Source: Nemertoderma westbladi
Taxonomy: Eukaryota; Animalia; Xenacoelomorpha
Length of the DNA: 64,000 nt
Reading direction: 5' to 3'
Assembly (NCBI GenBank): GCA_032718475.1
Contig: JAUCBJ010008130.1
Location: forward strand, 1 to 64,000
In this document: positions 1 through 64,000 of the stretch, piece by piece
Layout of the letters: each line of letters opens with the position of its first letter
How positions within the stretch are numbered: the first letter of the stretch is position 1
The notes under the pieces: generated by a model
Databases searched by the model: none
What the model saw: the letters and a program-made list of their open reading frames with translations, nothing else
What the model was told of the DNA's origin: nothing
Program-made: the position numbers and the translations under genes

Positions 1-2403
1 GGGTGGAGTGAAAAAAAAATTTTTCTTTACTTTTAAGGGAAGCACTATTTTTCTGATGCCAAATCGGTCTAAACTAACATTGCAAAAAAAAATTTTTGAT
101 TTTGAAAAATTCTAAGCGGGCCTCACGACACTTGAAAATTTCAAATTTTTGGGAAGGCAATGCCAGTTTTGAAATTCTTAGATATTTTGTATTTTTGATA
201 AAAGTTAAGGAAGATGCAAATATTTAATGTCAAATAGGTTGGAAACAAACACAAAATGTGAAATTGTGATTATCATATAAATCTACCCCAGCCTCATGGC
301 GTTTAAAATTTTGCAAAATTTGCCAAATTTAGCCCTAAAAATACAGCAAACCTACTTCGTAGTCTCTATAGTTGAAATCGATTTACTGTGATTTGGAGTT
401 CTTCCTGAGTGAAAACCAAGTCCCCTGATTTGATCACAACTATATTTCAATACTAGAAACCCAGCTAGCTGGCTGTGAATTTGCCTTTGCATCAAATTCC
501 CAATAAGTATATTATAAACAACAGTAGGCCTAGGTCTAGGAAGAAGGATAATTCTAAATTAGGAAAACACTAGTAAAACAGTAAAGCACTAGAAAAACAT
601 ATGAAAAACATTACAATTATTGATCAACAGGAAATTTAATACATCGATTACACTGAATTGGTAATCTTAAATGTACTCCTCGCATAGCACACGTTAAGTA
701 ATCTCCATAAAACATAGGGAAAACACTACAAACCCTCTGGACAACAGTGAAATTTTACCTATATTTCGCTAGAAAGCGGGGTAGCTCAATTGGCTGAGCG
801 TCAGGCCTGCAATCAATTGGTTGTAGGTTCAGCCCCACAAGGGTCCACTCAGCCGCCTTTCATCTCCTGTAGTACTGGGGTCGATAAATTGAGTACCAGT
901 TAAATAACTGGGAGCAAATCTTGGGATAATAGTAGCGCCCACCCCTACCCTCGGTAGCATCTATCGAAAGAGGAGCCTTCGGGTCGCCTCAACTGTTTGC
1001 TTGATATGCTGCTAATAATACTAGGTGAAAGAAGAAATCAATCAGCATGCAGTTCAGCACTATCCTTGTTTTACTGGTCAGCCAGTAGTACCAGTGTTGA
1101 TGTATTCTGGTATTACATAGTGTATTCCAGTATTGTTAGTATTAGATCAATTCATCTGCTAAATGTTGGCAGTTGAAGTGCAGAAGTTGTGGTATTTATT
1201 ATTAAGGATACCATTCATACCAGAAAACCGAACTGACTAGAAAATCATGTGTGATGTGTTCTAGATCTTGCATCCGCGCTTCTAGCCACACTGGTATGCC
1301 ACTTCACTACAGTATCTCTGTATGTAGGACCTAACTGTGGCCCTCTTGCTGTCTTAATATTAAATACCGCAACATCTGCACTTTAACTGTTCAACATTTA
1401 GCAGATGACAAGATCCAACACTAACAATACTTGAATACTGGAATACACTAATACCAGAATACACCATTAATGTGCCTCTACCGACTGACCAGTAAAACTG
1501 TTGAAATGCATGCTGATTGGTTACTGTTCCTTGGTTGCCGGGCAACAGTGGTTTCTGTGTAGTACATATTAGACACTTTCAACTTATTTTTTAGCAGCAT
1601 ATGAGGTAAAATTTAATGCTATTTAATGCCAATCATTTTTTCACTGTTTTCTGGACAGTTTATAGTTGTCCCTATGTTTTATGTAGATTACTTAATGGTG
1701 TGCTATGCGAGGAGTACATTTAGGATTACCAATTCAGTGTAATACATGTATTAAATTTCCTGTTGATCAATATTTTTACTTTTTCCGGGTGCATTAGTGT
1801 GTTTTTCATATGTTTTTCTAGTGCTTTACTGTTTTACTAGTGTTTTCCTAATTTAGAATTATCCTTCTTCCTATACCTACTGTTGTTTATAATATACTTA
1901 TTGGGAATTTGATCCAAAGGTAAATTCACAGCCAGCAAGCTGGGTTTCTAGTATTGAAATATAGTTGTAATCAAATCAGGGGACTTGGTTTTCACTCAGG
2001 AAGAACTCCAAACCACAGTAAATCGATTTCAACTATAGAGACTACGAAGTAGGTTTGCTGTATTTTAAGGGTGAAATTTGGCAAGTTTTGCAAAATTTTA
2101 AAGGCCATGAGGCTGGGGTAGATTTATATGAAAATCACAATTTCACATTTTGTGTTTGTTTCCAACCTATTTGACATTAAATATTTGCATCTTCCTTAAC
2201 TTTTATCAAAAATACAAAATATCTGGGATTTTCAAAACTGGCATTGCCTTCTCAAAAATTTGAAATTTTCAAGTGTCGTGAGGCCCGCTTAGAATTTTTC
2301 GAAATCAAAAATTTTTTTTTGCAAAGTTAGTTTAGACCGATTTGGCATCAGAAAAATAGTGCTTCCCTTAAAAATAAAGAAAAAAATTTTTTTCACTCCA
2401 CCC
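1..2403. mobile_element. Non-autonomous foldback DNA transposon with ~750-bp terminal inverted repeats (GGG...CCC ends, followed by TAA; PIF/Harbinger- or Zator-like termini)
   Basis: 1-~752 is the reverse complement of ~1639-2403 (gggtggagtgaaaa... / ...tttcactccaccc). A further inner inverted pair lies at ~1035-1200 / ~1370-1525. No transposase ORF. The left flank is outside the window, so the TSD cannot be confirmed. Confidence 0.8.
776..1003 (+). mobile_element. tRNA-derived SINE, copy 1 (inserted in the foldback element)
   Basis: A-box gtagctcaattgg, GCA anticodon-like loop, B-box-like ggttcagcccc, central cactcagcc..tttcatc..gtcgataaattgagtaccag block. Closely similar to 19462-19696. 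Confidence 0.85.
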
Positions 2404-2454
2404 TAATATTCAGCCCATAACCTTTATAAATGAAGATTGTAATACATAAATATG

Positions 2455-4091
2455 TCAAAATAAATAAAGAAAGAGATACCGGAGAATTGCAGTGAATATA
2501 CACATGGAACTTTGGTGTGTAGGTGCTGCATCAGTTGTAGTTTCCATAGTTACTGTTTCTGTAGATAAAGTTGACGTTTCTTCTGTTGTCATTATTGTTG
2601 ATGGTAGCGGGATGCTTGTAGCATTGGATCCTTGTATTATGTCATTGACAAACAAAGCTACTCCTAGATCGGCGAAAACGATTTTTTCTTTTCCATCAAT
2701 AAATTGAACGAAACCCCCATCCAGACCCTCCTTCACACGTGTTTCCTCATATTTGAAAACCAATACCGAAATATTTCTGATTCCATAAACAATGCCCGCG
2801 TCATAACACGCTCCTTTATCACCTATTTCAACAACCATTTGTTCGACCAAAGAAAACTCTGCCTTAATCGCAATGGCAAGATCATTACTGGTGACTCCCA
2901 TACATGGGTTGTAGGTGATGTTGTAAGGTAAACTTGTCTGGTAAACGTTCCCTGCAAAAGTAAGTGTTACACCATCTGCTGTGATGGGTGGTAGCGATTC
3001 CTCATCTAAGATAGATTTCACAGCATCTTTAAATGCTGCACTACTGATGTTGGTGTTCGTAGTGGCTAATTTTGTTACAAGGTCTATTGAACCACAGCCA
3101 ATACTTGTTACTGTTACAGTAACATGTCCAATATTTGAATTGCCTTGTAATGCGTTTGTTACGGCATTAACATATTGTGAAGTTACATCAGCTTGTGTTG
3201 CAACATTACTTGTAACTGCAGTACAATTGCCATCAAACGATGTTATTATAGTAGTTGAAGGATTAGTCACCTGTGGAGTTGTAACTGTAGTTGCCTGTGG
3301 AGTTTCCACTGTAGTTGCCACTGTAGTTGCCTGTGGACTTGCCACCGTAGTTGCTTCTGTAGTTGCCTCTGTAGTTGCCTGAGGAGTTGCCTCTGTAGAT
3401 GTCTGTGGAGTTGCCACTGTAGTTGCCGGTGGAGTTTCCACTGTAGTTGCCGATGTAGTTGCCACTGTAGTTGCCGATGTAGTTGCCACTGTAGTTGCCT
3501 GTGGACTTGCCACCGTAGTTGCATATGTAGTTGCCACTGTAGTTGCCTGTGGAGGTTTCACTGTAGTTGCCACTGTAGTTGCCTCTGTAGTTGCCACTGT
3601 AGTTACCGTTGTAGTTGCGACTGTAGTTGCCTGTGGAGTTGCCATTGTAGTTGCCTGTGGAGTTGCCTCTGTAGTAGTTGCCACTGAAGTTGCCTGTGGA
3701 GTTGCCACTGTAGTTGCCTGTGGAGGTGCCTCTGTAGTTGCCACTGTAGTTGCCTGTGGAGTTGCCACTGTAGTTGCCGATGTAGTTACCACTGTAGTTG
3801 CCGATGTAGTTGCCACTGTAGTTGCCTGTGGAATTGCCTCTGTAGTTGCCACTGTAGTTGCCGCTGTAGTTGCCATTGTAGTTGCACCCGTTGTTGCCTC
3901 TGGAGTTGCCTGTGGAGTTGTCTCTGTAGTTGCCTCTGTAGTTGGCTGTGGAGTTGCCACTGTAGTTGCCTGTGGAGTTGCCTCTGTAGTTGCCTCTGTA
4001 GTTGGCTGTGGAGTTGCCACTGTAGTTGCCTGTGGAGTTGCCTCTGTAGTTGTCAATGTTGTTGCTGCCGTACTTGCCACTGTAGTTGATT
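2455..4091 (-). CDS. Last exon of host gene: Thr/Ala/Pro-rich mucin stalk, possible SEA-like domain, hydrophobic C-terminus (possible GPI signal)
   Basis: Open frame. Acceptor tttttacag (CAG at 4094-4092), phase 1, in frame with the tectonin exon. TTVATPQA-type repeats at ~3270-4085. GCGSI motif. C-terminus ...MCIFTAILRYLFLYLF*. Confidence 0.8.
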
Positions 4092-4426
4092 CTGTAAAAA
4101 GGTAGTTTTTAATAATTTAATTAAAACGTGTTCGTTAATAATTAAATAACTTATTTCAAGTGCGGTCCCGTCGTCTGAACTATATTCCCCACTGGAAACT
4201 AGTACTCATTTAGCGAACATTAAAGGATGCAAAGCAATGATGCGAGATCTATTTTGAGCATTCAAGCAGAAAATATAAAACTGTAATAATTACTTATGCC
4301 TAATCTTAATATTGGAACGTCATCGGAGATTATTCAGTTTTATTCGCTTTTCAGATGATTGATTTATAAATTCTGTGTTTTTATTACTCCAGAATATTGC
4401 AATATTGTATGTATATTACCGATATC

Positions 4427-4612
4427 GTACGGTACATGTACAGTACATGCGGTACGTACGGTACATGTACAGTACATGCGGTACGTACGGTACATGTACA
4501 GTACATGCGGTACGTACGGTACATGTACAGTACATGCGGTACGTACGGTACATGTACAGTACATGCGGTACGTTCGGTACATGTACAGTACATGCGGTAC
4601 GTACGGTACATG
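4427..4612. repeat. 29-bp minisatellite (~6.3 copies) built from GTAC palindromes
   Basis: Unit ggtacatgtacagtacatgcggtacgtac; period 29 (4431, 4460, 4489...). Confidence 0.95.
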
Positions 4613-4645
4613 TGTATCGATACATGTATATCGATCATTTCGTCA

Positions 4646-4756
4646 TACACCATTTTCGGACAACTGTTCGATTTATCATTCTCAGCATTTCAAAATTGTT
4701 TGGTTTTTGGCTATAATTTGGAATATTGGTACCTAAGATGCTATTCTACATGACAG
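4646..4756 (-). mobile_element. Terminal fragment of the Kolobok-like element family seen at 27751-28468
   Basis: Reverse complement matches ~28350-28460 (ctgtcatgtagaatagcatcttagg...gttgtccgaaaatggtgta). Confidence 0.75.
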
Positions 4757-5350
4757 CTCGATATATTTAAATTCACATTTAATCTCAATCATTTCACACG
4801 TGGCTTATATCAATTGAAAGCCGATAGTCTTGAGCGTCTTTTGACACTACAATTAATTAAATTCATGGTGAGGAACATTGATAAAATGAATCATTTCACC
4901 ACAATTATAAACTCGTAGTTTTCCTGACCGGTATGCAAGTAGTTTACTGAACCACTCGCACTCAGCCCTATCCATCTATTGCATTGCATTATCGGACTAT
5001 TGCTGTATTGCAGCTTAAGTTCATTAAGTTGAAATGTGTACCGGTCAGCGGTAGCGTAAGAGTGGTACAGCGGTAGGTTAACTCAACTTAATGAACTTTA
5101 GCAACAATTTCGACTGTTTACTCACGTTTTTACAAAAAACACACCCTGTCACTCGATTCAGAGCACCTTATTACCCCTTATTCGATTGTTTCTAGCCCAA
5201 CAATTTTTTCGCGCTCCAACCATATTCTGTATTATTTGTTTTGGTTTAATAAAAGGAATTAAATAAAAATGTGAAGAGCGCAAAGCGCGCCTGGCTTGGT
5301 AGTGTTTATATTATAATTAAAATGCTATAAATATGCACTTAACAACTCAC

Positions 5351-6124
5351 CTGGTAAGCCCACACAGTTCCCTGTAGTCCATATCTTCCCTCGATAGTCC
5401 ACCCCCCAAACCCTACCATTCCAATCACTGATGCTCACTTGCTTCAATCCACCTGCTACCCGTTCCCAAACGGGATTTATGTTATGATTGTTGTTTTTTG
5501 CTGCTTCCAATGTGGCTTTGTAAATTTCATGGTTTGTCGTTGTAGCCATTACAACACCATTTGCTCCTGAACTAATCGTTAGCCAGTCTTCAGCTGCCCA
5601 TTCTGTAAAGCTTCCAACAATGTTATTTGAATCAAAGGTGCCTAACATGTAATGTAGACCTTGTGAATGAATCCCCCAAAGGCCTGATGCTCCGAAGCTG
5701 ATGTCTGACAAGCTTGCGTCAATGACTTGAAACCATGATGTACCGCCAGGTCTTGATGCCGATATACCTAATCTCTGGAAAACATTGTTAAAGGAATTTA
5801 TACCCCAGACTCCATTGCTGGTTGAGTCGACTGTTATCCTAGTAATTGCTCCATCAATCGCTATCCATTCATTGCCTGTTGGATTTTGCTGACTGATAGC
5901 TTGACGGTAGTAAACGTCATAGTTTGAATTAACTCCCCAAACAATATCATTTCCAACGGCAATATTGCTGAGTCCCCCAGGGATATCAATCCAACTCGTA
6001 CCTATATCACAGGTTCCATATGTCCCATATCGGTAGAGAGTATTATCATCAGAGTTCACACCCCAAACTCCAGCTTGGCCAGTACTCACCCACTTAAGTG
6101 TTCCAGTCACTGTTAGCCACTGAA
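5351..6124 (-). CDS. Host exon: tectonin/TECPR beta-propeller lectin domain
   Basis: Repeated VWGVN/WxxIxG motifs (VWGVNSDD, VWGVNSNY, VWGINSFN, LWGIHS, VWGVDY). Acceptor tttcag (CAG 6127-6125), donor gtgagt at 5350. 774 nt, phase 1-1. Confidence 0.9.
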
Positions 6125-6380
6125 CTGAAATAAATTATATTAGATTGAGCAGATTAGAAAAAATAATAATCCATATATTCTATTATCTATCAATAATATA
6201 TTGGTAGTTCATTAAAATACCGAAAATAAAATGTATTTTAATTTGAAACTTTAAATGAAATTTTAATTTTTGAACCTATAATAAATCTGATCTTTATATT
6301 TAATTCTACCTTTACCTACTTTTACAGTACAATCAACTGAACTAAATACTGAATTAACTTATTTAAATTGATTTAATTGG

Positions 6381-9300
6381 ATGTCTCAAGGCTCGCAGCG
6401 TTGTTGCCAGTGTTCCGTCCGCGCTTGTGGCCCCACGAGTCGATGCCGCTGTGTCCGTTCTGGCCAGCCATGTGTTGGCTGTGCACCGCTGTCTTCGGGC
6501 GGCTGTCTGAACCCGCATCAGAATCCGGTTATGGTAGACTCAAAAGTTTCTGATTCCTCCATTCATGGGGATGACTCCGACTCTGACTCCGACACTGACT
6601 CATTCTCAAGTGCGGTTATTACACAAATACCAGCTAGGCGCTCCTGTGACAGACACTCGTCTGCTCCAGGTGAATCCACACCTTCTTCGACCTCGGCTTC
6701 TACCCCATCCCTTTCAACACAGGATCGGTTGGAGTCGGCGTTTGGTGGTCCCTGGCTGAACTCTCCTGGTTCATCGACTGATCTGGCCTGGGAGGCTCGG
6801 TACTCCCGTCTCACTCTCCTTCCGGGACATCAGTACATAGTGCCGGGTGGGAATGTTGGTCGGAAGATCGCCGATTTCTTGGCCCGCGAGCTGGAGTTCC
6901 TGACAGATGGGATACACCCCTCGGAACGGCCCCTCTGCTTCATCGCAGTCGTGTTTCAACGAGACCCAATGGTGAAGAAGAGCGCGGATATCCGGCGCAC
7001 CCTATTGCGTCGGATAGGTATGTGGGAGCGTGAGGAGTTCAACCAGCTGGTGGTCGAATCGGAGCGTTGCAGCATGAAATTCGCCAAGTCCCGAGGATCT
7101 GGTGGTCAAGAGACCCCAGCCCGAGTTTTTAATAGAAAAATTCTGGCTGGACAGAACCGGGCTGCCGTCCGCCTCATCACAGACAGGGACAGAGGTGGGA
7201 TTTTAGATCCGGATGCCCAGGCTGAGGGACGACCACCTGGGGTTACCATTCGTGACGTCCTCTCGGAGAAACACCCGCCCCAATTGGATGTATCTCCCGA
7301 TGCGTTCGAGCCCTGCGACGAGTTGCCCACCTTCGAGGACGTCGACATCACGGGGCAACTCGTCCTCAAGGTAACTCGTGCTCTGCGGGGAGGGGCTGGT
7401 CCGATCGGCGGAGACGCCGAACTTTGGAGTGCGCTGCTAACCCGCTACGAGGCGCACAGTGCACGCCTCCGTGAGGCCGTCGCCGGGTTGGCTAGGCGTC
7501 TTGCCAACACGCTGGTTCCTTGGGGTGAGATTTGTGCGCTCCGGGCTTGCCGACTCATTGGGATTGACAAGGAGCCCGGCGTCCGTCCCATCGGCATCGG
7601 AGAGGTCCTGTATCGTCTCTTAACCAACTGCCTTACAGCCGCCACCAAGATGGATTTTATTACGGAGTGCGGGGCGGACCAACTGTGCGCCGGAGTGAAG
7701 GCAGGCATCGAAGGTGCAGTCCACGCGATGTCGGCGCTGTACGAAGAAGAATCCACCGAGTGCATGCTCCTCGTCGATGCTTCAAACGCGTTCAACAGTC
7801 TCAGCCGTCCGGTTGCCCTGTGGAACGCGCGCGTGTACTGGCACCGGTGCTCCCGGTACCTTTTCAATGCGTACAATGGCCACGCAGCCCTATATCTACA
7901 GGGGTCCAATAAACCGCTGTGGAGCAGGGAGGGGTACACGCAGGGTGATCCGGCTGCCATGCTAGGGTACGGTTGCGGGACTCTTCCATTGATTAGGTCG
8001 ATGCGGGAAGTTGAGGTACGCACCGGAGCGGTTGAACCCATCACTCAGTCGCAGCCGCCACCCCCACCCGGCACCCCGCCACTGTTTCATCCAGACACCC
8101 CAACACCGATTCAACCCGGCTCCCATCCGCAGTCTCAACCCGCCACCCCATTGCTGACACAACCCGGCACCCCAACGCTAACACAACCCAGCGCCAGCAC
8201 TCCGTTGCTAGTGTATTCCGGCATCCCGCCGCTGTCTCAACCCGGCACCTCGTCGCTGTCTCAACCCCGAACCCTGGCGCTATCTCAACCCGGCACCACA
8301 TCGCTGTCTCAACCCTGCTCCCAGACATTGGCTCAACCCGGCTCCGGCAGCCCCGTTGCCTCCCAAAGGCAGTGCTGGTATGCCGATGATGCTTCATCAG
8401 CCGGTTCCATCATCGGTGTGTTGAGTTGGTGGGAGAAGCTTCTCCGTGTAGGGCCACGAATCGGGTACAACCCGGAACCCACCAAGTCCTACTTGGTGGT
8501 GAAACCCGAGTTTGCCGAGAGGGCGCGAGAGTCGTTTGGGAAGTTTGGGGTCCGGATTGTTTCAGGGCACCGTTTCCTGGGGGGTTACGTGGGCGACCCG
8601 CTGGGTTTACGCGAGTTCATCGCCGAGAAGGTGTCCGGGTGGGTCTGGAGTATAGGTCGACTCGCCGAGGTGGCCGAGGAGTTCCCACAGACCGCCCACG
8701 CTGGGTTGACCAGGTGTGTCCAGGCGGAGTGGGACTACCTGTTACGGGTGGTGGAGACAGACGAGGAGGACCTGGAACCCATCCGGTCGGCGCTCCTGCG
8801 CCAGTTCGTCCCGGCTCTGTTCGGTACGTCTGGGATGTGTGAGGGAGAGCTCCTGTTACTCCCTGTCCGACATGGCGGCATTGGGATCCGGGACCCACTA
8901 TTGCGCCGGGGGCACGCCCGGGAGGCGTCGCTCGCCGGGACTGTCGGGGTTGTAGACACCTTAACCACTGGTCACCCCCTCCTTGTCGCGGACCATGCAG
9001 TCTGTCTCGCCTCGGCCCTTGCCAAGAGCCGGATCGCTCAGGATGCGGCCTACAAGGCTAGACAGTTAGACGCCCTCCAAGCCATCCCTGCTGATCGACG
9101 CCGCACGGTGGAACGTACGGTATCCCACAAGACGGGGGGTTGGTTAACGGCTCAGCCCTCCGTGGTAGACCACACGGACCTGGACCCGGAGGTATTCCGG
9201 GACAACCTTGCCCTGAGGTATGGTCTGACGCCGCCGGGCCTCCCGGCAAAGTGTGAGGGGTGTGGGGACCCGTTCACAACAACCCACGCACTTAATTGCA

Positions 9301-9902
9301 AGTCGGGAGGCCTTGTTATAAAGCGGCACGATGAGGTGCGTGAGGTTTTTGGTGATCTCATCGCGTCCGCCTTTGGCGGCTCGTCGGTCCAGAGGGAGGT
9401 AACACTGTCCACTGGTTACCTGGACAGACTGGGTCGCGAGGTCGGTGGGGTCAGGGCTGATCTTTTGGCGCGAGGAGTCTGGGCCAATCAGAGGGTGGCG
9501 TCTTTCGACATTGCGGTTGTAAACGCCGACGCCCCCTCTTATTCCAACCGGTCCGTAGACTCCATTCTAGAACAACGGGTTCGCGCCAAGAAGGTCCATT
9601 ATAGCGCGGTGTGCGAGGACAGGAGGATCTCCTTCACCCCCCTAGTAGGTACCACCGACGGGGTGTGGTGCAAGGAGGCAGAGATCCTGATCCGCCACCT
9701 CGCTGAGACCCTCGTTGCCCGGCGGCAGGGGATGCGGGAACGTGGCCTTGCTTGCGTTCTTGGGGGAGTTCGGAGGCGGCTTCAGTTCGCGCTCCTCCGC
9801 TCCAACTCCCTGTGTTTGCGTGGGGGTCGGCGGTCCTGGAGGTGTCTCGGGTTCGGGGACGGAGCTGGTCTGCGTGGGTCTGACTTACCAGACAATTATT
9901 GA
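6381..9902 (+). mobile_element. CRE-clade non-LTR retrotransposon, intact single ORF (N-terminal Cys-rich CXC-like domain, RT, CCHC knuckle, restriction-like endonuclease)
   Basis: Motifs GVRPIGIGE, LLVDASNAFNS, QGDP, WYADD, RHGGIG, CEGC..HALNC, RHDEVR, RADLL..FDIAV, FTPLV. A T-rich 3' UTR follows, with an A-rich tract at ~10044-10062. Confidence 0.9.
8066..8350 (+). repeat. 24-bp (8-aa, QPGTxxLS-like) in-frame tandem repeat inside the CRE RT domain
   Basis: Recurrent caacccggcacc...ctgtct units between QGDP and YADD. Confidence 0.85.
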
Positions 9903-10179
9903 TTTGGTGGTGGCATTCTTGCTATTCCTTGGTGGTGCGATTTTTAATTGCTTTTAATTGTTTGTTCGTTACTTTTATATTGTGTTATCCTGTACAATAT
10001 AATGTTATCTTTGTTTATAATAAATACTTTCAATTTTAATTTGAAAAAAAAAACAAAAAAAAGAAGATAATATTTTCATCAAACCAAAATTTTTTTTAGA
10101 TATTTTCTTAAATTGTATTAAATAGTTTTGTAATATAAGATTAAAAACTTTCAAAATAATTGCACAAAACATGGCATGG

Positions 10180-10235
10180 ATAGCTTTAACAAAAATGGAT
10201 ACCATCTGGAAATCACATCTCTCCAGGCACCCGAA
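10180..10235 (+). mobile_element. Short RTE-like LINE fragment
   Basis: aaaatggataccatctggaaatca..tctc..caggcacc matches 23781-23820; translates AWIALTKMDTIWKS. Confidence 0.6.
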
Positions 10236-10289
10236 GAAGAACTTATTGGACAAACCGATAGTTGGACTCGTAGGATGGTTATACTGCCA

Positions 10290-13200
10290 GCTGGACCCAT
10301 GGGGACGGAGACTCCGCAGCTGGACCAGTGGGAATGGAGACACCGAAGCTGGACCCATGGGGACGGAAATTCCGAAGCTAGACCAGTGGGAATGAGACAC
10401 CGAAGCTGGACCAGTGGGATGGAGACACCGAAGTGGACCAGTGGGAATGGAGACACCGAAGCTGGACCCATGGGGACGGAAATTCCGAAGCTAGACCAGT
10501 GGGAATAGAGACACCGAAGCTGGACCAGTGGGAATGGAGACACCAATGCTGGACCAGTGGGAATGGAGACACCGAAGCTGGACCCATGGGGACGGAAATT
10601 CCGAAGCTAGACCAGTGGGAATAGAGACACCGAAGCTGGACCAGTGGGAATGGAGACACCGAAGCTGGACCAGTGGGGATGGAGACACCGAAGCTGGACC
10701 AGTGGGAATAGAGACACCGAAGCTGGACCAGTGGGAATGGAGACACCGAAGCTGGACCCATGGGGACGGAAATTCCGAAGCTAGACCAGTGGGAATAGAG
10801 ACACCGAAGCTGGACCAGTGGGAATGGAGACACCGAAGCTGGACCCATGGGGACGGAAATTCCGAAGCTAGACCAGTGGGAATAGAGACACCGAAGCTGG
10901 ACCAGTGGGAATGGAGACACCGAAGCTGGACCCATGGGGACGGAAATTCCGAAGCTAGACCAGTGGGAATAGAGACACCGAAGCTGGACCAGTGGGAATG
11001 GAGACACCGAATGCTGGACCAGTGGGAATGGAGACACCGAAGCTGGACCCATGGGGACGGAAATTCCGAAGCTAGACCAGTGGGAATAGAGACACCGAAG
11101 CTGGACCAGTGGGAATGGAGACACCGAAGATGGACCAGTGGGAATGGAGACACCGAAGCTGGACCAGTGGGAATGGAGACACCGAAGATGGACCAGTGGG
11201 AATGGAGACACCGAAGACTGGACCAGTGGGAATGGAGACACCGAAGCTGGACCCATGGGGACGGAAATTCCGAAGCTAGACCAGTGGGAATAGAGACACC
11301 GAAGCTGGACCAGTGGGAATGGAGACACCGAAGCTGGACCAGTGGGAATGGAGACACCGAAGCTGGACCAGTGGGAATGGAGACACCGAAGATGGACCAG
11401 TGGGAATAGAGACACCAATGCTGGACCAGTGGGAATGGAGACACCGAAGCTGGACCCATGGGGACGGAAATTCCGAAGCTAGACCAGTGGGAATAGAGAC
11501 ACCGAAGCTGGACCAGTGGGAATGGAGACACCAATGCTGGACCAGTGGGAATGGAGACACCGAAGCTGGACCCATGGGGACGGAAATTCCGAAGCTAGAC
11601 CAGTGGGAATAGAGACACCGAAGCTGGACCCATGGGGACGGAAATTCCGAAGCTGGACCAGTGGGAATAGAGACACCGAAGCTGGACCAGTGGGAATGGA
11701 GACACCGAAGCTGGACCAGTGGGGATGGAGACACCGAAGATGGACCAGTGGGAATGGAGACACCGAAGCTGGACCCATGGGGACGGAAATTCCGAAGCTA
11801 GACCAGTGGGAATAGAGACACCGAAGCTGGACCAGTGGGAATGGAGACACCGAAGCTGGACCCATGGGGACGGAAATTCCGAAGCTAGACCAGTGGGAAT
11901 AGAGACACCGAAGCTGGACCAGTGGGAATGGAGACACCGAAGCTGGACCAGTGGGAATGGAGACACCGAAGCTGGACCCATGGGGACGGAAATTCCGAAG
12001 CTAGACCAGTGGGAATAGAGACACCGAAGCTGGACCAGTGGGAATGGAGACACCGAAGCTGGACCCATGGGGACGGAAATTCCGAAGCTAGACCAGTGGG
12101 AATAGAGACACCGAAGCTGGACCAGTGGGAATGGAGACACCGAAGCTGGACCCATGGGGACGGAAATTCCGAAGCTAGACCAGTGGGAATAGAGACACCG
12201 AAGCTGGACCAGTGGGAATGGAGACACCGAAGCTGGACCCATGGGGACGGAAATTCCGAAGCTAGACCAGTGGGAATAGAGACACCGAAGATGGACCAGT
12301 GGGAATGGAGACACCAATGCTGGACCAGTGGGAATGGAGACACCGAAGCTGGACCCATGGGGACGGAAATTCCGAAGCTAGACCAGTGGGAATAGAGACA
12401 CCGAAGCTGGACCAGTGGGAATGGAGACACCGAAGCTGGACCAGTGGGAATGGAGACACCGAAGCTGGACCAGTGGGAATGGAGACACCGAAGCTGGACC
12501 AGTGGGAATGGAGACACCGAAGATGGACCAGTGGGAATGGAGACACCGAAGCTGGACCCATGGGGACGGAAATTCCGAAGCTAGACCAGTGGGAATAGAG
12601 ACACCGAAGCTGGACCAGTGGGAATGGAGACACCGAAGCTGGACCAGTGGGAATGGAGACACCGAAGCTGGACCCATGGGGACGGAAATTCCGAAGCTAG
12701 ACCAGTGGGAATAGAGACACCGAAGCTGGACCAGTGGGAATGGAGACACCGAAGCTGGACCCATGGGGACGGAAATTCCGAAGCTAGACCAGTGGGAATA
12801 GAGACACCGAAGCTGGACCAGTGGGAATGGAGACACCGAAGCTGGACCCATGGGGACGGAAATTCCGAAGCTAGACCAGTGGGAATAGAGACACCGAAGC
12901 TGGACCAGTGGGAATGGAGACACCGAAGCTGGACCCATGGGGACGGAAATTCCGAAGCTAGACCAGTGGGAATAGAGACACCGAAGCTGGACCAGTGGGA
13001 ATGGAGACACCGAAGCTGGACCAGTGGGAATGGAGACACCGAAGCTGGACCAGTGGGAATGGAGACACCGAAGCTGGACCAGTGGGAATAGAGACACCGA
13101 AGACTGGACCAGTGGGAATGGAGACACCGAAGCTGGACCCATGGGGACGGAAATTCCGAAGCTAGACCAGTGGGAATAGAGACACCGAAGCTGGACCAGT

Positions 13201-16200
13201 GGGAATGGAGACACCGAAGCTGGACCAGTGGGAATGGAGACACCGAAGCTGGACCAGTGGGAATGGAGACACCGAAGATGGACCAGTGGGAATAGAGACA
13301 CCGAATGCTGGACCAGTGGGAATGGAGACACCGAAGCTGGACCCATGGGGACGGAAATTCCGAAGCTAGACCAGTGGGAATAGAGACACCGAAGCTGGAC
13401 CAGTGGGAATGGAGACACCAATGCTGGACCAGTGGGAATGGAGACACCGAAGCTGGACCCATGGGGACGGAAATTCCGAAGCTAGACCAGTGGGAATAGA
13501 GACACCGAAGCTGGACCCATGGGGACGGAAATTCCGAAGCTGGACCAGTGGGAATAGAGACACCGAAGCTGGACCAGTGGGAATAGAGACACCGAAGCTG
13601 GACCAGTGGGAATGGAGACACCGAAGCTGGACCAGTGGGAATGGAGACACCGAAGCTGGACCCATGGGGACGGAAATTCCGAAGCTAGACCAGTGGGAAT
13701 AGAGACACCGAAGCTGGACCAGTGGGAATGGAGACACCGAAGCTGGACCCATGGGGACGGAAATTCCGAAGCTAGACCAGTGGGAATAGAGACACCGAAG
13801 CTGGACCAGTGGGAATGGAGACACCGAAGCTGGACCAGTGGGAATGGAGACACCGAAGCTGGACCCATGGGGACGGAAATTCCGAAGCTAGACCAGTGGG
13901 AATAGAGACACCGAAGCTGGACCAGTGGGAATGGAGACACCGAAGCTGGACCCATGGGGACGGAAATTCCGAAGCTAGACCAGTGGGAATAGAGACACCG
14001 AAGCTGGACCAGTGGGAATGGAGACACCGAAGATGGACCAGTGGGAATAGAGACACCAAGCTGGACCAGTGGGAATGGAGACACCGAAGCTGGACCCATG
14101 GGGACGGAAATTCCGAAGCTAGACCAGTGGGAATAGAGACACCGAAGATGGACCAGTGGGAATGGAGACACCAATGCTGGACCAGTGGGAATGGAGACAC
14201 CGAAGCTGGACCCATGGGGACGGAAATTCCGAAGCTAGACCAGTGGGAATAGAGACACCGAAGCTGGACCAGTGGGAATGGAGACACCGAAGCTGGACCA
14301 GTGGGAATGGAGACACCGAAGCTGGACCAGTGGGAATGGAGACACCGAAGCTGGACCAGTGGGGATGGAGACACCGAAGCTGGACCAGTGGGAATGGAGA
14401 CACCGAAGCTGGACCCATGGGGACGGAAATTCCGAAGCTAGACCAGTGGGAATAGAGACACCGAAGCTGGACCAGTGGGAATGGAGACACCGAAGCTGGA
14501 CCAGTGGGAATGGAGACACCGAAGCTGGACCCATGGGGACGGAAATTCCGAAGCTAGACCAGTGGGAATAGAGACACCGAAGCTGGACCAGTGGGAATGG
14601 AGACACCGAAGCTGGACCCATGGGGACGGAAATTCCGAAGCTAGACCAGTGGGAATAGAGACACCGAAGCTGGACCAGTGGGAATGGAGCACCGAGCTGG
14701 CCGGGGCGGCCGAAGCTAGACCAGTGGGAATAGAGACACCGAAGCTGGACCAGTGGGAATGGAGACACCGAAGCTGGACCCATGGGGACGGAAATTCCGA
14801 AGCTAGACCAGTGGGAATAGAGACACCGAAGCTGGACCAGTGGGAATGGAGACACCGAAGCTGGACCAGTGGGAATGGAGACACGAAGCTGGACCCTGGG
14901 GACGGAAATTCCGAAGCTAGACCAGTGGGAATAGAGACACCGAAGCTGGACCAGTGGGAATGGAGACACCAAGCTGGCCGTGGGGAGGAGACACCGAAGC
15001 TGGACCAGTGGGAATGGAGACACCGAAGCTGGACCAGTGGGAATGGAGACACCGAAGCTGGACCAGTGGGAATGGAGACACCGAAGATGGACCAGTGGGA
15101 ATGGACACCAAGCTGGACCAGTGGGAATGGAGACACCGAAGCTGGACCCATGGGGACGGAAATTCCGAAGCTAGACCAGTGGGAATAGAGACACCGAAGC
15201 TGGACCAGTGGGAATGGAGACACCGAAGCTGGACCAGTGGGAATGGAGACACCGAAGCTGGACCAGTGGGAATGGAGACACCGAAGATGGACCAGTGGGA
15301 ATGGAGACACCGAAGCTGGACCCATGGGGATGGAAATTCCGAAGCTAGACCAGTGGGAATAGAGACACCGAAGCTGGACCAGTGGGAATAGAGACACCGA
15401 AGCTGGACCAGTGGGAATGGAGACACCGAAGCTGGACCAGTGGGAATAGAGACACCGAAGCTGGACCAGTGGGAATGGAGACACCGAAGATGGACCAGTG
15501 GGAATAGAGACACCAATGCTGGACCAGTGGGAATGGAGACACCGAAGCTGGACCCATGGGGATGGAAATTCCGAAGCTAGACCAGTGGGAATAGAGACAC
15601 CGAAGCTGGACCAGTGGGAATGGAGACACCAATGCTGGACCAGTGGGAATGGAGACACCGAAGCTGGACCCATGGGGACGGAAATTCCGAAGCTAGACCA
15701 GTGGGAATAGAGACACCGAAGCTGGACCAGTGGGAATGGAGACACCGAAGATGGACCAGTGGGAATGGAGACACCGAAGCTGGACCAGTGGGAATAGAGA
15801 CACCGAAGCTGGACCAGTGGGAATGGAGACACCGAAGATGGACCAGTGGGAATGGAGACACCGAAGCTGGACCAGTGGGAATGGAGACACCGAAGCTGGA
15901 CCAGTGGGAATGGAGACACCGAAGATGGACCAGTGGGAATGGAGACACCGAAGCTGGACCAGTGGGAATGGAGACACCGAAGCTGGACCAGTGGGAATGG
16001 AGACACCGAAGCTGGACCAGTGGGAATGGAGACACCGAAGCTGGACCAGTGGGAATGGAGACACCGAAGCTGGTCTCGTGGGGACGGAGACACCGAAGCT
16101 AGACCAGTGGGAATAGAGACACCGAAGCTGGACCAGTGGGAATAGAGACACCGAAGCTGGACCAGTGGGAATGGAGACACCGAAGCTGGACCCATGGGGA

Positions 16201-18530
16201 CGGAAATTCCGAAGCTAGACCAGTGGGAATAGAGACACCGAAGCTGGACCCATGGGGACGGAAATTCCGAAGCTAGACCAGTGGGAATAGAGACACCGAA
16301 GCTGGACCAGTGGGAATGGAGACACCGAAGCTGGACCCATGGGGACGGAAATTCCGAAGCTAGACCAGTGGGAATAGAGACACCGAAGCTGGACCAGTGG
16401 GAATGGAGACACCGAAGCTGGTCTCGTGGGGACGGAAATTCCGAAGCTAGACCAGTGGGAATAGAGACACCGAAGCTGGACCAGTGGGAATGGAGACACC
16501 GAAGCTGGACCAGTGGGAATGGAGACACCGAAGCTGGACCCATGGGGACGGAAATTCCGAAGCTAGACCAGTGGGAATAGAGACACCGAAGCTGGACCAG
16601 TGGGAATGGAGACACCGAAGCTGCCGCGGAAATTCCGAAGCTAGACCAGTGGGAATAGAGACACCGAAGCTGGTCTCGTGGGGACGGAGACACCGAAGCT
16701 AGACCAGTGGGAATAGAGACACCGAAGCTGGACCAGTGGGAATGGAGACACCGAAGCTAGACCAGTGGGAATAGAGACACCGAAGCTGCACCAGTGGGAA
16801 TGGAGACACCGAAGCTGGTCTCGTGGGGACGGAAATTCCGAAGCTAGACCAGTGGGAATAGAGACACCGAAGATGGACCAGTGGGAATGGAGACACCGAA
16901 GCTGGTCTCGTGGGGACGGAGACACCGAAGCTAGACCAGTGGGAATAGAGACACCGAAGCTGGACCAGTGGGAATGGAGACACCGAAGCTGGACCAGTGG
17001 GAATGGAGACACCGAAGCTGGTCTCGTGGGGACGGAAATTCCGAAGCTAGACCAGTGGGAATAGAGACACCGAAGCTGGACCAGTGGGAATGGAGACACC
17101 GAAGCTGGACCAGTGGGAATGGAGACACCGAAGCTAGACCAGTGGGAATAGAGACACCGAAGCTGGACCAGTGGGAATGGAGACACCGAAGATGGACCAG
17201 TGGGAATGGAGACACCGAAGCTGGTCTCGTGGGGACGGAGACACCGAAGCTAGACCAGTGGGAATAGAGACACCGAAGCTGGACCAGTGGGAATGGAGAC
17301 ACCGAAGATGGACCAGTGGGAATAGAGACACCAATGCTGGACCAGTGGGAATGGAGACACCGAAGCTGGACCCATGGGGACGGAAATTCCGAAGCTAGAC
17401 CAGTGGGAATAGAGACACCGAAGCTGGACCAGTGGGAATGGAGACACCAATGCTGGACCAGTGGGAATGGAGACACCGAAGCTGGACCCATGGGGACGGA
17501 AATTCCGAAGCTAGACCAGTGGGAATAGAGACACCGAAGCTGGACCAGTGGGAATGGAGACACCGAAGATGGACCAGTGGGAATGGAGACACCGAAGCTG
17601 GACCAGTGGGAATGGAGACACCGAAGCTGGACCAGTGGGAATGGAGACACCGAATGCTGGACCAGTGGGAATGGAGACACCGAAGCTGGACCAGTGGGAA
17701 TGGAGACACCGAAGCTGGACCAGTGGGAATGGAGGCACCGATGCTGGACCAGTGGGAATGGAGACACCGAAGCTGGACCCGTGGGGACGGAGACTCCGAA
17801 GCTAGACCAGTGGGAATAGAGACACCGAAGCTGGACCAGAGGGAATGGAGACACCGAAGATGGACCAGTGGGAATGGAGACACTGAAGCTGGACCAGTGG
17901 GAATGGAGACACCGGAGCTGGGCCAGTTGGAATGGAGACACCAATGTTGGACCAGTGGGAATGGAGACACAGAAGCTGGACCAGTGGGAATGGATACGCT
18001 GAAGCTGGACCAGCGGGAATGGAGGCACCGATGATGGACCAGTGGGAATGGAGACACCGAAGCTGGACTCGTGGGGACGGAGACTCCGAAGCTGGACCAG
18101 TGGGAATGGAGACACCGAAGCTGGACTCGTGGGGACGGAGACTCCGAAGCTAGACCAGTGGGAATAGAGACACCGAAGCTGGACTCGTGGGGACGGAGAC
18201 ACAGAAGCTGGACCAGTGGGAATGGATACGCTGAAGCTGGACCAGCGGGAATGGAGACACCGATGATGGACCAGTGGAAATCGAAACACAGAAGCTGGAC
18301 CAGTGGGAATGGAGACACCGAAGCGGGACCAGTGAGAATGGAGACACAGAAGCTGGACCAGTGGAAATGGAGACACCGAAGCAGGGCCAGTGGGAATTGA
18401 AACACCCTGAAGCTGGACCAGTAGGAATGGACCTACCAACAGTTGGACCCACGGGGATGGACATGCCGACAGTTGGAGCCGTGGGAACGGACACACTGTC
18501 AGCTGAAATCATGGGAATGGACACAGAGTT
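10290..18530. repeat. ~8.2-kb 29-bp satellite array with an 87-bp trimeric higher-order unit
   Basis: Monomer gaagctggaccagtgggaatggagacacc. Variants gaagctggacccatggggacggaaattcc and gaagctagaccagtgggaatagagacacc recur as a trimer. The array degenerates after ~17700. Confidence 0.97.
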
Positions 18531-19041
18531 GACCCACCCAACTCCTGTCTTGACAACTGAGCCCAGGGGACTCAATTGAATGACATCTGGTTCTTCCCGG
18601 AACAGAATGCCCACACCAGAGGGAAGCGACTGGTCAGGAACAGTTTCCCCTTCACAACGGGCGTTTCTGAGAATCACTGTTGCCCAAGCACTTGCCTCAT
18701 CTGGGGACAGATCACGCCATGTTAGCCAGGGTGAGTTTGACGTGGGATGCACCCTGGAAGTAGCTGAAAGCTGAAACTGCCCCCCCCCCCACCCCATATA
18801 AAGTCCTATCAGTGTCTTGAAGAGTCTCATCTAGGGGAGACTCATCACCATTATCCGTTGGCTGCAACAAACTCCTTTGACACTGGAAACATTCGGCTGG
18901 GATTTGATGTACCCTAGAGCGTTTCTGCCCAGCCCATTTAACGATGGGGCGCAGGTAGTGCAATTGAGTCCCCATTTCACACAAGCACACCTTTATCGCG
19001 TGACACCCACAACAATCAGGGACCCTAGGATGCTGGGACAT
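18400..19041 (-). pseudogene. Decayed 5' part of a second CRE-like retrotransposon ORF
   Basis: From ATG 19041: MSQHPRVPDCCGC, then after a frameshift RCACVKWGLNCTTCAPSLNGLGRN. This aligns with MSQGSQRCCQC...RCRCVRSGQPCVGCAPLSSGGCLN at 6381. Confidence 0.7.
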
Positions 19042-19461
19042 CGCCCATTCACAATGATATGCTGGCTGTAGTCTGACTAGTATGTAAGCAGTAACTCTAG
19101 CAGTAAAATTAGCTGATCCCCCAAATCAGTACTCTACATCTGTAGTTTGTTGTACTTGTTGTAATTATAGTAGTTTGATTTATTTAACAGATACTTGTTT
19201 ACTGAACAGAACAGATAATTGTTTTCTGTTAATATGTAAGTAATGATAATAATGTAAATTTGTAAATATATTTTATTTTATATTTGAAATTTAGTAGCCA
19301 TAGCATTTTACAGTAAATATTGTCTTATACTGTCGTGGTGAGCGTCTAATATGTCATTATTTTTCATTATTTCAAGAAGGACATATCTCATAATAAGCTA
19401 TGCTTGTTGTATACATTGAGTATATTATAAGTATTGAAGTTAAATGCTATTAAAGTATCAA

Positions 19462-19696
19462 CGGCTGGGTAGCTCAGTTGGTTGAGCGCCGGGCCTGCAA
19501 TCTATTGGTTGTAGGTTCAGCCCCGCCAGGGTCCACTCAGCCTTTCATCCACTGGGGTCGATGAAATGAGTACCAGTTAAATAACTGGGAGCAAATCTTG
19601 GGATAGGAGTAGCGCCCACCCCTACCCTCGGGTAGCAGCTATCGAAAGAGGAGCCTTCGGGTCGCCTCCGGCTTCGGCCGACTGTTTGCTTGCTTG
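19462..19696 (+). mobile_element. tRNA-derived SINE, full-length copy 2 with 10-bp TSD
   Basis: TSD aaagtatcaa at 19452-19461 and 19697-19706. A/B boxes, conserved central block, (ttgc)n tail. Confidence 0.9.
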
Positions 19697-21387
19697 AAAG
19701 TATCAAATGAATGATAGTAACTCAATTGAAGTGCAAACTGCATTTAAATAGTGCACATTTTTACGATATTTCAAACACAATTATTTCCAGATCAATATAT
19801 CCTAGGATGTTATTTTTTGTATTAAATCGTAGTTTGGAGTGATTTATAACTAAAATCTTAACATTTTGTTTAACTTTTTATGTTAATAAAGCTGGTTAAA
19901 ATCTCCTTGAATATAGTCCAAAATGTCGCCATTTGTTAAATTGCATTTTTGACACTTTTAGCAACTGGCACTTGATCTTACACCATCGTAGATCGGTAGA
20001 GGATAAACATAAGTGTGTGAAATAGGAACCACCTTTAGGATCCGCTAAAGTGCACTTGTACAAATAAGTATGCAAAAGTCAAATTTTTAATAACGTCAAA
20101 TAGTATAGTATTGGGTTCTTTCCGTTTCAGATAAATTATTTTCATATTAATATGTTGTTTGGACCTTACTGGGCGATTTAGGATTTGTGTACAAATAACC
20201 GGTCCTTATAAGGGTTCCAATGGATAATTAATAAAACATAAGGTTGTAATATTCTAAAACCCAATGTGATCTTAAATGAACTTTAAACAATAAATAGAGA
20301 TCAAATAACAAATAGACCACACAAATAAAAACTCGTACCATTTCGGACTTAATATATCGCTTCAAATTTGTTCAACAGTGGATATTAGATTTGAGAAGTT
20401 AGATGAACTGCATTTATGCAGTAAATCTAACTTCCCCCTTCGTGATATAATATACCAAAGGCACACTCTTTGGAGGACCTGTTGTTTACTATGCAGACTT
20501 CGTTCGCTGGACCTATACGACTTCAGTCAGATTAACATTATACTGTTAAATTTATAAGCGATGAGTGGTATAAAATGCTGAACTTCGAACTACGGCTCTG
20601 TAAATAAAAATTTTATTACTTTAACATCTATAGGGTTTTACCGGTGAAAGAAACCTAGAATCCATGTCACAATATAACGGTATCAATAACCATATCAATT
20701 CTATGTAGATCGTAACAGAGACATCCTTGATTCATGTATTATTATAATTTCAGAGCTGAAATATTTCGGTGACTATGACTTACAGACCTTTGTATTAGGT
20801 ACAAACGACTGAGTAATATTTATTAATATTCATGGGTCACCGGTATTTAGAGCGGTGTTCACTCGGAGCGTAAATGTATTGCTAAAACAACAACGAGAAA
20901 TATAAAATTAACGAACCCAGCTTTTTTTCCCTCGTGTCATTCGACCCCTACACCACCCCCCCCCCCATCCCTCTCGCTTTTCCCTTTACCTTGTGGTCTT
21001 TCGTAAAGTATATCTTCAGTGTGGGTCCGCCTTGGTTATGTGAAAAATTAAATTTTAGTTTTTCATAACAACCCTATTGTACACATATATGCACTATACA
21101 GTGTAAGTACGTACTTCCTTAGGGTTAAGACTGGGGGAGGATGGCGGTCCTTTTTTGGTTGGGATCAAAACGATATTCATTGTGATCTTTGAAATGACCA
21201 TGAATTGGAAACGTAAAAACTCACAAGCCATCCCATTCTTGGTAGACCCTGAATTACTTGATGATTCAAAATTTTCACCTGTGCCCATCAAACTTCTCAA
21301 TTTTTTTTGTCTAAACTGCCACTCAAACTCTCACTGTAAAATAATGAAACTACAAATAAACTCTTACTAAAACGGTATAATACTAAC

Positions 21388-22089
21388 CATCTTGTTGGTA
21401 AATTAATTGATCTTCATAAACTTCTTCCAGATCTTGCAGTGATAAATAGCAGCTGTAATACCGAGCATGTGAGATATATCCTGGGAAGCGTTGATTTGGA
21501 AACATGCATTCAGCAGTCCCACAAATACTTCGTCCCAAATAAAGATCGAAAACATGATCATTAACATCTCTGTTAGTATTGATGGTGTTAACAACATCTA
21601 TTCTTTGATGTTCAGAACTCCCAACTTTTCGACTGTAGAGGAATGTTTGCATATTGACGACGCCAACTGCAACCATATACCATTCTCCAATAGTCACAGC
21701 GTTTCTAAGTAATTTCCCGGGTTCACCAGCACCAGAAGGATTGGGATTATACCAAAGATCCTCAGCATTAGGGCAGCATAACCATAAATGTGACCCATAT
21801 GAAGTAGAACTGCTAAATTCAAATATTGGTCCCCATTGAGTTCCAGTTGTCTTAATAAAAGCTACCATGGTAAATGTCTCTGAAGTTAACTCGTCATGTC
21901 CATGTGATATTGAGATATAACCAGTATTACTTATCATGTCAACTGCTTGATTTTCTATCCCCCCAGGACCAACACTATATGTTATAATGCCGTTTTCAAT
22001 ACCATGATGATTTCCATAAAAATCGACAGCTGCATTTGATACATCCCAGATCCACAAAGACTTGTCTTTTTCACAAGGATCTGAAACAT
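21388..22089 (-). CDS. Host exon: concanavalin A-like lectin/LamG/pentraxin-like domain
   Basis: Motifs FTMVAFIK, GPIFEFS, GEWYMVAV, LYLGR, FPGYISHARYY..LS. Acceptor atttcag (CAG 22092-22090; alternative 9 nt downstream), donor gttagt at 21387. Phase 1-1. Confidence 0.85.
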
Positions 22090-22260
22090 CTGAAATAATA
22101 ATGTTAAAATTCAAATTCAAATTCAAATTCAAATTCGTATATTTCTTTCACTTATAACTATACACGAATTGCACAAATTAATATTGTAAATATTGGCAGC
22201 AGAGGCGCAGGCAATAGCAGAGCTAGTGGAGCCAGGGCCAATGCGTAAGTCATAAGTGGG

Positions 22261-22822
22261 ACTACTACTACTAGGATCGGCATGCTGCATTGCAGCTGCA
22301 TTTTTAAGAATGCTGTGCCGGCTTATCGACAAAATTGCACCTGCCACAACTCCCTATCACCCATGACATTTGCTAGATCATCCGCATCTTTAAGGCCAGT
22401 GTCCTTTAAGATGCGTCTCAAGAAAGTCATGGGCTGTCCACCATGCTTATTCACTCCATGAGGCTGCCAAAGTACAAGATTATGCACTGGCTGGTCCTCA
22501 CGGCGAAATGTCCTGCAAAGCGGAGGCGATTTTGTTCTAGTGTCAAGCTTGGGGGAACCAATGAGATACCTCCAATGTTATATAGTGTCTGGTTGGAGAT
22601 GTGTGCATTGTACTTGACACAATGAACCCGGCGTAGCATTCTTGTGAATGTGCCATCCAGAGATTTGGTGTCCTCAGCAGTTAGAGCCCAGCATGGACTC
22701 CCATAGAGAAGTACTGGAACTACTGCTGCTCTAAATAATCGGACCTTAAGTTTCCAATTAATTCTCGGTGACTTCCAAATCCTGGAAAGCCTATTCAAGG
22801 CTGCCCATGCCTTTCCCTTACA
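22261..22822 (-). mobile_element. 5'-truncated RTE-clade LINE with (TAG)n tail
   Basis: Encodes KLKVRLFRAAVVPVLLYGSPCW...RLRFAGH. Near-identical to 46473-46924. Tail actactactactag on +. Confidence 0.85.
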
Positions 22823-22829
22823 AATGGGT

Positions 22830-23325
22830 CAGTAATTGTTTCAGTAGAAAGATCAGTTTTAACAGTGAGTTTAGTTGGGAGTTTGGAGGAGTTGTTTCTA
22901 TTTAGCGCCGAATTTATTATAATCCACGTTTTTTTAATGTTACCGGCATTTTCTTGGAACTGTCTGGTGTAATATTTTTTCTCAGCTGTGCGGAGAATAG
23001 AGGTTAATTTATTTCTGTAAAAGTCTTGTGATTGCTGGAAGTGGGATTTTTAATATAGGTACGGTAAAATTAATTTTTTGTGAGAGTACAATTTAATAGG
23101 TTTTCTGTCATCCATGGCTTAAGTGGGATGGAGCGAAGAGGGACTACGGTGCGGGGAACGTGAGAAGAACATAAGTTATTAAGGTCATTGTAAAAGTTGT
23201 CGAATTTATCAGAAGCGTTTAAATTGTTAGTAAATGTACTGTTGCTCAGAGACTGGATGTCGGAAGTAAATGCAGTTTTATTGAAGTTGGAGTAGTCAAA
23301 TTTAAATGTTTGTTTAGGGGCAACG
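22830..23325 (-). mobile_element. Decayed CR1/L2-like LINE fragment (EN-RT linker)
   Basis: Minus strand translates ...FDYSNFNKTAFTSDI...LKPWMTENLLN..., with stops. Confidence 0.55.
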
Positions 23326-23549
23326 AATCAATTTTTTTAAAGCAATTTTAAGAAAGTTTAAATTATGAATTTAATTATTTATCGCATATTAAATAATTAT
23401 TATAACATTATTATATAAGCCATAAAATCTTACTATAAATCTTGCTGCAGGTCCATCCATAGAGGCCAAGATGAGGGTGAAGATCTGGGATTCACAATAC
23501 AAGAACGCAGAAGTAGTAGATATCCGGCAACTACAGTGACAAGGACTTT

Positions 23550-24030
23550 GCATATGAAATCGCCCTGCTCTCTAATATGCTAGCAGATGCACGACTGCAC
23601 AGCTTCTACTGCTTAAAGTGGAGAGGGCTGCTAAGGAGGTTGGATTGCATATAAATGCTACCAAGACTGTTATGTTGATGGAAACGTGACGACTTTTAGT
23701 ACCTGGGATCATGGATAGAGAGTAGCTTAAAATACATATAAGTTATGAAAGCAAATGCATGGGTACTCTTAGCTGTATCAAAAATGGATACCATCTGGAA
23801 ATCAGATCTCTACAGGCACCTGAACACTAAGTTCTTTCGAGCCACAGTAGAAAGTGTGACTTTATATGTGACCTGGATAGTGACAAAAATCACTTGAACA
23901 ACAAATTGATGGTTTTTACGCAAGACTATTGAAAGGGCAGCCCTAAATTAGCTGGAGAAAACACATGGCAAACACCGAGCTTTATGGTATGCTGTTCCCT
24001 GAGGCATTCATGATACCATTTGAATACGTA
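23550..24030 (+). mobile_element. Decayed RTE-like RT C-terminal fragment
   Basis: Pieces KVERAAKEVGLHINATKT, YLGSWI, KMDTIWKS, FFRATVES with frameshifts and stops. Confidence 0.65.
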
Positions 24031-24863
24031 ATAGATTTGGACAGACTGGGCGGGCACCCTGACCATATGCGCACCTACAGTGCCTACCTACCTGCCTAAA
24101 TAAAATAAAACATATCTGCTGGAATAGCTAATTAGTGAGCTCGTATCATTTCTCTTTATTCCTGCCGCTATCTTTGTATGACACAATCGCATAAAGCTAC
24201 AGAAGTTTTACCCCCAGTAGTGCGGCAAAGAAGTGCTGGCTGGCCAGGCCATTGAAATGCCTGGGTAAAGGAATTCGGCGTTTACATTCAAAATGTCCGC
24301 TGTGCTAAACAGAGCCATATAGATTTATACAGTAATTCATGCAGTAGCACTCTACATAATATTGATAGGGCAACAGACACCTGTTTAAGACACTTACAAA
24401 TTCCAACTTCCAAATTCCTGTTGGTGGGAAGCATAGCCACCAACAGGCTTCTGACAAGAGAGTATGAAATGATTGACAGGACAGAATTTTGAGCTACAGT
24501 GAAATCTTTGACGTCACTTTGTCATTTCTTGGAACTTTTAGAAATATGAGATACTTTTAGTTCTTTATTTATTAATTATTTATTTATTTTTATTTCCTTC
24601 AATTATTTGGTCGGGGTGCACTATTTACAATAATAACAAAATAAATAACTAATAATAATAAAAATTAATAATAAATATATTTTCTATTGTTATTAGTTTA
24701 TTAAATTTTCTAGAGCAGCGCATTGATGGCAGTTGACAGTAGCGTCAAAGGCCAATTGGACCATCAGTGGCCATTTGTCATGGTAACCGGCTCGGCCGTT
24801 CAGGCGGCCAGGTGCCGAGTGGGGTAGTACAGTTTTATGTTTAGAGGTCTGTCTCTAACCTGT

Positions 24864-25153
24864 GCTCAGACCTTATGCTATTACTGGTAACTGTTTACTA
24901 CCTATGTTATATATTATATTATTAACATGGATGCAAAGACAAGAAGCTAGTTTTCCCCAACATCCAGGTCAGAAACACCCACCCCATACAACACCAGTAT
25001 TGGTGTTGGTGTTAACTGGAGTTGTAGGGGGTGGGTGTTTCTGACCTGGATGTTGGGGAAAACTAGCTTCTTGTGTTTGCATCCATGTTAATAATATAAT
25101 ATATAACATAGGTAGTAAACAGTTAGTTACCAGTAATAGCACAAGGTCTGAGC
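24864..25153. repeat. ~290-bp near-perfect palindrome (arms ~135-140 bp, loop ~15 nt)
   Basis: 24864-24998 is the reverse complement of 25014-25153. Confidence 0.9.
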
Positions 25154-25905
25154 CCGATATGATTGCACAAAGAACTCTGGGTCAGTGATGTAACACTGTC
25201 AGTAATGAACAACAACCGTAAAGCTAAAGCGGCCTCTCTGGGCAAGTGAGATGCCTTAACAGTGAAGTACAAATTGTAGTTACAGTGGTATTGCCACAGA
25301 TAGATTGAGAGAGGCTAATGGAGGTGTCAGGAGCAGCTGTTTTGCTATTGGGTGGTGTCATTTGATTAATCGGTTGTTTGTCTTAATTAATCTCTCTAGC
25401 ACACTATCTATTGGTGGCGACATAATGTTAGAATGCCATCACCTTGTAGATTAGAAATTGAAAGTAGTTGAAATGCACTGTACCAATAAATATAAACTAA
25501 ACAATAGCTCTATACTAATACGTGGTAGAACTAGCTTCTTGTTTCTGCTTCCATGTATAATAATATATAGCATAGGTAATATACAGTTACCAGTAATAGA
25601 ACAAGAATGAATTCGATGCTATAGCACCAATAACTCTGGGTCAATATGAAACACAGTCAGTAAAAAACAGATACCGTTAAACTAAAGCGACCTCTCAGGG
25701 TATGAGAAATCCGTGTACTGAGATATAAATTGTTATAACAATGATAATAGCTACTATGTAGGTTGGTTATAATGCACTGTACCAAAAAATAATATACACC
25801 AAACAACATCTAACATTAATATACGGTAGATTGCGCAGTCATGTGACAACCAATTTGGTCCTTCTGGCAAGGCTCCTGCTTGTAAGTTGACCTTTGGGGT
25901 CCTTA

Positions 25906-27301
25906 CAAGCCGGGGTTTTAATTGTTTCCCATTTTGGTTAATAACAGTTTGAGGTGACATATTGGTTTTCTGGGTGGCGAAGTGCATCAGGGATTGCTCC
26001 TGTAACGCTCCCCTGATACAATATTTCAGGGAACCTGGAATTTGTATCTCAAAAAAAAATGCACTTCGTCATCTGGCAAGTGATTGTTTTAAATCACTAT
26101 GAGGCTGGTTTCTTTTCTAGAATATGACCTGCCTGGTTTGTATTACTTATAGGGTTAAGGCAAGCTCGGATGGTCGTGCGACCCTGATCCTTTATACCCT
26201 CTCATTCCCTCCATCCACTCCCTGAATTCAATGGAATCAGTAAAAATTTCATAAGAGTTCTCAAACTTGTATTTTTCGCCGGTGGGTGAAAATTGTTGTG
26301 CCAGCACCAAATTTTGGAAAATATGCAAATTGATCAGTAGATAGTATCACCTTGTTCTTGCGTTATACGGGTTTATGAGGGTCCTGAATCCGATGGAATT
26401 AATAAAAACAGCACTGGACATCGTTAACTTGTACTTTTTGGTGCTGGGTATGAAATTTGGTGCTAGCACCAAAATTTGCCAAATTACGCCAAAAAATACA
26501 AGTAGCAATGATCTGGCATATTAGAAATGTATTCCATTAAAATCAGCGCCGTCGAAAACCTGAAAATGTGAATTTATAGCATCGTATAAGTTAATTAAAA
26601 ATTTTGTGTTCTAACTGAAAAGTGCTGGTTACTTGTTTTTTTGATTTTTTTCCTACGCAGAGAGGACTAAACAGCCATTTATAGTAATCATATCATTTTT
26701 AAATATTTTCCAATGTATTTTGCACCCCAGAATACCTGTATTGAAAAATAATTAGCCGAAAATGTAACTTTCAAATTTTGTGAAAATTGTGCACTACTTG
26801 TAATTTTGGTGCTGCAATATAACCACCCCAGTACATTTTTTCGAAAATTTTTTTTTCGGTCGGATCCAGACAAGTGTTACCTACGTACGAACAAAAAATC
26901 AGACGTTTTCGTAAATATTTGTAGATTTTAGAAGGGGGGGGGGGGGGGGGGGTCAATATGACCCCCCCCCCCGGTATTTGTACAACATTTTATAGCCCGA
27001 CAAGCCGGGGTATTAATTGTTTCCCATTTTGGATAATAACAGTTTGAGGTGACATATTGGTTTTCTGGGTGGCGAAGTGCATCAGGGATTGCTCCTGTAA
27101 CACTCCCCTGATACAATATTTCAGGGAACCTGGAATTTGTATCTCAAAAAAAAATGCACTTCGTCATCTGGCAAGTGATTGTTTTAAATCACTATGAGGC
27201 TGGTTTATTTTCTAGAATATGACCTGCCTGGTTCGTATTACTTATAGGGTTAAGGCAAGCTCGGATGGTTGTGCGACCCTGATCCTTTATACCCTCCCAT
27301 T
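25906..27301. repeat. ~300-bp direct duplication (25906-26205 and 27001-27301), each copy containing a piggyBac-like end (tagggttaa)
   Basis: caagccgggg...tataccctc is repeated. AGGG|TTAA at 26151-26158 and 27246-27253. G/C-run palindrome ggggtcaatatgacccc at ~26935-26972. Confidence 0.7.
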
Positions 27302-27750
27302 GTGAAGGCGGCAAACATCACTAAATGGTAAACGCGAGGTGTGCGTAAACGGATAAAACCACACATTCTTATATGTGGCTGTCCTGTGAAAGGAGTGCTA
27401 ACATGCGAATCCCAGCTGGAGAGAGACCATCCGATCCCAAACCAAGGGAATAAAACCAATGACCAACCATGGAGCAAAAGGTGGATCATCTTGGAGGCAT
27501 GAGTCAGACATCCGTCGCTAACCAACAGGGGAAAGGGAAGGCATCAACCCAAACTATATTGCCTTAAGTGATCCATGGAGTTAGCTTATGGAATGACTAA
27601 CTCACATGTAATAATTGTGAACTAAGTCCAATTACTGATAGGCCTGCTGACTGCCAGCTGGCCAGTATGTGACATATGCTGGTGTTGAATGTTGAATCGA
27701 AAAATGAAAAAGTTTCAAATTAAAGTAGGCTAAAAAAAGATTCAAATTAA

Positions 27751-28468
27751 GGGGGGGGGGGGGGTAGACCATTTTGGTCCAAAATATGTCGAAATTTCTT
27801 TTATGGTCTATTGTAATGCACCATTGAATGGTGTTTCCAAATCTGAAAACCGCTATTTAATAGCTCTTTCAGTTTTCAAGTTATGTAAATTTCCTTTTAC
27901 GGAATCCTATTGAAATTACTATTACTATGTATAATGAAAGGTCGATTATCTCCAAATATTTTTTTCATGAAATTGTCAACTTCAAAACCCTACTACTTCT
28001 ACAATTTTTGAGTAATTAGTCTGAAACTTCCTGTGGGTGTCTAGATAGTCACCCTGCATAAAAGTATCAGGCAACTTTTCGAAATTTTTTGTTAATAAAA
28101 TTTAATACTATTTATAAAAAACCTAAAAATTTGCATAAATTTGCAGCGCCACCTAGCGGTGCAGAATTATTTTAACAAAATTTCGCCTGATAGTTATGTT
28201 GCCCCATCTTTGATCTATCATATAAAAAAACTTTCATGTGATTAGGTTCAAAACTGTAAAAGCCTTAGGGTTTTAAGCGCAACCAAGTTTTTTTTGTTGT
28301 TAACTAGTATTAACTAATATTAAATAGCGAAAAAAAAATATTTTCTGACCTGTCATGTAGAATAGCATCTTAGGCACCTATATGCCAAATTTTAGCCAAA
28401 ATCAAACAATTTTGAAACGCTGAGAGTGATAAATCGAAGAGTTGTCCGAAAATGGTGTACCCCCCCCC
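27751..28468. mobile_element. Non-autonomous Kolobok-like DNA transposon (TTAA TSD, GG...CC ends)
   Basis: ttaa|ggggg..tagaccatttt ... aaaatggtgtacccccc|ttaa. It interrupts a short aaaagattcaaattaaagtagg tandem repeat. Confidence 0.75.
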
Positions 28469-28659
28469 TTAAAGTAGGATATAAAAAAAGATTGAAATTA
28501 AAGTAGGATATAAAAAAAGATTCAAATTAAAGTAGGATATACATACAATAAGATTCAAATTAAAGTAGGCCAAGGAAGTAAAAAAGTTTCAAATTAAAGT
28601 CAGAAAGTGTCTGCTATCTGCAGCCATAACATTCAGCAGTACTGTACCGTAATAGGCTT

Positions 28660-29089
28660 AATACTGGTTGATGATCGGATTTAGCCTTTACTGCCTTCAT
28701 CAGGGAAGAAGATCTTGGGTCTCCTCTCCATGAACTAGAGGCCTAATCGCCAAACTCTGTCTTCTCTCTCTGTCTGGGGATATTGAGACGAACCCAGGAC
28801 CCAGCAGGACACGGGCCCTGAAGATCAACTGTTCTGTCTGTCAACGAGAAACAAACTCTCTGAGTAAGATCATCCAATGCGAGAGTTGTGACACATTTGT
28901 ACATTTAAAATGTTACCGTAGGAAAAGCATTAATTTATTCTCCACCAGAAGCAATCCTGAGCCAAGCTTTCTCTGCAATAGCTGTATTTTTACCGAACTT
29001 CCCTTTCATGATACTATTTCAGAATCAGAAACCGATGATTCATTCCTCACATCGCCTCTGCAAACTCCAAGTGATGCTGAGAGTGAAAC
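28660..29089 (+). mobile_element. 5' coding part of a CR1/L2-group LINE: 2A-like StopGo peptide followed by a PHD finger
   Basis: LLSLSGDIETNPGP (DIETNPGP at 28779-28802), then CSVC...IQCESCDTFVHLKC...FLCNSC. Continues at ~33290. Confidence 0.85.
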
Positions 29090-29103
29090 TTTTTTGTTTT
29101 TTT

Positions 29104-29744
29104 GGTTGTAGAGGAGGCACCGTCTGTGGTCGTTGGTGCGGTACTTACAGCGGCCTCGGTTGTAGAGGAGGCACCATCTGTGGTCGTTGGTGCGGTACTT
29201 TCAGTGACCTCGGTTGTAGAGGAGGAACCATCTGTGGTCGTTGGTGTGGTACTTTCAGCGGCCTCGGTTATAGAGGAGGCACCATCTGTGGCCGTTGGTG
29301 CGGTACTTACAGCGGCCTCGGTTGTAGAGGAGGCACCATCTGTGGCCGTTGGTGCGGTACTTTCAGCGACCTCGGTTGTAGAGGAGGCACCATCTGTGTT
29401 GTGTCTGCTACTTCGGTGAGATTTATTGGGGTAATGGTGGTGGACTCCGCTGGTCCAGGCTGTAAGAACACCATTAATAATATTACAGTTATAATAAATG
29501 CCAGAAGAGATGTGATTATTGCGAATGAAACCTTAATCTGATGTTCCGGAGCTTTAAGGATTCTGCACAGCCAGTTTGATTGTTCTACATTGTTCTGTTG
29601 AGGTGAGCTCGGGATGTTCGCCTCAACGTTTACTTCTTGTATTTGTGTCGGCCGCTCAACTTCCTCCAACTCAATTTTTTCCACAGTCGTTGCATAAGAA
29701 CTCTGTGATGAAGATTGACTGGTTCTATTAAACAAAGACGCCAT
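29104..29744 (-). pseudogene. Type II membrane protein fragment with 54-bp Thr/Ser mucin repeats (frameshifted)
   Basis: ATG 29744, TM segment VSFAIITSLLAFIITVILLMVFL. A frameshift near 29400 leads into (TDGASSTTEAAVSTAPTT)n; 54-bp period at 29104, 29158, 29212. Confidence 0.55.
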
Positions 29745-29936
29745 GATCACCTTCTTGTCTACATCTTTTTTGCATTAATTTGTGAGTAAACACCAAATAC
29801 TTGTTTGTGTGGTGTCTAAAAAATCTCGCCAGAACAGATTCAAGTAAACATAGTTAGTAACTTTCGAGAAAAGTCGTTTTAACCTCCAAGAGACGTCTGA
29901 CGTCTGTTGAAAATTTATATCATTATAATAAGCTAG

Positions 29937-32276
29937 GGTACTACTATGTTATGGGTACCCATTTTTTGACCAATTATTTGTCCATTGTAATAGCTATTAT
30001 CATGAGGCTTTTTGTTTTAGAACATAAATTTCATCTCCTTAGAGACGATAGCTATTGTTTTTTTATGGTAGCTAGTGTTTTTTTTAAGGTAGCTACTGTT
30101 TTTAAAATTACAAATCCTAATTCTTGGTACATATTTTTTGATAAATTTTTCGACTTGTTAATATATATTATCATAATGTTCTGTTGTTCTAGAACATAAA
30201 TTTCATCTTCTGAAAGACGTTAGCTATTGTTTTTTTATGGTAGCTAGTGCTTTTTAAAGGTAGCTACTGTTTTTAAAATTACAAAACCAAATTTTTGGTA
30301 GCTATTTTTTATGAAATTTTGGACTTGTTAAAGGATATTTCATAATGTTTTTTTGTTCTAGAACATAAATTTCGCATTTTGAAAGATGTTAGCTAGGCCT
30401 ATAATTTTTTATTATCGTAGCTAGTGTTTTTTAGGGTATCCAGTATTCTTAAAATTCAAGAGAAAATTTTTAGTGCCCCCTTTTATTTAAATAATTTCCA
30501 TAATATCAAGATATTCTAGAATTTTGTATATTATGTTTTGATATTAATCTCGATATAATGGCTAGTGGATATTCTCGACATACCTTTCATTTGCCTACTA
30601 TACATGACCCTACTGTGAATGAATTTGTGAAATTTAATGAAACTGAAGGTGACGCAATTAATTATGCACAATCTCAAGGGCTTTTACCCCCCATGGATTC
30701 AAAGAAATCATGCAAAACTTGTGAATCTCCGGCATCATTAACAGTTTGGAATAAGTATGGGTTTCCACGATTAATGTGGCGTTGCAAAGGTAAATCGCGA
30801 CATCGAATTAGTGCTCATAATGGAACATGGTTTGGGGGAAGCCACTTACTTGTTAGACAAATTCTTTGGCTCCTCTTCTCCTTCATTGCCGAAAGGTCCT
30901 TCAAGCTTACACATAAGCTTTTAGGAGACCAAATGGGCTCATCAAACGATGTTGTCATTGTCGATTGGCACAATTATATTCGTGAGGTTATGCACAAGGA
31001 ATTGGTCAATGCTAAACCAATGGGTGGGCCAGGCCAAATCGTGCAGATTGATGAGTCGTTTTTCAGTGGAAGAAGGAAGTATAAAAGAGGTAGGAAATTA
31101 CTTGGAGATGCAGTGCCGTCAGCAAAGTGGAATTATGGAAATCAGGTTGTTGGTCCATGGGTGTTTGGGATGGTTTGTGTTTTGGCTTCTGGGGAGACAG
31201 ATATACGTCTGTTCCGTGTTGCACGCAGAGATGCGCGCACTCTGCGACCAATTATAGAAAAAATGTCAAGGGTGGAAGCCACATACAAAGCGATGAATGG
31301 AGTGCCTATTGTGGCACTAATCAAGGAATAACCAACGAAAAAAACCCATGGAAATGTGTAGACGGTAGCGGAACATATACACATTCGTCAGTCTGTCACT
31401 CTAAGAAAAAGACCAAGAAAAAGTTGACTTGGATGCAAAAAAAAAGAAGGGGGAGGTTTGTAGATCCGTTCACTGGCTGTAATACGCAACGCATTGAAGT
31501 CATGTGGTCCCATGCAAAGCTTACTCTAATGCGAAAAAAGCGTGGTACTCGTGAGGAGTTGGTGAAACATCACTTAGCAGAATTCTGTTGGCGTCAACTC
31601 CACAAGAAAACGCCATTTTTGGATGCCCTTGAAATGATAAAGAAATATTATTAAACATGATAAACAGTCTTGTAAGCAACGGTACCGGTATAGTAATTTA
31701 TATTTCTGACTGAGTGTAATAAAAAATATACATAATTTTACATAACTTACATTACACAACTTGATTGACAACATGAATAATATTAACTGTATTTTTACAG
31801 CACATAAAAAAACTAGCTAGTAAATAATTATGACTCGCTATAACCCCCTGGCTATAAAATTCAAATTACTAGCTACCATTACTCATAAATTATTCCACAT
31901 AAATGTAATTGAGGATTAAATTATATTTTTTATTTTTTTAACTAGCTAATAAAAAGTACTAGCTAACACAAAATTAAAATTACTAGCTATCATCTTACTG
32001 TCAGAAGGTCAAATATTTATTCTAATACAAAAACCCTCATGCTTAAAGCCATTTTTACAAGAAAACAGTAGGTCAAAATTTATTTTCAAATTTTCAATCT
32101 AAATTTTTTTAACTAGCTAATAAAAAGTACTAGCTAACACGAAAATAAAAATTTATGGCTACCAACTAACTGTCAGAAGGTCAAATATTTGTTCTAGAAC
32201 AAAAAACCTCATAATAAAAGCCATTTTCATAAGAAAAAATTGGTCAAAAAGTGGGTACCCATAACATAGTAGTACC
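29937..32276 (+). mobile_element. Merlin (IS1016/ISXO2-like) DNA transposon
   Basis: TIR ggtactactatgttatgggtaccca / tgggtacccataacatagtagtacc. 8-bp TSD taagctag/tatgctag (1 mismatch). Subterminal tandem repeats at both ends. Confidence 0.92.
30558..31654 (+). pseudogene. Merlin DDE transposase, frameshifted in an A-run at ~31258-31263
   Basis: GGPGQIVQIDES, WVFGMV, RRDARTLRPII | IQSDEWSAY, HSSVCHS, FVDP..NTQRIE. Confidence 0.9.
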
Positions 32277-32380
32277 TATGCTAGCTAGCTTTGGAGATCA
32301 GACAGAGATTTACGTTTAATTTCAATACAATACATAATAAATAATAATGCAAACGTGCATTATTTATAAAAATGAAGGGA

Positions 32381-32589
32381 TTTTTACTAATAATATATAT
32401 TTTTACTAATAATATATATTTTTACTAATAATATATATTTTTACTAATAATATATATTTTTACTAATAATATATATTTTTACTAATAATATATATTTTTA
32501 CTAATAATATATATTTTTACTAATAATATATATTTTTACTAATAATATATATTTTTACTAATAATATATATTTTTACTAATAATATATA
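32381..32589. repeat. 19-bp AT-rich minisatellite (~11 copies)
   Basis: Unit tttttactaataatatata. Confidence 0.95.
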
Positions 32590-33029
32590 CTTCTAGAACA
32601 AGTAATTATTATAGTAACATACATTTATAATTAAGAAAACTCCCAAAATTTTAATGTTTTAACGGGACGACCACTTACCTTATTTTCTATTTTAAGATAA
32701 AATGTAATAAAAATTGTGCTGCAGATCATTTTTCAACTAAAATTTACAAGAAAATGGGTCGTAGGAAAAATGAAATAACTAAATGAAAAAATATAGCAAA
32801 TTTATTTTTTTTCTGCTAATTTGCTTTATGTATTTAATTATTTCTGTTTTTATAGCCAATTTTTCAGATTAAAGCCCAAAATTTGTGTATTTTGTGTTTG
32901 TGTATTTAATTCAAAATTATTTTCACAAACAAGACTGTTTGTTAGCTATGCCAGAATGAAAATGCTGCAATCATTTCATAAGTAGGACTTATTGATCATT
33001 TTATCATTATAGAAGTAAAAAGAGAATTG

Positions 33030-33285
33030 CCGAAGTGCAGGCTGCTGCAAAGAGCATTAAGACCAATCGTGCCAGTGGAGTAGATGGTGTTCCCCCTGAG
33101 GTCTTTAAAATACCTGAGTGTTTAAAGCTCATCTATCCCATCATAGTAGACATGTACCGAACAACAAGAGTCCCACAAGAAATGAAAACAAAAGCAGACT
33201 AGACTAGACTAGAGAGTGATCTAGACTTTGCTGATGACTTAGGAGTACTCTCAGAATCACTAGAGGGAGCCCAACGGCTCCTCAG
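33030..33285 (+). mobile_element. Internally deleted RTE-like RT fragment
   Basis: RASGVDGVPPEVFK... joined to DLDFADDLGVLSESLEGAQRLL. Confidence 0.65.
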
Positions 33286-33289
33286 ACCT

Positions 33290-35163
33290 TTTTTTAAGAA
33301 AAAAGGTCTGCATATTTTGCATTTAAACGCACGATCTCTGCTTCCCAATCTTTCCGAAATTCGTATTTTAATCAATAAATCCAACCCAGCAGTTTTAACA
33401 ATCTCTGAAACTTGGCTTTTTATTAAACGATAAAACAAAGGAAGGACTGTCAGCCACAGGCTGTGTGCTGTGGCTGACAGTCCTTCCTTTGTTTTATCGT
33501 TTAATATTTTTACTCGCCACATTCCCCAACATGAATTTTAATTGGCTTTTTATAATGATAATTACATAGTTTTACGTAAGGATAGGGACAGACATGGTGG
33601 TGCGTGGTGGTGTCTGTACTTACATTCAATGTGATTTAGCTTTTAATCGCAGGGAAGATTTAGAGACTTGTGACGAAGTTTTACTGGTGGAACTTTTACT
33701 TCCTAAAACTAAAACTATTTTCATCGGTACCTTATATCGGCCCCCTAAACAATCAGATTTTTTGCAAAATTTTAAAAATACAATTTTATGTAATCTTAGG
33801 TCAGACAGTGAAAAATATTTCTTAGGTGATTTTAATATCTGTTACCATCACAAAGCATCCCCCATCTGTAAACAGTACGAAAGTATTTTAAATTTGTTTG
33901 GTTTAAAACAAATTATTCTAGATTCTACCAGAATTACCAGTAAAACTTCTACTTTACTAGATCACATCCTTTGTAATAATACCGATATTATTTCTCAATC
34001 TGGGGTTTTACCTATGGTCTATATACGTCTGTGTATAGGTATAGGTCTAAGCGATCATTTTATAGTTTTTTGCACAAGAAAGACACAAAAATCTTTTTTC
34101 GGGGATCATGAAACAGTAACAGTTAGGTCTATGAAAAATTACAGCAAGGAACGCTTTTTAAGTTTGTTAGTTAATTCTGACTGGGAACCCTGTTTTAAGG
34201 CTGCTGACATTAACCTTGCGTACACTGTTTTTAAAGATATATTTTTAAAGGCACTTAATACTGTAGCACCAATTAAAGAAATTAGTCTTAAACAACGCAC
34301 TGAGCCCTGGATGACCTCGGGTAGTCTTAGTAATATCAGAGAAAGAGATAACTATTTGTATAAATTTAGGAAATGTGATGTTTTAGCTGATTATAATAAT
34401 TACTACAAATATAGAAACCTTGTCCAACGGGAAATAAAAAAAGCTAAATCTGAATATTTGTACAACAAAATAAGTGAGAATAAAGATAATCATAAAAATC
34501 TATGGTCTACCCTAAAATCTTAAATCTAAATCGAATCTTGTTCTGCAAGATAACGGTGAGATGATTCATGATCATACTCTAGTTAGTAATTTATTTAATA
34601 ATTATTATTATAATATATATTGCATATTATATTATATCTTAATATAATATTATAATTAATATTGCCTCTAATTTAGTTAAGAAGTTACCGTTATCAAGTA
34701 AAACATATACTGTAGTATAGGGTCTGAAACTCTAAATAAATTTTATTTAGAAAAGTTACAAAATTCATAAAAGTTATTTTTAAAACCCGTTTCTGGGGAT
34801 TTCGTTTTTCGAAATCTACTTAGCCTATCAGCCTCAAAAAGTACCGGTCTAGACCTAATACCTTCCCGTTTTCTTAAGGATGGTGCTGAAGTACTTAAAC
34901 TGCCTAATACTTTTATTATTAATTAATCTATCATAGATAATGTAGTACCAGACGAATTGAAATTAGCTAAGATTAGTCCTCTGTATAATAATAATAGTAA
35001 AGTAGAACCCTGTAATTACAGACCTGTTAGTATCTTAAGTATTGTATCTTAAAATTCTAGAACGTTCTGTTTTTGTACAGCCGGAAGCACATCTTAGTAG
35101 GCTAAATCTGATCTATGAACTTCAGTCCAGTTTTCGTAAATCATATTCTACAGACACCTGCCT
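33290..35163 (+). mobile_element. CR1/L2-group LINE ORF continued: APE endonuclease and start of RT, decayed
   Basis: KKGLHILHLNARSL, ISETWL, YRPP, LGDFN, LDHI, SDH, EPWMT, NYRPVSIL, QSSFRKSYST; stops and frameshifts. Confidence 0.85.
33421..33506. repeat. Perfect 39-bp inverted repeat hairpin inserted in the APE domain
   Basis: 33421-33459 pairs with 33468-33506 around an 8-nt loop. Confidence 0.9.
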
Positions 35164-36230
35164 TATTATTTTTTATTTAAACATCCGGCTTACGCCCCGG
35201 CGGCTATTATTGGTAAAATGGTCTAGCAACATCAATTTAATTAAAATAACACACAAAATAAGAGCAACAAGATACAATAACAATACAATACGGCCGGTTT
35301 TGGCATGTAAGGCCCGAAAAGCAAATAGTATCATATCAGTTAAAATAACATGTATCATTTGGAGTATTATTGATTAAGTATTATTTATTATACTTATGCT
35401 TTTATAGATATTATTATTATTGATCAAGATTATAAAAGTCCAATACAACTATGTGGCGAGCTGCATGTGAGCCAGTGGTGCAACTCAGTATGGTACCAAT
35501 AAAAAAGAGTTTATACTGACTAGCAGGACTCAGTTCGGTGGCTTGAGATTTCCATGTCGATTCCGTATGGCCTTGAAACTGTATCTGGAGACACTCAGAG
35601 AAGACAAACTTGGTAAACCGAGGTGCCATGCGGAGACACCATAACGGAAGAATATCTGAGCACTAGACAAACCTGCAAGGTGCAGACAGATTAAATGATG
35701 AAAGAAAAAAAGAACCTTTCTATTAGGACAATTTAAGATGCTGTAGGTAAATGACGCAGTTTTGAAGTGTAGGAAATCTTCCAGGTTGATCATACCAAAG
35801 AGTTTACATAGAATTCCATTAGAAACATAGTTTCCTATTGCACATATAGTTCTCATTGCTTTATGAAGTTGTAGTGATATCTCTGCAATATTGGGTTTAT
35901 CAAGTTCCGAGCATCCATACAGTATTGACGGGAGGCACATCACCTTCCATATTTTAACAACAACTGCCCGCAACAACAATAACACTGTTAATGCAAAGAC
36001 CACGTGCCTCCATTCTGCTGACACAAGTCCAAATTTTACATTTTACAAACTGAGTCAAAGATTGCGACGTCATGGGAAAGGGCAAACCTAGATAGTTGCA
36101 ATCCTTCACAGAAACCAAAATATTGCTGTCTGTCCCATTTATGAATTCCAATGATTCCTCTCCATAGCTCGTTCTAGCTCCATTCAGGTATACGAAATGA
36201 GTCTTTTTTATGTTTACAAGCAACTTATGT
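35164..36230 (-). mobile_element. 3' part of an APE-RT LINE (RTEX/Proto2-like), split by the BEL element
   Basis: Reads HKLLVNIKKTHF...YLG...MCLPSILYGCSE, continuing the RT that breaks at 50718. A-rich aataa tail at ~35164-35180. Confidence 0.8.
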
Positions 36231-37719
36231 TGTCCGCGGTATTTCAACTTTTCATAACGCGAGTTGAATATTTTTTGTATTTATTTAAAATGATTATTCC
36301 GATATCACTACTGGGTGCGGGACCATGGGTTTTGGGCACACTCAATGAACTGGGGGCGATTTATGGGCGAACTTTGGGGCGTCTTACAGGGTACGGGACT
36401 CATTTCAGGTTTATAAGGGCCAGGGGTGGGAGGCAAAATTAAGCAGTATTCAGGTTTGCCTGAGTACTATTAGGCCTAGCCAACGTCCTGCTGCCTGTAG
36501 AGGTGGATTTGGTAACTCGCTAGGTCTAAAGGACAAGGACTGCCCTTAGCGGTCCCTGGCTAACAGCAGTTATTACAAGCCTGAAAAGGATATCGGAAAG
36601 TATGCTGCTTGTGTCAGGGATTTGCGACGGGAAACGACAGCCCCCTTAGCCAAGCCGTACTGGTTCTCGATGACCGATCCCTTCGGGGTTCGCGAGGGGT
36701 GGGATGGACACGCGAAAGGGCGGCCGACTAATAGAGGAAGGGTTTGACGAGGACTGCCCTTAGCGGTCTCTGGTCAACAGCAGTTATTACGAGCCTGAAA
36801 AGGACATCGGAAAGTCTGCTGCTTGTGCCAGGGATTTGCGACGGGAACCGACAACAGACCCCTTAGCCAAGCCGTACTGGTTCTCGATGATCGTTCCCTT
36901 CGGGGTTCGTGAGGGGTGGGATGGACACGCGATGGGGTCGAAAGACAGAGGACTGGACTCTACTGGCCTACCGACTGTCGGAGCAGTTTCTCGGCCGCCG
37001 AAGCGACTATGAGCCTGAATAAGGACTCGGAAAGCCTAGGTGGTTGGGTCTCTGCGATGAACCGACGGACCCCTAGCCAAGCCGTACTGGTTCTCAATGA
37101 TCGTTCCCTTCGGGGCTCGTGAGGGGTGGGACGGACACGCGAACGGGTCCACCGACACGACAGACTCCTAGCCAAGCCGTACTGGTTCTCGATGACTGAT
37201 CCCTTCGGGGTTCGAGAGGGGTGGTACGGATACGCGACAGAGTCTACCGACTGGACCGACCCTTAGCCAAGCCGTACTGGTTCTCGATGATCGATCCCTT
37301 CGGGGTTCAGGAGGGGTGGGATGGACACACGACAGGGTCGACCGACACCGACACTACGGCACCAAAACTAGGACCGAGGGAAAATCTGGGGAACATTAGT
37401 TAGGCTAAAATCTGAGCGAACATTGGGTAATTAAATAATTTACTGTAGGGATTTATATTGTCGTGTATTATTATTGTGAATAATTTGGTGTATATTGATT
37501 TGGGGAAGCCCAATTTATTCTCAATCAAGGTTCAACTGTAGGGAAGTTACATTAAAGCGTATATCCAACCAATGCAGCTTTTTCTCAACCGCAATCTTGC
37601 ATTTAAGAACATTCCTTCTCCACAATCAATATCCGGTGACTGGCCGGGATTCCGTGGTCTGTAAAATTCCGCCTCCAGCATCGGCGTTTTCCCCCATGGT
37701 GTCGGGAATAACGGCAACA
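36231..37719 (+). repeat. 5' LTR (1489 bp) with internal structured repeats
   Basis: Aligns end to end with 49228-50717. Confidence 0.95.
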
Positions 37720-38115
37720 AAATTGAGAATAAAACGCGGCCAACTTCAACTGGTGGAAGTTGGGAATCCTACAATACTCTTCAAACTCTCTCCGTGCTTA
37801 CCAGCACCCACTACGAGGAAACCCTGGTATTTGAGTTAAGACAAAGTCGTGGTCTAATAAATCAACAAACTCGATCTAACCAACTCGTAGTCGGCAGATC
37901 ACATATTTGGAGAGTTGTTAACAGGGAGTGGAAGTATCGATCACACCCATTGATATAATCCAAGTTGAGCCAGGAATCTGGCACTTCGAGGTTGAAGTAC
38001 AAGGAACGAACGTCGGACAATTCAGGATTACCTTTCGGGTGGTCCAGGCTGAGTACAATACCTACGAGGAACTATTTTACGACATCGCACATCTAGCTAT
38101 CAACGAGGCGCTACA

Positions 38116-41100
38116 ATGACAATGAATAACGTATCCGATACCGATGAGATGGACCACCACACAGATTTGGAAGCCGACGAGGTACCGAACGTCAAGAACA
38201 TGGCCCGTCGACTAGGTGCTCTCAAAGGCGGAGTCACTCGAGCGTATCAACGTATAGAGAAGCAACTCAAAGGAGTCGAAACCCCCCTCAACGAGATACA
38301 AACTCAGCTTCAGAGTATCCGAAGTATCTTACAACGATACGAGAGAATGATACAGGCGTACCAAGAACTCATCCCTGCCACTGACCAGGTAAACTACCCC
38401 AAATTGGAAGAACACGTTGCACGCCTAGACGAATTCCGCAAACAACACCGGAGGACCCTCAGCCTCGTGAGAGGCTACGAAGAACAGTACTACAAGAGAG
38501 CTGAAAGAACAGATGCAGAATCGGTGCGAACCTCCAGCACCAGGACAGCAGTACATCGAAAGAGAACAGGGTCCTCTAGAAATCAGCACTCCAGCGCTAG
38601 GAGCACGGTGTCCGGTTCAGCACACAGCTCTCAAGGGGGTCAGTCACTCCGAGACCAGCTACGAGAACAGAAAGCATTAGCCCTCAAAGCTCGGATGGAA
38701 GATGAGTACGTTCAACTGCGAACCGAGCAAGATATATTAGCCGCCAAAATGCAAAAACGGGAGGCCGAACAAGAGGTTGAACGGCAGGCCGAGCAACGTA
38801 GACAGGAGGCTGAACAACGTGAACGAGAGGCCAAACAGGAAGCTGAACAACGTGAACGAGAGGCCAGACAAGAGATCGAACAACGTAAATGGGAAGCAGA
38901 AATGCGTAAACAACACCCCGAGGCCCAAGCGATTCTCACCCACAAAAATGCGGATATTGCGAAACTCGCGGAATACGAAGCCGCACTTATAGAACGAGAT
39001 ATTCAACTATACGAGGACTGGGAAAGGGATATAGATCAGGAATATGAACCAATCCCGGTACCGGAATTAGAGAAGTCATTTACACCAACAGCGGCGAAAC
39101 TTCCGAAACCCGAGATCCCGCCTACCATACAGTCTACATTATCGGCACAAGCACCGGTGTTCCATCCCCCACCGGTTACGCTTAAAAATGAGGAACCATA
39201 TTTCCCATCCAACCCCACGGCAACGAGTGTACCCAAGTACGAGCCTGAAAGGGACTCGGAACGGGACGCCACTCCTCGATCCAACAACCCGTTTACATCC
39301 ACACCACAAACCCGTAGTCGCGTCATCATTAAAACTCCACCTATCATTGATCCATCGAGTATGGGAGAGAGTGCCAATAACTATAACCCTCCGAACCACT
39401 CCAGTTCGGACGACGTCAGCATTATCCGGGCATTGGAAAACCGCCTCTCCATGCCCAAGGTGGAGATCCGCACCTTCGAAGGAGATCCTGTCGATTACCT
39501 CAGATTCAAGAAACGGTTCTTTGCGCAGATTGGATCAACGGACATAGCCGACGCACAGAAACTGGTATATTTATCGCAATACCTGGGTGACAAACCACGC
39601 CGAATCATCGCTTGTTTTGAGGGAGGTTCTCATGAAGCATACAACGACGCATGGAAAACTCTAGACAAAAGATACGGAAATACCGGGACTATAATTAATA
39701 AAACTCTAGAGAAACTGATACGAGACGCGGGATCACTAGGGGACCCACAGAACATCCAGGAATACTCAGATTCCATGAAGGATGCCTACTACACTCTGAA
39801 ACCCTTAAATAAGGAGGACCAGGTGAACAACATTCTAAACCTCCAACAGATCGCCCGGAAGTTCCCCGGATGGCTGCAAAGTAAGTGGGCCTATAAATGC
39901 GTAGATCTCCGGCGCAGACATCCAGATCGAGATCCCAGCTTCCTCGAAATGTCGGCATTCCTGGACGATATCTCCGAAGCCATGAATGACTCGATGTTCT
40001 CGAAACAGAGTCTCGCCAAGTTGGACGCAATAGAGAGCAACTCCAGGAGTAAGACACCCACTCAGAGGCCGAGATTCCGCCCCCCTCCGGTGAGCACGAT
40101 GGCTTTCACCATGGCCGAGGATTCCGACGATGAAGACTACGAGGAACCGACATCAGCCGAGGAATGGGCGTGTTATCTCGTGAATTGGGCACCCGAGAGG
40201 GAAGGCATCACAAACCCCCTTCTCTATCTCTATTGTGGAGAGAAACATAAAGTTGAATTCTGCAGGAAGTTCCAGTTTGCCGAACTCGTCCCACGCTTCG
40301 AGGCGATTATGAAACACCGAGGATGCTTCCGGTGTCTTGGAACAGGTCACTACGTTCGGGATTGCGACCAAAGGTCGTGTTGTGCGGTCTGTAACGACCT
40401 ACGTCATCACACGCTCCTCCACATCCCCGCGAACTTTGACTTCACCACCCTCCCCTTTCGGATTGAAGCCAAGCGAAGAGGAGAAACGAACCACGTTTCT
40501 AAAGGAACCCGGACAACCCAACGGAGAGAAACCAACCCGTTTAAAACCTCCACCGATGCATCACAAGTGACAAATATCTCAGCCACGATCAACCTTATAA
40601 ATCGCCGTTACATGGTCTTCGCCAAAGTAATCCCAGGAAGAATTCAAGGGGTCGGCAAATCCTTGACGACGCTCGCGTTCCTTGATAACGGGTCGGACGG
40701 AACCATCATCGACCGGGATTTCCTCGAGCAACTCGGCCTAGACTATGAACCTTTCCTTCCGGAACACTTCAAACGGCCCATACAAACTATCACCGACCAC
40801 AGAGAGGTAGAATCCGGGGAGGTGCAACTCCAGATGGAAGGGGTAATGAAGGGCTACGAGATGGTTAAGCTGACCATCAAGAACGCCTTAGTACACACAG
40901 ACCTCCGAGTGCGGTTCCGACAATCAGCCGAGTACGCCCCCCTCATACAGCTGGACCGAGACGACGTGGATCTAAGGTGCCCGCCGTTGGATGTAAACCG
41001 CATCACCCTACTGATCGGACTTGATACACCGGAACTACACATACCCACCGGAGACGTCGCCCGATCTATAAAGCAGGATGACGGCTTTTACGCTGAACGA

Positions 41101-43815
41101 ACAATAATGGGATGGACACTCTGCGGCATCAAGGAAGAGACTACCGACACCTATACATACCTTCCTAAATGTCAGATTAAAGAAAATGCAACATCCGTGG
41201 GTTATTGCTCAGCTACAGACCTCGATGAGGATTTATTTCTTGAGACCGAAAAAACCCAGCAAGAGATGACTAAATACTTTAATCTAGAGATCCAAGAGTT
41301 CGCTGAAAAGGATGAAAACCCGTCCGAGGAGGATCAATATTGTATGGATGTCCTGGACCAGGCCACGTTCAATGACGGACACTGGTGTTCACCCATGTTA
41401 TGGAAGGACCCAAGCAAACCAATGGCAAACAACGCCAACATGGCCCTTAGGCGACTTAAGGGGATTCTACGCCGGCTGAATGACCAACCCAAGATAAAGG
41501 AGAAATATAACACCGTAATCAAAGGATATCTCGAGGATGGATTAGCAGAAATGGTACCACGGAATGAACTGCAAGGGGGTAAAAGAACATATTATCTTCC
41601 AACCCACTATGTGGTAGAAGCCCGGAAGGGCGGTAAAATCCGAGTAGTTAATGATGCCGCTGCTATGTACCAAGGCGAATCCCTGAACAGTCAGCTTTAT
41701 ACAGGGCCCAACATATATAGTACACTTATTGGCGTATTTATCAGGTTCAGGGAAAACCGGATAGCATTCACCTGCGACATCAAATCCATGTTTCACCAGG
41801 TTCGTACGCTACCAAGAGACTCAGACTGTCTACGTATCCTATGGACGGATAAAACACTAACTCAACAGGAGATTAGTCAACTTACAATGAAGGATGTAGA
41901 CGTAATGCGTATGATCGTCAGGATCTTTGGCGCTAAGGACTCGCCGGTAGCATGTAGTGACATGCTGAAGAAGACAGCAACCATGTGCGAAAACGAGTTC
42001 CCTCCAACCGTCATAGAAACCATCCGACGATGCTTCTACGTGGACAATGGATGCGCCGGCGCAGATAATGTGGACGAGGCATATCGGCTAGCAATGGGGA
42101 TGGTAGAATGTTTAAAGAAAGGAGGTTTCCCACTCGTGAAGTTCAGATCCCACGACAAAAAACTTATGGAAAAGTTTCCGGAGGACATCCGACTGGACAA
42201 CAACAAAATGTATTCGGAGGATGTGGAACACCGTGTACTCGGTATTGAATGGGACATAGAATCAGACGAATTCATTTTCAAATATAAACCCCTACCCAAG
42301 CCTATGACGAAAAGGCGATGTTTGGCGATAAAAAGCGCAATCTTTGACCCACTAAATTTCATATCTCCGGTAACCTTGGCCGGAATGAACCTGATTAAGG
42401 AAATGTGGATAGAAGGACTGGGATGGGATGAAGAACTCCCCCCACACCTCAGTGTCAAATGGAGAAAATGGACGGAACAGCTCGAACACCTACATCTTAT
42501 GCGGATCCCTCGACCGTTCTTCCTCGATAAACTACCCACCGATATCTTCCAGCTCCATACCTTCTCGGATGCTTCGAATACCGGAATCGGCATAGTCACC
42601 TTCTTACGAAGACTAAGCAGCGATGGAAACGGCGATACGAGCTTTTTATTTTCTAAAGCTAAAACAGTATCCGGGGAATTCATAGCAACGATTCCAAGAC
42701 TCGAGCTACAGGCTGCAGTTTGGGCAGTGAGGCAGAACCGCATGGTCATGCGGAACCTACGAATCCCCATAGAATCTCAACACTTCTGGGTCGATTCGAG
42801 TATCGTTCTCTACTATCTCCACTCTCCATCCCGACGTCACACTACGTTTGTAGCGAACCGAGCCACAGAGATAAAACAGTGTACCGGCCGAGAACAGTGG
42901 CACCACGTAAACGGGAAAGAAAATCCAGCGGACTTATCAAGCCGAGGCGCCACCCCAAAACAACTCGGTAAAAGTAAACTCTGGCTTACAGGCCCAGAAT
43001 TCCTACAGCAGCCACAATTAACATGGAGTACCCGATTCGACCCCGAACTCGATAGCGGAAAATACTCCGAGGACGACAAAGAGATCCGTAAAGTCCATAG
43101 AAGCAACACAGTGGAAATTTATAGTTGTCTGACTGAGCCTGCAAAGGACTCGGGCAGGCACTATAACGTTGCGACGATCATTCAGCCAGCGGCGTCTTTA
43201 CATCTGTTAATCGAGCGAACTTCATCAATGAGACGGCTCATCCACCACGTTATAACCCTTCGCAACTTCCTACGGTGGAAAGACAACAAGCCAATAGTTC
43301 ATCGGAGTATACAAGAACTCATTATCGCGGAGAAGTGTATCATTGGATATGTCCAGAGAGAAAGTTTCCCCGATGAGTGGGAACAACTCAGTGCGGGCAA
43401 GACCTTGAAAACGGACAGCCCAGTCTACCAACTGAGACCAATGATGGGAGAGGACGGACTGATCCGACTGAATACCCGGATGGCAAACGCCCCGGTCGAA
43501 TATGAGGTTAAATACCTGGCGCTTCTGCCCGGAACTTCGACACTAGCCAAGCTATTAATTCAACAATGTCATGAGAAAAACCATCACACAGGACAGAACT
43601 GGATTATAGCTAATATAAGACAAAGATATTGGATCACCCACATCCAGCCACTGATCCGGAAAGTGTTGAAACGTTGCTTTACCTGCAGAAGATATCTAGC
43701 GCCACCACTCACACAAAAGATGGCCGACTTACCAGCCACCCATCTACAGCCCGATTCCCCACCGTTCTACGTCACCGGAGTGGACTGTTTCGGACCGTTT
43801 ACGGTCATCGAATGA
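38116..43815 (+). pseudogene. BEL/Pao gag-pol polyprotein (DUF1759-like gag, Zn knuckle, aspartic protease, RT, Pao RNase H, integrase Zn finger), inactivated
   Basis: FLDNGS, RVVNDAA, DIKSMFHQV, FYVDN (YVDD expected), FSDAS, TIPRLEL, NPADLSSRG. Premature TGA at 43813. Confidence 0.92.
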
Positions 43816-44640
43816 CGATCCAACATCAAATGCTGGGGAGCCATTTTCACCTGCCTTAGGTCTAGAGCAATCTACCTAGACATTGTGGTAAACCTTACGC
43901 AACACGCATTCATCAACGCTCTGCGTATGTTCGTGGCGAACAATGGGACATGTCGTCACATGTACTCCGATAATGGTACAAACTTTGTGGGAGGAGAAAG
44001 ATAACTTAGAGAGGCGATCGAGGAATGGTTTACCGATAACACCGCATCCCAAGTCTGGAAGGAACACCAGATACAGTGGCATTTCCAGACACCATTAGAG
44101 AAACTGATCGACTTAGTAAAACGATCCATAAGCGTCGCACTAGGAGACACCCGGGTAACCCTTGACACCCTCCGCACAACATTCTGCGAGATCACGGCTA
44201 CCCTGAACAACCGGCCCATTGTCCCTATCCGCGACGACCCCACAGACCTGGAGCCCCTCACCCCTAACCACCTACTGGGGAGACCCAAAATTCATGTTCT
44301 CCCAGAGACAATGTTTCCGGATCCCAACGATATCGCGAGACATACAAATTGGAAGAAGGCCCAAGCATTGGCAGCGCATTGGTGGAGAATCTGGGCCCAG
44401 GAGTACCTCATAACCCTCCAGACCAGGAGGAAGTGGAACAACACCTACAGGAACGTCGCAGTTGGCGACATGGTACTAGTGAAAGAAGATCTTAAAGACC
44501 GCATGTGTCCACTGGCCTGTGGCGCAAGTTGTGACAATACACCCGAGCAAAGATGGACTTGCGAGGACTGTGACGATACGAACGGCAAAGGGCCACTACC
44601 AACGCCCTATCCAGAGGCTGTGCCTTCTTGAAGGCAATGA
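43816..44640 (+). pseudogene. Disrupted integrase core and C-terminal DUF5641-like region
   Basis: WGAIFTC, YSDNGTNFVG, LNNRP, LTPNHLL, WAQEYL..LQTRRKW, RPIQRLCLL, spread across stops and frameshifts. Confidence 0.85.
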
Positions 44641-44994
44641 CAGCGGTGACTCTACGAGAGGTGATAAGTTCCCTACTCCGGATCCTGCTGCAGACATTGG
44701 TGACAATGCTAAACCCATGTAAACCCTTCTCATCATGTTGACAAACTCTTTTAAACTGTGATTTATCGACAATGATAATGGACCCCCCTTAAACCAACTG
44801 TAACCACGCAATGGTATTTGTGTTTCCTCGTGTGTTATGTGGAGTCCAGCGTCACCCTGCAGATGTTTCGACTGATGCAGGTTCGTTTATGTATTGTTTA
44901 CCCTGATTTTGGTCATCGGGACCAACGATATTGGATTATTGGAAATGGTAAAGATTTGAAGTGGAATTCATTGTATCCATTGTAGTATGTTATG

Positions 44995-45420
44995 TTGTCC
45001 GTTGCGTGCGCAGTTCGGGGCGTAGGTGGTGTAACTAGTCCAGCTGTAGATCCCGGATTGCCGCGCAACACCCCCTCTATCCCGTTATTCTGGTGGGTCC
45101 ATGGTGCATCCACATGACTTCGACGATAGAGGGTTTTATGTTTCTCAGTCGCGTTATTCTGGTGGGACCATTGCGTGGATTTTGGGGCGTAGGCGGTGTA
45201 ACTAGTCCAGCTGTAGATCCCAGAATGTTGCGTAACCCCATCCCACATGACTTCGTCGACTGAGCTTTATGTTGTTGGGAGTGTTATTCTGGTGGGTCCC
45301 TGGTGCATTCCACGTGACTTCACTTCCAGCGTCTTCATTGTCCGTTATGTGTGCAGTTTGGGGCGTAGGCGGTGTAACTAGCCCAGCTGTAGATCCCAGA
45401 TTGCCGCGTAACACCCCTTC
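44995..45420. repeat. Shuffled ~170-bp direct repeats between pol and the accessory gene
   Basis: ggggcgtagg(c/t)ggtgtaactag(t/c)ccagctgtagatccc occurs 3 times (~45017, 45184, 45360); gttattctggtggg occurs 3 times. Confidence 0.8.
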
Positions 45421-45983
45421 CATGACAAAGATTTCCCAAAGAAGATGATTGAATGTAGTTGGAAATGATGAAAAGAATCAGACAACCTTACTATAAACCG
45501 AATGGTGACACGTATGATGATGAAAATGAAATGATGCGCACCCTGGTGCTGCGCTTATAACAAATGATGATAGCCTGGGGGCTATAACCCCAATGATAAT
45601 GTGGAAATAAATGAAAATGTGAAATAAATATGATGAAATGTGGAACTAAATGATGAAATGTGTTGAAATAAATGAAATGTGAAATGAAATAATAATGAGA
45701 AATGAAAAAAGACAAAAGACAAAAAAAAGTACAAAATGTCTAAAGAAAAGAATTGGAAAAAAAAGGACATAAAAAGTCATAAAAACTGGTTGGATATTAA
45801 TGTATAGCTATAGTAACTGTAAATGCTGAATGTATTAGCAATAAGATGATGGATGCCTATATAGCAATGTTATTTCATAAACTGAATTAAAAATAAACTG
45901 AATTATTCTGCAATCACTATAGTTTCAGACTTTCTGGATTTATAATTAACTGATATAATTTTGCAACGGACATAATTGTAAAT

Positions 45984-48900
45984 ATGGACCCAAATCGCCA
46001 AATTATCGGCGAATTACGTAATACGATAGATCTACTGGAATATCCACAACCTGGATCCCCTAACTTTGATACAAATTGGAGCACCCTGATAAACGAGAAT
46101 GTGCGAGTCGTCAAATTCTGCGGGCGAGAGGGACCGGATTCCCGGAATCTACGAGCCCTCCGGTTGTCCGATGCTAGTACGAGACTGAAAAGAACTCGGA
46201 ACGCAAAGGCTACCGGAGGGGATGAGTTGTCATATTGGGAAACGTTTCGGCAAAGCGTCTACAGATCCCGATGTTTGATATACGACAACGAGGGAAATGC
46301 GACGCCCACCTCGAAAGCGATGACGTTGGCGCGATGTCAAAGTTTCGTCGACGACAAGAGTACGTACCTCACACACTGGGGAAACCTGTCGGAGTGTACG
46401 GCGACGCTATGAGAGGAACGTATATCGATCATCCAGAATCGCGACGACTACCAGGAAAAGTACGGGGCGAGGAGTTCCAGTACTCCTCTATGGGAGTCCA
46501 TGCTGGGCTCTAACTGCTGAGGACACCAAATCTCTGGATGGCACATTCACAAGAATGCTACGCCGGGTTCATTGTGTCAAGTACAATGCACACATCTCCA
46601 ACCAGACACTATATAACATTGGAGGTGTCTCATTGATTCCCCCAAGCTTGACACTAGAACAAAATCGCCTCCGCTTTGCAGGACATTGCTTTCGCCGTGA
46701 GGACCAGCCAGTGCATAATCTTGTACTTTGGCAGCCTCATGGAGTGAATAAGCATGGTGGACAGCCCATGACTTTCTTGAGACGCATCTTAAAGGACACT
46801 GGCCTTAAAGATGCGCATGATCTAGCAAATGTCATGGGTGATAGGGAGTTGTGGCGGTGCAATTTTGTTGACAAGCCGGCACAGCATTCTTAAAAATGCA
46901 GCTGCAATGCAGCATGCCGATCCTAGTACGGGGCGAAAGAATACGGTCGATCCTTGGTCGTCGTCCTCGGAACCCTGGACGGTTTGGTATTGGTGTGTCG
47001 AATATTCCCGACACCCAGACAGGAAGTGCAGGCAGCCGGAGCGATCTGGGTACTACCTCCGGAAATCCAAAGGATCCTCTTCGACTTCGACGTCATTAAA
47101 ATCGGGTCGGATATAAAGGCGGACGTCCGGAACGACTACGCGAACGCTCCTTTAGGAAGAGATCGACGAGACGACCTCAACGCCCTTAGCCATTGCGTCG
47201 ACACTCAAACGCTATTAGCCTGGTTACGATTCGCCGAGTTCATGCGAGGATTCCGAGAGGTGAGACCGACGAAATCCGGGATCGGCTACCTCGCTGTGCT
47301 AAACGGCGGCATCGACTTCAAACCTCAGAAACTCCGGGATTATAATAAAAAATATGGTGGATACCCGGGATTAGAAATAAAGAGCGAGCGAGAGGGTCGA
47401 TGAAGGACCTGGAGAGAAAGTGGACGATACACCAAAGGTGGGAGAATCCGGATCGACGGAACTACATCTACATCGTTATGGAATCATACACCGTCGCTAA
47501 GTTTATCTGTAAAACCCTCGATAACCTCATTACGGCGGTTCCTCTTTCCTTCGTCGACTACGACTGGAACGAGGTTATAAACCACGTGTTCAAAGCGGTC
47601 GAGAATATTACACCAGGAGAGACGAAAACACTCGCCGTTATCGATTCCTGGGACGAGAACGGACCTTACAACATCCCTACGATTACCGATCTTCTCGGTG
47701 CTGAGGAGCCTCTGATTTCCTCGGAAGGGGAAGAGCTATGTCTACATGAGGGCGTTCTACTGTCTACCCCAAAGCGACCACTCGAACCGGAAGCTGCATA
47801 CGAACCGGCCGCCAAACGGGTTGCCTCGGCCGAACCTGCGACGGAAGCAGGTGCTTCCACCCCACTCGGCTCCGGTAGCTCTGCGAGGGAGTTAATCACC
47901 ACCTCCGCGTTGAGCGACTTCGGCGATATATGCCAAAGGTTATCCCCATATCCTTTCCCGGGTGGCGAAGACTGGTCTTCGGAGATTCCGAGTACCAGCA
48001 ACCAACGGTCCCGCTCAGCGATACTGGTTGAAAAGGGTCCCAGCGCTGCGCCGACTCCCGACGATCTCTTCGGAATCCCTCCGTCGAAAACCCCGGCACC
48101 TCTTCACCGACCAGCGGTGGTAACTATACCCTCCGTTCCTCAGGATCCTATGCGACTAACCCGTTGGTACGCCGAGCAAACCGAATGGATCCACCGCCAG
48201 AAATGGTCGTCCGAGTTGAGACCGGCAGGACATAAAGAAGGTTATCGGAGCGAGGACCTACTGCACAAAAGCCCAGCCTTCCGCGGGCTACCAGCCACCG
48301 CGAATATTCAGAAGAGTGACCGACGACTCGAGTATTACGTCGGCGTCCCGATTCCGATATTCCCCGGTCGAGAGATGCAGTTGGAGGTGTGCGGTAACTG
48401 CGGTTCAGAGCAGTGCCCACGCGGTAGAAGAAATCGGGTTACCGATTCGTGCCTCCAGCTCCTCGGGATACGTTATTGCCCATACTGCGCGACATCGGGC
48501 CACGACGTTTCCGTCTGTCCGATCCTATATAAACTCTGCACTACGTGCGGTTTCCGTGGACATTCCGCTAGCCCCCGCTGCTATATCAAATGTCCTACCA
48601 AAGATGTTACCGCTATGGGAAATATGGTCATGTTTGAAACATACGCAAACAGCCACATAAGGACCAAAGCGCGGAGAAACGCTGGGAATATCGCGCAGGA
48701 GATGGCGTGCGGGTATTTTTCCTTCCCGGAGCGCCTACATACGACGGCAATGCTACCTTTCCATTACGTGGATCTGTTGCTTAGTGCCGGATTATTCGGC
48801 CCATTCGAAGTCCTTAGACGCTTATACTCATATAAAGAGGAGTTCGGTGACGGAGAGTGGTTCCTTGAGGCTCGCAACTCCGAGTTGGAACGACGAACCG

Positions 48901-49049
48901 ATATGATCCCATTGCCATCGAAAGGAAGAGCCGCCAGGAGACAAGCCGAAGCGTTGCTCACGATGGATGTTGACGCTCCCCTACCAGCTCTAGCGATCGA
49001 CGAGAGTCGACGGGCGAAGAGGAGAAAGGCGTATCAGAGAAAGAAATAG
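45984..49049 (+). pseudogene. Accessory gene of the BEL element: DEDDy 3'-5' exonuclease-like domain, Pro/Ser-rich linker, CCHC zinc knuckles (split by an RTE insertion, one TGA and one frame change)
   Basis: ExoI-like CLIYDNEG (46284-46292). ExoII-like LPPEIQRILFDFDVIKIGSDIKAD. ExoIII-like NYIYIVMESY. Knuckles CPYCATSGHDVSVC and CTTCGFRGHSASPRC. Confidence 0.7.
46471..46924 (+). mobile_element. 5'-truncated RTE LINE inserted in the accessory gene, 12-bp TSD
   Basis: TSD agtacggggcga at 46459-46470 and 46925-46936; near-identical to the copy at 22261-22822. Confidence 0.93.
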
Positions 49050-49227
49050 TGGACCGGGATACTCTAGGAACATTTATTGAACATTTATTTTTATACATAT
49101 ACATATATGAACTCTAGGCCAAATTAATCAAGACTATGCAATATTAAAAATTTGGGTTTTTTTATATGGAAATGACCTACGCAAACTCAATCTACCGATA
49201 GACCTCACGAAGGTCATTGGGGGGGAC

Positions 49228-50717
49228 TGTTCGCGGTATTTCAACTTTTCATAATGCGAGTTGAATATTTTTTGTATTTATTTAAAATGATTATTCCAAT
49301 ATCACTACTGGGTGCAGGACTATGGGTTTTGGGCACACTCAATGAACTGGGGGCGATTTATGGGCGAACATTGGGGCGACTTACAGGGTACGGGACTCAT
49401 TTCAGGTTTATAAGGGCCAGGGGTGGGAGGCAAAATTAAGCAGTATTCAGGTTTGCCTGAGTACTATTAGGCCTAGCCAACTTCCTGCTGCCTGTAGAGG
49501 TGGATTTGGTAACTCGCTAGGTCTAAAGGACAATGACTGCCCTTAGCAGTCCCTGGCCAACAGCAGTTAATACGAGCCTGAAAAGGAAATCGGAAAGTCT
49601 GCTGCTTGTGTCAGGGATTTGCGACGGAAAACGACAGCCCCCTTAGCCAAGCCGTACTGGTTCTCGATGACTGATCCCTTCGGGGTTCGCGAGGGGTGGG
49701 ACGGACACGCGAAAGGGCGGCCAACTAACAGAGGAAGGGTTTGACGAGGACTGCCCTTAGCGGTCTCTGGTCAACAGCAGTTATTACGAGCCTGAAAAGG
49801 ACATCGGAAAGTCTGCTGCTTGTGCCAGGGATTAGCGACGGGAACCGACGACAGACCCCTTAGCCAAGCCGTACTGGTTCTCGATGATCGTTCCCTTCGG
49901 GGTTCGTGAGGGGTGGGACGGACACGCGACGGGGTCGAAAGACAGAGGACTGGACTCTACTGGCCTACCGACTGTTCGGAGCAGTTTCTCGGCTGCCGAA
50001 GCAACTACGAGCCTGAATAAGGACTCGGAAAGCCTAGGTGGTTGGGTCTCTGCAATGAACCGACGGACCCCTAGCCAAGCCGTACTGGTTCTCAATGATC
50101 GTTCCCTTCGGGGCTTGTGAGGGGTGGGACGGACACACGAACGGGTCCACCGACACGACAGACTCCTAGCCAAGCCGTACTGGTTCTCGATGACCGATCC
50201 CTTCGGGGTTCGAGAGGGGTGGTACGGATACGCGACAGAGTCTACCGACTGGACCGACCCTTAGCCAAGCCGTACTGGTTCTCGATGATCGATCCCTTCG
50301 GGGTTCGGGAGGGGTGGGACGGACACGCGACAGGGTCGACCGACACCGACACTACGGCACCAAGACTAGGACCGAGGGAAAATCTGGGGAACATTAGTTA
50401 GGCTAAAATCTGAGCGAACAGTGGGTAATTAAATAATTTACTGTAGGGATTTATATTGTCGTGTATTATTATTGTGAATAATTTGGTGTATATTGATTTG
50501 GGGAAGCCCAATTTATTCTCAATCAAGGTTCAACTGTAGGGAAGTTACATTAAAGCGTATATCCAACCAATGCAGCTTTTTCTCAACCGCAATCTTGCAT
50601 TTAAGAACATTCCTTCTCCACAATCAATATCCGGTGACTGGCCGGGATTCCGTGGTCTGTAAAATTCCGCCTCCAGCATCGGCGTTTTCCCCCATGGTGT
50701 CGGGAATAACGGCAACA
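49228..50717 (+). repeat. 3' LTR (1490 bp), preceded by a polypurine tract
   Basis: ggggggga c|tgttcgcggt...ggcaaca|tatgt. Confidence 0.95.
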
Positions 50718-53700
50718 TATGTCTTTCAAAGTAATTGCAGCATAGGGCCAAAAGTTTCTCTGCATCAGACTTCATGTTTGCTGCAAGAATGATATCATCA
50801 CCATAGCTCACTCCACTGAAAGATTCTGCCTTTATGTGCACACCAAGACCACTGTTATCAATCTCCTTAAAAAAACTAGACATATAGAAATTAAAAAGAA
50901 TTGGGGATAACATCCCGCCTTGTCTTACACCTCTCTCTAAGGGGAATGCTTGACATATCCGTGTTCTAGATGCCAAGAAAGCTGAAGCTGAGCAGTAATG
51001 GTTTCTTAGTGTTTCCAATAGGTTGTGTTCAGTGTTAGCATCCTCTAATTTCCTAATTAACATTGTGTAGTCAATGGTATCAAAAGCTGATGACAAGTCT
51101 AATGATACTATATACATTGATGAACCCTTTTTTGTGAATTCATTTACTAAGTTGTTGACCAGTGCATACGTCATTTCTGTATTGGTTTTTTGTTTATAAC
51201 CCGTCTGCAAGTCATGAGAGTCCAATGGCAATTCAGGGAGTATAAGCATTTCCCAAAGTTGGCGATAACAGCTACAATTGCAATTCCATGATAGCTCTTA
51301 GTTGAAAATTTATCCAGATTCCTGCCCTTATATAATGGCATTAACAGAGACATGCTCAACTTCTTTGGACATTAACAGGAGGCTCTCATAGAATTGAATA
51401 TGTATGCTAAGGCGCTGCAGAGCCCATCAGAGATTCCAAAAAATAAATGTTCTGACTTTAACCAGAAGCAATCAGCAGCTTTTTTCCTGTTTAAATTGCG
51501 GATACCACTTACAATGCATTCTGTGGACAGGATTGATGTGTCGTTTAATGTCTTCGCTTCATGAGACGCTATATTTTCCAACGACTTACCATTTAAGGTG
51601 CTATCCTTGTATGTATCCTCGCAGTGCTGCTTCAGCTTCCTGAACATTTCATCTGTCATTTCCTCCTGGGGAGCACGGTTCTTGGTAAGCTTCCAGAACT
51701 TTACATCATCATCTCTGCAGGACTCTACCAACTCATAATATGATCAGAATACTCAAATTCTACTGAGCTTCATAGCAACTTGATTGTATCTCCTTGTGGC
51801 AGCCCAATAACCTATGTAGGAGACATTAGACGGATCCTTTATACTGCCTTGATTGATCCAGATCTCCTTTGCCCTGTCAACGATACATTTTAGTTTACCA
51901 AGACTGGCATTGTCAGCATGAGATTTCCATCTAGAGTTTACAGATCTTGGTTTCCTATTATCAATAAAGCTGGTTGGAATGTAAACATCGGATGTTTTCC
52001 TCAGGACAGCAATGACTTTATCCAATACAATCTCTGCATCGAGTGGATTTGTAGAATAATTTTTATAGGGCTTGATAAAGGATGATAGCTTATCTGATAC
52101 AACCTTGCGATACTGTTCAAGCTGTTTAGTGGTTGCTTTACTGAAGTATACAATTTTTCTCTTATATGTGCATGTGCAATGAGATGATGCGGTCCAATTA
52201 TCATTCTGTCGTTTGGCTGAAAGACTCAGTGTTGTTCTAACTGGAGTGTAGTCTGAGAGATTACTTGGATCCAATCCAAAGACCATGCTAGATGTTATAT
52301 TTGGAGCAATATCTGGTGATAAAAGAATGTGGTCAATGTAAGAAGATCTTTGCACAACACCATTTGATCTAAAGAAAAAAGTTGAATGTAGTTCATTTGG
52401 AGCAAACCAAACCACCAAACCATGGGGTTATGCTACATTTTGAACAAAGATGTCATCAAAACGGGAGGTTGCAGTGTTGACGTTTCCACTGTCACTACTC
52501 AGACGACCAAGGCTACCATTGATGTCTCCTAAAACAACTACTGGGATGTTTTGAGTTCTATCATCGATCAATGTTGCCAGTCTCACACACTGTTGAATGT
52601 AAGAATCCTTATCAGATGGAAGGTTGCAGTCAGCTGGCATGTAGACAGCCATAAGCGCGATATCCATAATAGTTGGGTGATTCTTTAGTTATACAGCAAT
52701 GATGAGGTCATTAGTTAGTTGTGACTGGGGTGGAATACTGCATCAAATCATCCTGCATTAACAACATGATGCCACCCTGAGGCCGGCCATTATAAAAAGG
52801 GTCTTTCATGGCATCAGCAATTGTTGTGAGAATTTTATAACCACTAAAGGGTTTGTCCTGATTCAAATAAACCCCTGTATCAAGAGGACCTAGCCAGGTC
52901 TCTTGAAGAGCAAGTATGTCGGGCTTATGTCTATCAATTAAGGTCTCGATGTACAGTCTGTTATGCACAAAACCCTTGCAATTTAATGTAAAAATGACTA
53001 TGTCTTCAACCTTTTTGCACTTTGCTGTTCCATCTTTGGAAAAGCTTGATTGTGTTTTGGGAGTCCTATTAATAGTGTTTGCCTGATAGTGTTTGCTTTA
53101 TGGAGTGTTTGTTGCAGGAACAGTGACTTTCTAAAAACGGTTTGTATTGTAGCATGGAGTTTCTAGAAGTACTCGCGTGGTACAGGTGAAACTTCTTTGA
53201 GGGGTGACTTGAATCCATTATTGTTATAGTTCTTTTGTAATGAATCTTTTAGTAGATGCTGATTGAAATGTATCTGGCTATTGCATGATGTAATTGCTTG
53301 AGTGCCCCTCGATTGATGCCACTGTTGATCAGGACTTAGATACTGGCCTGTGTTGTTCTTGAATTAATGATGCCCTTGAATTGTTCTTGTTGGATAAGGT
53401 TTTGATTATTGGTTAGATTGGTCGTATTATTGATGTTGTGTTGGATGTTGTCCAGTGATTGGTGATGATGGCCTTGTTGTCATTGAGAAGACTGAGAGTA
53501 ATGTTGAAAGTTGTTCAAAGGCATTCCCCTATGCACTTGATGGCTGACATAATTGTTAATGGTAGATGGGCCATGCCAGTTGTTTTTTCTTTCCCTGTCA
53601 GGGTCATGTGCAAACCCATGTCTCGTTTCATGAAGAACCTGTGGTGGAAATGATTTAGTGGAAAGTTTATAGTCCTTTTGATTCGTGTGCCTATTCGAGG

Positions 53701-53748
53701 AATATCCAGTAAGCAACCGAGGGTGGACTCTCTATAGCCGAGGGGCAC
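50718..53748 (-). mobile_element. 5' part of the decayed APE-RT LINE (end of ORF1, APE, RT)
   Basis: LNCKG, ALQETWL, VYMP, LGDIN, YIDHI, LDLSSAFD, GVRQGGMLSPILFN, YGDD; many stops and frameshifts. Confidence 0.85.
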
Positions 53749-54270
53749 TTGTATAATAACTAATAATCACAAACCCCGTCCTCTTATAATATATAACTCT
53801 GTAGTAGTCAGTAGTAGTAGTAGTAATAGTAGTAGTAGTAGTAGTAGTAGAAGTAGTAAGTAATAGTAAAGGAGATCGGTTTAAACCAAAGTGATAAAGT
53901 AACATTATTATATAACATAATCATATAGACAAAGTAGAATAAGATACAGATTCATAATTATTTTATCAAACTCATGTACTACTTACTTCAATGTGCCAAT
54001 TGTAATAATAATTAAACATATTATTCAGATTAATCTGCGTTTGGCCCTATAAGATATTATACTGACGTATTTTATATTATTATATCCATCCGAGTAAACA
54101 AGAAGTGAAGTAAATGTTTATTATTATAGTTTTAGAAATTGAATGATATACCCAAGATAGTGAAATAGATAATATACCAGAAATTGCGAGTGAACCCAAA
54201 AGTGAAAACTATCTCGTTGAAAACGACAACGTGTAGCCGAATTAACGAACTTGAATAGATTTGATCTCCA

Positions 54271-57200
54271 ATGGCTAGCGCCAACCGAACGCCATCAACG
54301 AACCATCCATCAGTGGAAACGAGCTCAGACCTCATTGACATAAGGGATGAGCCCAGACGAGTATCAGTCGTGGATGGCAGGATCGAGTCGGGCCGAGAAC
54401 TCGCCCGAACCCCGAGAACGAACCCAACACAAGCGGAGGGCGCCTGGCAACCAACAACGAGCCCAGGCGGTGTGGCACGCTCAATTCCTGGGGCTGCTAG
54501 AGCAAGCATCGGCGCTCGCTTACGCACTAGCAGCTTGGTGGGAACTGGGCAGGGGCCACCCACTCAACCAGAACGAGCTGTCCTCCCAACTCACGAACCT
54601 GAACCGGCCAATATTCGACACGAACCTGAAAGAACCTCGACACAGACAACACGACCCAAAGACCCCCAGATCCAACGATCATCACGATCACAACGAAGTG
54701 CTGTTCTGATTGACCCCCAACAACCAGAGATCCTTAAACGACGATCTCAACGAGCAGAACTGACTCTGTTTGGAACTGTTGAGAACCCAACTGGTGAACT
54801 GCCGGTGGAACCGGAGCTAAGTATACTTTTAAATAAAATAACGGTCTACATAGATCATTTACGTGCGTGCGGAGAGGAACAAAGGGCTGTTGAGATTGAA
54901 GACCGGGTCAAAGCCCAGTGTCAATCTCGAGAGACCCGTTCCAATCCAAACGTTAGGAGGGAACCCAGAGGAACCCAGAGTGAAGATCTGAGGGAGGGAG
55001 ACCCGACCCCAAGCATTATCACCGAGGTGCCACGCGTTGATCCAGAGGATTCTGTGTCCCAGGTGACACCAGACTCCATCTGGGAGAACGTCCCTAGGCA
55101 GAATGATCGTGCTTCAGGGGTCGGATCTATACACTCATCCACGATCAATCGAATGAGAACGAATGCAGGGATTGAACAAGCAAGAATGGAGCTAGCGGAT
55201 GGCATGAGAGAACAAGAGCGTGAGTTAGAGAGAGAAAATAAAAGGAGAGTAAGTGAACGTGAACTGGAAAGAATAGAAAAAGAGGAACGTGAGGAACGTG
55301 AGAAAAGGGAATGTGACAAAAGGGAACGAGAGAGAAGGGAACGAGTACAAAAGATAGCAGATGAGATGGAACGGGATAAAAGGGAAGGTGAGATTGAAAG
55401 GGAACGGGCAAGGGCCAAGAGGGAAATGGTTCGGCTAAATGCAGAACAGTGCATATTACGTATGGAAGAGGAGGCATCTCAACTTGGAATTTCCCAGAGG
55501 GGAAATAAAACCAAGTGTGATTCAATGAATATACTAACTACTGTAGAACCCAATAACCTAACTACTGTAGAACCCAATAACCGAGAAATTGAAAGTAACC
55601 TTCTAGCCATAGAAACACCCCGTTATCCATCACCCGTACGTAGAATATCAGCGCGTACAGTAAAGAAACCTGTTATTACATCAAAACCCGAATATTGTAT
55701 TAGTAGCAGAACACCAGCAATGACAGGGGGCTTTAATAGCACGTTAGGCAACTCTGCTTCAAAGGGCCCCAGAGGGGCTAAGAACCAAACATATAATTTG
55801 GAAAGCCCAACAAATACTGTAAATGCTGCAGTTACCAGCTGTATACATAGAACAGGGCACCATATCGAAACCCCTGTGTCAATCATCCAGTACACTGGTG
55901 ACGAAATGTCAGAACAAGCAGGCATGAATCATAACATTCAGACTGAGGTACCGGTATCGGATTGCAGCAGTAGGCCTAATAGACGGCTGCATTCGACCGG
56001 TCTACCGGTAACACATTCTGCGCCAGTTTGCGGTACACCAGATTACAGCTGCAGTGATCAGCTACATGCGACTGGTCCGCCGCTATCCAATTCTATAGGC
56101 CTACCTGTACGCAGTACTCCAGACTGCACAGCATGCAGTAGGCAGAATCCCGATTATTATTATTTACCGGTATCTAGCCAGAACCATAGGCCTAATGCTA
56201 ATAGTAATACTCAAATACCGGTATCTGAAAGTTTAGATAGGCATAATCTTAATGTACCGGTATCTTATGATTATAGGCCAAGTTATGTAGGCTTACCTAA
56301 CAGCCTGATGCATACCGGTACTGTTAATCATACATGTAGCCCTGCTGATGTAGGTCAAAATCAACATCAGTCTATAGACCACCCTATACCATCCGAATTT
56401 AATCAAAATATCGGTATCCAATATGAACCAAGGTATGGTTATGGGACACCATTGAGCAGTACCGGTAACCCAAGCCATTTAAACCCCAGAGCCGAGGAAT
56501 TTCTACCCGTCCCCATAGGCGAAGTAGGAATGCCAGATGGCCAATATAAATACAAAACCCGTAGCGAAGTGAGTGAAACCCCACAGCAACGGGCAGTAAC
56601 CTTTTCAAATCAAATAAATAATGGACCCGGATTATCAAAAATACCGAGTCTAGCGTACCCATCTATAGGAGCGCAAAGACAACAGAATAAAAATAATACC
56701 GCTGGCTACAATTACACAGGAGAAGCAGCCCCACGTGGACCCCCTTATGTACAAGCAGGAAGGGTCCCTCAATGTTATCAGAGCGGAGGAGAGAGTGAGT
56801 TAAGTCATATGGCGGCAATAACAGACGCCATAAAAGCCAAGCTAGAACTGCCACAGGCTAAACCGTTTACCTTCAGTGGAGAATACCCGGAAGAATATAT
56901 TCAGTTTCGACAGCTATATACCACTGAAATTCTACTGAAACATAACCTGTCAGAAGCACAGAAGATGACCTACCTGATGGTTTACACAACTGGCAAAGCA
57001 AAGGAAGTTGTTAGACAATATGCAGGCCTAACAGATGGTTTGCGACTAGCATGGGAAGCCATTGAAAAGCGATATGGAAATCCTTCACGTATAATGCAGG
57101 CAACAATCAACAAATTGGTCACTAACAAACAAATCACCACGACTGCCGAGTTTAGGGACTTTACAGAAAGGGTAAACAAAGCCCTGGTTGCCTTGAAGGA

Positions 57201-60200
57201 ACTCGATATGCCGCATGAGTTGAATGGCATCCATAACATGCGAAAAATAATTGAACTAATTCCCTATTGGGCGAGGAACGCATGGAGAAAGGAAGCAGCA
57301 CGGACTCGCAGCCAACTGAACCGCGAACCAACCATGAACCAACTGGCGAAATTCCTTTCAGATCAAACCGAGATACAAGATGACCCTGTATTCGCAGAGG
57401 GACTACTATCAGCTGGTATCGCTGAGCGCCGGGACCGATCACATTCACGGGATGACTCAACCCGACAATCGAGAGCAGATTACCCGCGAAAAACAAATAT
57501 GCTGGTACCAAAGAAATCATTTGAATCTAACAAAGGGATGATAAAACCTGAACGAGAGCAAGTCTACACAACAACGTCGACTAGTCCGATGAAGAGCCTA
57601 CAATCGGACAAACAAGTCCGTTTCTCCAGCTACTCCCCAAAGCCACATACCCCAGATAGAGATTCCCAGGAGTTGGTATACACCCTTGCAACCTGTGATC
57701 CAAGCGCAAAGTGCTATCTACATCCAAATGCAAGGGACCATCAATTCGTGCAGTGTACCCAATGGATAAATGCCGCTGCGGATGAAAAATGGGACTATTT
57801 AAAGAAGAATGGACTGTGTAGGAGATGCTATGGGCGTGGCCACATTGGACGCGACTGTCCGCGCAACTCCAACACCAGGCCTGAACCCAGAACATATGAA
57901 CGATCCAGATCATACTCACCCGGAGGAGCGAGCGGGCTGACACCCCTCACAAAGGAAACTAAAAATCTAAAACCCCATAGTAACCGAGGAGATACTGATA
58001 CTACTACTGTTAACCAAAATAAAAATGAGAATCTAACATCTAAGACAGGGGGGGATCAGACCCAACATCCTAACCCTGCCTGGATGGCGAGATACAAGGA
58101 TCCCCAGGGATCTGAAGTGAGTGGAACCACTGTTAATAAGACCCAGGCAGTGACCCACATGGCGACATGTATGTCCCTGTCAGGGATTAAAGTGTACCTC
58201 AAAATTGTACCAGTAAAAGTAATGTATAAAAATGAAAAACAAGTAACAACATATGCCTTCCTAGATGATGGTGCGACTATAAGTCTAATAAGTCGTACCC
58301 TTGCTGATACTCTGGGAATGGAGGGAACCAGAACTAAGTTAGGCCTGGCCATGGTGGGCCACCAGACAACATCAATGGGGGCCATGAGTACCAAGTGCTC
58401 CATAGGTGCTCTGGAAGGCCGAGGGACACTCATCATTCATGATGCTGAGGTAGAAGTAATACCAGACGTTGGAGTTAACTGTACCCAACCAGATGAGGTA
58501 GAAATTGAGAGATACCAACACTTAAAGGGAATTAACTTAACAAACTTGCACATTGACATACCCTATGTGACTGTACTGCTTGGGATGAACAATCCTGAGG
58601 CACATGAAGAACTGGAAGTTAGGAAAGGTAGCAACCCCGGGAAGACACCATGGGGAAAGCTAACACCATTTGGGTGGTGTGTGACTGGACCACTGGAAAC
58701 AACAGACTATATACACAACAAAACGAAGCGAGGTCTGGTGAATCATGTGGAAATAACTAAAGACTTAGAGACATTACTGAATAGGGACTGTGAGGGCCTT
58801 CATGACAACACATTGGGAGACTCTCCAGAGGACCGTAGGGCCTTACAGACTCTTAAGGACTCAATACAACTGATAGATGGACACTACGAGGTAGACATGT
58901 TGTGGAAGGACCCCAATGAACGGCTTGAAAACAACTACATAATGGCGAGAAATCGTCTGAGAAAGTTAAAAGAAAAACTGAGGAAACTACCAGCAGCAGA
59001 AGAAGCCATAAACAAGGCAATATGTAAGTATATAGAAAGGGGCTGGGCAATAGAACTTCCAGAGGACATACAGGAAACTGACCGGACGTATTACTTACCG
59101 ATACACACAGTGTGGGAACCAAGAAAGAACAAATACCGAGTAGTACATGATGCTGCAGCGAAGTACCATGGAAAATCGCTAAATGATTACCTTGTTCGTG
59201 GACCCAATATATACAACACAGGACTAGACGTTCTTCTAAGATTCAGGAAGGGAATATTTGCTTTCACATGCGATGTGGAAGCAATGTTCCACCAGGTACG
59301 AGTGAACCCAAAAGACAGCAACAGCTTACGGTTCCTTTGGTATGAAGGGGAGCTAGGCTCAAAGGAACCCAAAATCTACAAAATGATTGTCCATATTTTT
59401 GGTGCTAATTCATCTCCATGTGCGACAACATACGCTTTGAGAGAGACTACAAATGGCGAGAATCCTGCAATCCAGAATCCATCAGCAGATACAGTGGAAA
59501 TGATTCGAGAACATTTTTATGTTGATGACGGACATGAGACAGGAAACTCAGAGGAGGAGTTGGTCAGGATTGCCAAGGAGGCTAAACTTTGTTTAGCGGG
59601 GGGAGGATTCAACCTGACCAAGTTTTTATCAAATTCCGAATATATTACCAACTGCATGACAGACGGGACCCAACAGGAGCCACTGAACAAACTGACCACA
59701 GAACCAGAATACAAACCAATGATAGAAGCTGATGGAGACAGTGACGAAGTTCGAGCTTTAGGGATAGTCTGGAACCGAAGAACAGATGCATTTGAGTACC
59801 ATATGGCGAAAATGAAAAGAGGGAAACATACTAAAAGGGAATATCTATCCTTTGTTGCCCGGATCTATGACCCAATGGGTCTACTCTCAAGGATCACAGT
59901 TGTTGGTCGACAAATACTTAGGGAAGCCCATCTACTGAAAGTAGGTTGGAATGATGAACTTCCCGAAGGAATAAGGAAGAAATGGGACAAATGGATGGAT
60001 AGTTTACAACTACTAGATAAGATCACGATAGATCGGGCCTACTTTCCCGACGGAAACATGGAAAACTTAGAGATACATATCTTCAGTGACGCCTCAGACA
60101 AAGGCTATGGAGCAGTAGCCTATGTGGTTCAAAGACAGAATAATAGAAGGAGGGCACGGGTTGCATATAGTAAGGCGAGACCGGCCCCATTAAAAATCGT

Positions 60201-62112
60201 CACAATTCCTAGGATAGAACTCATGGCAGCTTTATTAGGAGTGAGAATAGGAAGACAGTTAGGAAAAGCGATTGGAAATATACAAACCTGGTATTTTTGG
60301 ACTGACTCTACCACTGTTATTCATTATATCAGGACTGACGCACGAAGATTCAAAGTCTTTGTTGCTAATCGAGTTGCAGAAATCCAAGAACTAACAGACA
60401 TCAACAACTGGAACTATTGTCCAACGTCGATAAATCCCGCAGACCAAATATCGAGAGGAATAATTGGAACACAGAAGAAGGAAGACGAAGATCTGTGGCA
60501 ATATGGCCCGGAGTACCTCAAGGATGAAGGAAGATGGCCTGAATTTCCAGGAGGTCCACAGGCTCTACTGGAAGGAGTCAAAGGGGATGACCCGGAATTA
60601 CGAAGGGAAGTAGTTATGTCAACCACTATAAGAGACAAACCAACAATGACAGAGCGAATACTCCACCATGATCGCTCATGGTATGACACTAAACGGCGTG
60701 TAGCGCGATGGAGGATGTGGATGGCTTGGATACGAACACGGAAAAGTGGAGGGCCCCGACCAGAACTACATGTGGAAAATGCAGGGATGGCTATCATAAA
60801 GTACATTCAACAGGAGGGCTTCCCAGATGAAGTGGAGAAACTAGTGGTTGGAAAACCTATCCCGAAAGACAGCAACCTGAGACCATTGAGCCCCATTATG
60901 AAGGACGGAGTAATCTGTATGGGCTCCCGGCTGGGGAATGCCCCAGGAGGGATTGTCCCTGAGTGCCCCATATTGATCCCGAAAGACTCAGTTATCGTGG
61001 ATAAGATTATACACGATTCCCATGAAGCCTCACAACATGGAGGTGTGGAAGCAACACTCACGAGGATACGGAGGAAATTCTGGATTCCAGCAGTCAGGAG
61101 AAGAGTGAAGGGCTGGGTGGAGAAGTGTGTTACCTGTCGCACCATTCGTCGACAGAGGGTGGAGCAGGTGATGGCACCTTTACCTGCGGAGCGGATAACA
61201 CCCTATGAGCCACCATTCACAAATTGTGGTGTTGACCTCTTTGGTCCTATTAATGTCAAAGTGGGCCGACGATACGAGAAACGATGGGGTTCCATATTCG
61301 TGTGTTACGCCTCAAGGGCTGTTGCCCTGGAATTAGTTAAAGATGCGAGCGCGAACTCATTTATTAATGCACTCAGAAGATTCATTACAAGGTGTGGAGC
61401 AGTGCGAAGGATTAGCTCTGATAATGGGTCGAATTTCATTGGAGCTAATCGAGAACTTCAAGATCTATACCGGATTGCGCAAGCACCTGCTATTGAAGAA
61501 CATGCGAGGAAACAAGGTGTCAAGTGGAAATTCCATACCCCTTATGCCCCCCATTCTTCAGGAGTCTGGGAAAGACTTGTAGGAAGTGCTGAGCGGCTCT
61601 TAGAGGCAAGCACCCGAAATCGATGCCTTGATGAGGACGCATTCCGCACAGTGTTAGCAGAAACAGAAGCAACAATGAATGCGCGTCCGCTATGTGCGTT
61701 AAATGATGACCCGAATTCTTACGAGGTTTTGACACCAAACCATCTACTATTGAGGAGACCAGTCCAGGTTTTGAGTAAAGACCTGTTCGACGAGAATGAC
61801 CTATATTCCAGAAAGACATGGAAAGTAATACAAGTAGTATCAAAGATATTCTGGCGCCAATGGGTAACTGAATATTTACCAACCCTTCACAAGCGACACA
61901 AGTGGCGGGTGGAAAGGAGAGATCTGAAACCGGGAGATCTAGTCATAGTGACAGATGACACCCTAGCGAAACACGATTGGGTGATGGCTAGAGTAGTAAA
62001 TTGCCTGCAGGGACCCGATGGGCACACTAGAACGGTCGAATTGAAGACAAGTGGGAAGAAACTTGTAAGACGTCCGATAAGCAAATGTTGCTTATTGGAG
62101 CAAACTGTCTAA
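54271..62112 (+). CDS. Second BEL/Pao element: intact 2613-aa gag-pol polyprotein
   Basis: CRRCYGRGHIGRDC, FLDDGA, RVVHDAA, FYVDD, FSDAS, TIPRIEL, integrase HHCC and GVDLFG/SDNGSNF/WERL, C-terminal RRPISKCCLL. No internal stops. Confidence 0.95.
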   Translation: MASANRTPSTNHPSVETSSDLIDIRDEPRRVSVVDGRIESGRELARTPRTNPTQAEGAWQPTTSPGGVARSIPGAARASIGARLRTSSLVGTGQGPPTQPERAVLPTHEPEPANIRHEPERTSTQTTRPKDPQIQRSSRSQRSAVLIDPQQPEILKRRSQRAELTLFGTVENPTGELPVEPELSILLNKITVYIDHLRACGEEQRAVEIEDRVKAQCQSRETRSNPNVRREPRGTQSEDLREGDPTPSIITEVPRVDPEDSVSQVTPDSIWENVPRQNDRASGVGSIHSSTINRMRTNAGIEQARMELADGMREQERELERENKRRVSERELERIEKEEREEREKRECDKRERERRERVQKIADEMERDKREGEIERERARAKREMVRLNAEQCILRMEEEASQLGISQRGNKTKCDSMNILTTVEPNNLTTVEPNNREIESNLLAIETPRYPSPVRRISARTVKKPVITSKPEYCISSRTPAMTGGFNSTLGNSASKGPRGAKNQTYNLESPTNTVNAAVTSCIHRTGHHIETPVSIIQYTGDEMSEQAGMNHNIQTEVPVSDCSSRPNRRLHSTGLPVTHSAPVCGTPDYSCSDQLHATGPPLSNSIGLPVRSTPDCTACSRQNPDYYYLPVSSQNHRPNANSNTQIPVSESLDRHNLNVPVSYDYRPSYVGLPNSLMHTGTVNHTCSPADVGQNQHQSIDHPIPSEFNQNIGIQYEPRYGYGTPLSSTGNPSHLNPRAEEFLPVPIGEVGMPDGQYKYKTRSEVSETPQQRAVTFSNQINNGPGLSKIPSLAYPSIGAQRQQNKNNTAGYNYTGEAAPRGPPYVQAGRVPQCYQSGGESELSHMAAITDAIKAKLELPQAKPFTFSGEYPEEYIQFRQLYTTEILLKHNLSEAQKMTYLMVYTTGKAKEVVRQYAGLTDGLRLAWEAIEKRYGNPSRIMQATINKLVTNKQITTTAEFRDFTERVNKALVALKELDMPHELNGIHNMRKIIELIPYWARNAWRKEAARTRSQLNREPTMNQLAKFLSDQTEIQDDPVFAEGLLSAGIAERRDRSHSRDDSTRQSRADYPRKTNMLVPKKSFESNKGMIKPEREQVYTTTSTSPMKSLQSDKQVRFSSYSPKPHTPDRDSQELVYTLATCDPSAKCYLHPNARDHQFVQCTQWINAAADEKWDYLKKNGLCRRCYGRGHIGRDCPRNSNTRPEPRTYERSRSYSPGGASGLTPLTKETKNLKPHSNRGDTDTTTVNQNKNENLTSKTGGDQTQHPNPAWMARYKDPQGSEVSGTTVNKTQAVTHMATCMSLSGIKVYLKIVPVKVMYKNEKQVTTYAFLDDGATISLISRTLADTLGMEGTRTKLGLAMVGHQTTSMGAMSTKCSIGALEGRGTLIIHDAEVEVIPDVGVNCTQPDEVEIERYQHLKGINLTNLHIDIPYVTVLLGMNNPEAHEELEVRKGSNPGKTPWGKLTPFGWCVTGPLETTDYIHNKTKRGLVNHVEITKDLETLLNRDCEGLHDNTLGDSPEDRRALQTLKDSIQLIDGHYEVDMLWKDPNERLENNYIMARNRLRKLKEKLRKLPAAEEAINKAICKYIERGWAIELPEDIQETDRTYYLPIHTVWEPRKNKYRVVHDAAAKYHGKSLNDYLVRGPNIYNTGLDVLLRFRKGIFAFTCDVEAMFHQVRVNPKDSNSLRFLWYEGELGSKEPKIYKMIVHIFGANSSPCATTYALRETTNGENPAIQNPSADTVEMIREHFYVDDGHETGNSEEELVRIAKEAKLCLAGGGFNLTKFLSNSEYITNCMTDGTQQEPLNKLTTEPEYKPMIEADGDSDEVRALGIVWNRRTDAFEYHMAKMKRGKHTKREYLSFVARIYDPMGLLSRITVVGRQILREAHLLKVGWNDELPEGIRKKWDKWMDSLQLLDKITIDRAYFPDGNMENLEIHIFSDASDKGYGAVAYVVQRQNNRRRARVAYSKARPAPLKIVTIPRIELMAALLGVRIGRQLGKAIGNIQTWYFWTDSTTVIHYIRTDARRFKVFVANRVAEIQELTDINNWNYCPTSINPADQISRGIIGTQKKEDEDLWQYGPEYLKDEGRWPEFPGGPQALLEGVKGDDPELRREVVMSTTIRDKPTMTERILHHDRSWYDTKRRVARWRMWMAWIRTRKSGGPRPELHVENAGMAIIKYIQQEGFPDEVEKLVVGKPIPKDSNLRPLSPIMKDGVICMGSRLGNAPGGIVPECPILIPKDSVIVDKIIHDSHEASQHGGVEATLTRIRRKFWIPAVRRRVKGWVEKCVTCRTIRRQRVEQVMAPLPAERITPYEPPFTNCGVDLFGPINVKVGRRYEKRWGSIFVCYASRAVALELVKDASANSFINALRRFITRCGAVRRISSDNGSNFIGANRELQDLYRIAQAPAIEEHARKQGVKWKFHTPYAPHSSGVWERLVGSAERLLEASTRNRCLDEDAFRTVLAETEATMNARPLCALNDDPNSYEVLTPNHLLLRRPVQVLSKDLFDENDLYSRKTWKVIQVVSKIFWRQWVTEYLPTLHKRHKWRVERRDLKPGDLVIVTDDTLAKHDWVMARVVNCLQGPDGHTRTVELKTSGKKLVRRPISKCCLLEQTV

Positions 62113-63272
62113 TTTATGCCAAAGGCATGGGGGGAGGGTCCATGTATACCTCAAATCGTACCTAAATTAAGATTCAAAATATATTATCAAATTTACAAAT
62201 GAGTAGAAGAAAACTGAACTAGTACTTTAGGATAGGCAGATACCGGTATATAGGTACATTGACTGAATGGTAACCTGGGGTGAAATTTATGTTTCCGGAA
62301 CATAAAATGTATGTGTGAAATGAATGAATGGTTATATGACGCAATACTGAACACAGCCCTAATGAACAATGAACTTGCAACTTCTCAGTTGCGGAATGAA
62401 CTGAATGAATGGAACAATTGTAGTATAAAATGAACTTAAATTATGGGAAACATAGATTTCATTAGCAGCAACCATAGAACATGAAACCAGCAAATTCCAG
62501 AACGTATAATAAAACTTTATAGTGTAACTGACCATTTAGTCGATTATGGATATTATACGTTATTAATGATAGTACTTGATCTGGATATCTGGATATAGAA
62601 GAATTATCATATATAACTAGCTTATTAGAATTAATCTCAGAGGAGCCGTAATGAGGACTGTGATGTGTAAAGGATGCGGTGGCGAAGTGGTACCACGGGG
62701 AGAAACATTTAAAACTTGGCTTATGAACTGTCTTGTCTCAGGGTACGAAATGGAGGAACGCGAAAGTATCGTGACCGCGAATTCTGATAGAAGAGAAGGA
62801 TTCCCCACCGCAGGAGACCCCATGGGGGGAGTGACCATGGTAGCAGCGACTAGTGGTGACCGTGGATGGAGCGTTTATGTTCGATTGTTATTACAAAAAT
62901 AAACGAGGGACCCCATAATCATGAAAGGGAAATACATTATTTGATATGCTCTAACCATATATATATATAATTGAATGGCACTACTTTTGCAATATGTACC
63001 TAGGATGAACTAACTAGCGATTTATCTTGAAGCTTTATTGAACTACGAAATATTTCGTATATCGGTAATTTAAAAGGACTTGATTGAATTGTAATTAATT
63101 TATAGAGGGAAATAGGAAACCACTCATGGTTTGGCAAGCCATGAGCGTGTAATGTTGCCAGGGGGCCTACATCGCGGAATGACAGTTGATATATATCGTT
63201 TTCGGACTCAAACTTTTTAATATAGTCGTGATTTCCTCGAGAAACCATTTATAGTGGTTTCTGGGGGGAGTT

Positions 63273-64000
63273 TGTTCCCGACTATAGTCAGTATTTCATC
63301 GTACAGTATGGCCCAAAATTCTTATCACCTGTTATTGCCGTAGAAATTCCATTTTATTGAGAGAGAATGTCATGACGTCATAACATGACGTCACAAAAGT
63401 AAAAGTATAGTGTATCTTGCATGAAGGCTTGCTCGCCTCATGTTCACGAGAGAATTATCATATCCTATAATGAGTGAGTGAATATTAGAACCATTTAAAG
63501 TGAAAGGACACATTGAGTGAGAGGCAACAATGGAAGTGTAAGGCATCCTCTGGGATTTACCCTCACCTGTGTATATTGGTGTATAACGTATTATATTTTG
63601 GCCCCATTTTCTATGGCCTATTGTTGTTTGGTAAACCAATCCCAGATGGCTTTCCTTCCATTCATATATGACAAGAGCAGGATGATATTAGATTCATTCT
63701 GTCGATATAACTTTGTAGAAACGTTACATAGTTTTCACCGTTCGTTCGTACTTTCGTTCTTTCGTTCGTTCTGACCTATTGGTCACTGAACTTAACTATT
63801 ATTGTTCTAATTGAACTGAACGTACAGTGCATTTGTACTGTACGTGTTATAAGTCATTTGTTGAAGGAAGGAAGCGTCATCATGTGATTGTGCACTGGTG
63901 CCGTTTATACATATTGAACATTAAAGTAACTAGGACTTGAACTGAGTTTTCTAGACGAATGAGACGGACGCGTAGAAACGACGTTCTTAGAGGGAAAGAA
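63273..64000 (+). repeat. Probable 3' LTR of the second BEL element (runs off the window)
   Basis: PPT ggggggag at 63263-63270 followed by TGT. No matching copy is seen upstream of 54271. Confidence 0.55.

Follow-up and report, generated by a model that had tools for sequence, protein, structure and literature searches.

In Lathyrus sativus, short tandem arrays carried by LTR retrotransposons have given rise to satellites by expansion (Vondrak et al., PMC7004042), and the Chenopodium satellite CficCl-61-40 originated from tnp2-domain sequence of a CACTA transposon (Belyayev et al., PMC7320549). In humans, 23% of minisatellites and satellites are transposon-derived (Ahmed and Liang, PMC3389668), and tabulated transposon-derived tandem repeats include LINE ORF2 origins (PMC9659126). 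Array ends experience weaker homogenisation and keep old monomers (reviewed in PMC10048060). Elements of the CRE clade contain a reverse transcriptase (RT), a restriction-like endonuclease, one or two internal repeat regions and zinc-finger-like motifs (PMC12278014). No CRE-derived array is listed in the sections of the literature that our search returned.

We analyzed a 29-bp tandem array in a 64,000-nt stretch of the Nemertoderma westbladi genome, hereafter the window. As in Lathyrus, a short retrotransposon-borne array would have grown in place to a long array. There, the parents are abundant, carry the short array and have a demonstrated origin, whereas here the parent would be a single non-LTR relic, the seed appears to be coding, and the length of the expanded unit differs by one base from that of the seed. 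CficCl-61-40 likewise has a monomer (~40 bp) from transposon coding sequence still attached to the array; it differs in that the source is a DNA transposon, the starting monomer is a single coding fragment with no prior coding repeat, and the product is the main satellite of its genome, whereas ours looks like one locus. The human cases share with this locus tandem repeats that begin in transposons and are enlarged by local duplication; the excerpts of PMC3389668 and PMC9659126 contain neither a CRE example nor a 30-to-29 switch in unit length. The array ends resemble those described in PMC10048060 in keeping old monomers, here arranged in three layers, and differ in that the unit length of the old ends is another one, from which the direction of change can be read. 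Compared with the CRE clade as outlined in PMC12278014, the relic beside the array has the N-terminal Cys motif seen in homologs of an intact neighboring element and lacks the enzymatic parts.

Growth of arrays from retrotransposon repeats is already known; this locus is a traceable example of that process and leaves the understanding of how such arrays arise unchanged. Most claims of satellites derived from transposons rest on sequence likeness alone. Here the switch in unit length provides a direction, so the 30-bp units at the ends are older than the 29-bp core, and the locus offers a compact natural record of a founder, a first expansion, a recent burst and early higher-order structure. 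With moderate confidence, we favor the reading that the array is likely the product of in-place growth from an older 30-bp minisatellite, which was probably a short coding repeat within the N-terminal linker of a dead CRE-type retrotransposon.

Extent and age layers of the array

The array and its two 29-bp zones are positioned as follows.

10289-18431, minus strand: 29-bp array, 280.7 copies, ~8.1 kb as assembled
10316..17592, minus strand: young core, a mosaic of unit variants A, B and C with ABC trimers and block duplications at 696-bp and 1887-bp offsets
17593..18406, minus strand: older, decayed zone of 29-bp units (28, of which 27 are ungapped)

A first-pass annotation of this DNA had claimed a roughly 280-fold expansion of a 29-bp unit over 8 kb, in agreement with the 280.7 copies at 10289-18431. 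At 8 kb the array is in the size range of large minisatellites. Ungapped 29-mers account for 262 of the 280 units of the array body, and the SNV and distance counts leave out the 18 gapped units (18/280). In the core, an identical twin exists for 98-100% of ungapped units and rare SNVs occur at 0.00-0.03 per unit; in the decayed zone, the share with such a twin is only 43-46% and there are 0.89 rare SNVs per unit. Units with rare haplotypes are concentrated in the decayed zone, within the first 27 units next to the right-edge 30-mers (20/24, hypergeometric p=2e-20). The core contains 89 A, 56 B and 45 C units, with 36 of the 45 C units in ABC trimers, and its block duplications include exact matches of 463 bp (offset 696) and 405 bp (offset 1887).

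The array is composed of three stepped age layers, not a smooth gradient, and the layering is lopsided, with 28 decayed 29-mers on the right and about one on the left. The first-pass annotation had described 30-mers grading into diverged and then homogeneous 29-mers. Diverged 29-mers do adjoin the 30-mers, but the transition occurs in steps: the 29-mers close to the right-edge 30-mers resemble them no more than do units of the core (Spearman 0.07, p=0.29). A "whole birth gradient preserved" in place was an overstatement, as another element truncates the left side and the array contains no 30-to-29 intermediates. The monomer tree, built on 29 sites with weak support, provides a hint only.

The missing intermediates and the equal distance of edge and core units would also fit expansion of the 29-mer at another locus, followed by its copying into a related 30-bp minisatellite, whether by gene conversion or through a circular repeat that inserted there. 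We regard this course as improbable. The decayed zone is joined to single-copy flank: in the comparison of relic and flank contigs, made on runs X1 and X2 (two samples; X5, where the relic is uncovered, was left out), the right flank is one unbranched contig that continues into the first diverged 29-mers. The 29-mer has no match elsewhere within the 64,000-nt window. Its summed contig depth in X1 (at most 1376, versus 27 for single copy) is below the prediction from this array alone, a weak argument in that contig depth is not a copy number. Among the matches listed, no independent contig bridges the left junction.

The array is probably intronic, in the interval between a LamG-like exon (21388) and a tectonin exon (6124), and most likely has no function. 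Hairpin formation as the driver of expansion is not supported, with z-scores of -0.5 to -2.2 for six strands of 116-120 nt and no contrast between 29-mers and 30-mers.

Units of 30-bp type at both ends

Edge units were found on both sides of the 29-bp array.

18438..18527, minus strand: R4, R3 and R2, three ancestral 30-bp units encoding in-frame 10-aa repeats rich in Ser, Thr, Pro and Val
18407..18437, minus strand: R1, the boundary unit, which keeps the 30-mer frame and aligns as a 29-type unit with an insertion of 1-2 bases
10257..10315, minus strand: L1 (30 bp) and L2 (30-type, one base lost elsewhere), both ancestral-type, followed by ~10 bases of a third unit

The in-frame 10-aa peptides quoted in the first-pass annotation are present on the minus strand at 18527-18408. 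Three of its four 30-bp units carry the diagnostic extra base, but the fourth (18437-18408) aligns as a 29-type unit with an insertion after it. R4, R3 and R2 differ from one another at 9-12 of 29 sites, and no further hidden repeat units were found upstream of 18527. That annotation recognized 30-bp units at one end and missed the left-end pair at 10315-10257. The score of L2 with its tail exceeds those of all background pieces (4000/4000) and all shuffles (4000/4000); L2 alone is weaker, its score being reached by 26/4000 background pieces and 11/4000 shuffles. Five internal 30-bp units (I and Q) were rejected as ancestral-type, with extra bases at other sites. Variant C differs from L1 at 3 positions and from R2 at 6, and variant A at 6 and 9, respectively.

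Because five of the six edge units (R4, R3, R2, L1 and L2) have the extra base at the same site, the 29-mer likely expanded inside an older 30-bp minisatellite. Birth of the 29-mer in place from the 30-bp repeat through the loss of one base, followed by expansion, is well supported as a reading of the sequence. This had been claimed from one end of the array, and the case is better than was then apparent since ancestral-type units flank the array on both sides. The loss most likely marks only the founder and did not cause the growth, as a dead copy has no reading-frame constraint.

The GC-rich relic and neighboring elements

On the right, the edge units continue into a GC-rich relic; an intact element lies to the left of the array.

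18528..19041, minus strand: GC-rich relic, single-copy, ~0.5 kb, with an ATG at 19041, a CCxC at 19014-19003 and a polymorphic G-run at 18780-18790
18918..18992, minus strand: CRE-type N-terminal Cys motif, in a frame different from that of the ATG
6249..10032, plus strand: intact single-ORF RT-endonuclease element, CRE-like (ORF 6381-9902)

The relic likely represents the 5′ terminus of a non-LTR retrotransposon of CRE type. Its GC content is 52.5%, compared with 24% upstream. Using a profile of 22 homolog motifs, we find that the Cys motif scores 20.4-21.0 bits (E 1.7e-5), compared with best scores of 6.6 bits in 600 local shuffles and 8.1 bits in 30 shuffled windows. The motif of the intact neighbor scores 23.6 bits, and in a leave-one-out analysis 21 of the 22 true motifs reach at least 21 bits, so they are mostly above the relic. 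The ATG-to-motif spacing of the relic is 17 codons (14-17 in 11/22 homologs), and the upstream CCxC is present in 17/22 homologs. The homolog set comprises 104 sequences, with the Cys motif in 22, a second motif and enough upstream sequence in 54-55, and a testable linker in 43. We take the intact neighbor and its homologs to be CRE elements. Pfam assigned no family to the Cys motif of the relic, and every match in the atlas search was below 0.9 and is a lead only. CXC-type motifs also occur outside CRE elements.

The Cys motif is out of the ATG frame, which requires the assumption of further frameshifts. The second conserved CRE motif, a helical segment with a PxG core, scores below zero in all three frames of the relic (profiles of 26 and 28 homolog segments), compared with 55 bits for the intact neighbor, and the CRE likeness of the relic ends after 25 residues. 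The repeats begin 155 residues past the Cys motif, and the distance from Cys motif to PxG core is 101-193 residues in 18/19 homologs; at 155 residues, most homologs already reach the second motif. Searches by tblastn with the intact ORF and the 104 homologs found no RT, CCHC knuckle or restriction-like endonuclease for the relic, with the Cys motif as the only match in the right flank and nothing credible in the left. Of the decayed CRE N-terminus that had been proposed at 19041, the ATG and the CRE-type Cys motif (18992-18918) are present and the second motif, RT and endonuclease were not found. Placing the array inside a CRE element goes too far: we find a 5′ relic only, no CRE sequence beyond the array, and an opposite-strand LINE relic abutting the left end. 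No 8-mer or longer sequence is shared between 19041-19400 and 10041-10260 as a target duplication, as expected if the 3′ part of the relic was lost.

No sister copy of the relic at 80% likeness or more was found in the sample contigs searched. A direct BLASTP comparison of the intact ORF with the relic ORF gave nothing (best E 3.5), and tblastn searches with the intact ORF recovered only a 20-residue Cys stretch of the relic (E 0.75). Protein searches yielded 0 of 1699 candidates with the intact N-terminus and 0 of 820 with the relic translated across its single stop. Two matches among 1.84 billion representatives (bacterial Ig-like and Mind-bomb SH3 repeats) were rejected as artefacts of 8-9 weak stretches summed. 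Metagenome scans returned no match to the 29-mer or the relic, a result of little weight for an animal genome. The intact neighbor was rejected as the parent: it lies on the other strand, is flanked by a 14-bp target duplication of its own (6235-6248 and 10033-10046) and shows no DNA match to the relic. It is a separate, recent insertion.

A host origin of the relic and the 30-bp repeats, as a dead or alternative exon, for instance one with mucin-like repeats in the lectin gene that surrounds them on the minus strand, appears to us quite unlikely. The relic is single-copy, has one weak acceptor-like site at 18754 and shares its strand with the phase-1 exons on its flanks; a Thr-rich 12-bp coding repeat is present in one of these exons. 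Both the Cys motif and the spacing between it and the ATG, however, fit a retrotransposon N-terminus, the GC content is 52% versus about 36% in host DNA, and the frame is polymorphic.

Coding potential of the 30-bp repeat and a proposed order of events

The X2 allele, one G shorter, is free of stops over 211 codons, starting at the ATG and continuing in register across the 30-mers (chance probability 0.0026 in a given frame, based on 171 unique codons). For the allele in the window, the best frame contains 2 stops and lacks significance (5.8% of simulations yield a best frame with 1 stop or none). Differences among the 30-mers are distributed 15/7/8 over the three codon positions, with no enrichment at the third. 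The 10-aa repeat has no match in the 104 homologs (best E 1.3), and 10 of 43 homolog linkers contain a significant short tandem repeat.

It is plausible that the 30-mer is CRE coding sequence, a reading that rests on the 25-residue Cys motif, the shared GC-rich block and the allele-dependent open frame. The 29-mer could instead have grown in place from a 30-bp minisatellite that was never coding and arose in dead or unrelated DNA beside the Cys-motif relic. Its frame would then be incidental, because any 30-mer keeps frame. The absence of third-position bias, of the repeat in any homolog and of CRE likeness past the 25 residues favors this alternative, as does the dependence of the open frame on one G-run allele. 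We nevertheless consider it unlikely, given that the GC-rich block is unbroken from the ATG to the repeats, that the X2 frame enters the repeat in a register resembling a Ser/Thr/Pro linker, and that linker repeats are common among homologs. If a coding origin is confirmed, CRE linker repeats would join the known seeds of tandem arrays. Only tentatively do we propose that the locus is a complete, dated record of satellite birth from a CRE protein-coding repeat, with parents at both ends, the base loss of the founder, three layers, an emerging 87-bp ABC higher-order unit and a length that varies between individuals.

Under our preferred reading of a coding repeat that expanded in place, the element would have carried at least five diverged 10-codon repeats. 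After its death, one inner unit, shortened by a base in codon 10, may have become the founder of a first expansion of 29-bp units, which is the present 0.8-kb decayed zone. Exchange with adjoining old units could have produced variants C, H and M, and recent unequal exchange or slippage in multi-unit blocks would then have generated the 7.3-kb core and driven the old units apart. The remaining element would have been lost where another LINE relic now stands.

10171..10247, plus strand: LINE-like RT element relic, ~75 bp, which truncates the left end of the old repeat

This relic, presumably of RTE type, is 91% identical to 23770-23824 and very abundant (summed contig depth about 400,000).

The 29-bp array and its 30-bp flanks

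Tandem Repeats Finder returned 10289-18431 as one array (period 29, 280.7 copies), whose body was cut into 280 monomers, including 262 ungapped 29-mers; the prevailing unit variants are A (89), B (56) and C (45). Outside the array, only 10-11-base words of the 29-mer match elsewhere in the window. An unrelated 29-bp tandem repeat lies at 4426-4613 (6.5 copies at 98%).

The first-pass annotation derived this satellite from a 30-bp coding repeat inside a CRE retrotransposon and quoted four such units. Their 10-aa peptides are present on the minus strand (18527-18408). In alignment, three of the four (18527-18438) carry one extra base each relative to the 29-mer, at a common site that is the first base of codon 10. 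The remaining unit lacks it there: it aligns as a unit of the 29 type, with an insertion after it. At the left end, absent from that annotation, which covered the right end, two further units (10315-10286 and 10285-10257) have the extra base at the same site. With its tail, 10285-10257 outscores 4000 of 4000 background pieces and 4000 of 4000 shuffles; without the tail it scores more weakly. Five units are unlikely to have gained a base at one site independently, so we regard the 30-mer as ancestral and the array of 29-mers as grown from within it. From these alignments, growth in place from the 30-mer is very probable; it is the best-supported component of the whole account. The old repeat ends at about 10247, abutting a 75-bp plus-strand relic that reads as a LINE RT piece (91% identity to 23770-23824; summed depth about 400,000).

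Age layers and block growth

The 30-type units differ pairwise at 8-12 of 29 sites. The zone 18406-17600 (27 ungapped units) carries 0.89 rare SNVs per unit and 20 of the 24 rare-haplotype units, and an identical twin exists for 98-100% of units in the other 7.3 kb of the array. Of the birth gradient proposed earlier, older units at the edge with diverged 29-mers adjoining them hold up, but the change comes in three steps: compared with core units, edge 29-mers show no greater closeness to the right-edge 30-mers (Spearman 0.07, p=0.29), so the pattern is one of age layers, not of gradual morphing.

The core expanded block by block: ABC trimers contain 36 of the 45 C units, and stretches identical over 463 and 405 bp reappear 696 and 1887 bp away. 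Variant C is nearer than variant A to both a left-end and a right-edge 30-type unit (L1 and R2), and variants C, H and M cluster with old units in a weakly supported monomer tree, hinting that more than one old unit may have fed the array.

The putative CRE-type relic

We compared the segment upstream of the array (18528-19041, minus strand), where a CRE N-terminus had been claimed, with an intact neighbour:

6249-10032, plus strand: intact CRE-like element, 1173-aa single-ORF RT-endonuclease, 14-bp target duplication, opposite strand to the relic

CRE is a presumptive label here, one that the sources consulted do not give these proteins. GC content is 52.5% in the relic versus 24% further upstream. 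Against a profile built from 22 N-terminal motifs, out of 104 homologs of the neighbour, the Cys motif at 18992-18918 scores 20.4-21.0 bits (neighbour, 23.3-23.6; shuffles, ≤8.1). CCxC stands ahead of it, and an ATG lies 17 codons ahead, similar to 11 of the 22 homologs. Motif and ATG spacing speak for the claim; against it, the motif and the ATG are in different frames, the second conserved CRE motif was not detected in the relic, and the 30-bp repeats start at a distance where most homologs already have that motif. Protein searches found no relative, none of the homologs examined contains the 10-aa repeat, and differences among the 30-mers show no excess at third codon positions.

A G-run (18780-18790) is one G shorter in run X2, from a second sample, than in the window, and this length polymorphism shifts the relic's frame from one sample to the other. 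The X2 allele has no stops across 211 codons from the ATG and enters the 30-mers in register (chance 0.0026 for the given frame; about 0.015 by our own correction for three frames and two alleles). In the allele of the window itself, no frame is open to a significant degree. In X1, possibly the source of the window, and in X2, the relic forms a single contig without branches, at single-copy depth; in X3, from the same sample as X2, it forms two adjoining contigs. Such contigs demonstrate presence, not absence. No loose contig ends occur within 18380-19240 at 80% likeness in the three runs.

Short tandem repeats are present in 10 of 43 homolog linkers. Inside its RT, shortly before the YADD motif, the neighbour carries a Pro/Gln/Thr-rich 24-bp coding minisatellite (8066-8342, 11 copies), a present-day case of a coding repeat carried by an element of this type; internal repeat regions have been described in CRE elements (PMC12278014). 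Given in-place growth, a coding CRE origin of the 30-mer is reasonably likely, and the combined reading has slightly better than an even chance.

For an array bracketed by 30-mers, three-layered, block-duplicated and preceded by a Cys-motif relic, the seed would be a coding linker repeat within a CRE-type copy, now dead; one base would have been lost from a founder unit, followed by a first expansion of the 29-mer and a recent burst through unequal exchange or slippage, and the 3′ part of the element would have been lost. Because an inserted retrotransposon copy is under no frame constraint, and folding gave no stronger hairpins for 29-mers, the loss of one base probably marks the founder and did not cause the growth. 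It has been reported that short retrotransposon-borne arrays can expand (PMC7004042), a satellite monomer came from transposase coding sequence (PMC7320549), transposon-derived minisatellites are widespread (PMC3389668, PMC9659126) and array ends keep old monomers (PMC10048060). No CRE-derived tandem array was found in the part of the literature covered. The kind of process is already known, and the locus is a new traceable example with its parent only partly shown.

Probable host gene and neighbouring elements

Exons flanking the array
2455-4116, minus strand: mucin-like exon, phase-1 splice sites compatible with the other two
5350-6124, minus strand: tectonin exon (Pfam E 2.6e-57), compatible phase-1 splice sites
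21388-22090, minus strand: LamG-like exon, compatible phase-1 splice sites

The compatible splice sites make the whole stretch between likely one intron, and the exons probably belong to one secreted or membrane lectin gene with the array in its intron. The intact element belongs to a multi-copy family. In X2 and X3, 687-bp contigs depart from the window exactly at its 14-bp target duplication, like an empty allele; it is likely absent from this site in the second sample and likely inserted recently, as a polymorphic copy, a short way upstream of the tectonin exon. As the array's parent it was rejected: it lies on the opposite strand, is bounded by its own target duplication and shows no DNA match to the relic.

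Elsewhere, 1-752 and 1639-2403 form an inverted duplicate (91.6% identity), with a partial match upstream of the relic (19464-19668). Transposase-like ORFs (30504-31654), presumably Merlin/IS1595-like, are flanked by inverted 172-bp subterminal tandem repeats (29940-32280). Direct repeats of 1.49 kb (36231-37719 and 49228-50717; 97.5% identity), each containing tandem units of 95 bp and 214 bp, lie on either side of a long gag-pol-like ORF (38053-43815, plus strand); we presume this and a second such ORF (54265-62112, plus strand; 2615 aa) to be BEL/Pao-like.

Follow-up and report, generated by a model that had tools for sequence, protein, structure and literature searches.

The window (the whole stretch of DNA that was analysed, 64,000 nt) holds on its plus strand a BEL/Pao LTR retrotransposon with the following parts (TSD, target-site duplication; PPT, polypurine tract).

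36226..36230, plus strand: left copy of the TSD, TATGT, 5 bp
36231..50717, plus strand: LTR retrotransposon of the BEL/Pao type, 14.5 kb long, complete but defective, from a high-copy family (LTR pair, TSD, Pfam domains)
36231..37719, plus strand: 5' LTR, 1489 bp, TGT...ACA
36532..37353, plus strand: U3 internal repeats with 95- and 214-bp periods, predicted to form a long hairpin with a C-UUCG-G loop
38053..43815, plus strand: gag-pol ORF of 1920 codons (Pfam: DUF1759, Pao Peptidase_A17, integrase H2C2)
44005..44631, plus strand: detached C-terminal piece of the integrase (Pfam: DUF5641)
45984..47403, plus strand: broken accessory ORF, its C-terminal part 3'-5' exonuclease-like (PF01612, DEDDy type)
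46459..46936, no strand assigned: non-LTR insertion of ~460 bp with a 12-bp duplication at its ends; a 97% identical inverted copy lies at 22269-22724
47349..49049, plus strand: open accessory ORF, 566 aa, with a Cys/His-rich middle part and no Pfam family above threshold
49219..49227, plus strand: PPT (G7) and a 2-nt spacer
49228..50717, plus strand: 3' LTR, TGT...ACA, with a second copy of the predicted primer segment at 50512-50523
50718..50722, plus strand: right copy of the TSD, TATGT, 5 bp

The two LTRs are 97.5% identical and appear as one long direct repeat when the window is compared with itself. With TGT...ACA at the ends of the LTR pair and TATGT at both flanks, the insertion is complete and its ends are exactly defined; the end of the 5' LTR at 37719, where the sequence-only reading had put it, is thus fixed independently of any primer-binding site (PBS).

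The order gag-PR-RT-RH-IN with DUF1759, Peptidase_A17, H2C2 and DUF5641 is that of BEL/Pao (Belpaoviridae), as are the TG..CA LTR ends, the short TSD and the PPT; the Pol is of BEL/Pao type and not the Ty3/gypsy chromovirus Pol of the Tf1/sushi group. We found 1,352 homologues with this domain set (identity up to 40%), and the nearest named proteins come from molluscs, corals, echinoderms and fish. The copy itself is defective: gag-pol terminates at a stop within the integrase, and the RT has an altered catalytic motif, of a form that the other 109 aligned sequences all lack. The family is present in many copies, with deep contig cover in three of the four DNA runs compared.

Judged from its letters, the copy has aged in place, as the CpG decay of its two LTRs shows. 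The 37 differences between the LTRs fall without exception within 36234-37423; 22 of them are at CpG sites, with 11 and 10 decay events in the respective copies. The last 296 nt (37424-37719 versus 50422-50717) are identical where ~6.7 differences were expected (longest-run test, 178/20,000); assembly smoothing, partial gene conversion or a promoter free of methylation may lie behind this identity. The repeats in U3 (counterpart in the 3' LTR at 49529-50351) have a unit of ~80 nt, five copies of which were aligned per LTR; the predicted hairpin is rich in G-U pairs, and among its 22 pairs one is changed on both sides and three on one side. Rfam gave no match for this unit, only weak hits below threshold and none of these within the LTR or leader of the element. 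The repeat hairpin would sit in the 3' UTR of the genomic RNA.

The two accessory ORFs lie downstream of pol. The exonuclease-like piece has Atlas features of 0.91-0.93, and 27 of its 30 hits are with the PF01612 family; searches of Pfam and PDB sequences gave no hit for it, and the N-terminal piece had no usable hit. This ORF is interrupted by a stop as well as by the non-LTR insertion. The 566-aa ORF, for which 97 related loci (described below) yielded no homologue, is still open despite the broken pol.

Several other features were seen in the window. The BEL element appears to have inserted into a decayed non-LTR element that bears an RT and lies on the minus strand (50545-53000). A second BEL/Pao element has an uninterrupted ORF of 2615 aa (54265-62112) and is sister to the first in the tree described below (support 0.997, long branches); no 5' LTR was detected for it in the window, and a G-run followed by TGT near 63273 may begin its 3' LTR (about 63265-64000). 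Further upstream we observed an inverted repeat pair of 770 bp (92%; 1-752 and 1639-2403), a Tectonin-domain ORF on the minus strand (5325-6134) and an 8.1-kb array of a 29-bp unit in ~280 copies (10289-18431), which opens many long ORFs.

The primer-binding site and its complement in the LTR

The features around the end of the 5' LTR are these:

37491..37496, plus strand: weak TATA-like TATATT, a second one being at 37454; not diagnostic of a start
37510..37516, plus strand: Inr-like CCAATTT (YYANWYY, A at 37512), a candidate start 2-3 nt upstream of the primer segment
37514..37525, plus strand: predicted self-primer segment, with a conserved core of 11 nt at 37515-37525
37551..37556, plus strand: ATTAAA, a hexamer resembling a poly(A) signal; it lies 25 nt past the end of the primer, which places the primer in R
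37720..37721, plus strand: AA, spacer of 2 nt that separates the LTR end from the PBS; the PPT and the 3' LTR are likewise 2 nt apart (AC)
37722..37733, plus strand: non-tRNA PBS, complementary to 37514-37525
37740..37763, plus strand: leader hairpin of 8 bp with TGG in its loop

There is no TGG-type PBS after the LTR, in agreement with the sequence-only reading, and the 18-nt site for tRNA-Arg or tRNA-Gly by which the ICTV describes BEL/Pao is absent; the first TGG (37751) is found 31 nt past the LTR, inside the loop of the hairpin 37740-47/37756-63, which had also been noticed and has a pairing probability of 0.91-0.99. No tRNA gene was found in the 64-kb window. What stands at the site instead, 2 nt past the terminal CA, matches 37514-37525 exactly in reverse complement; the match occurs once in the window and extends on neither side.

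When the whole LTR was dinucleotide-shuffled 20,000 times, a match of at least 12 nt starting 0-5 nt past the LTR arose 9 times; with only its last 350 nt shuffled, it arose 11 times in 20,000. Along the window, a 12-nt complement in the LTR exists for 9 of ~61,000 non-LTR positions, the PBS site included. The integrase of retroviruses trims two bases from each end; if it does so here, gaps of 2 nt on both the PBS and the PPT side are as expected. The in-silico criterion for self-priming of Neumann et al. asks for at least 10 bp of complementarity starting 0-5 bp past the LTR (excerpt of PMC6317226); the element has 12 nt at offset 2.

Where transcription begins is less directly read from the letters. 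The TATATT at 37491, ~23 nt before the 12-mer, is where it had been said to be; as a pointer to a start at 37514 it fails. The canonical metazoan distance from TATA to start is ~30 nt, which from 37491 leads to 37521-23, inside the 12-mer (a point against self-priming), and the TATATT at 37454 is equally weak. The Inr-like CCAATTT fits the predicted start better, with +1 likely at A37512. In folding, the core of the duplex between primer segment and PBS has a probability of ~1 for RNAs starting at 37500-37515, ~0.35 with a start at 37485 and zero with a start at 37455 or 37398. This loss with longer leaders is a second point against self-priming: the start would have to lie in a narrow window, or the upstream stretch would have to be removed. 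The leader segments as such fold no better than shuffles (z -0.79; z 0.12).

By eye, an arm at 37473-37488 is complementary to 37510-37525 at 14 of 16 positions and could mask the primer in the 3' LTR copy; the local fold does not reach significance (z -1.18), and in the predicted structure other pairs form.

Pairing in related loci and within the family

With an alignment of 26 polyproteins as query we collected 97 related loci, 79 from metagenomes (best 80 of 505) and 18 from MAGs. The latter (L080-L097) are contigs in bacterial MAGs that carry animal-type BEL/Pao, evidently mis-binned host DNA. Among 454 pattern matches in IMG/VR there was no relative. The contig of L056 repeats itself every 6,138 bp (LTR plus interior), which is what a tandem array or a one-LTR circle would give.

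The LTR end could be fixed by the direct repeat alone in 13 of the 97 loci; the other 84, among them L095, whose repeat falls short of the LTR end, were left out of the junction test. None of the 13 relatives has a TGG within 8 nt of the LTR end. In ten, the PBS pairs over 10-15 nt with the exon-exon junction of a GT..AG intron in the element's own LTR, each pairing being reached by 0-5 of 300 shuffles. These introns span 71-388 nt, and nine of the ten have a GTRAG donor, although any GT was permitted. L050 pairs contiguously over 10 nt (5 of 300 shuffles); L083 and L087 gave no significant pairing between PBS and LTR, nor did a nested element with 331-bp LTRs in L092, which was counted as an additional row. 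Since several of the positives (L006/L013/L034) are sister families, they amount to about eight independent cases. In most of the relatives the longest match to the LTR starts directly behind a pyrimidine-rich AG; a reading of this AG as an Inr start was dropped when GTAAG donors were found to complete the pairing, and we take such sites as splice acceptors.

The letters of the PBS vary from family to family, tracking each family's own LTR. With its own LTR the PBS of the element has a score of 12, with 14 others no more than 10; in this cross-pair control some pairs reach 10-11 nt by chance. A scan with the LTR end taken as unknown, in which 44 of 99 sequences were skipped for too little upstream DNA and the approximate window missed several known ends, found at least 11 nt in 15 of 55 upstream regions versus 2 of 55 coding controls; the 15 comprise 12 of junction type, L057 with contiguous pairing, the BEL element itself and one palindrome artefact. 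Of 21 preselected positives, 20 have a predicted primer whose last two bases are A and a pyrimidine, as is the case for the element, and in 20 the primer is followed by a poly(A) hexamer within 0-97 nt. The helix ends 0-4 nt from the LTR end in all positives.

In a tree of RT/RNase H (110 sequences), the element nests among the junction-type families, on a long branch; built without named BEL/Pao references and without a tRNA-primed outgroup, this tree names no clade and orders no events. The contiguous primer of the element's family probably arose by intron loss, the direction of change being our assumption.

Within the family, we compared contigs of four DNA runs (X1, X2 and X4 among them) over the PBS and LTR region. 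In X2 neither the PBS nor 37515-37525 has any listed change of at least 1%; with 16 listed changes in 331 nt, the absence of change at these 23 positions is by itself not significant. At position 37514, C accounts for 69% of the depth of X2 (21,942 of 31,696 units), and the conserved duplex is therefore one of 11 bp. A variant of the LTR site (C37522 to T, T37514 to A, one extra base) occurs in seven contigs of X1 and eight of X2, and one contig of X4 (91% identical) has exactly matching changes in a PBS-like segment just upstream of 37735. Put together, they turn C-G into U-A and U-A into A-U and add one pair, giving a perfect 13-bp duplex, whose halves come from short contigs of different samples and are unphased, not one molecule. 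Covariation of the two 12-mers, which the sequence-only reading had proposed as a check, is thus seen across families; inside the family the changes match, in unphased form.

Minor copies of the family (in X1, X2 and X4) have a leader 38-39 nt longer, with a second copy of the PBS at the foot of a 12-bp hairpin (37718-37735); their depth is ~120-150, versus tens of thousands. The PBS-like segment of X4 may be the second, downstream PBS copy of this long-leader type, and the 12-bp hairpin is possibly a switch that competes with the primer.

Self-priming and its alternatives

We consider it likely, with a probability of about 0.8, that the element primes reverse transcription with RNA of its own R region, in the manner of Tf1, instead of a host tRNA. 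Three observations support self-priming: the register of the PBS, the matched changes within the family, and the pairing of PBS and LTR in relatives with different letters. Of what had been proposed along with it, the TATA pointer and the role of the nuclease fell away, and a primer made of the first bases of the mRNA, as in Tf1, is not a general rule, most relatives forming it across a splice junction.

The steps are inferred from the anatomy of the element and from analogy. Transcription would begin just upstream of the primer segment, most likely near A37512, and the 5' end of the RNA would fold onto the PBS across a loop of ~195 nt. Next would come cleavage of the RNA behind U37525, for which the RNase H of the element is the likeliest enzyme, after the example of Tf1; the freed piece of 11-14 nt would prime minus-strand synthesis. 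The RT would copy AA, U5 and R; strand transfer would be possible through what is left of R before the poly(A) site, some 45 nt, and the integrase would trim the 2-nt ends. In most relatives the primer would be assembled by splicing the intron out of the LTR.

A variant of self-priming, which we regard as unlikely, has a longer leader: transcription would start near TTAGT at 37396, the AT-rich stretch 37427-37508 would be spliced out and a nuclease, such as the encoded exonuclease, would trim the primer end; alternatively, the 12-mer would be the 3' tail of an intron ending at 37529. Relatives have introns of 71-426 nt at the same place of the LTR, a donor-like GTAAT at 37427 precedes an AG at 37508 by 82 nt, and a longer leader, if unspliced, blocks the duplex. 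Against this, the 390 nt upstream of the 12-mer contain no GTRAG donor, a pyrimidine-rich YAG acceptor is absent from 37310-37678, and the best GT..AG junction of the element pairs only 4-6 nt, fewer than the contiguous 12. By the same three observations we reject a splice-junction primer, of the kind seen in relatives, for the element, which pairs contiguously; 37427-37508, ending 5 nt before the segment, is a weak candidate for an intron. The CCGCG with GT at the LTR start, matching five further bases of the PBS, we put down to chance; it would need a first exon of 8 nt at the LTR edge.

The suggestion that the nuclease helps to process the primer is unsupported, and the pairing does not require it: no exonuclease homologue was detected in the 97 loci (tblastn, of low sensitivity), and in seven of 12 relatives checked the interior is taken up almost entirely by a single long ORF (frames are broken in the remaining five, whose interiors are no longer than those of the seven). 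On present evidence we take the exonuclease gene for an unrelated passenger.

Somewhat less probable than a longer leader is a purely structural helix between R and leader, serving packaging, dimerisation or translation control, with priming elsewhere by another, for instance host, RNA. Matched changes speak for a helix and not for priming as such, a TGG does lie 31 nt downstream in a hairpin loop, and the second PBS copy within the 12-bp hairpin of minor copies suggests structural switching. Yet the helix ends exactly where the 3' end of a primer must lie, at the LTR edge in every positive; priming 31 nt downstream would miss the observed LTR end and the 2-nt spacer that matches the PPT side; and no alternative TGG site directly follows the LTR in any of the 13 relatives.

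Still less do we favour a PBS that binds a tRNA half, a mitochondrial tRNA or another small RNA of the host, the LTR match being secondary or accidental. Half-tRNA priming exists in copia lineages (excerpt of PMC6317226), the ICTV gives tRNA-Arg and tRNA-Gly as primers of BEL/Pao (PMC8742986), and the match is AT-rich; however, the PBS differs between families while tracking the LTR or junction of each, as a fixed host primer would not, the chance of the match is ~5e-4, and a subfamily has matched changes. Chance complementarity in a decayed PBS, a doubt raised by the sequence-only reading over the AT-rich match and fed further by the age and mutations of the copy and by the many elements screened in a genome scan, is very improbable and largely refuted by the shuffles (9/20,000), by the like pairing of 11 of 13 relatives and by X2, where the lack of PBS changes of at least 1% makes this PBS the normal state of the family.

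For the wider group, we lean towards a large branch of BEL/Pao in aquatic animals that has left tRNA priming, most families having a primer that the host spliceosome builds from an intron in the LTR and the present one an intron-less, contiguous form. If true, self-priming in BEL/Pao would mean that priming independent of tRNA has either arisen once more or been retained from ancient times, and that it extends to a third LTR superfamily. PBS filters based on tRNAs would then be expected to miss such elements, as they do, and by inference the elements would escape host control by tRNA fragments. The relatives would make the start of reverse transcription depend on splicing of the 5' LTR copy, and the 3' copy has to stay unspliced for the intron to be kept; the high-copy intron-less family offers a natural comparison for gain or loss of this coupling.

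Comparison with known systems

In the open-access literature we found no report of self-priming or splice-built primers in BEL/Pao; subscription papers, Repbase, GyDB and supplements may mention them. The available portions of PMC554778, PMC3118150 and PMC6238403 have no passage on PBS, tRNA or priming, that of PMC12440569 has no term for PBS, primer or self-priming, and those of PMC3601003, PMC5443660 and PMC8220671 add nothing on BEL priming. Self-priming as a category is already known; what is new is its probable occurrence in BEL/Pao, where a splice-built form would exist next to a contiguous one.

The element agrees with Belpaoviridae as described by the ICTV in domain content and order, TG..CA LTR ends and the PPT. 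The same source gives an 18-nt PBS, LTRs of 0.2-1.2 kb and genomes of 4.2-10 kb, and calls the replication of BEL/Pao 'poorly understood' (PMC8742986); here we have no tRNA PBS, LTRs of 1.49 kb, a total of 14.5 kb and two accessory ORFs.

An extra 3'-5' exonuclease-like ORF after pol (DEDDy ORF3) is also present in the Juno/Vesta LTR retrotransposons of bdelloid rotifers and in Athena (main text of PMC5408684, in part). These belong to other retroelement groups and the likeness is one of family resemblance; the terms 'PBS' and 'self-priming' are absent from that main text.

Outside Tf1/sushi, self-priming has been predicted for the plant Ty1/copia TAR lineage, Houba and Osr-1 (excerpt of PMC6317226). 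The TAR lineage resembles the element in LTR-PBS complementarity by the same in-silico criterion; it differs in being plant copia, and the excerpt mentions no primer intron.

The closest parallel in mechanism is the Tf1 group of Ty3/gypsy: Tf1 and Tf2 of Schizosaccharomyces pombe, Tj1 of S. japonicus, Tf1/sushi elements and Tcn1 likewise have no tRNA PBS, and 11 nt of their own RNA form the complement of the PBS (excerpts of PMC7175516 and PMC4600332). The RNase H of Tf1 makes its cut between bases 11 and 12, which gives a primer of 11 nt (same excerpts), the length of the conserved 11-bp duplex of our element. The Tf1 primer is the 5' end of the RNA; in the element this is predicted, from start sites placed by motif and folding. 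The element, moreover, is of a different superfamily, and most of its relatives build the segment across a splice junction.

Follow-up and report, generated by a model that had tools for sequence, protein, structure and literature searches.

A probable exonuclease-fold and zinc-knuckle third gene in a BEL/Pao retrotransposon of Nemertoderma westbladi

What kind of gene stands in the place of env in a long LTR retrotransposon of the xenacoelomorph Nemertoderma westbladi, does it belong to the element, and what might it do there? The locus lies on contig JAUCBJ010008130.1 (assembly GCA_032718475.1), whose positions 1 to 64,000 were analysed in full and are called the window below. The original prediction, made from the sequence alone, was that three reading-frame pieces in a BEL/Pao element are the remains of a single gene encoding a DEDDy exonuclease of the WRN/Mut-7/EXD type joined to zinc knuckles.

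The carrier, 14.5 kb long, belongs to BEL/Pao, because a Pao peptidase, DUF1759, an integrase zinc finger and DUF5641 are all found between its LTRs (Table 1). The Pfam matches of the gag-pol frame are to Peptidase_A17 (9e-38), DUF1759 (2e-13), Integrase_H2C2 (2e-8) and DUF5641 (4e-13), and the Pao-type domain order PR-RT-RH-IN is confirmed. The structural hallmarks of the group (two TG...CA LTRs, a target duplication and a polypurine tract) are likewise all present, and with them the predicted placement of the gene within such an element, between pol and the 3' LTR, is borne out. In a self-comparison of the window the LTRs differ by 27 transitions and 9 transversions over 1488 columns, which makes them 97.5% alike. 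This copy is nevertheless a dead element, with pol stops at 43813 and 44002 and more breaks within the integrase part. It appears to be nested in an older minus-strand LINE: there is an RVT_1 match in its right flank, and its left flank carries motifs that we take to be those of a LINE. The idea that the LTR-internal repeats are ribozymes was dropped because their folding does not surpass that of shuffled sequences (z -1.3 to +2.2); Rfam gave 0 matches over 36000-51000. The window also holds a second BEL element (54265-62112), 28% identical over 1579 columns, in which no frame longer than 93 codons occurs in the 1.2 kb after pol.

Compared with the Belpaoviridae, the present element has in common the LTRs, the single gag-pol frame, the Pao peptidase, DUF1759, DUF5641 and the polypurine tract (PMC8742986; PMC3118150, as far as its text was available). 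The family profile, however, is one of elements of 4.2-10 kb with LTRs of 0.2-1.2 kb, the genes gag and pol, in some cases env, and a primer site for tRNA-Arg or tRNA-Gly that is typical without being lineage-defining (PMC8742986), whereas this element exceeds both size ranges, has a non-env third gene and possesses a candidate self-complementary primer site.

Table 1. Positions in the window of the features of the BEL/Pao element and its third gene (ORF3)
Feature	Position	Strand	Remarks
5-bp target-site duplication	36226..36230 (left copy); 50718..50722 (right copy)	.	
5' LTR	36231..37719	+	1.49 kb, TG...CA, five internal repeats of ~76 nt
Candidate self-primer in 5' LTR	37514..37525	+	perfect complement of 37722-37733
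Primer-binding position	37722..37733	+	2 nt after LTR
gag-pol, BEL/Pao type	38116..44631	+	broken in present copy
Structured spacer	44990..45430	+	three long-hairpin copies among other repeated stems
Candidate splice acceptor	45923..45928	+	sole acceptor-like site in AT-rich stretch before ORF3
ORF3 piece 1	45984..46458	+	candidate ExoI DNE 46284-46292, QNR 46434-46442
Insert and duplications, 5'-truncated non-LTR (presumably RTE-like)	46459..46936	+	absent from sister copies
ORF3 piece 2	46937..47400	+	beta hairpin, ExoII Asp 47122, DTQ motif 47200
ORF3 piece 3	47403..49049	+	ExoIII Y-x3-E 47469-47483, linker, knuckles, C-terminal domain, basic tail
Polypurine tract	49219..49227	+	
3' LTR	49228..50717	+	TG...CA ends, from self-comparison

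The third gene (ORF3) runs from an ATG at 45984 to a stop at 49047-49049, between pol and the 3' LTR, and in its undamaged form its product would measure roughly 860 residues. In the present copy it is split into three pieces by an in-frame stop (TGA, 46410-46412), by an insert of 454 bp (46471-46924) with a 12-bp duplication on either side (46459-46470 and 46925-46936), and by a frame change near 47400. The start and all these breaks lie where they had been predicted, and the predicted motifs are present too: YDNEG (46281), GSDIKAD (47104), VDTQ (47197) and YIVME (47469), the two CCHC knuckles (48477 and 48537, with a degenerate third at 48390) and the basic tail. The linker in piece 3 is rich in Pro, Ser, Thr and Ala, and a conserved aromatic C-terminal domain follows the knuckles. 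The window holds another copy of the insert, 97.4% identical to it, on its minus strand at 22269-22724. That the insert is an RTE element was also part of the prediction; the insert and its duplication were found, but the label is our assumption from its motifs, and a Pfam search of the 454 bp gave no match. None of the hallmarks of an env protein (signal peptide, fusion peptide, C-terminal membrane anchor) was found in ORF3: its C-terminus is a basic tail rather than an anchor, and its 19-mer hydrophobicity peaks at 2.1, in the core beta hairpin, and reaches no more than 1.2 in the homologue P0001 (see below).

Considering that the present copy is broken three times, ORF3 could be a neutral passenger, or a fragment of a host gene inserted once. 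Moreover, the env and GDSL third genes sequenced by Rodriguez et al. show mostly neutral variation within the genome (the available portion of PMC5408684). The original prediction had named a lack of the segment in sister copies as evidence for such a one-off insertion. Sister copies were seen as short contigs in four runs from public archives, covering 3 samples and 3 studies, and contigs carrying ORF3 occur in all four runs. The joint from 46458 to 46925, which skips the insert, is present in 4/4 runs; nearly all of the depth at the stop 46410-46412 shows another letter, again in 4/4; and an indel at the frame break is listed in three of the four. All three breaks thus look specific to the present copy. 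One sister contig joins the spacer to piece 2 and lacks the insert. A second one, with a divergence of ~20%, matches 47179-47845 and 48128-48773, leaving out part of the linker. The depth over ORF3, which is no measure of copy number, is of the same order as that over pol and ~100-fold below that over the insert; by sister-contig depth, the BEL family with ORF3 is abundant. The link between pol and ORF3 rests on the present window, as no listed sister contig joins them.

Purifying selection was the other sign of a genuine family gene for which a check had been proposed. Among the variant sites listed in 46215-46465, 16 of the 25 are silent, compared with 22-30% expected (p 1e-5 to 5e-4), and the rough dN/dS of ORF3 over this interval is 0.16-0.24; this tally uses 25 of 26 rows, the stop site being left out. 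It replaces a first one (14/31 silent, p 0.007-0.05), which was weak and biased toward fixed differences, its ORF3 rows being among 40 listed of 779. Because sister contigs carry ORF3 and silent changes are in such excess, the gene is family-borne and under purifying selection. A passenger is therefore largely refuted and, with the gene retained both in a diverged subfamily and in a homologue only ~28% identical, extremely improbable.

As to the product, pieces 1 and 2 have no Pfam match and piece 3 has sub-threshold ones at best, so that the motif reading required other support. A HMMER search with piece 2 against 1.84 billion representatives gave two matches. One of the two (P0002) is a repeat protein that was dropped as a chance match; the other (P0001) is a protein of 648 aa encoded in one open frame on one 9449-base ENA contig. 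P0001 is 28% identical to piece 2 (E 6e-17) and, over the part of piece 3 that comprises the knuckles and C-terminal region, 32% identical (E 7e-11), with no BLASTP match to piece 1. It has three CCHC knuckles, which match the HIV-1 nucleocapsid (E 1e-4), as against two intact and one degenerate in the window gene; each protein has a basic tail at its C-terminus. Judged by these alignments, P0001 is an intact distant homologue sharing the layout of ORF3. Word-indexed protein searches gave nothing beyond P0001, and scans for related loci in viral, metagenome and prokaryote contigs gave none. Some weak phage and plasmid tblastn matches (E 6-10) were obtained, and the one examined was due to chance.

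With these two sequences it became possible to ask whether the N-terminal domain has an exonuclease fold at all, or whether its motifs match by chance. For piece 2, 27 of the 30 ESM Atlas matches are to PF01612 (0.93), with 155-165 shared features, under the 170 typical of true family members. The P0001 domain gave 25/30 for PF01612 (0.94), 180 shared features and the description "Werner syndrome-like exonuclease". A profile built from 14 RNase D/PolA exonuclease domains of bacteria placed P0001 first among 437 targets; it did not match a read-through of the window gene with X at the breaks. Against the P0001/piece-2 alignment, the same profile is collinear over 178 columns with a score of 33.1 (100 shuffles reached at most 21.8) and an hhalign probability of 41%. 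On the other side, no Pfam, NCBIfam or PHROGs match rises above threshold: PF01612 itself gives E 0.2 with P0001 and leaves the window pieces unmatched, NCBIfam gave none, and the PHROGs matches all have E above 0.1. Two AlphaFold models are of low confidence (pLDDT 44.6 and 40.4) because alignment depth is lacking, and Foldseek and VIA searches with them found no meaningful structure match. PDB sequence searches returned knuckle matches only, and none to WRN-exo, Mut-7/Nibbler, EXD1/2 or Egalitarian; an HRDC domain gave no match at E up to 1 in Pfam, which also misses the exonuclease domain here. The DEDD fold that the original prediction had called for is consequently supported by the Atlas and profile comparisons, but Pfam stays sub-threshold and the structural models are uninformative. 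Since both Atlas searches agree with the collinear profile match and with the spacing of the five catalytic positions of P0001 (below), a wrong fold seems very unlikely, and the N-terminal domain is likely to have a WRN/Mut-7-type exonuclease fold. That ORF3 is an exonuclease-fold and knuckle third gene of a BEL/Pao element is, in our estimation, highly probable.

The catalytic positions of P0001 are D62-x-E64, D130, Y229 and E233, five at the correct spacing. Aligned with P0001, the window gene has its ExoII Asp, DTQ and Y-x3-E at the corresponding positions, and all three MAFFT modes align the ExoII Asp of the two proteins. In ExoIII of both proteins the Tyr is kept and the canonical Asp is replaced by Glu; given this Glu, we have filed ORF3 as putatively DEDDy-derived and not canonical. 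The location of ExoI in the window gene is more ambiguous. The predicted site, DNE, is the only D-x-E in piece 1 and has no listed variant among the sister copies. It is also the best ungapped match of the P0001 ExoI, non-significantly (810/2000 shuffles reach the score), and for it to be ExoI, ~50 residues would have to be inserted ahead of the second strand. In each of the three MAFFT modes ExoI falls on QNR instead. The strand-helix-strand context of the bacterial ExoI, scored without the catalytic columns, also fits best at QNR (38/1000 shuffles), whereas the same scaffold score at DNE is reached by 1000/1000 shuffles. The D-x-E of the prediction is thus present, but alignment and scaffold score favour QNR; as QNR is degenerate as an ExoI, the window family may be a pseudo-nuclease. 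On these alignments an active enzyme and a pseudo-nuclease seem about equally probable for this family. The predicted exonuclease and knuckle gene accordingly stands as to its two domains, by the Atlas, profile and knuckle matches, but its catalysis is put in doubt by QNR.

Exonuclease third genes are not without precedent. DEDDy ORF3s are known from the bdelloid rotifer elements Juno and Vesta, and also from Athena/Terminons (Rodriguez, Kenefick and Arkhipova 2017, PMC5408684, in the portion available), as is repeated in the accessible parts of the reviews PMC5718144, PMC6431247 and PMC6338049. As in Juno and Vesta, the present gene is a family-specific ORF3 downstream of pol that replaces env, and it probably has a DnaQ-like exonuclease domain as theirs do (PMC5408684, same portion). 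The differences, drawn from descriptions, are several: the carrier here is BEL/Pao; the motif is worded as DEED for the rotifer genes, compared with D-E-D-E in P0001 and the ExoII Asp in the window; the portion of PMC5408684 available mentions no knuckles for the Juno and Vesta ORF3s, whereas the window ORF3 has two or three; and beyond its knuckles the window ORF3 has a C-terminal domain that is conserved, then a basic tail. No Juno, Vesta or Athena sequence surfaced in protein searches with the window gene or P0001. From the cellular WRN-exo, Mut-7/Nibbler, EXD1/2 and Egalitarian, with which it has the fold class in common by Atlas and profile, the protein differs in its ExoIII Glu for Asp, in a possible loss or displacement of ExoI, and in the knuckle fusion. 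The word "exonuclease" does not occur in the available text of the BEL/Pao survey PMC3118150, and no exonuclease third gene of a BEL/Pao element was found in the literature searched, a scope lying outside Repbase, GyDB and most subscription journals. The supposed novelty of the architecture consequently holds for the BEL/Pao carrier and the knuckle fusion, but DEDDy ORF3s of LTR retrotransposons were already published in 2017 (available portion of PMC5408684), where their function was left open.

Perhaps relevant to this function is the spacer between pol and ORF3, which contains three hairpin copies (44997-45076, 45164-45243 and 45340-45419). It folds better than shuffles (z -3.8, 0/100), and the best-folding of 325 windows in the element falls within it. 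Across the three copies 93% of cells are paired, and 3 of 25 pairs have changed on both sides (15/500 shuffles), which for three paralogous copies is modest evidence of covariation. From the candidate splice acceptor to the start of ORF3 there is no further ATG; if this acceptor is used, the spacer would be confined to the unspliced RNA.

The mechanism we prefer, plausible although somewhat short of probable, is that ORF3 encodes a spliced nuclear RNA-binding factor whose target is the transcript of the element itself, trimming being optional. The protein would be made from an RNA spliced at the acceptor preceding 45984, and its basic tail would direct it into the nucleus. There, the knuckles and the surface of the exonuclease fold would bind the unspliced transcript, the spacer hairpins being a candidate site, and the bound RNA would be helped to survive and exit, as with CERV for Cer1; if the active site is complete, the protein could also trim single-stranded 3' ends. 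We favour an own-RNA factor because of the nucleocapsid-like knuckles, the basic tails and the structure of the would-be intron, and also in view of two precedents. CERV, from Cer1 of C. elegans, is spliced, is needed for export of the Cer1 genomic RNA, and resembles ORF3 as a non-env accessory protein in which an NLS and a region rich in cysteine accompany an enzyme-like fold; it differs in that the fold is a pseudo-GTPase domain, and it serves as an analogue with no homology claimed (PMC10309623, as far as available). Egalitarian binds stem-loops via its exonuclease-homology domain, its catalytic residues being dispensable (available text of PMC13186709). A more specific reading, which we hold to be unlikely, would make ORF3 a Rev-like regulator: a WRN-type exonuclease captured independently of the rotifer genes, spliced, nuclear, binding the hairpins of an unspliced self-primed RNA, and possibly catalytically dead in the window family and active in relatives. 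If true, this would give the Belpaoviridae their first regulatory pair in the style of complex retroviruses.

Mut-7, Nibbler and EXD act in small-RNA pathways. These roles, in part taken from the discussion in PMC5408684 (portion available), suggest that ORF3 could instead be an anti-silencing nuclease that degrades or mis-trims host small RNAs or dsRNA aimed at the element. The nearest fold class, WRN-like, includes these very proteins, P0001 retains D62-E64-D130-Y229-E233, the family is abundant, and the arenavirus nucleoprotein exonuclease, which removes immune-triggering RNA, offers a precedent (PMC7968707, part of the text). However, ExoI may be degenerate in the window family, and both the nucleocapsid-like knuckles and the structured spacer suggest the element's own RNA as the target; we consider an anti-silencing role possible but rather doubtful.

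The start of the element raises another possibility. No tRNA-type TGG start follows the 5' LTR, and the 12-bp complement between an LTR segment and the position just downstream (reached by 0/1000 shuffles and 1/382 internal windows) is a candidate self-priming signature. Single-strand 3'-5' exonucleases stop at duplexes. An own-RNA primer might thus be annealed by the knuckles and its 3' end trimmed by ORF3 to the 12-bp duplex; both the missing tRNA-type site and this general property of such enzymes fit the scheme, but a nuclear-localisation-like tail is ill-suited to work inside particles and catalysis is uncertain, so that a role in primer trimming seems distinctly unlikely.

Returning to the own-RNA factor and its alternatives, no functional test of the rotifer exonuclease third genes after 2017 was found in the literature searched, and the present system offers several handles: the intact P0001, the spacer hairpins as a candidate RNA target, a candidate primer duplex, and the question of an active versus a dead ExoI. 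A selected exonuclease-knuckle ORF3 in BEL/Pao, with an intact homologue, suggests that LTR elements have recruited RNA-trimming folds repeatedly.

Several other mobile elements share the window with the BEL element, the decayed BEL/Pao retrotransposon that bears the exonuclease-like ORF3, and most of their positions are collected in the table together with those of a tandem array and host gene pieces. The RTE-like fragment that breaks ORF3 has a second copy, at which depth was very high in all four of the public sequencing runs compared (depth here is not copy number). The long open frame on the reverse strand has, by its motifs, the look of a non-LTR retroelement, and Pfam gave no match for it at E 0.1. 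The frames at 30504-31654 (+), presumably transposase-like by their motifs, are bracketed by inverted repeats (29937-29979 and 32234-32276); the one frame scanned had no Pfam match. The second BEL/Pao element has no long ORF downstream of pol, and no matching LTR pair was found near it.

Features of the window
Feature	Position	Strand	Remarks
RTE-like fragment, second copy	22269-22724	-	97%
Decayed LINE	35530-36225 and 50723-53100	-	Pfam RT and endonuclease matches, right side
Open frame	6372-9902	-	1176 codons
Large tandem array	about 10300-18500		29-bp unit, about 260 copies
Host gene pieces	2455-6134 and 21383-22147	-	tectonin domain exon; Thr/Ala-rich mucin-like exon; LamG-like exon
Second BEL/Pao element	54265-62112		single open frame, 2615 codons

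The ORF3-bearing BEL element itself appears to have inserted into the decayed LINE. Its pol-ORF3 spacer (44990-45430) contains repeated stable hairpins and stem-bulge-stem units, with no match in Rfam, and each LTR carries five repeats of about 76 nt around a CCCTTCGGGG core (36641-37333; 49638-50331) that fold no better than shuffles. The primer-binding position (37722-37733) is perfectly complementary over 12 nt to the element's own LTR at 37514-37525, a candidate self-priming signature; a TATA-like word lies about 25 nt upstream of this LTR stretch, and an ATTAAA lies near it, at 37551 in the 5' LTR.
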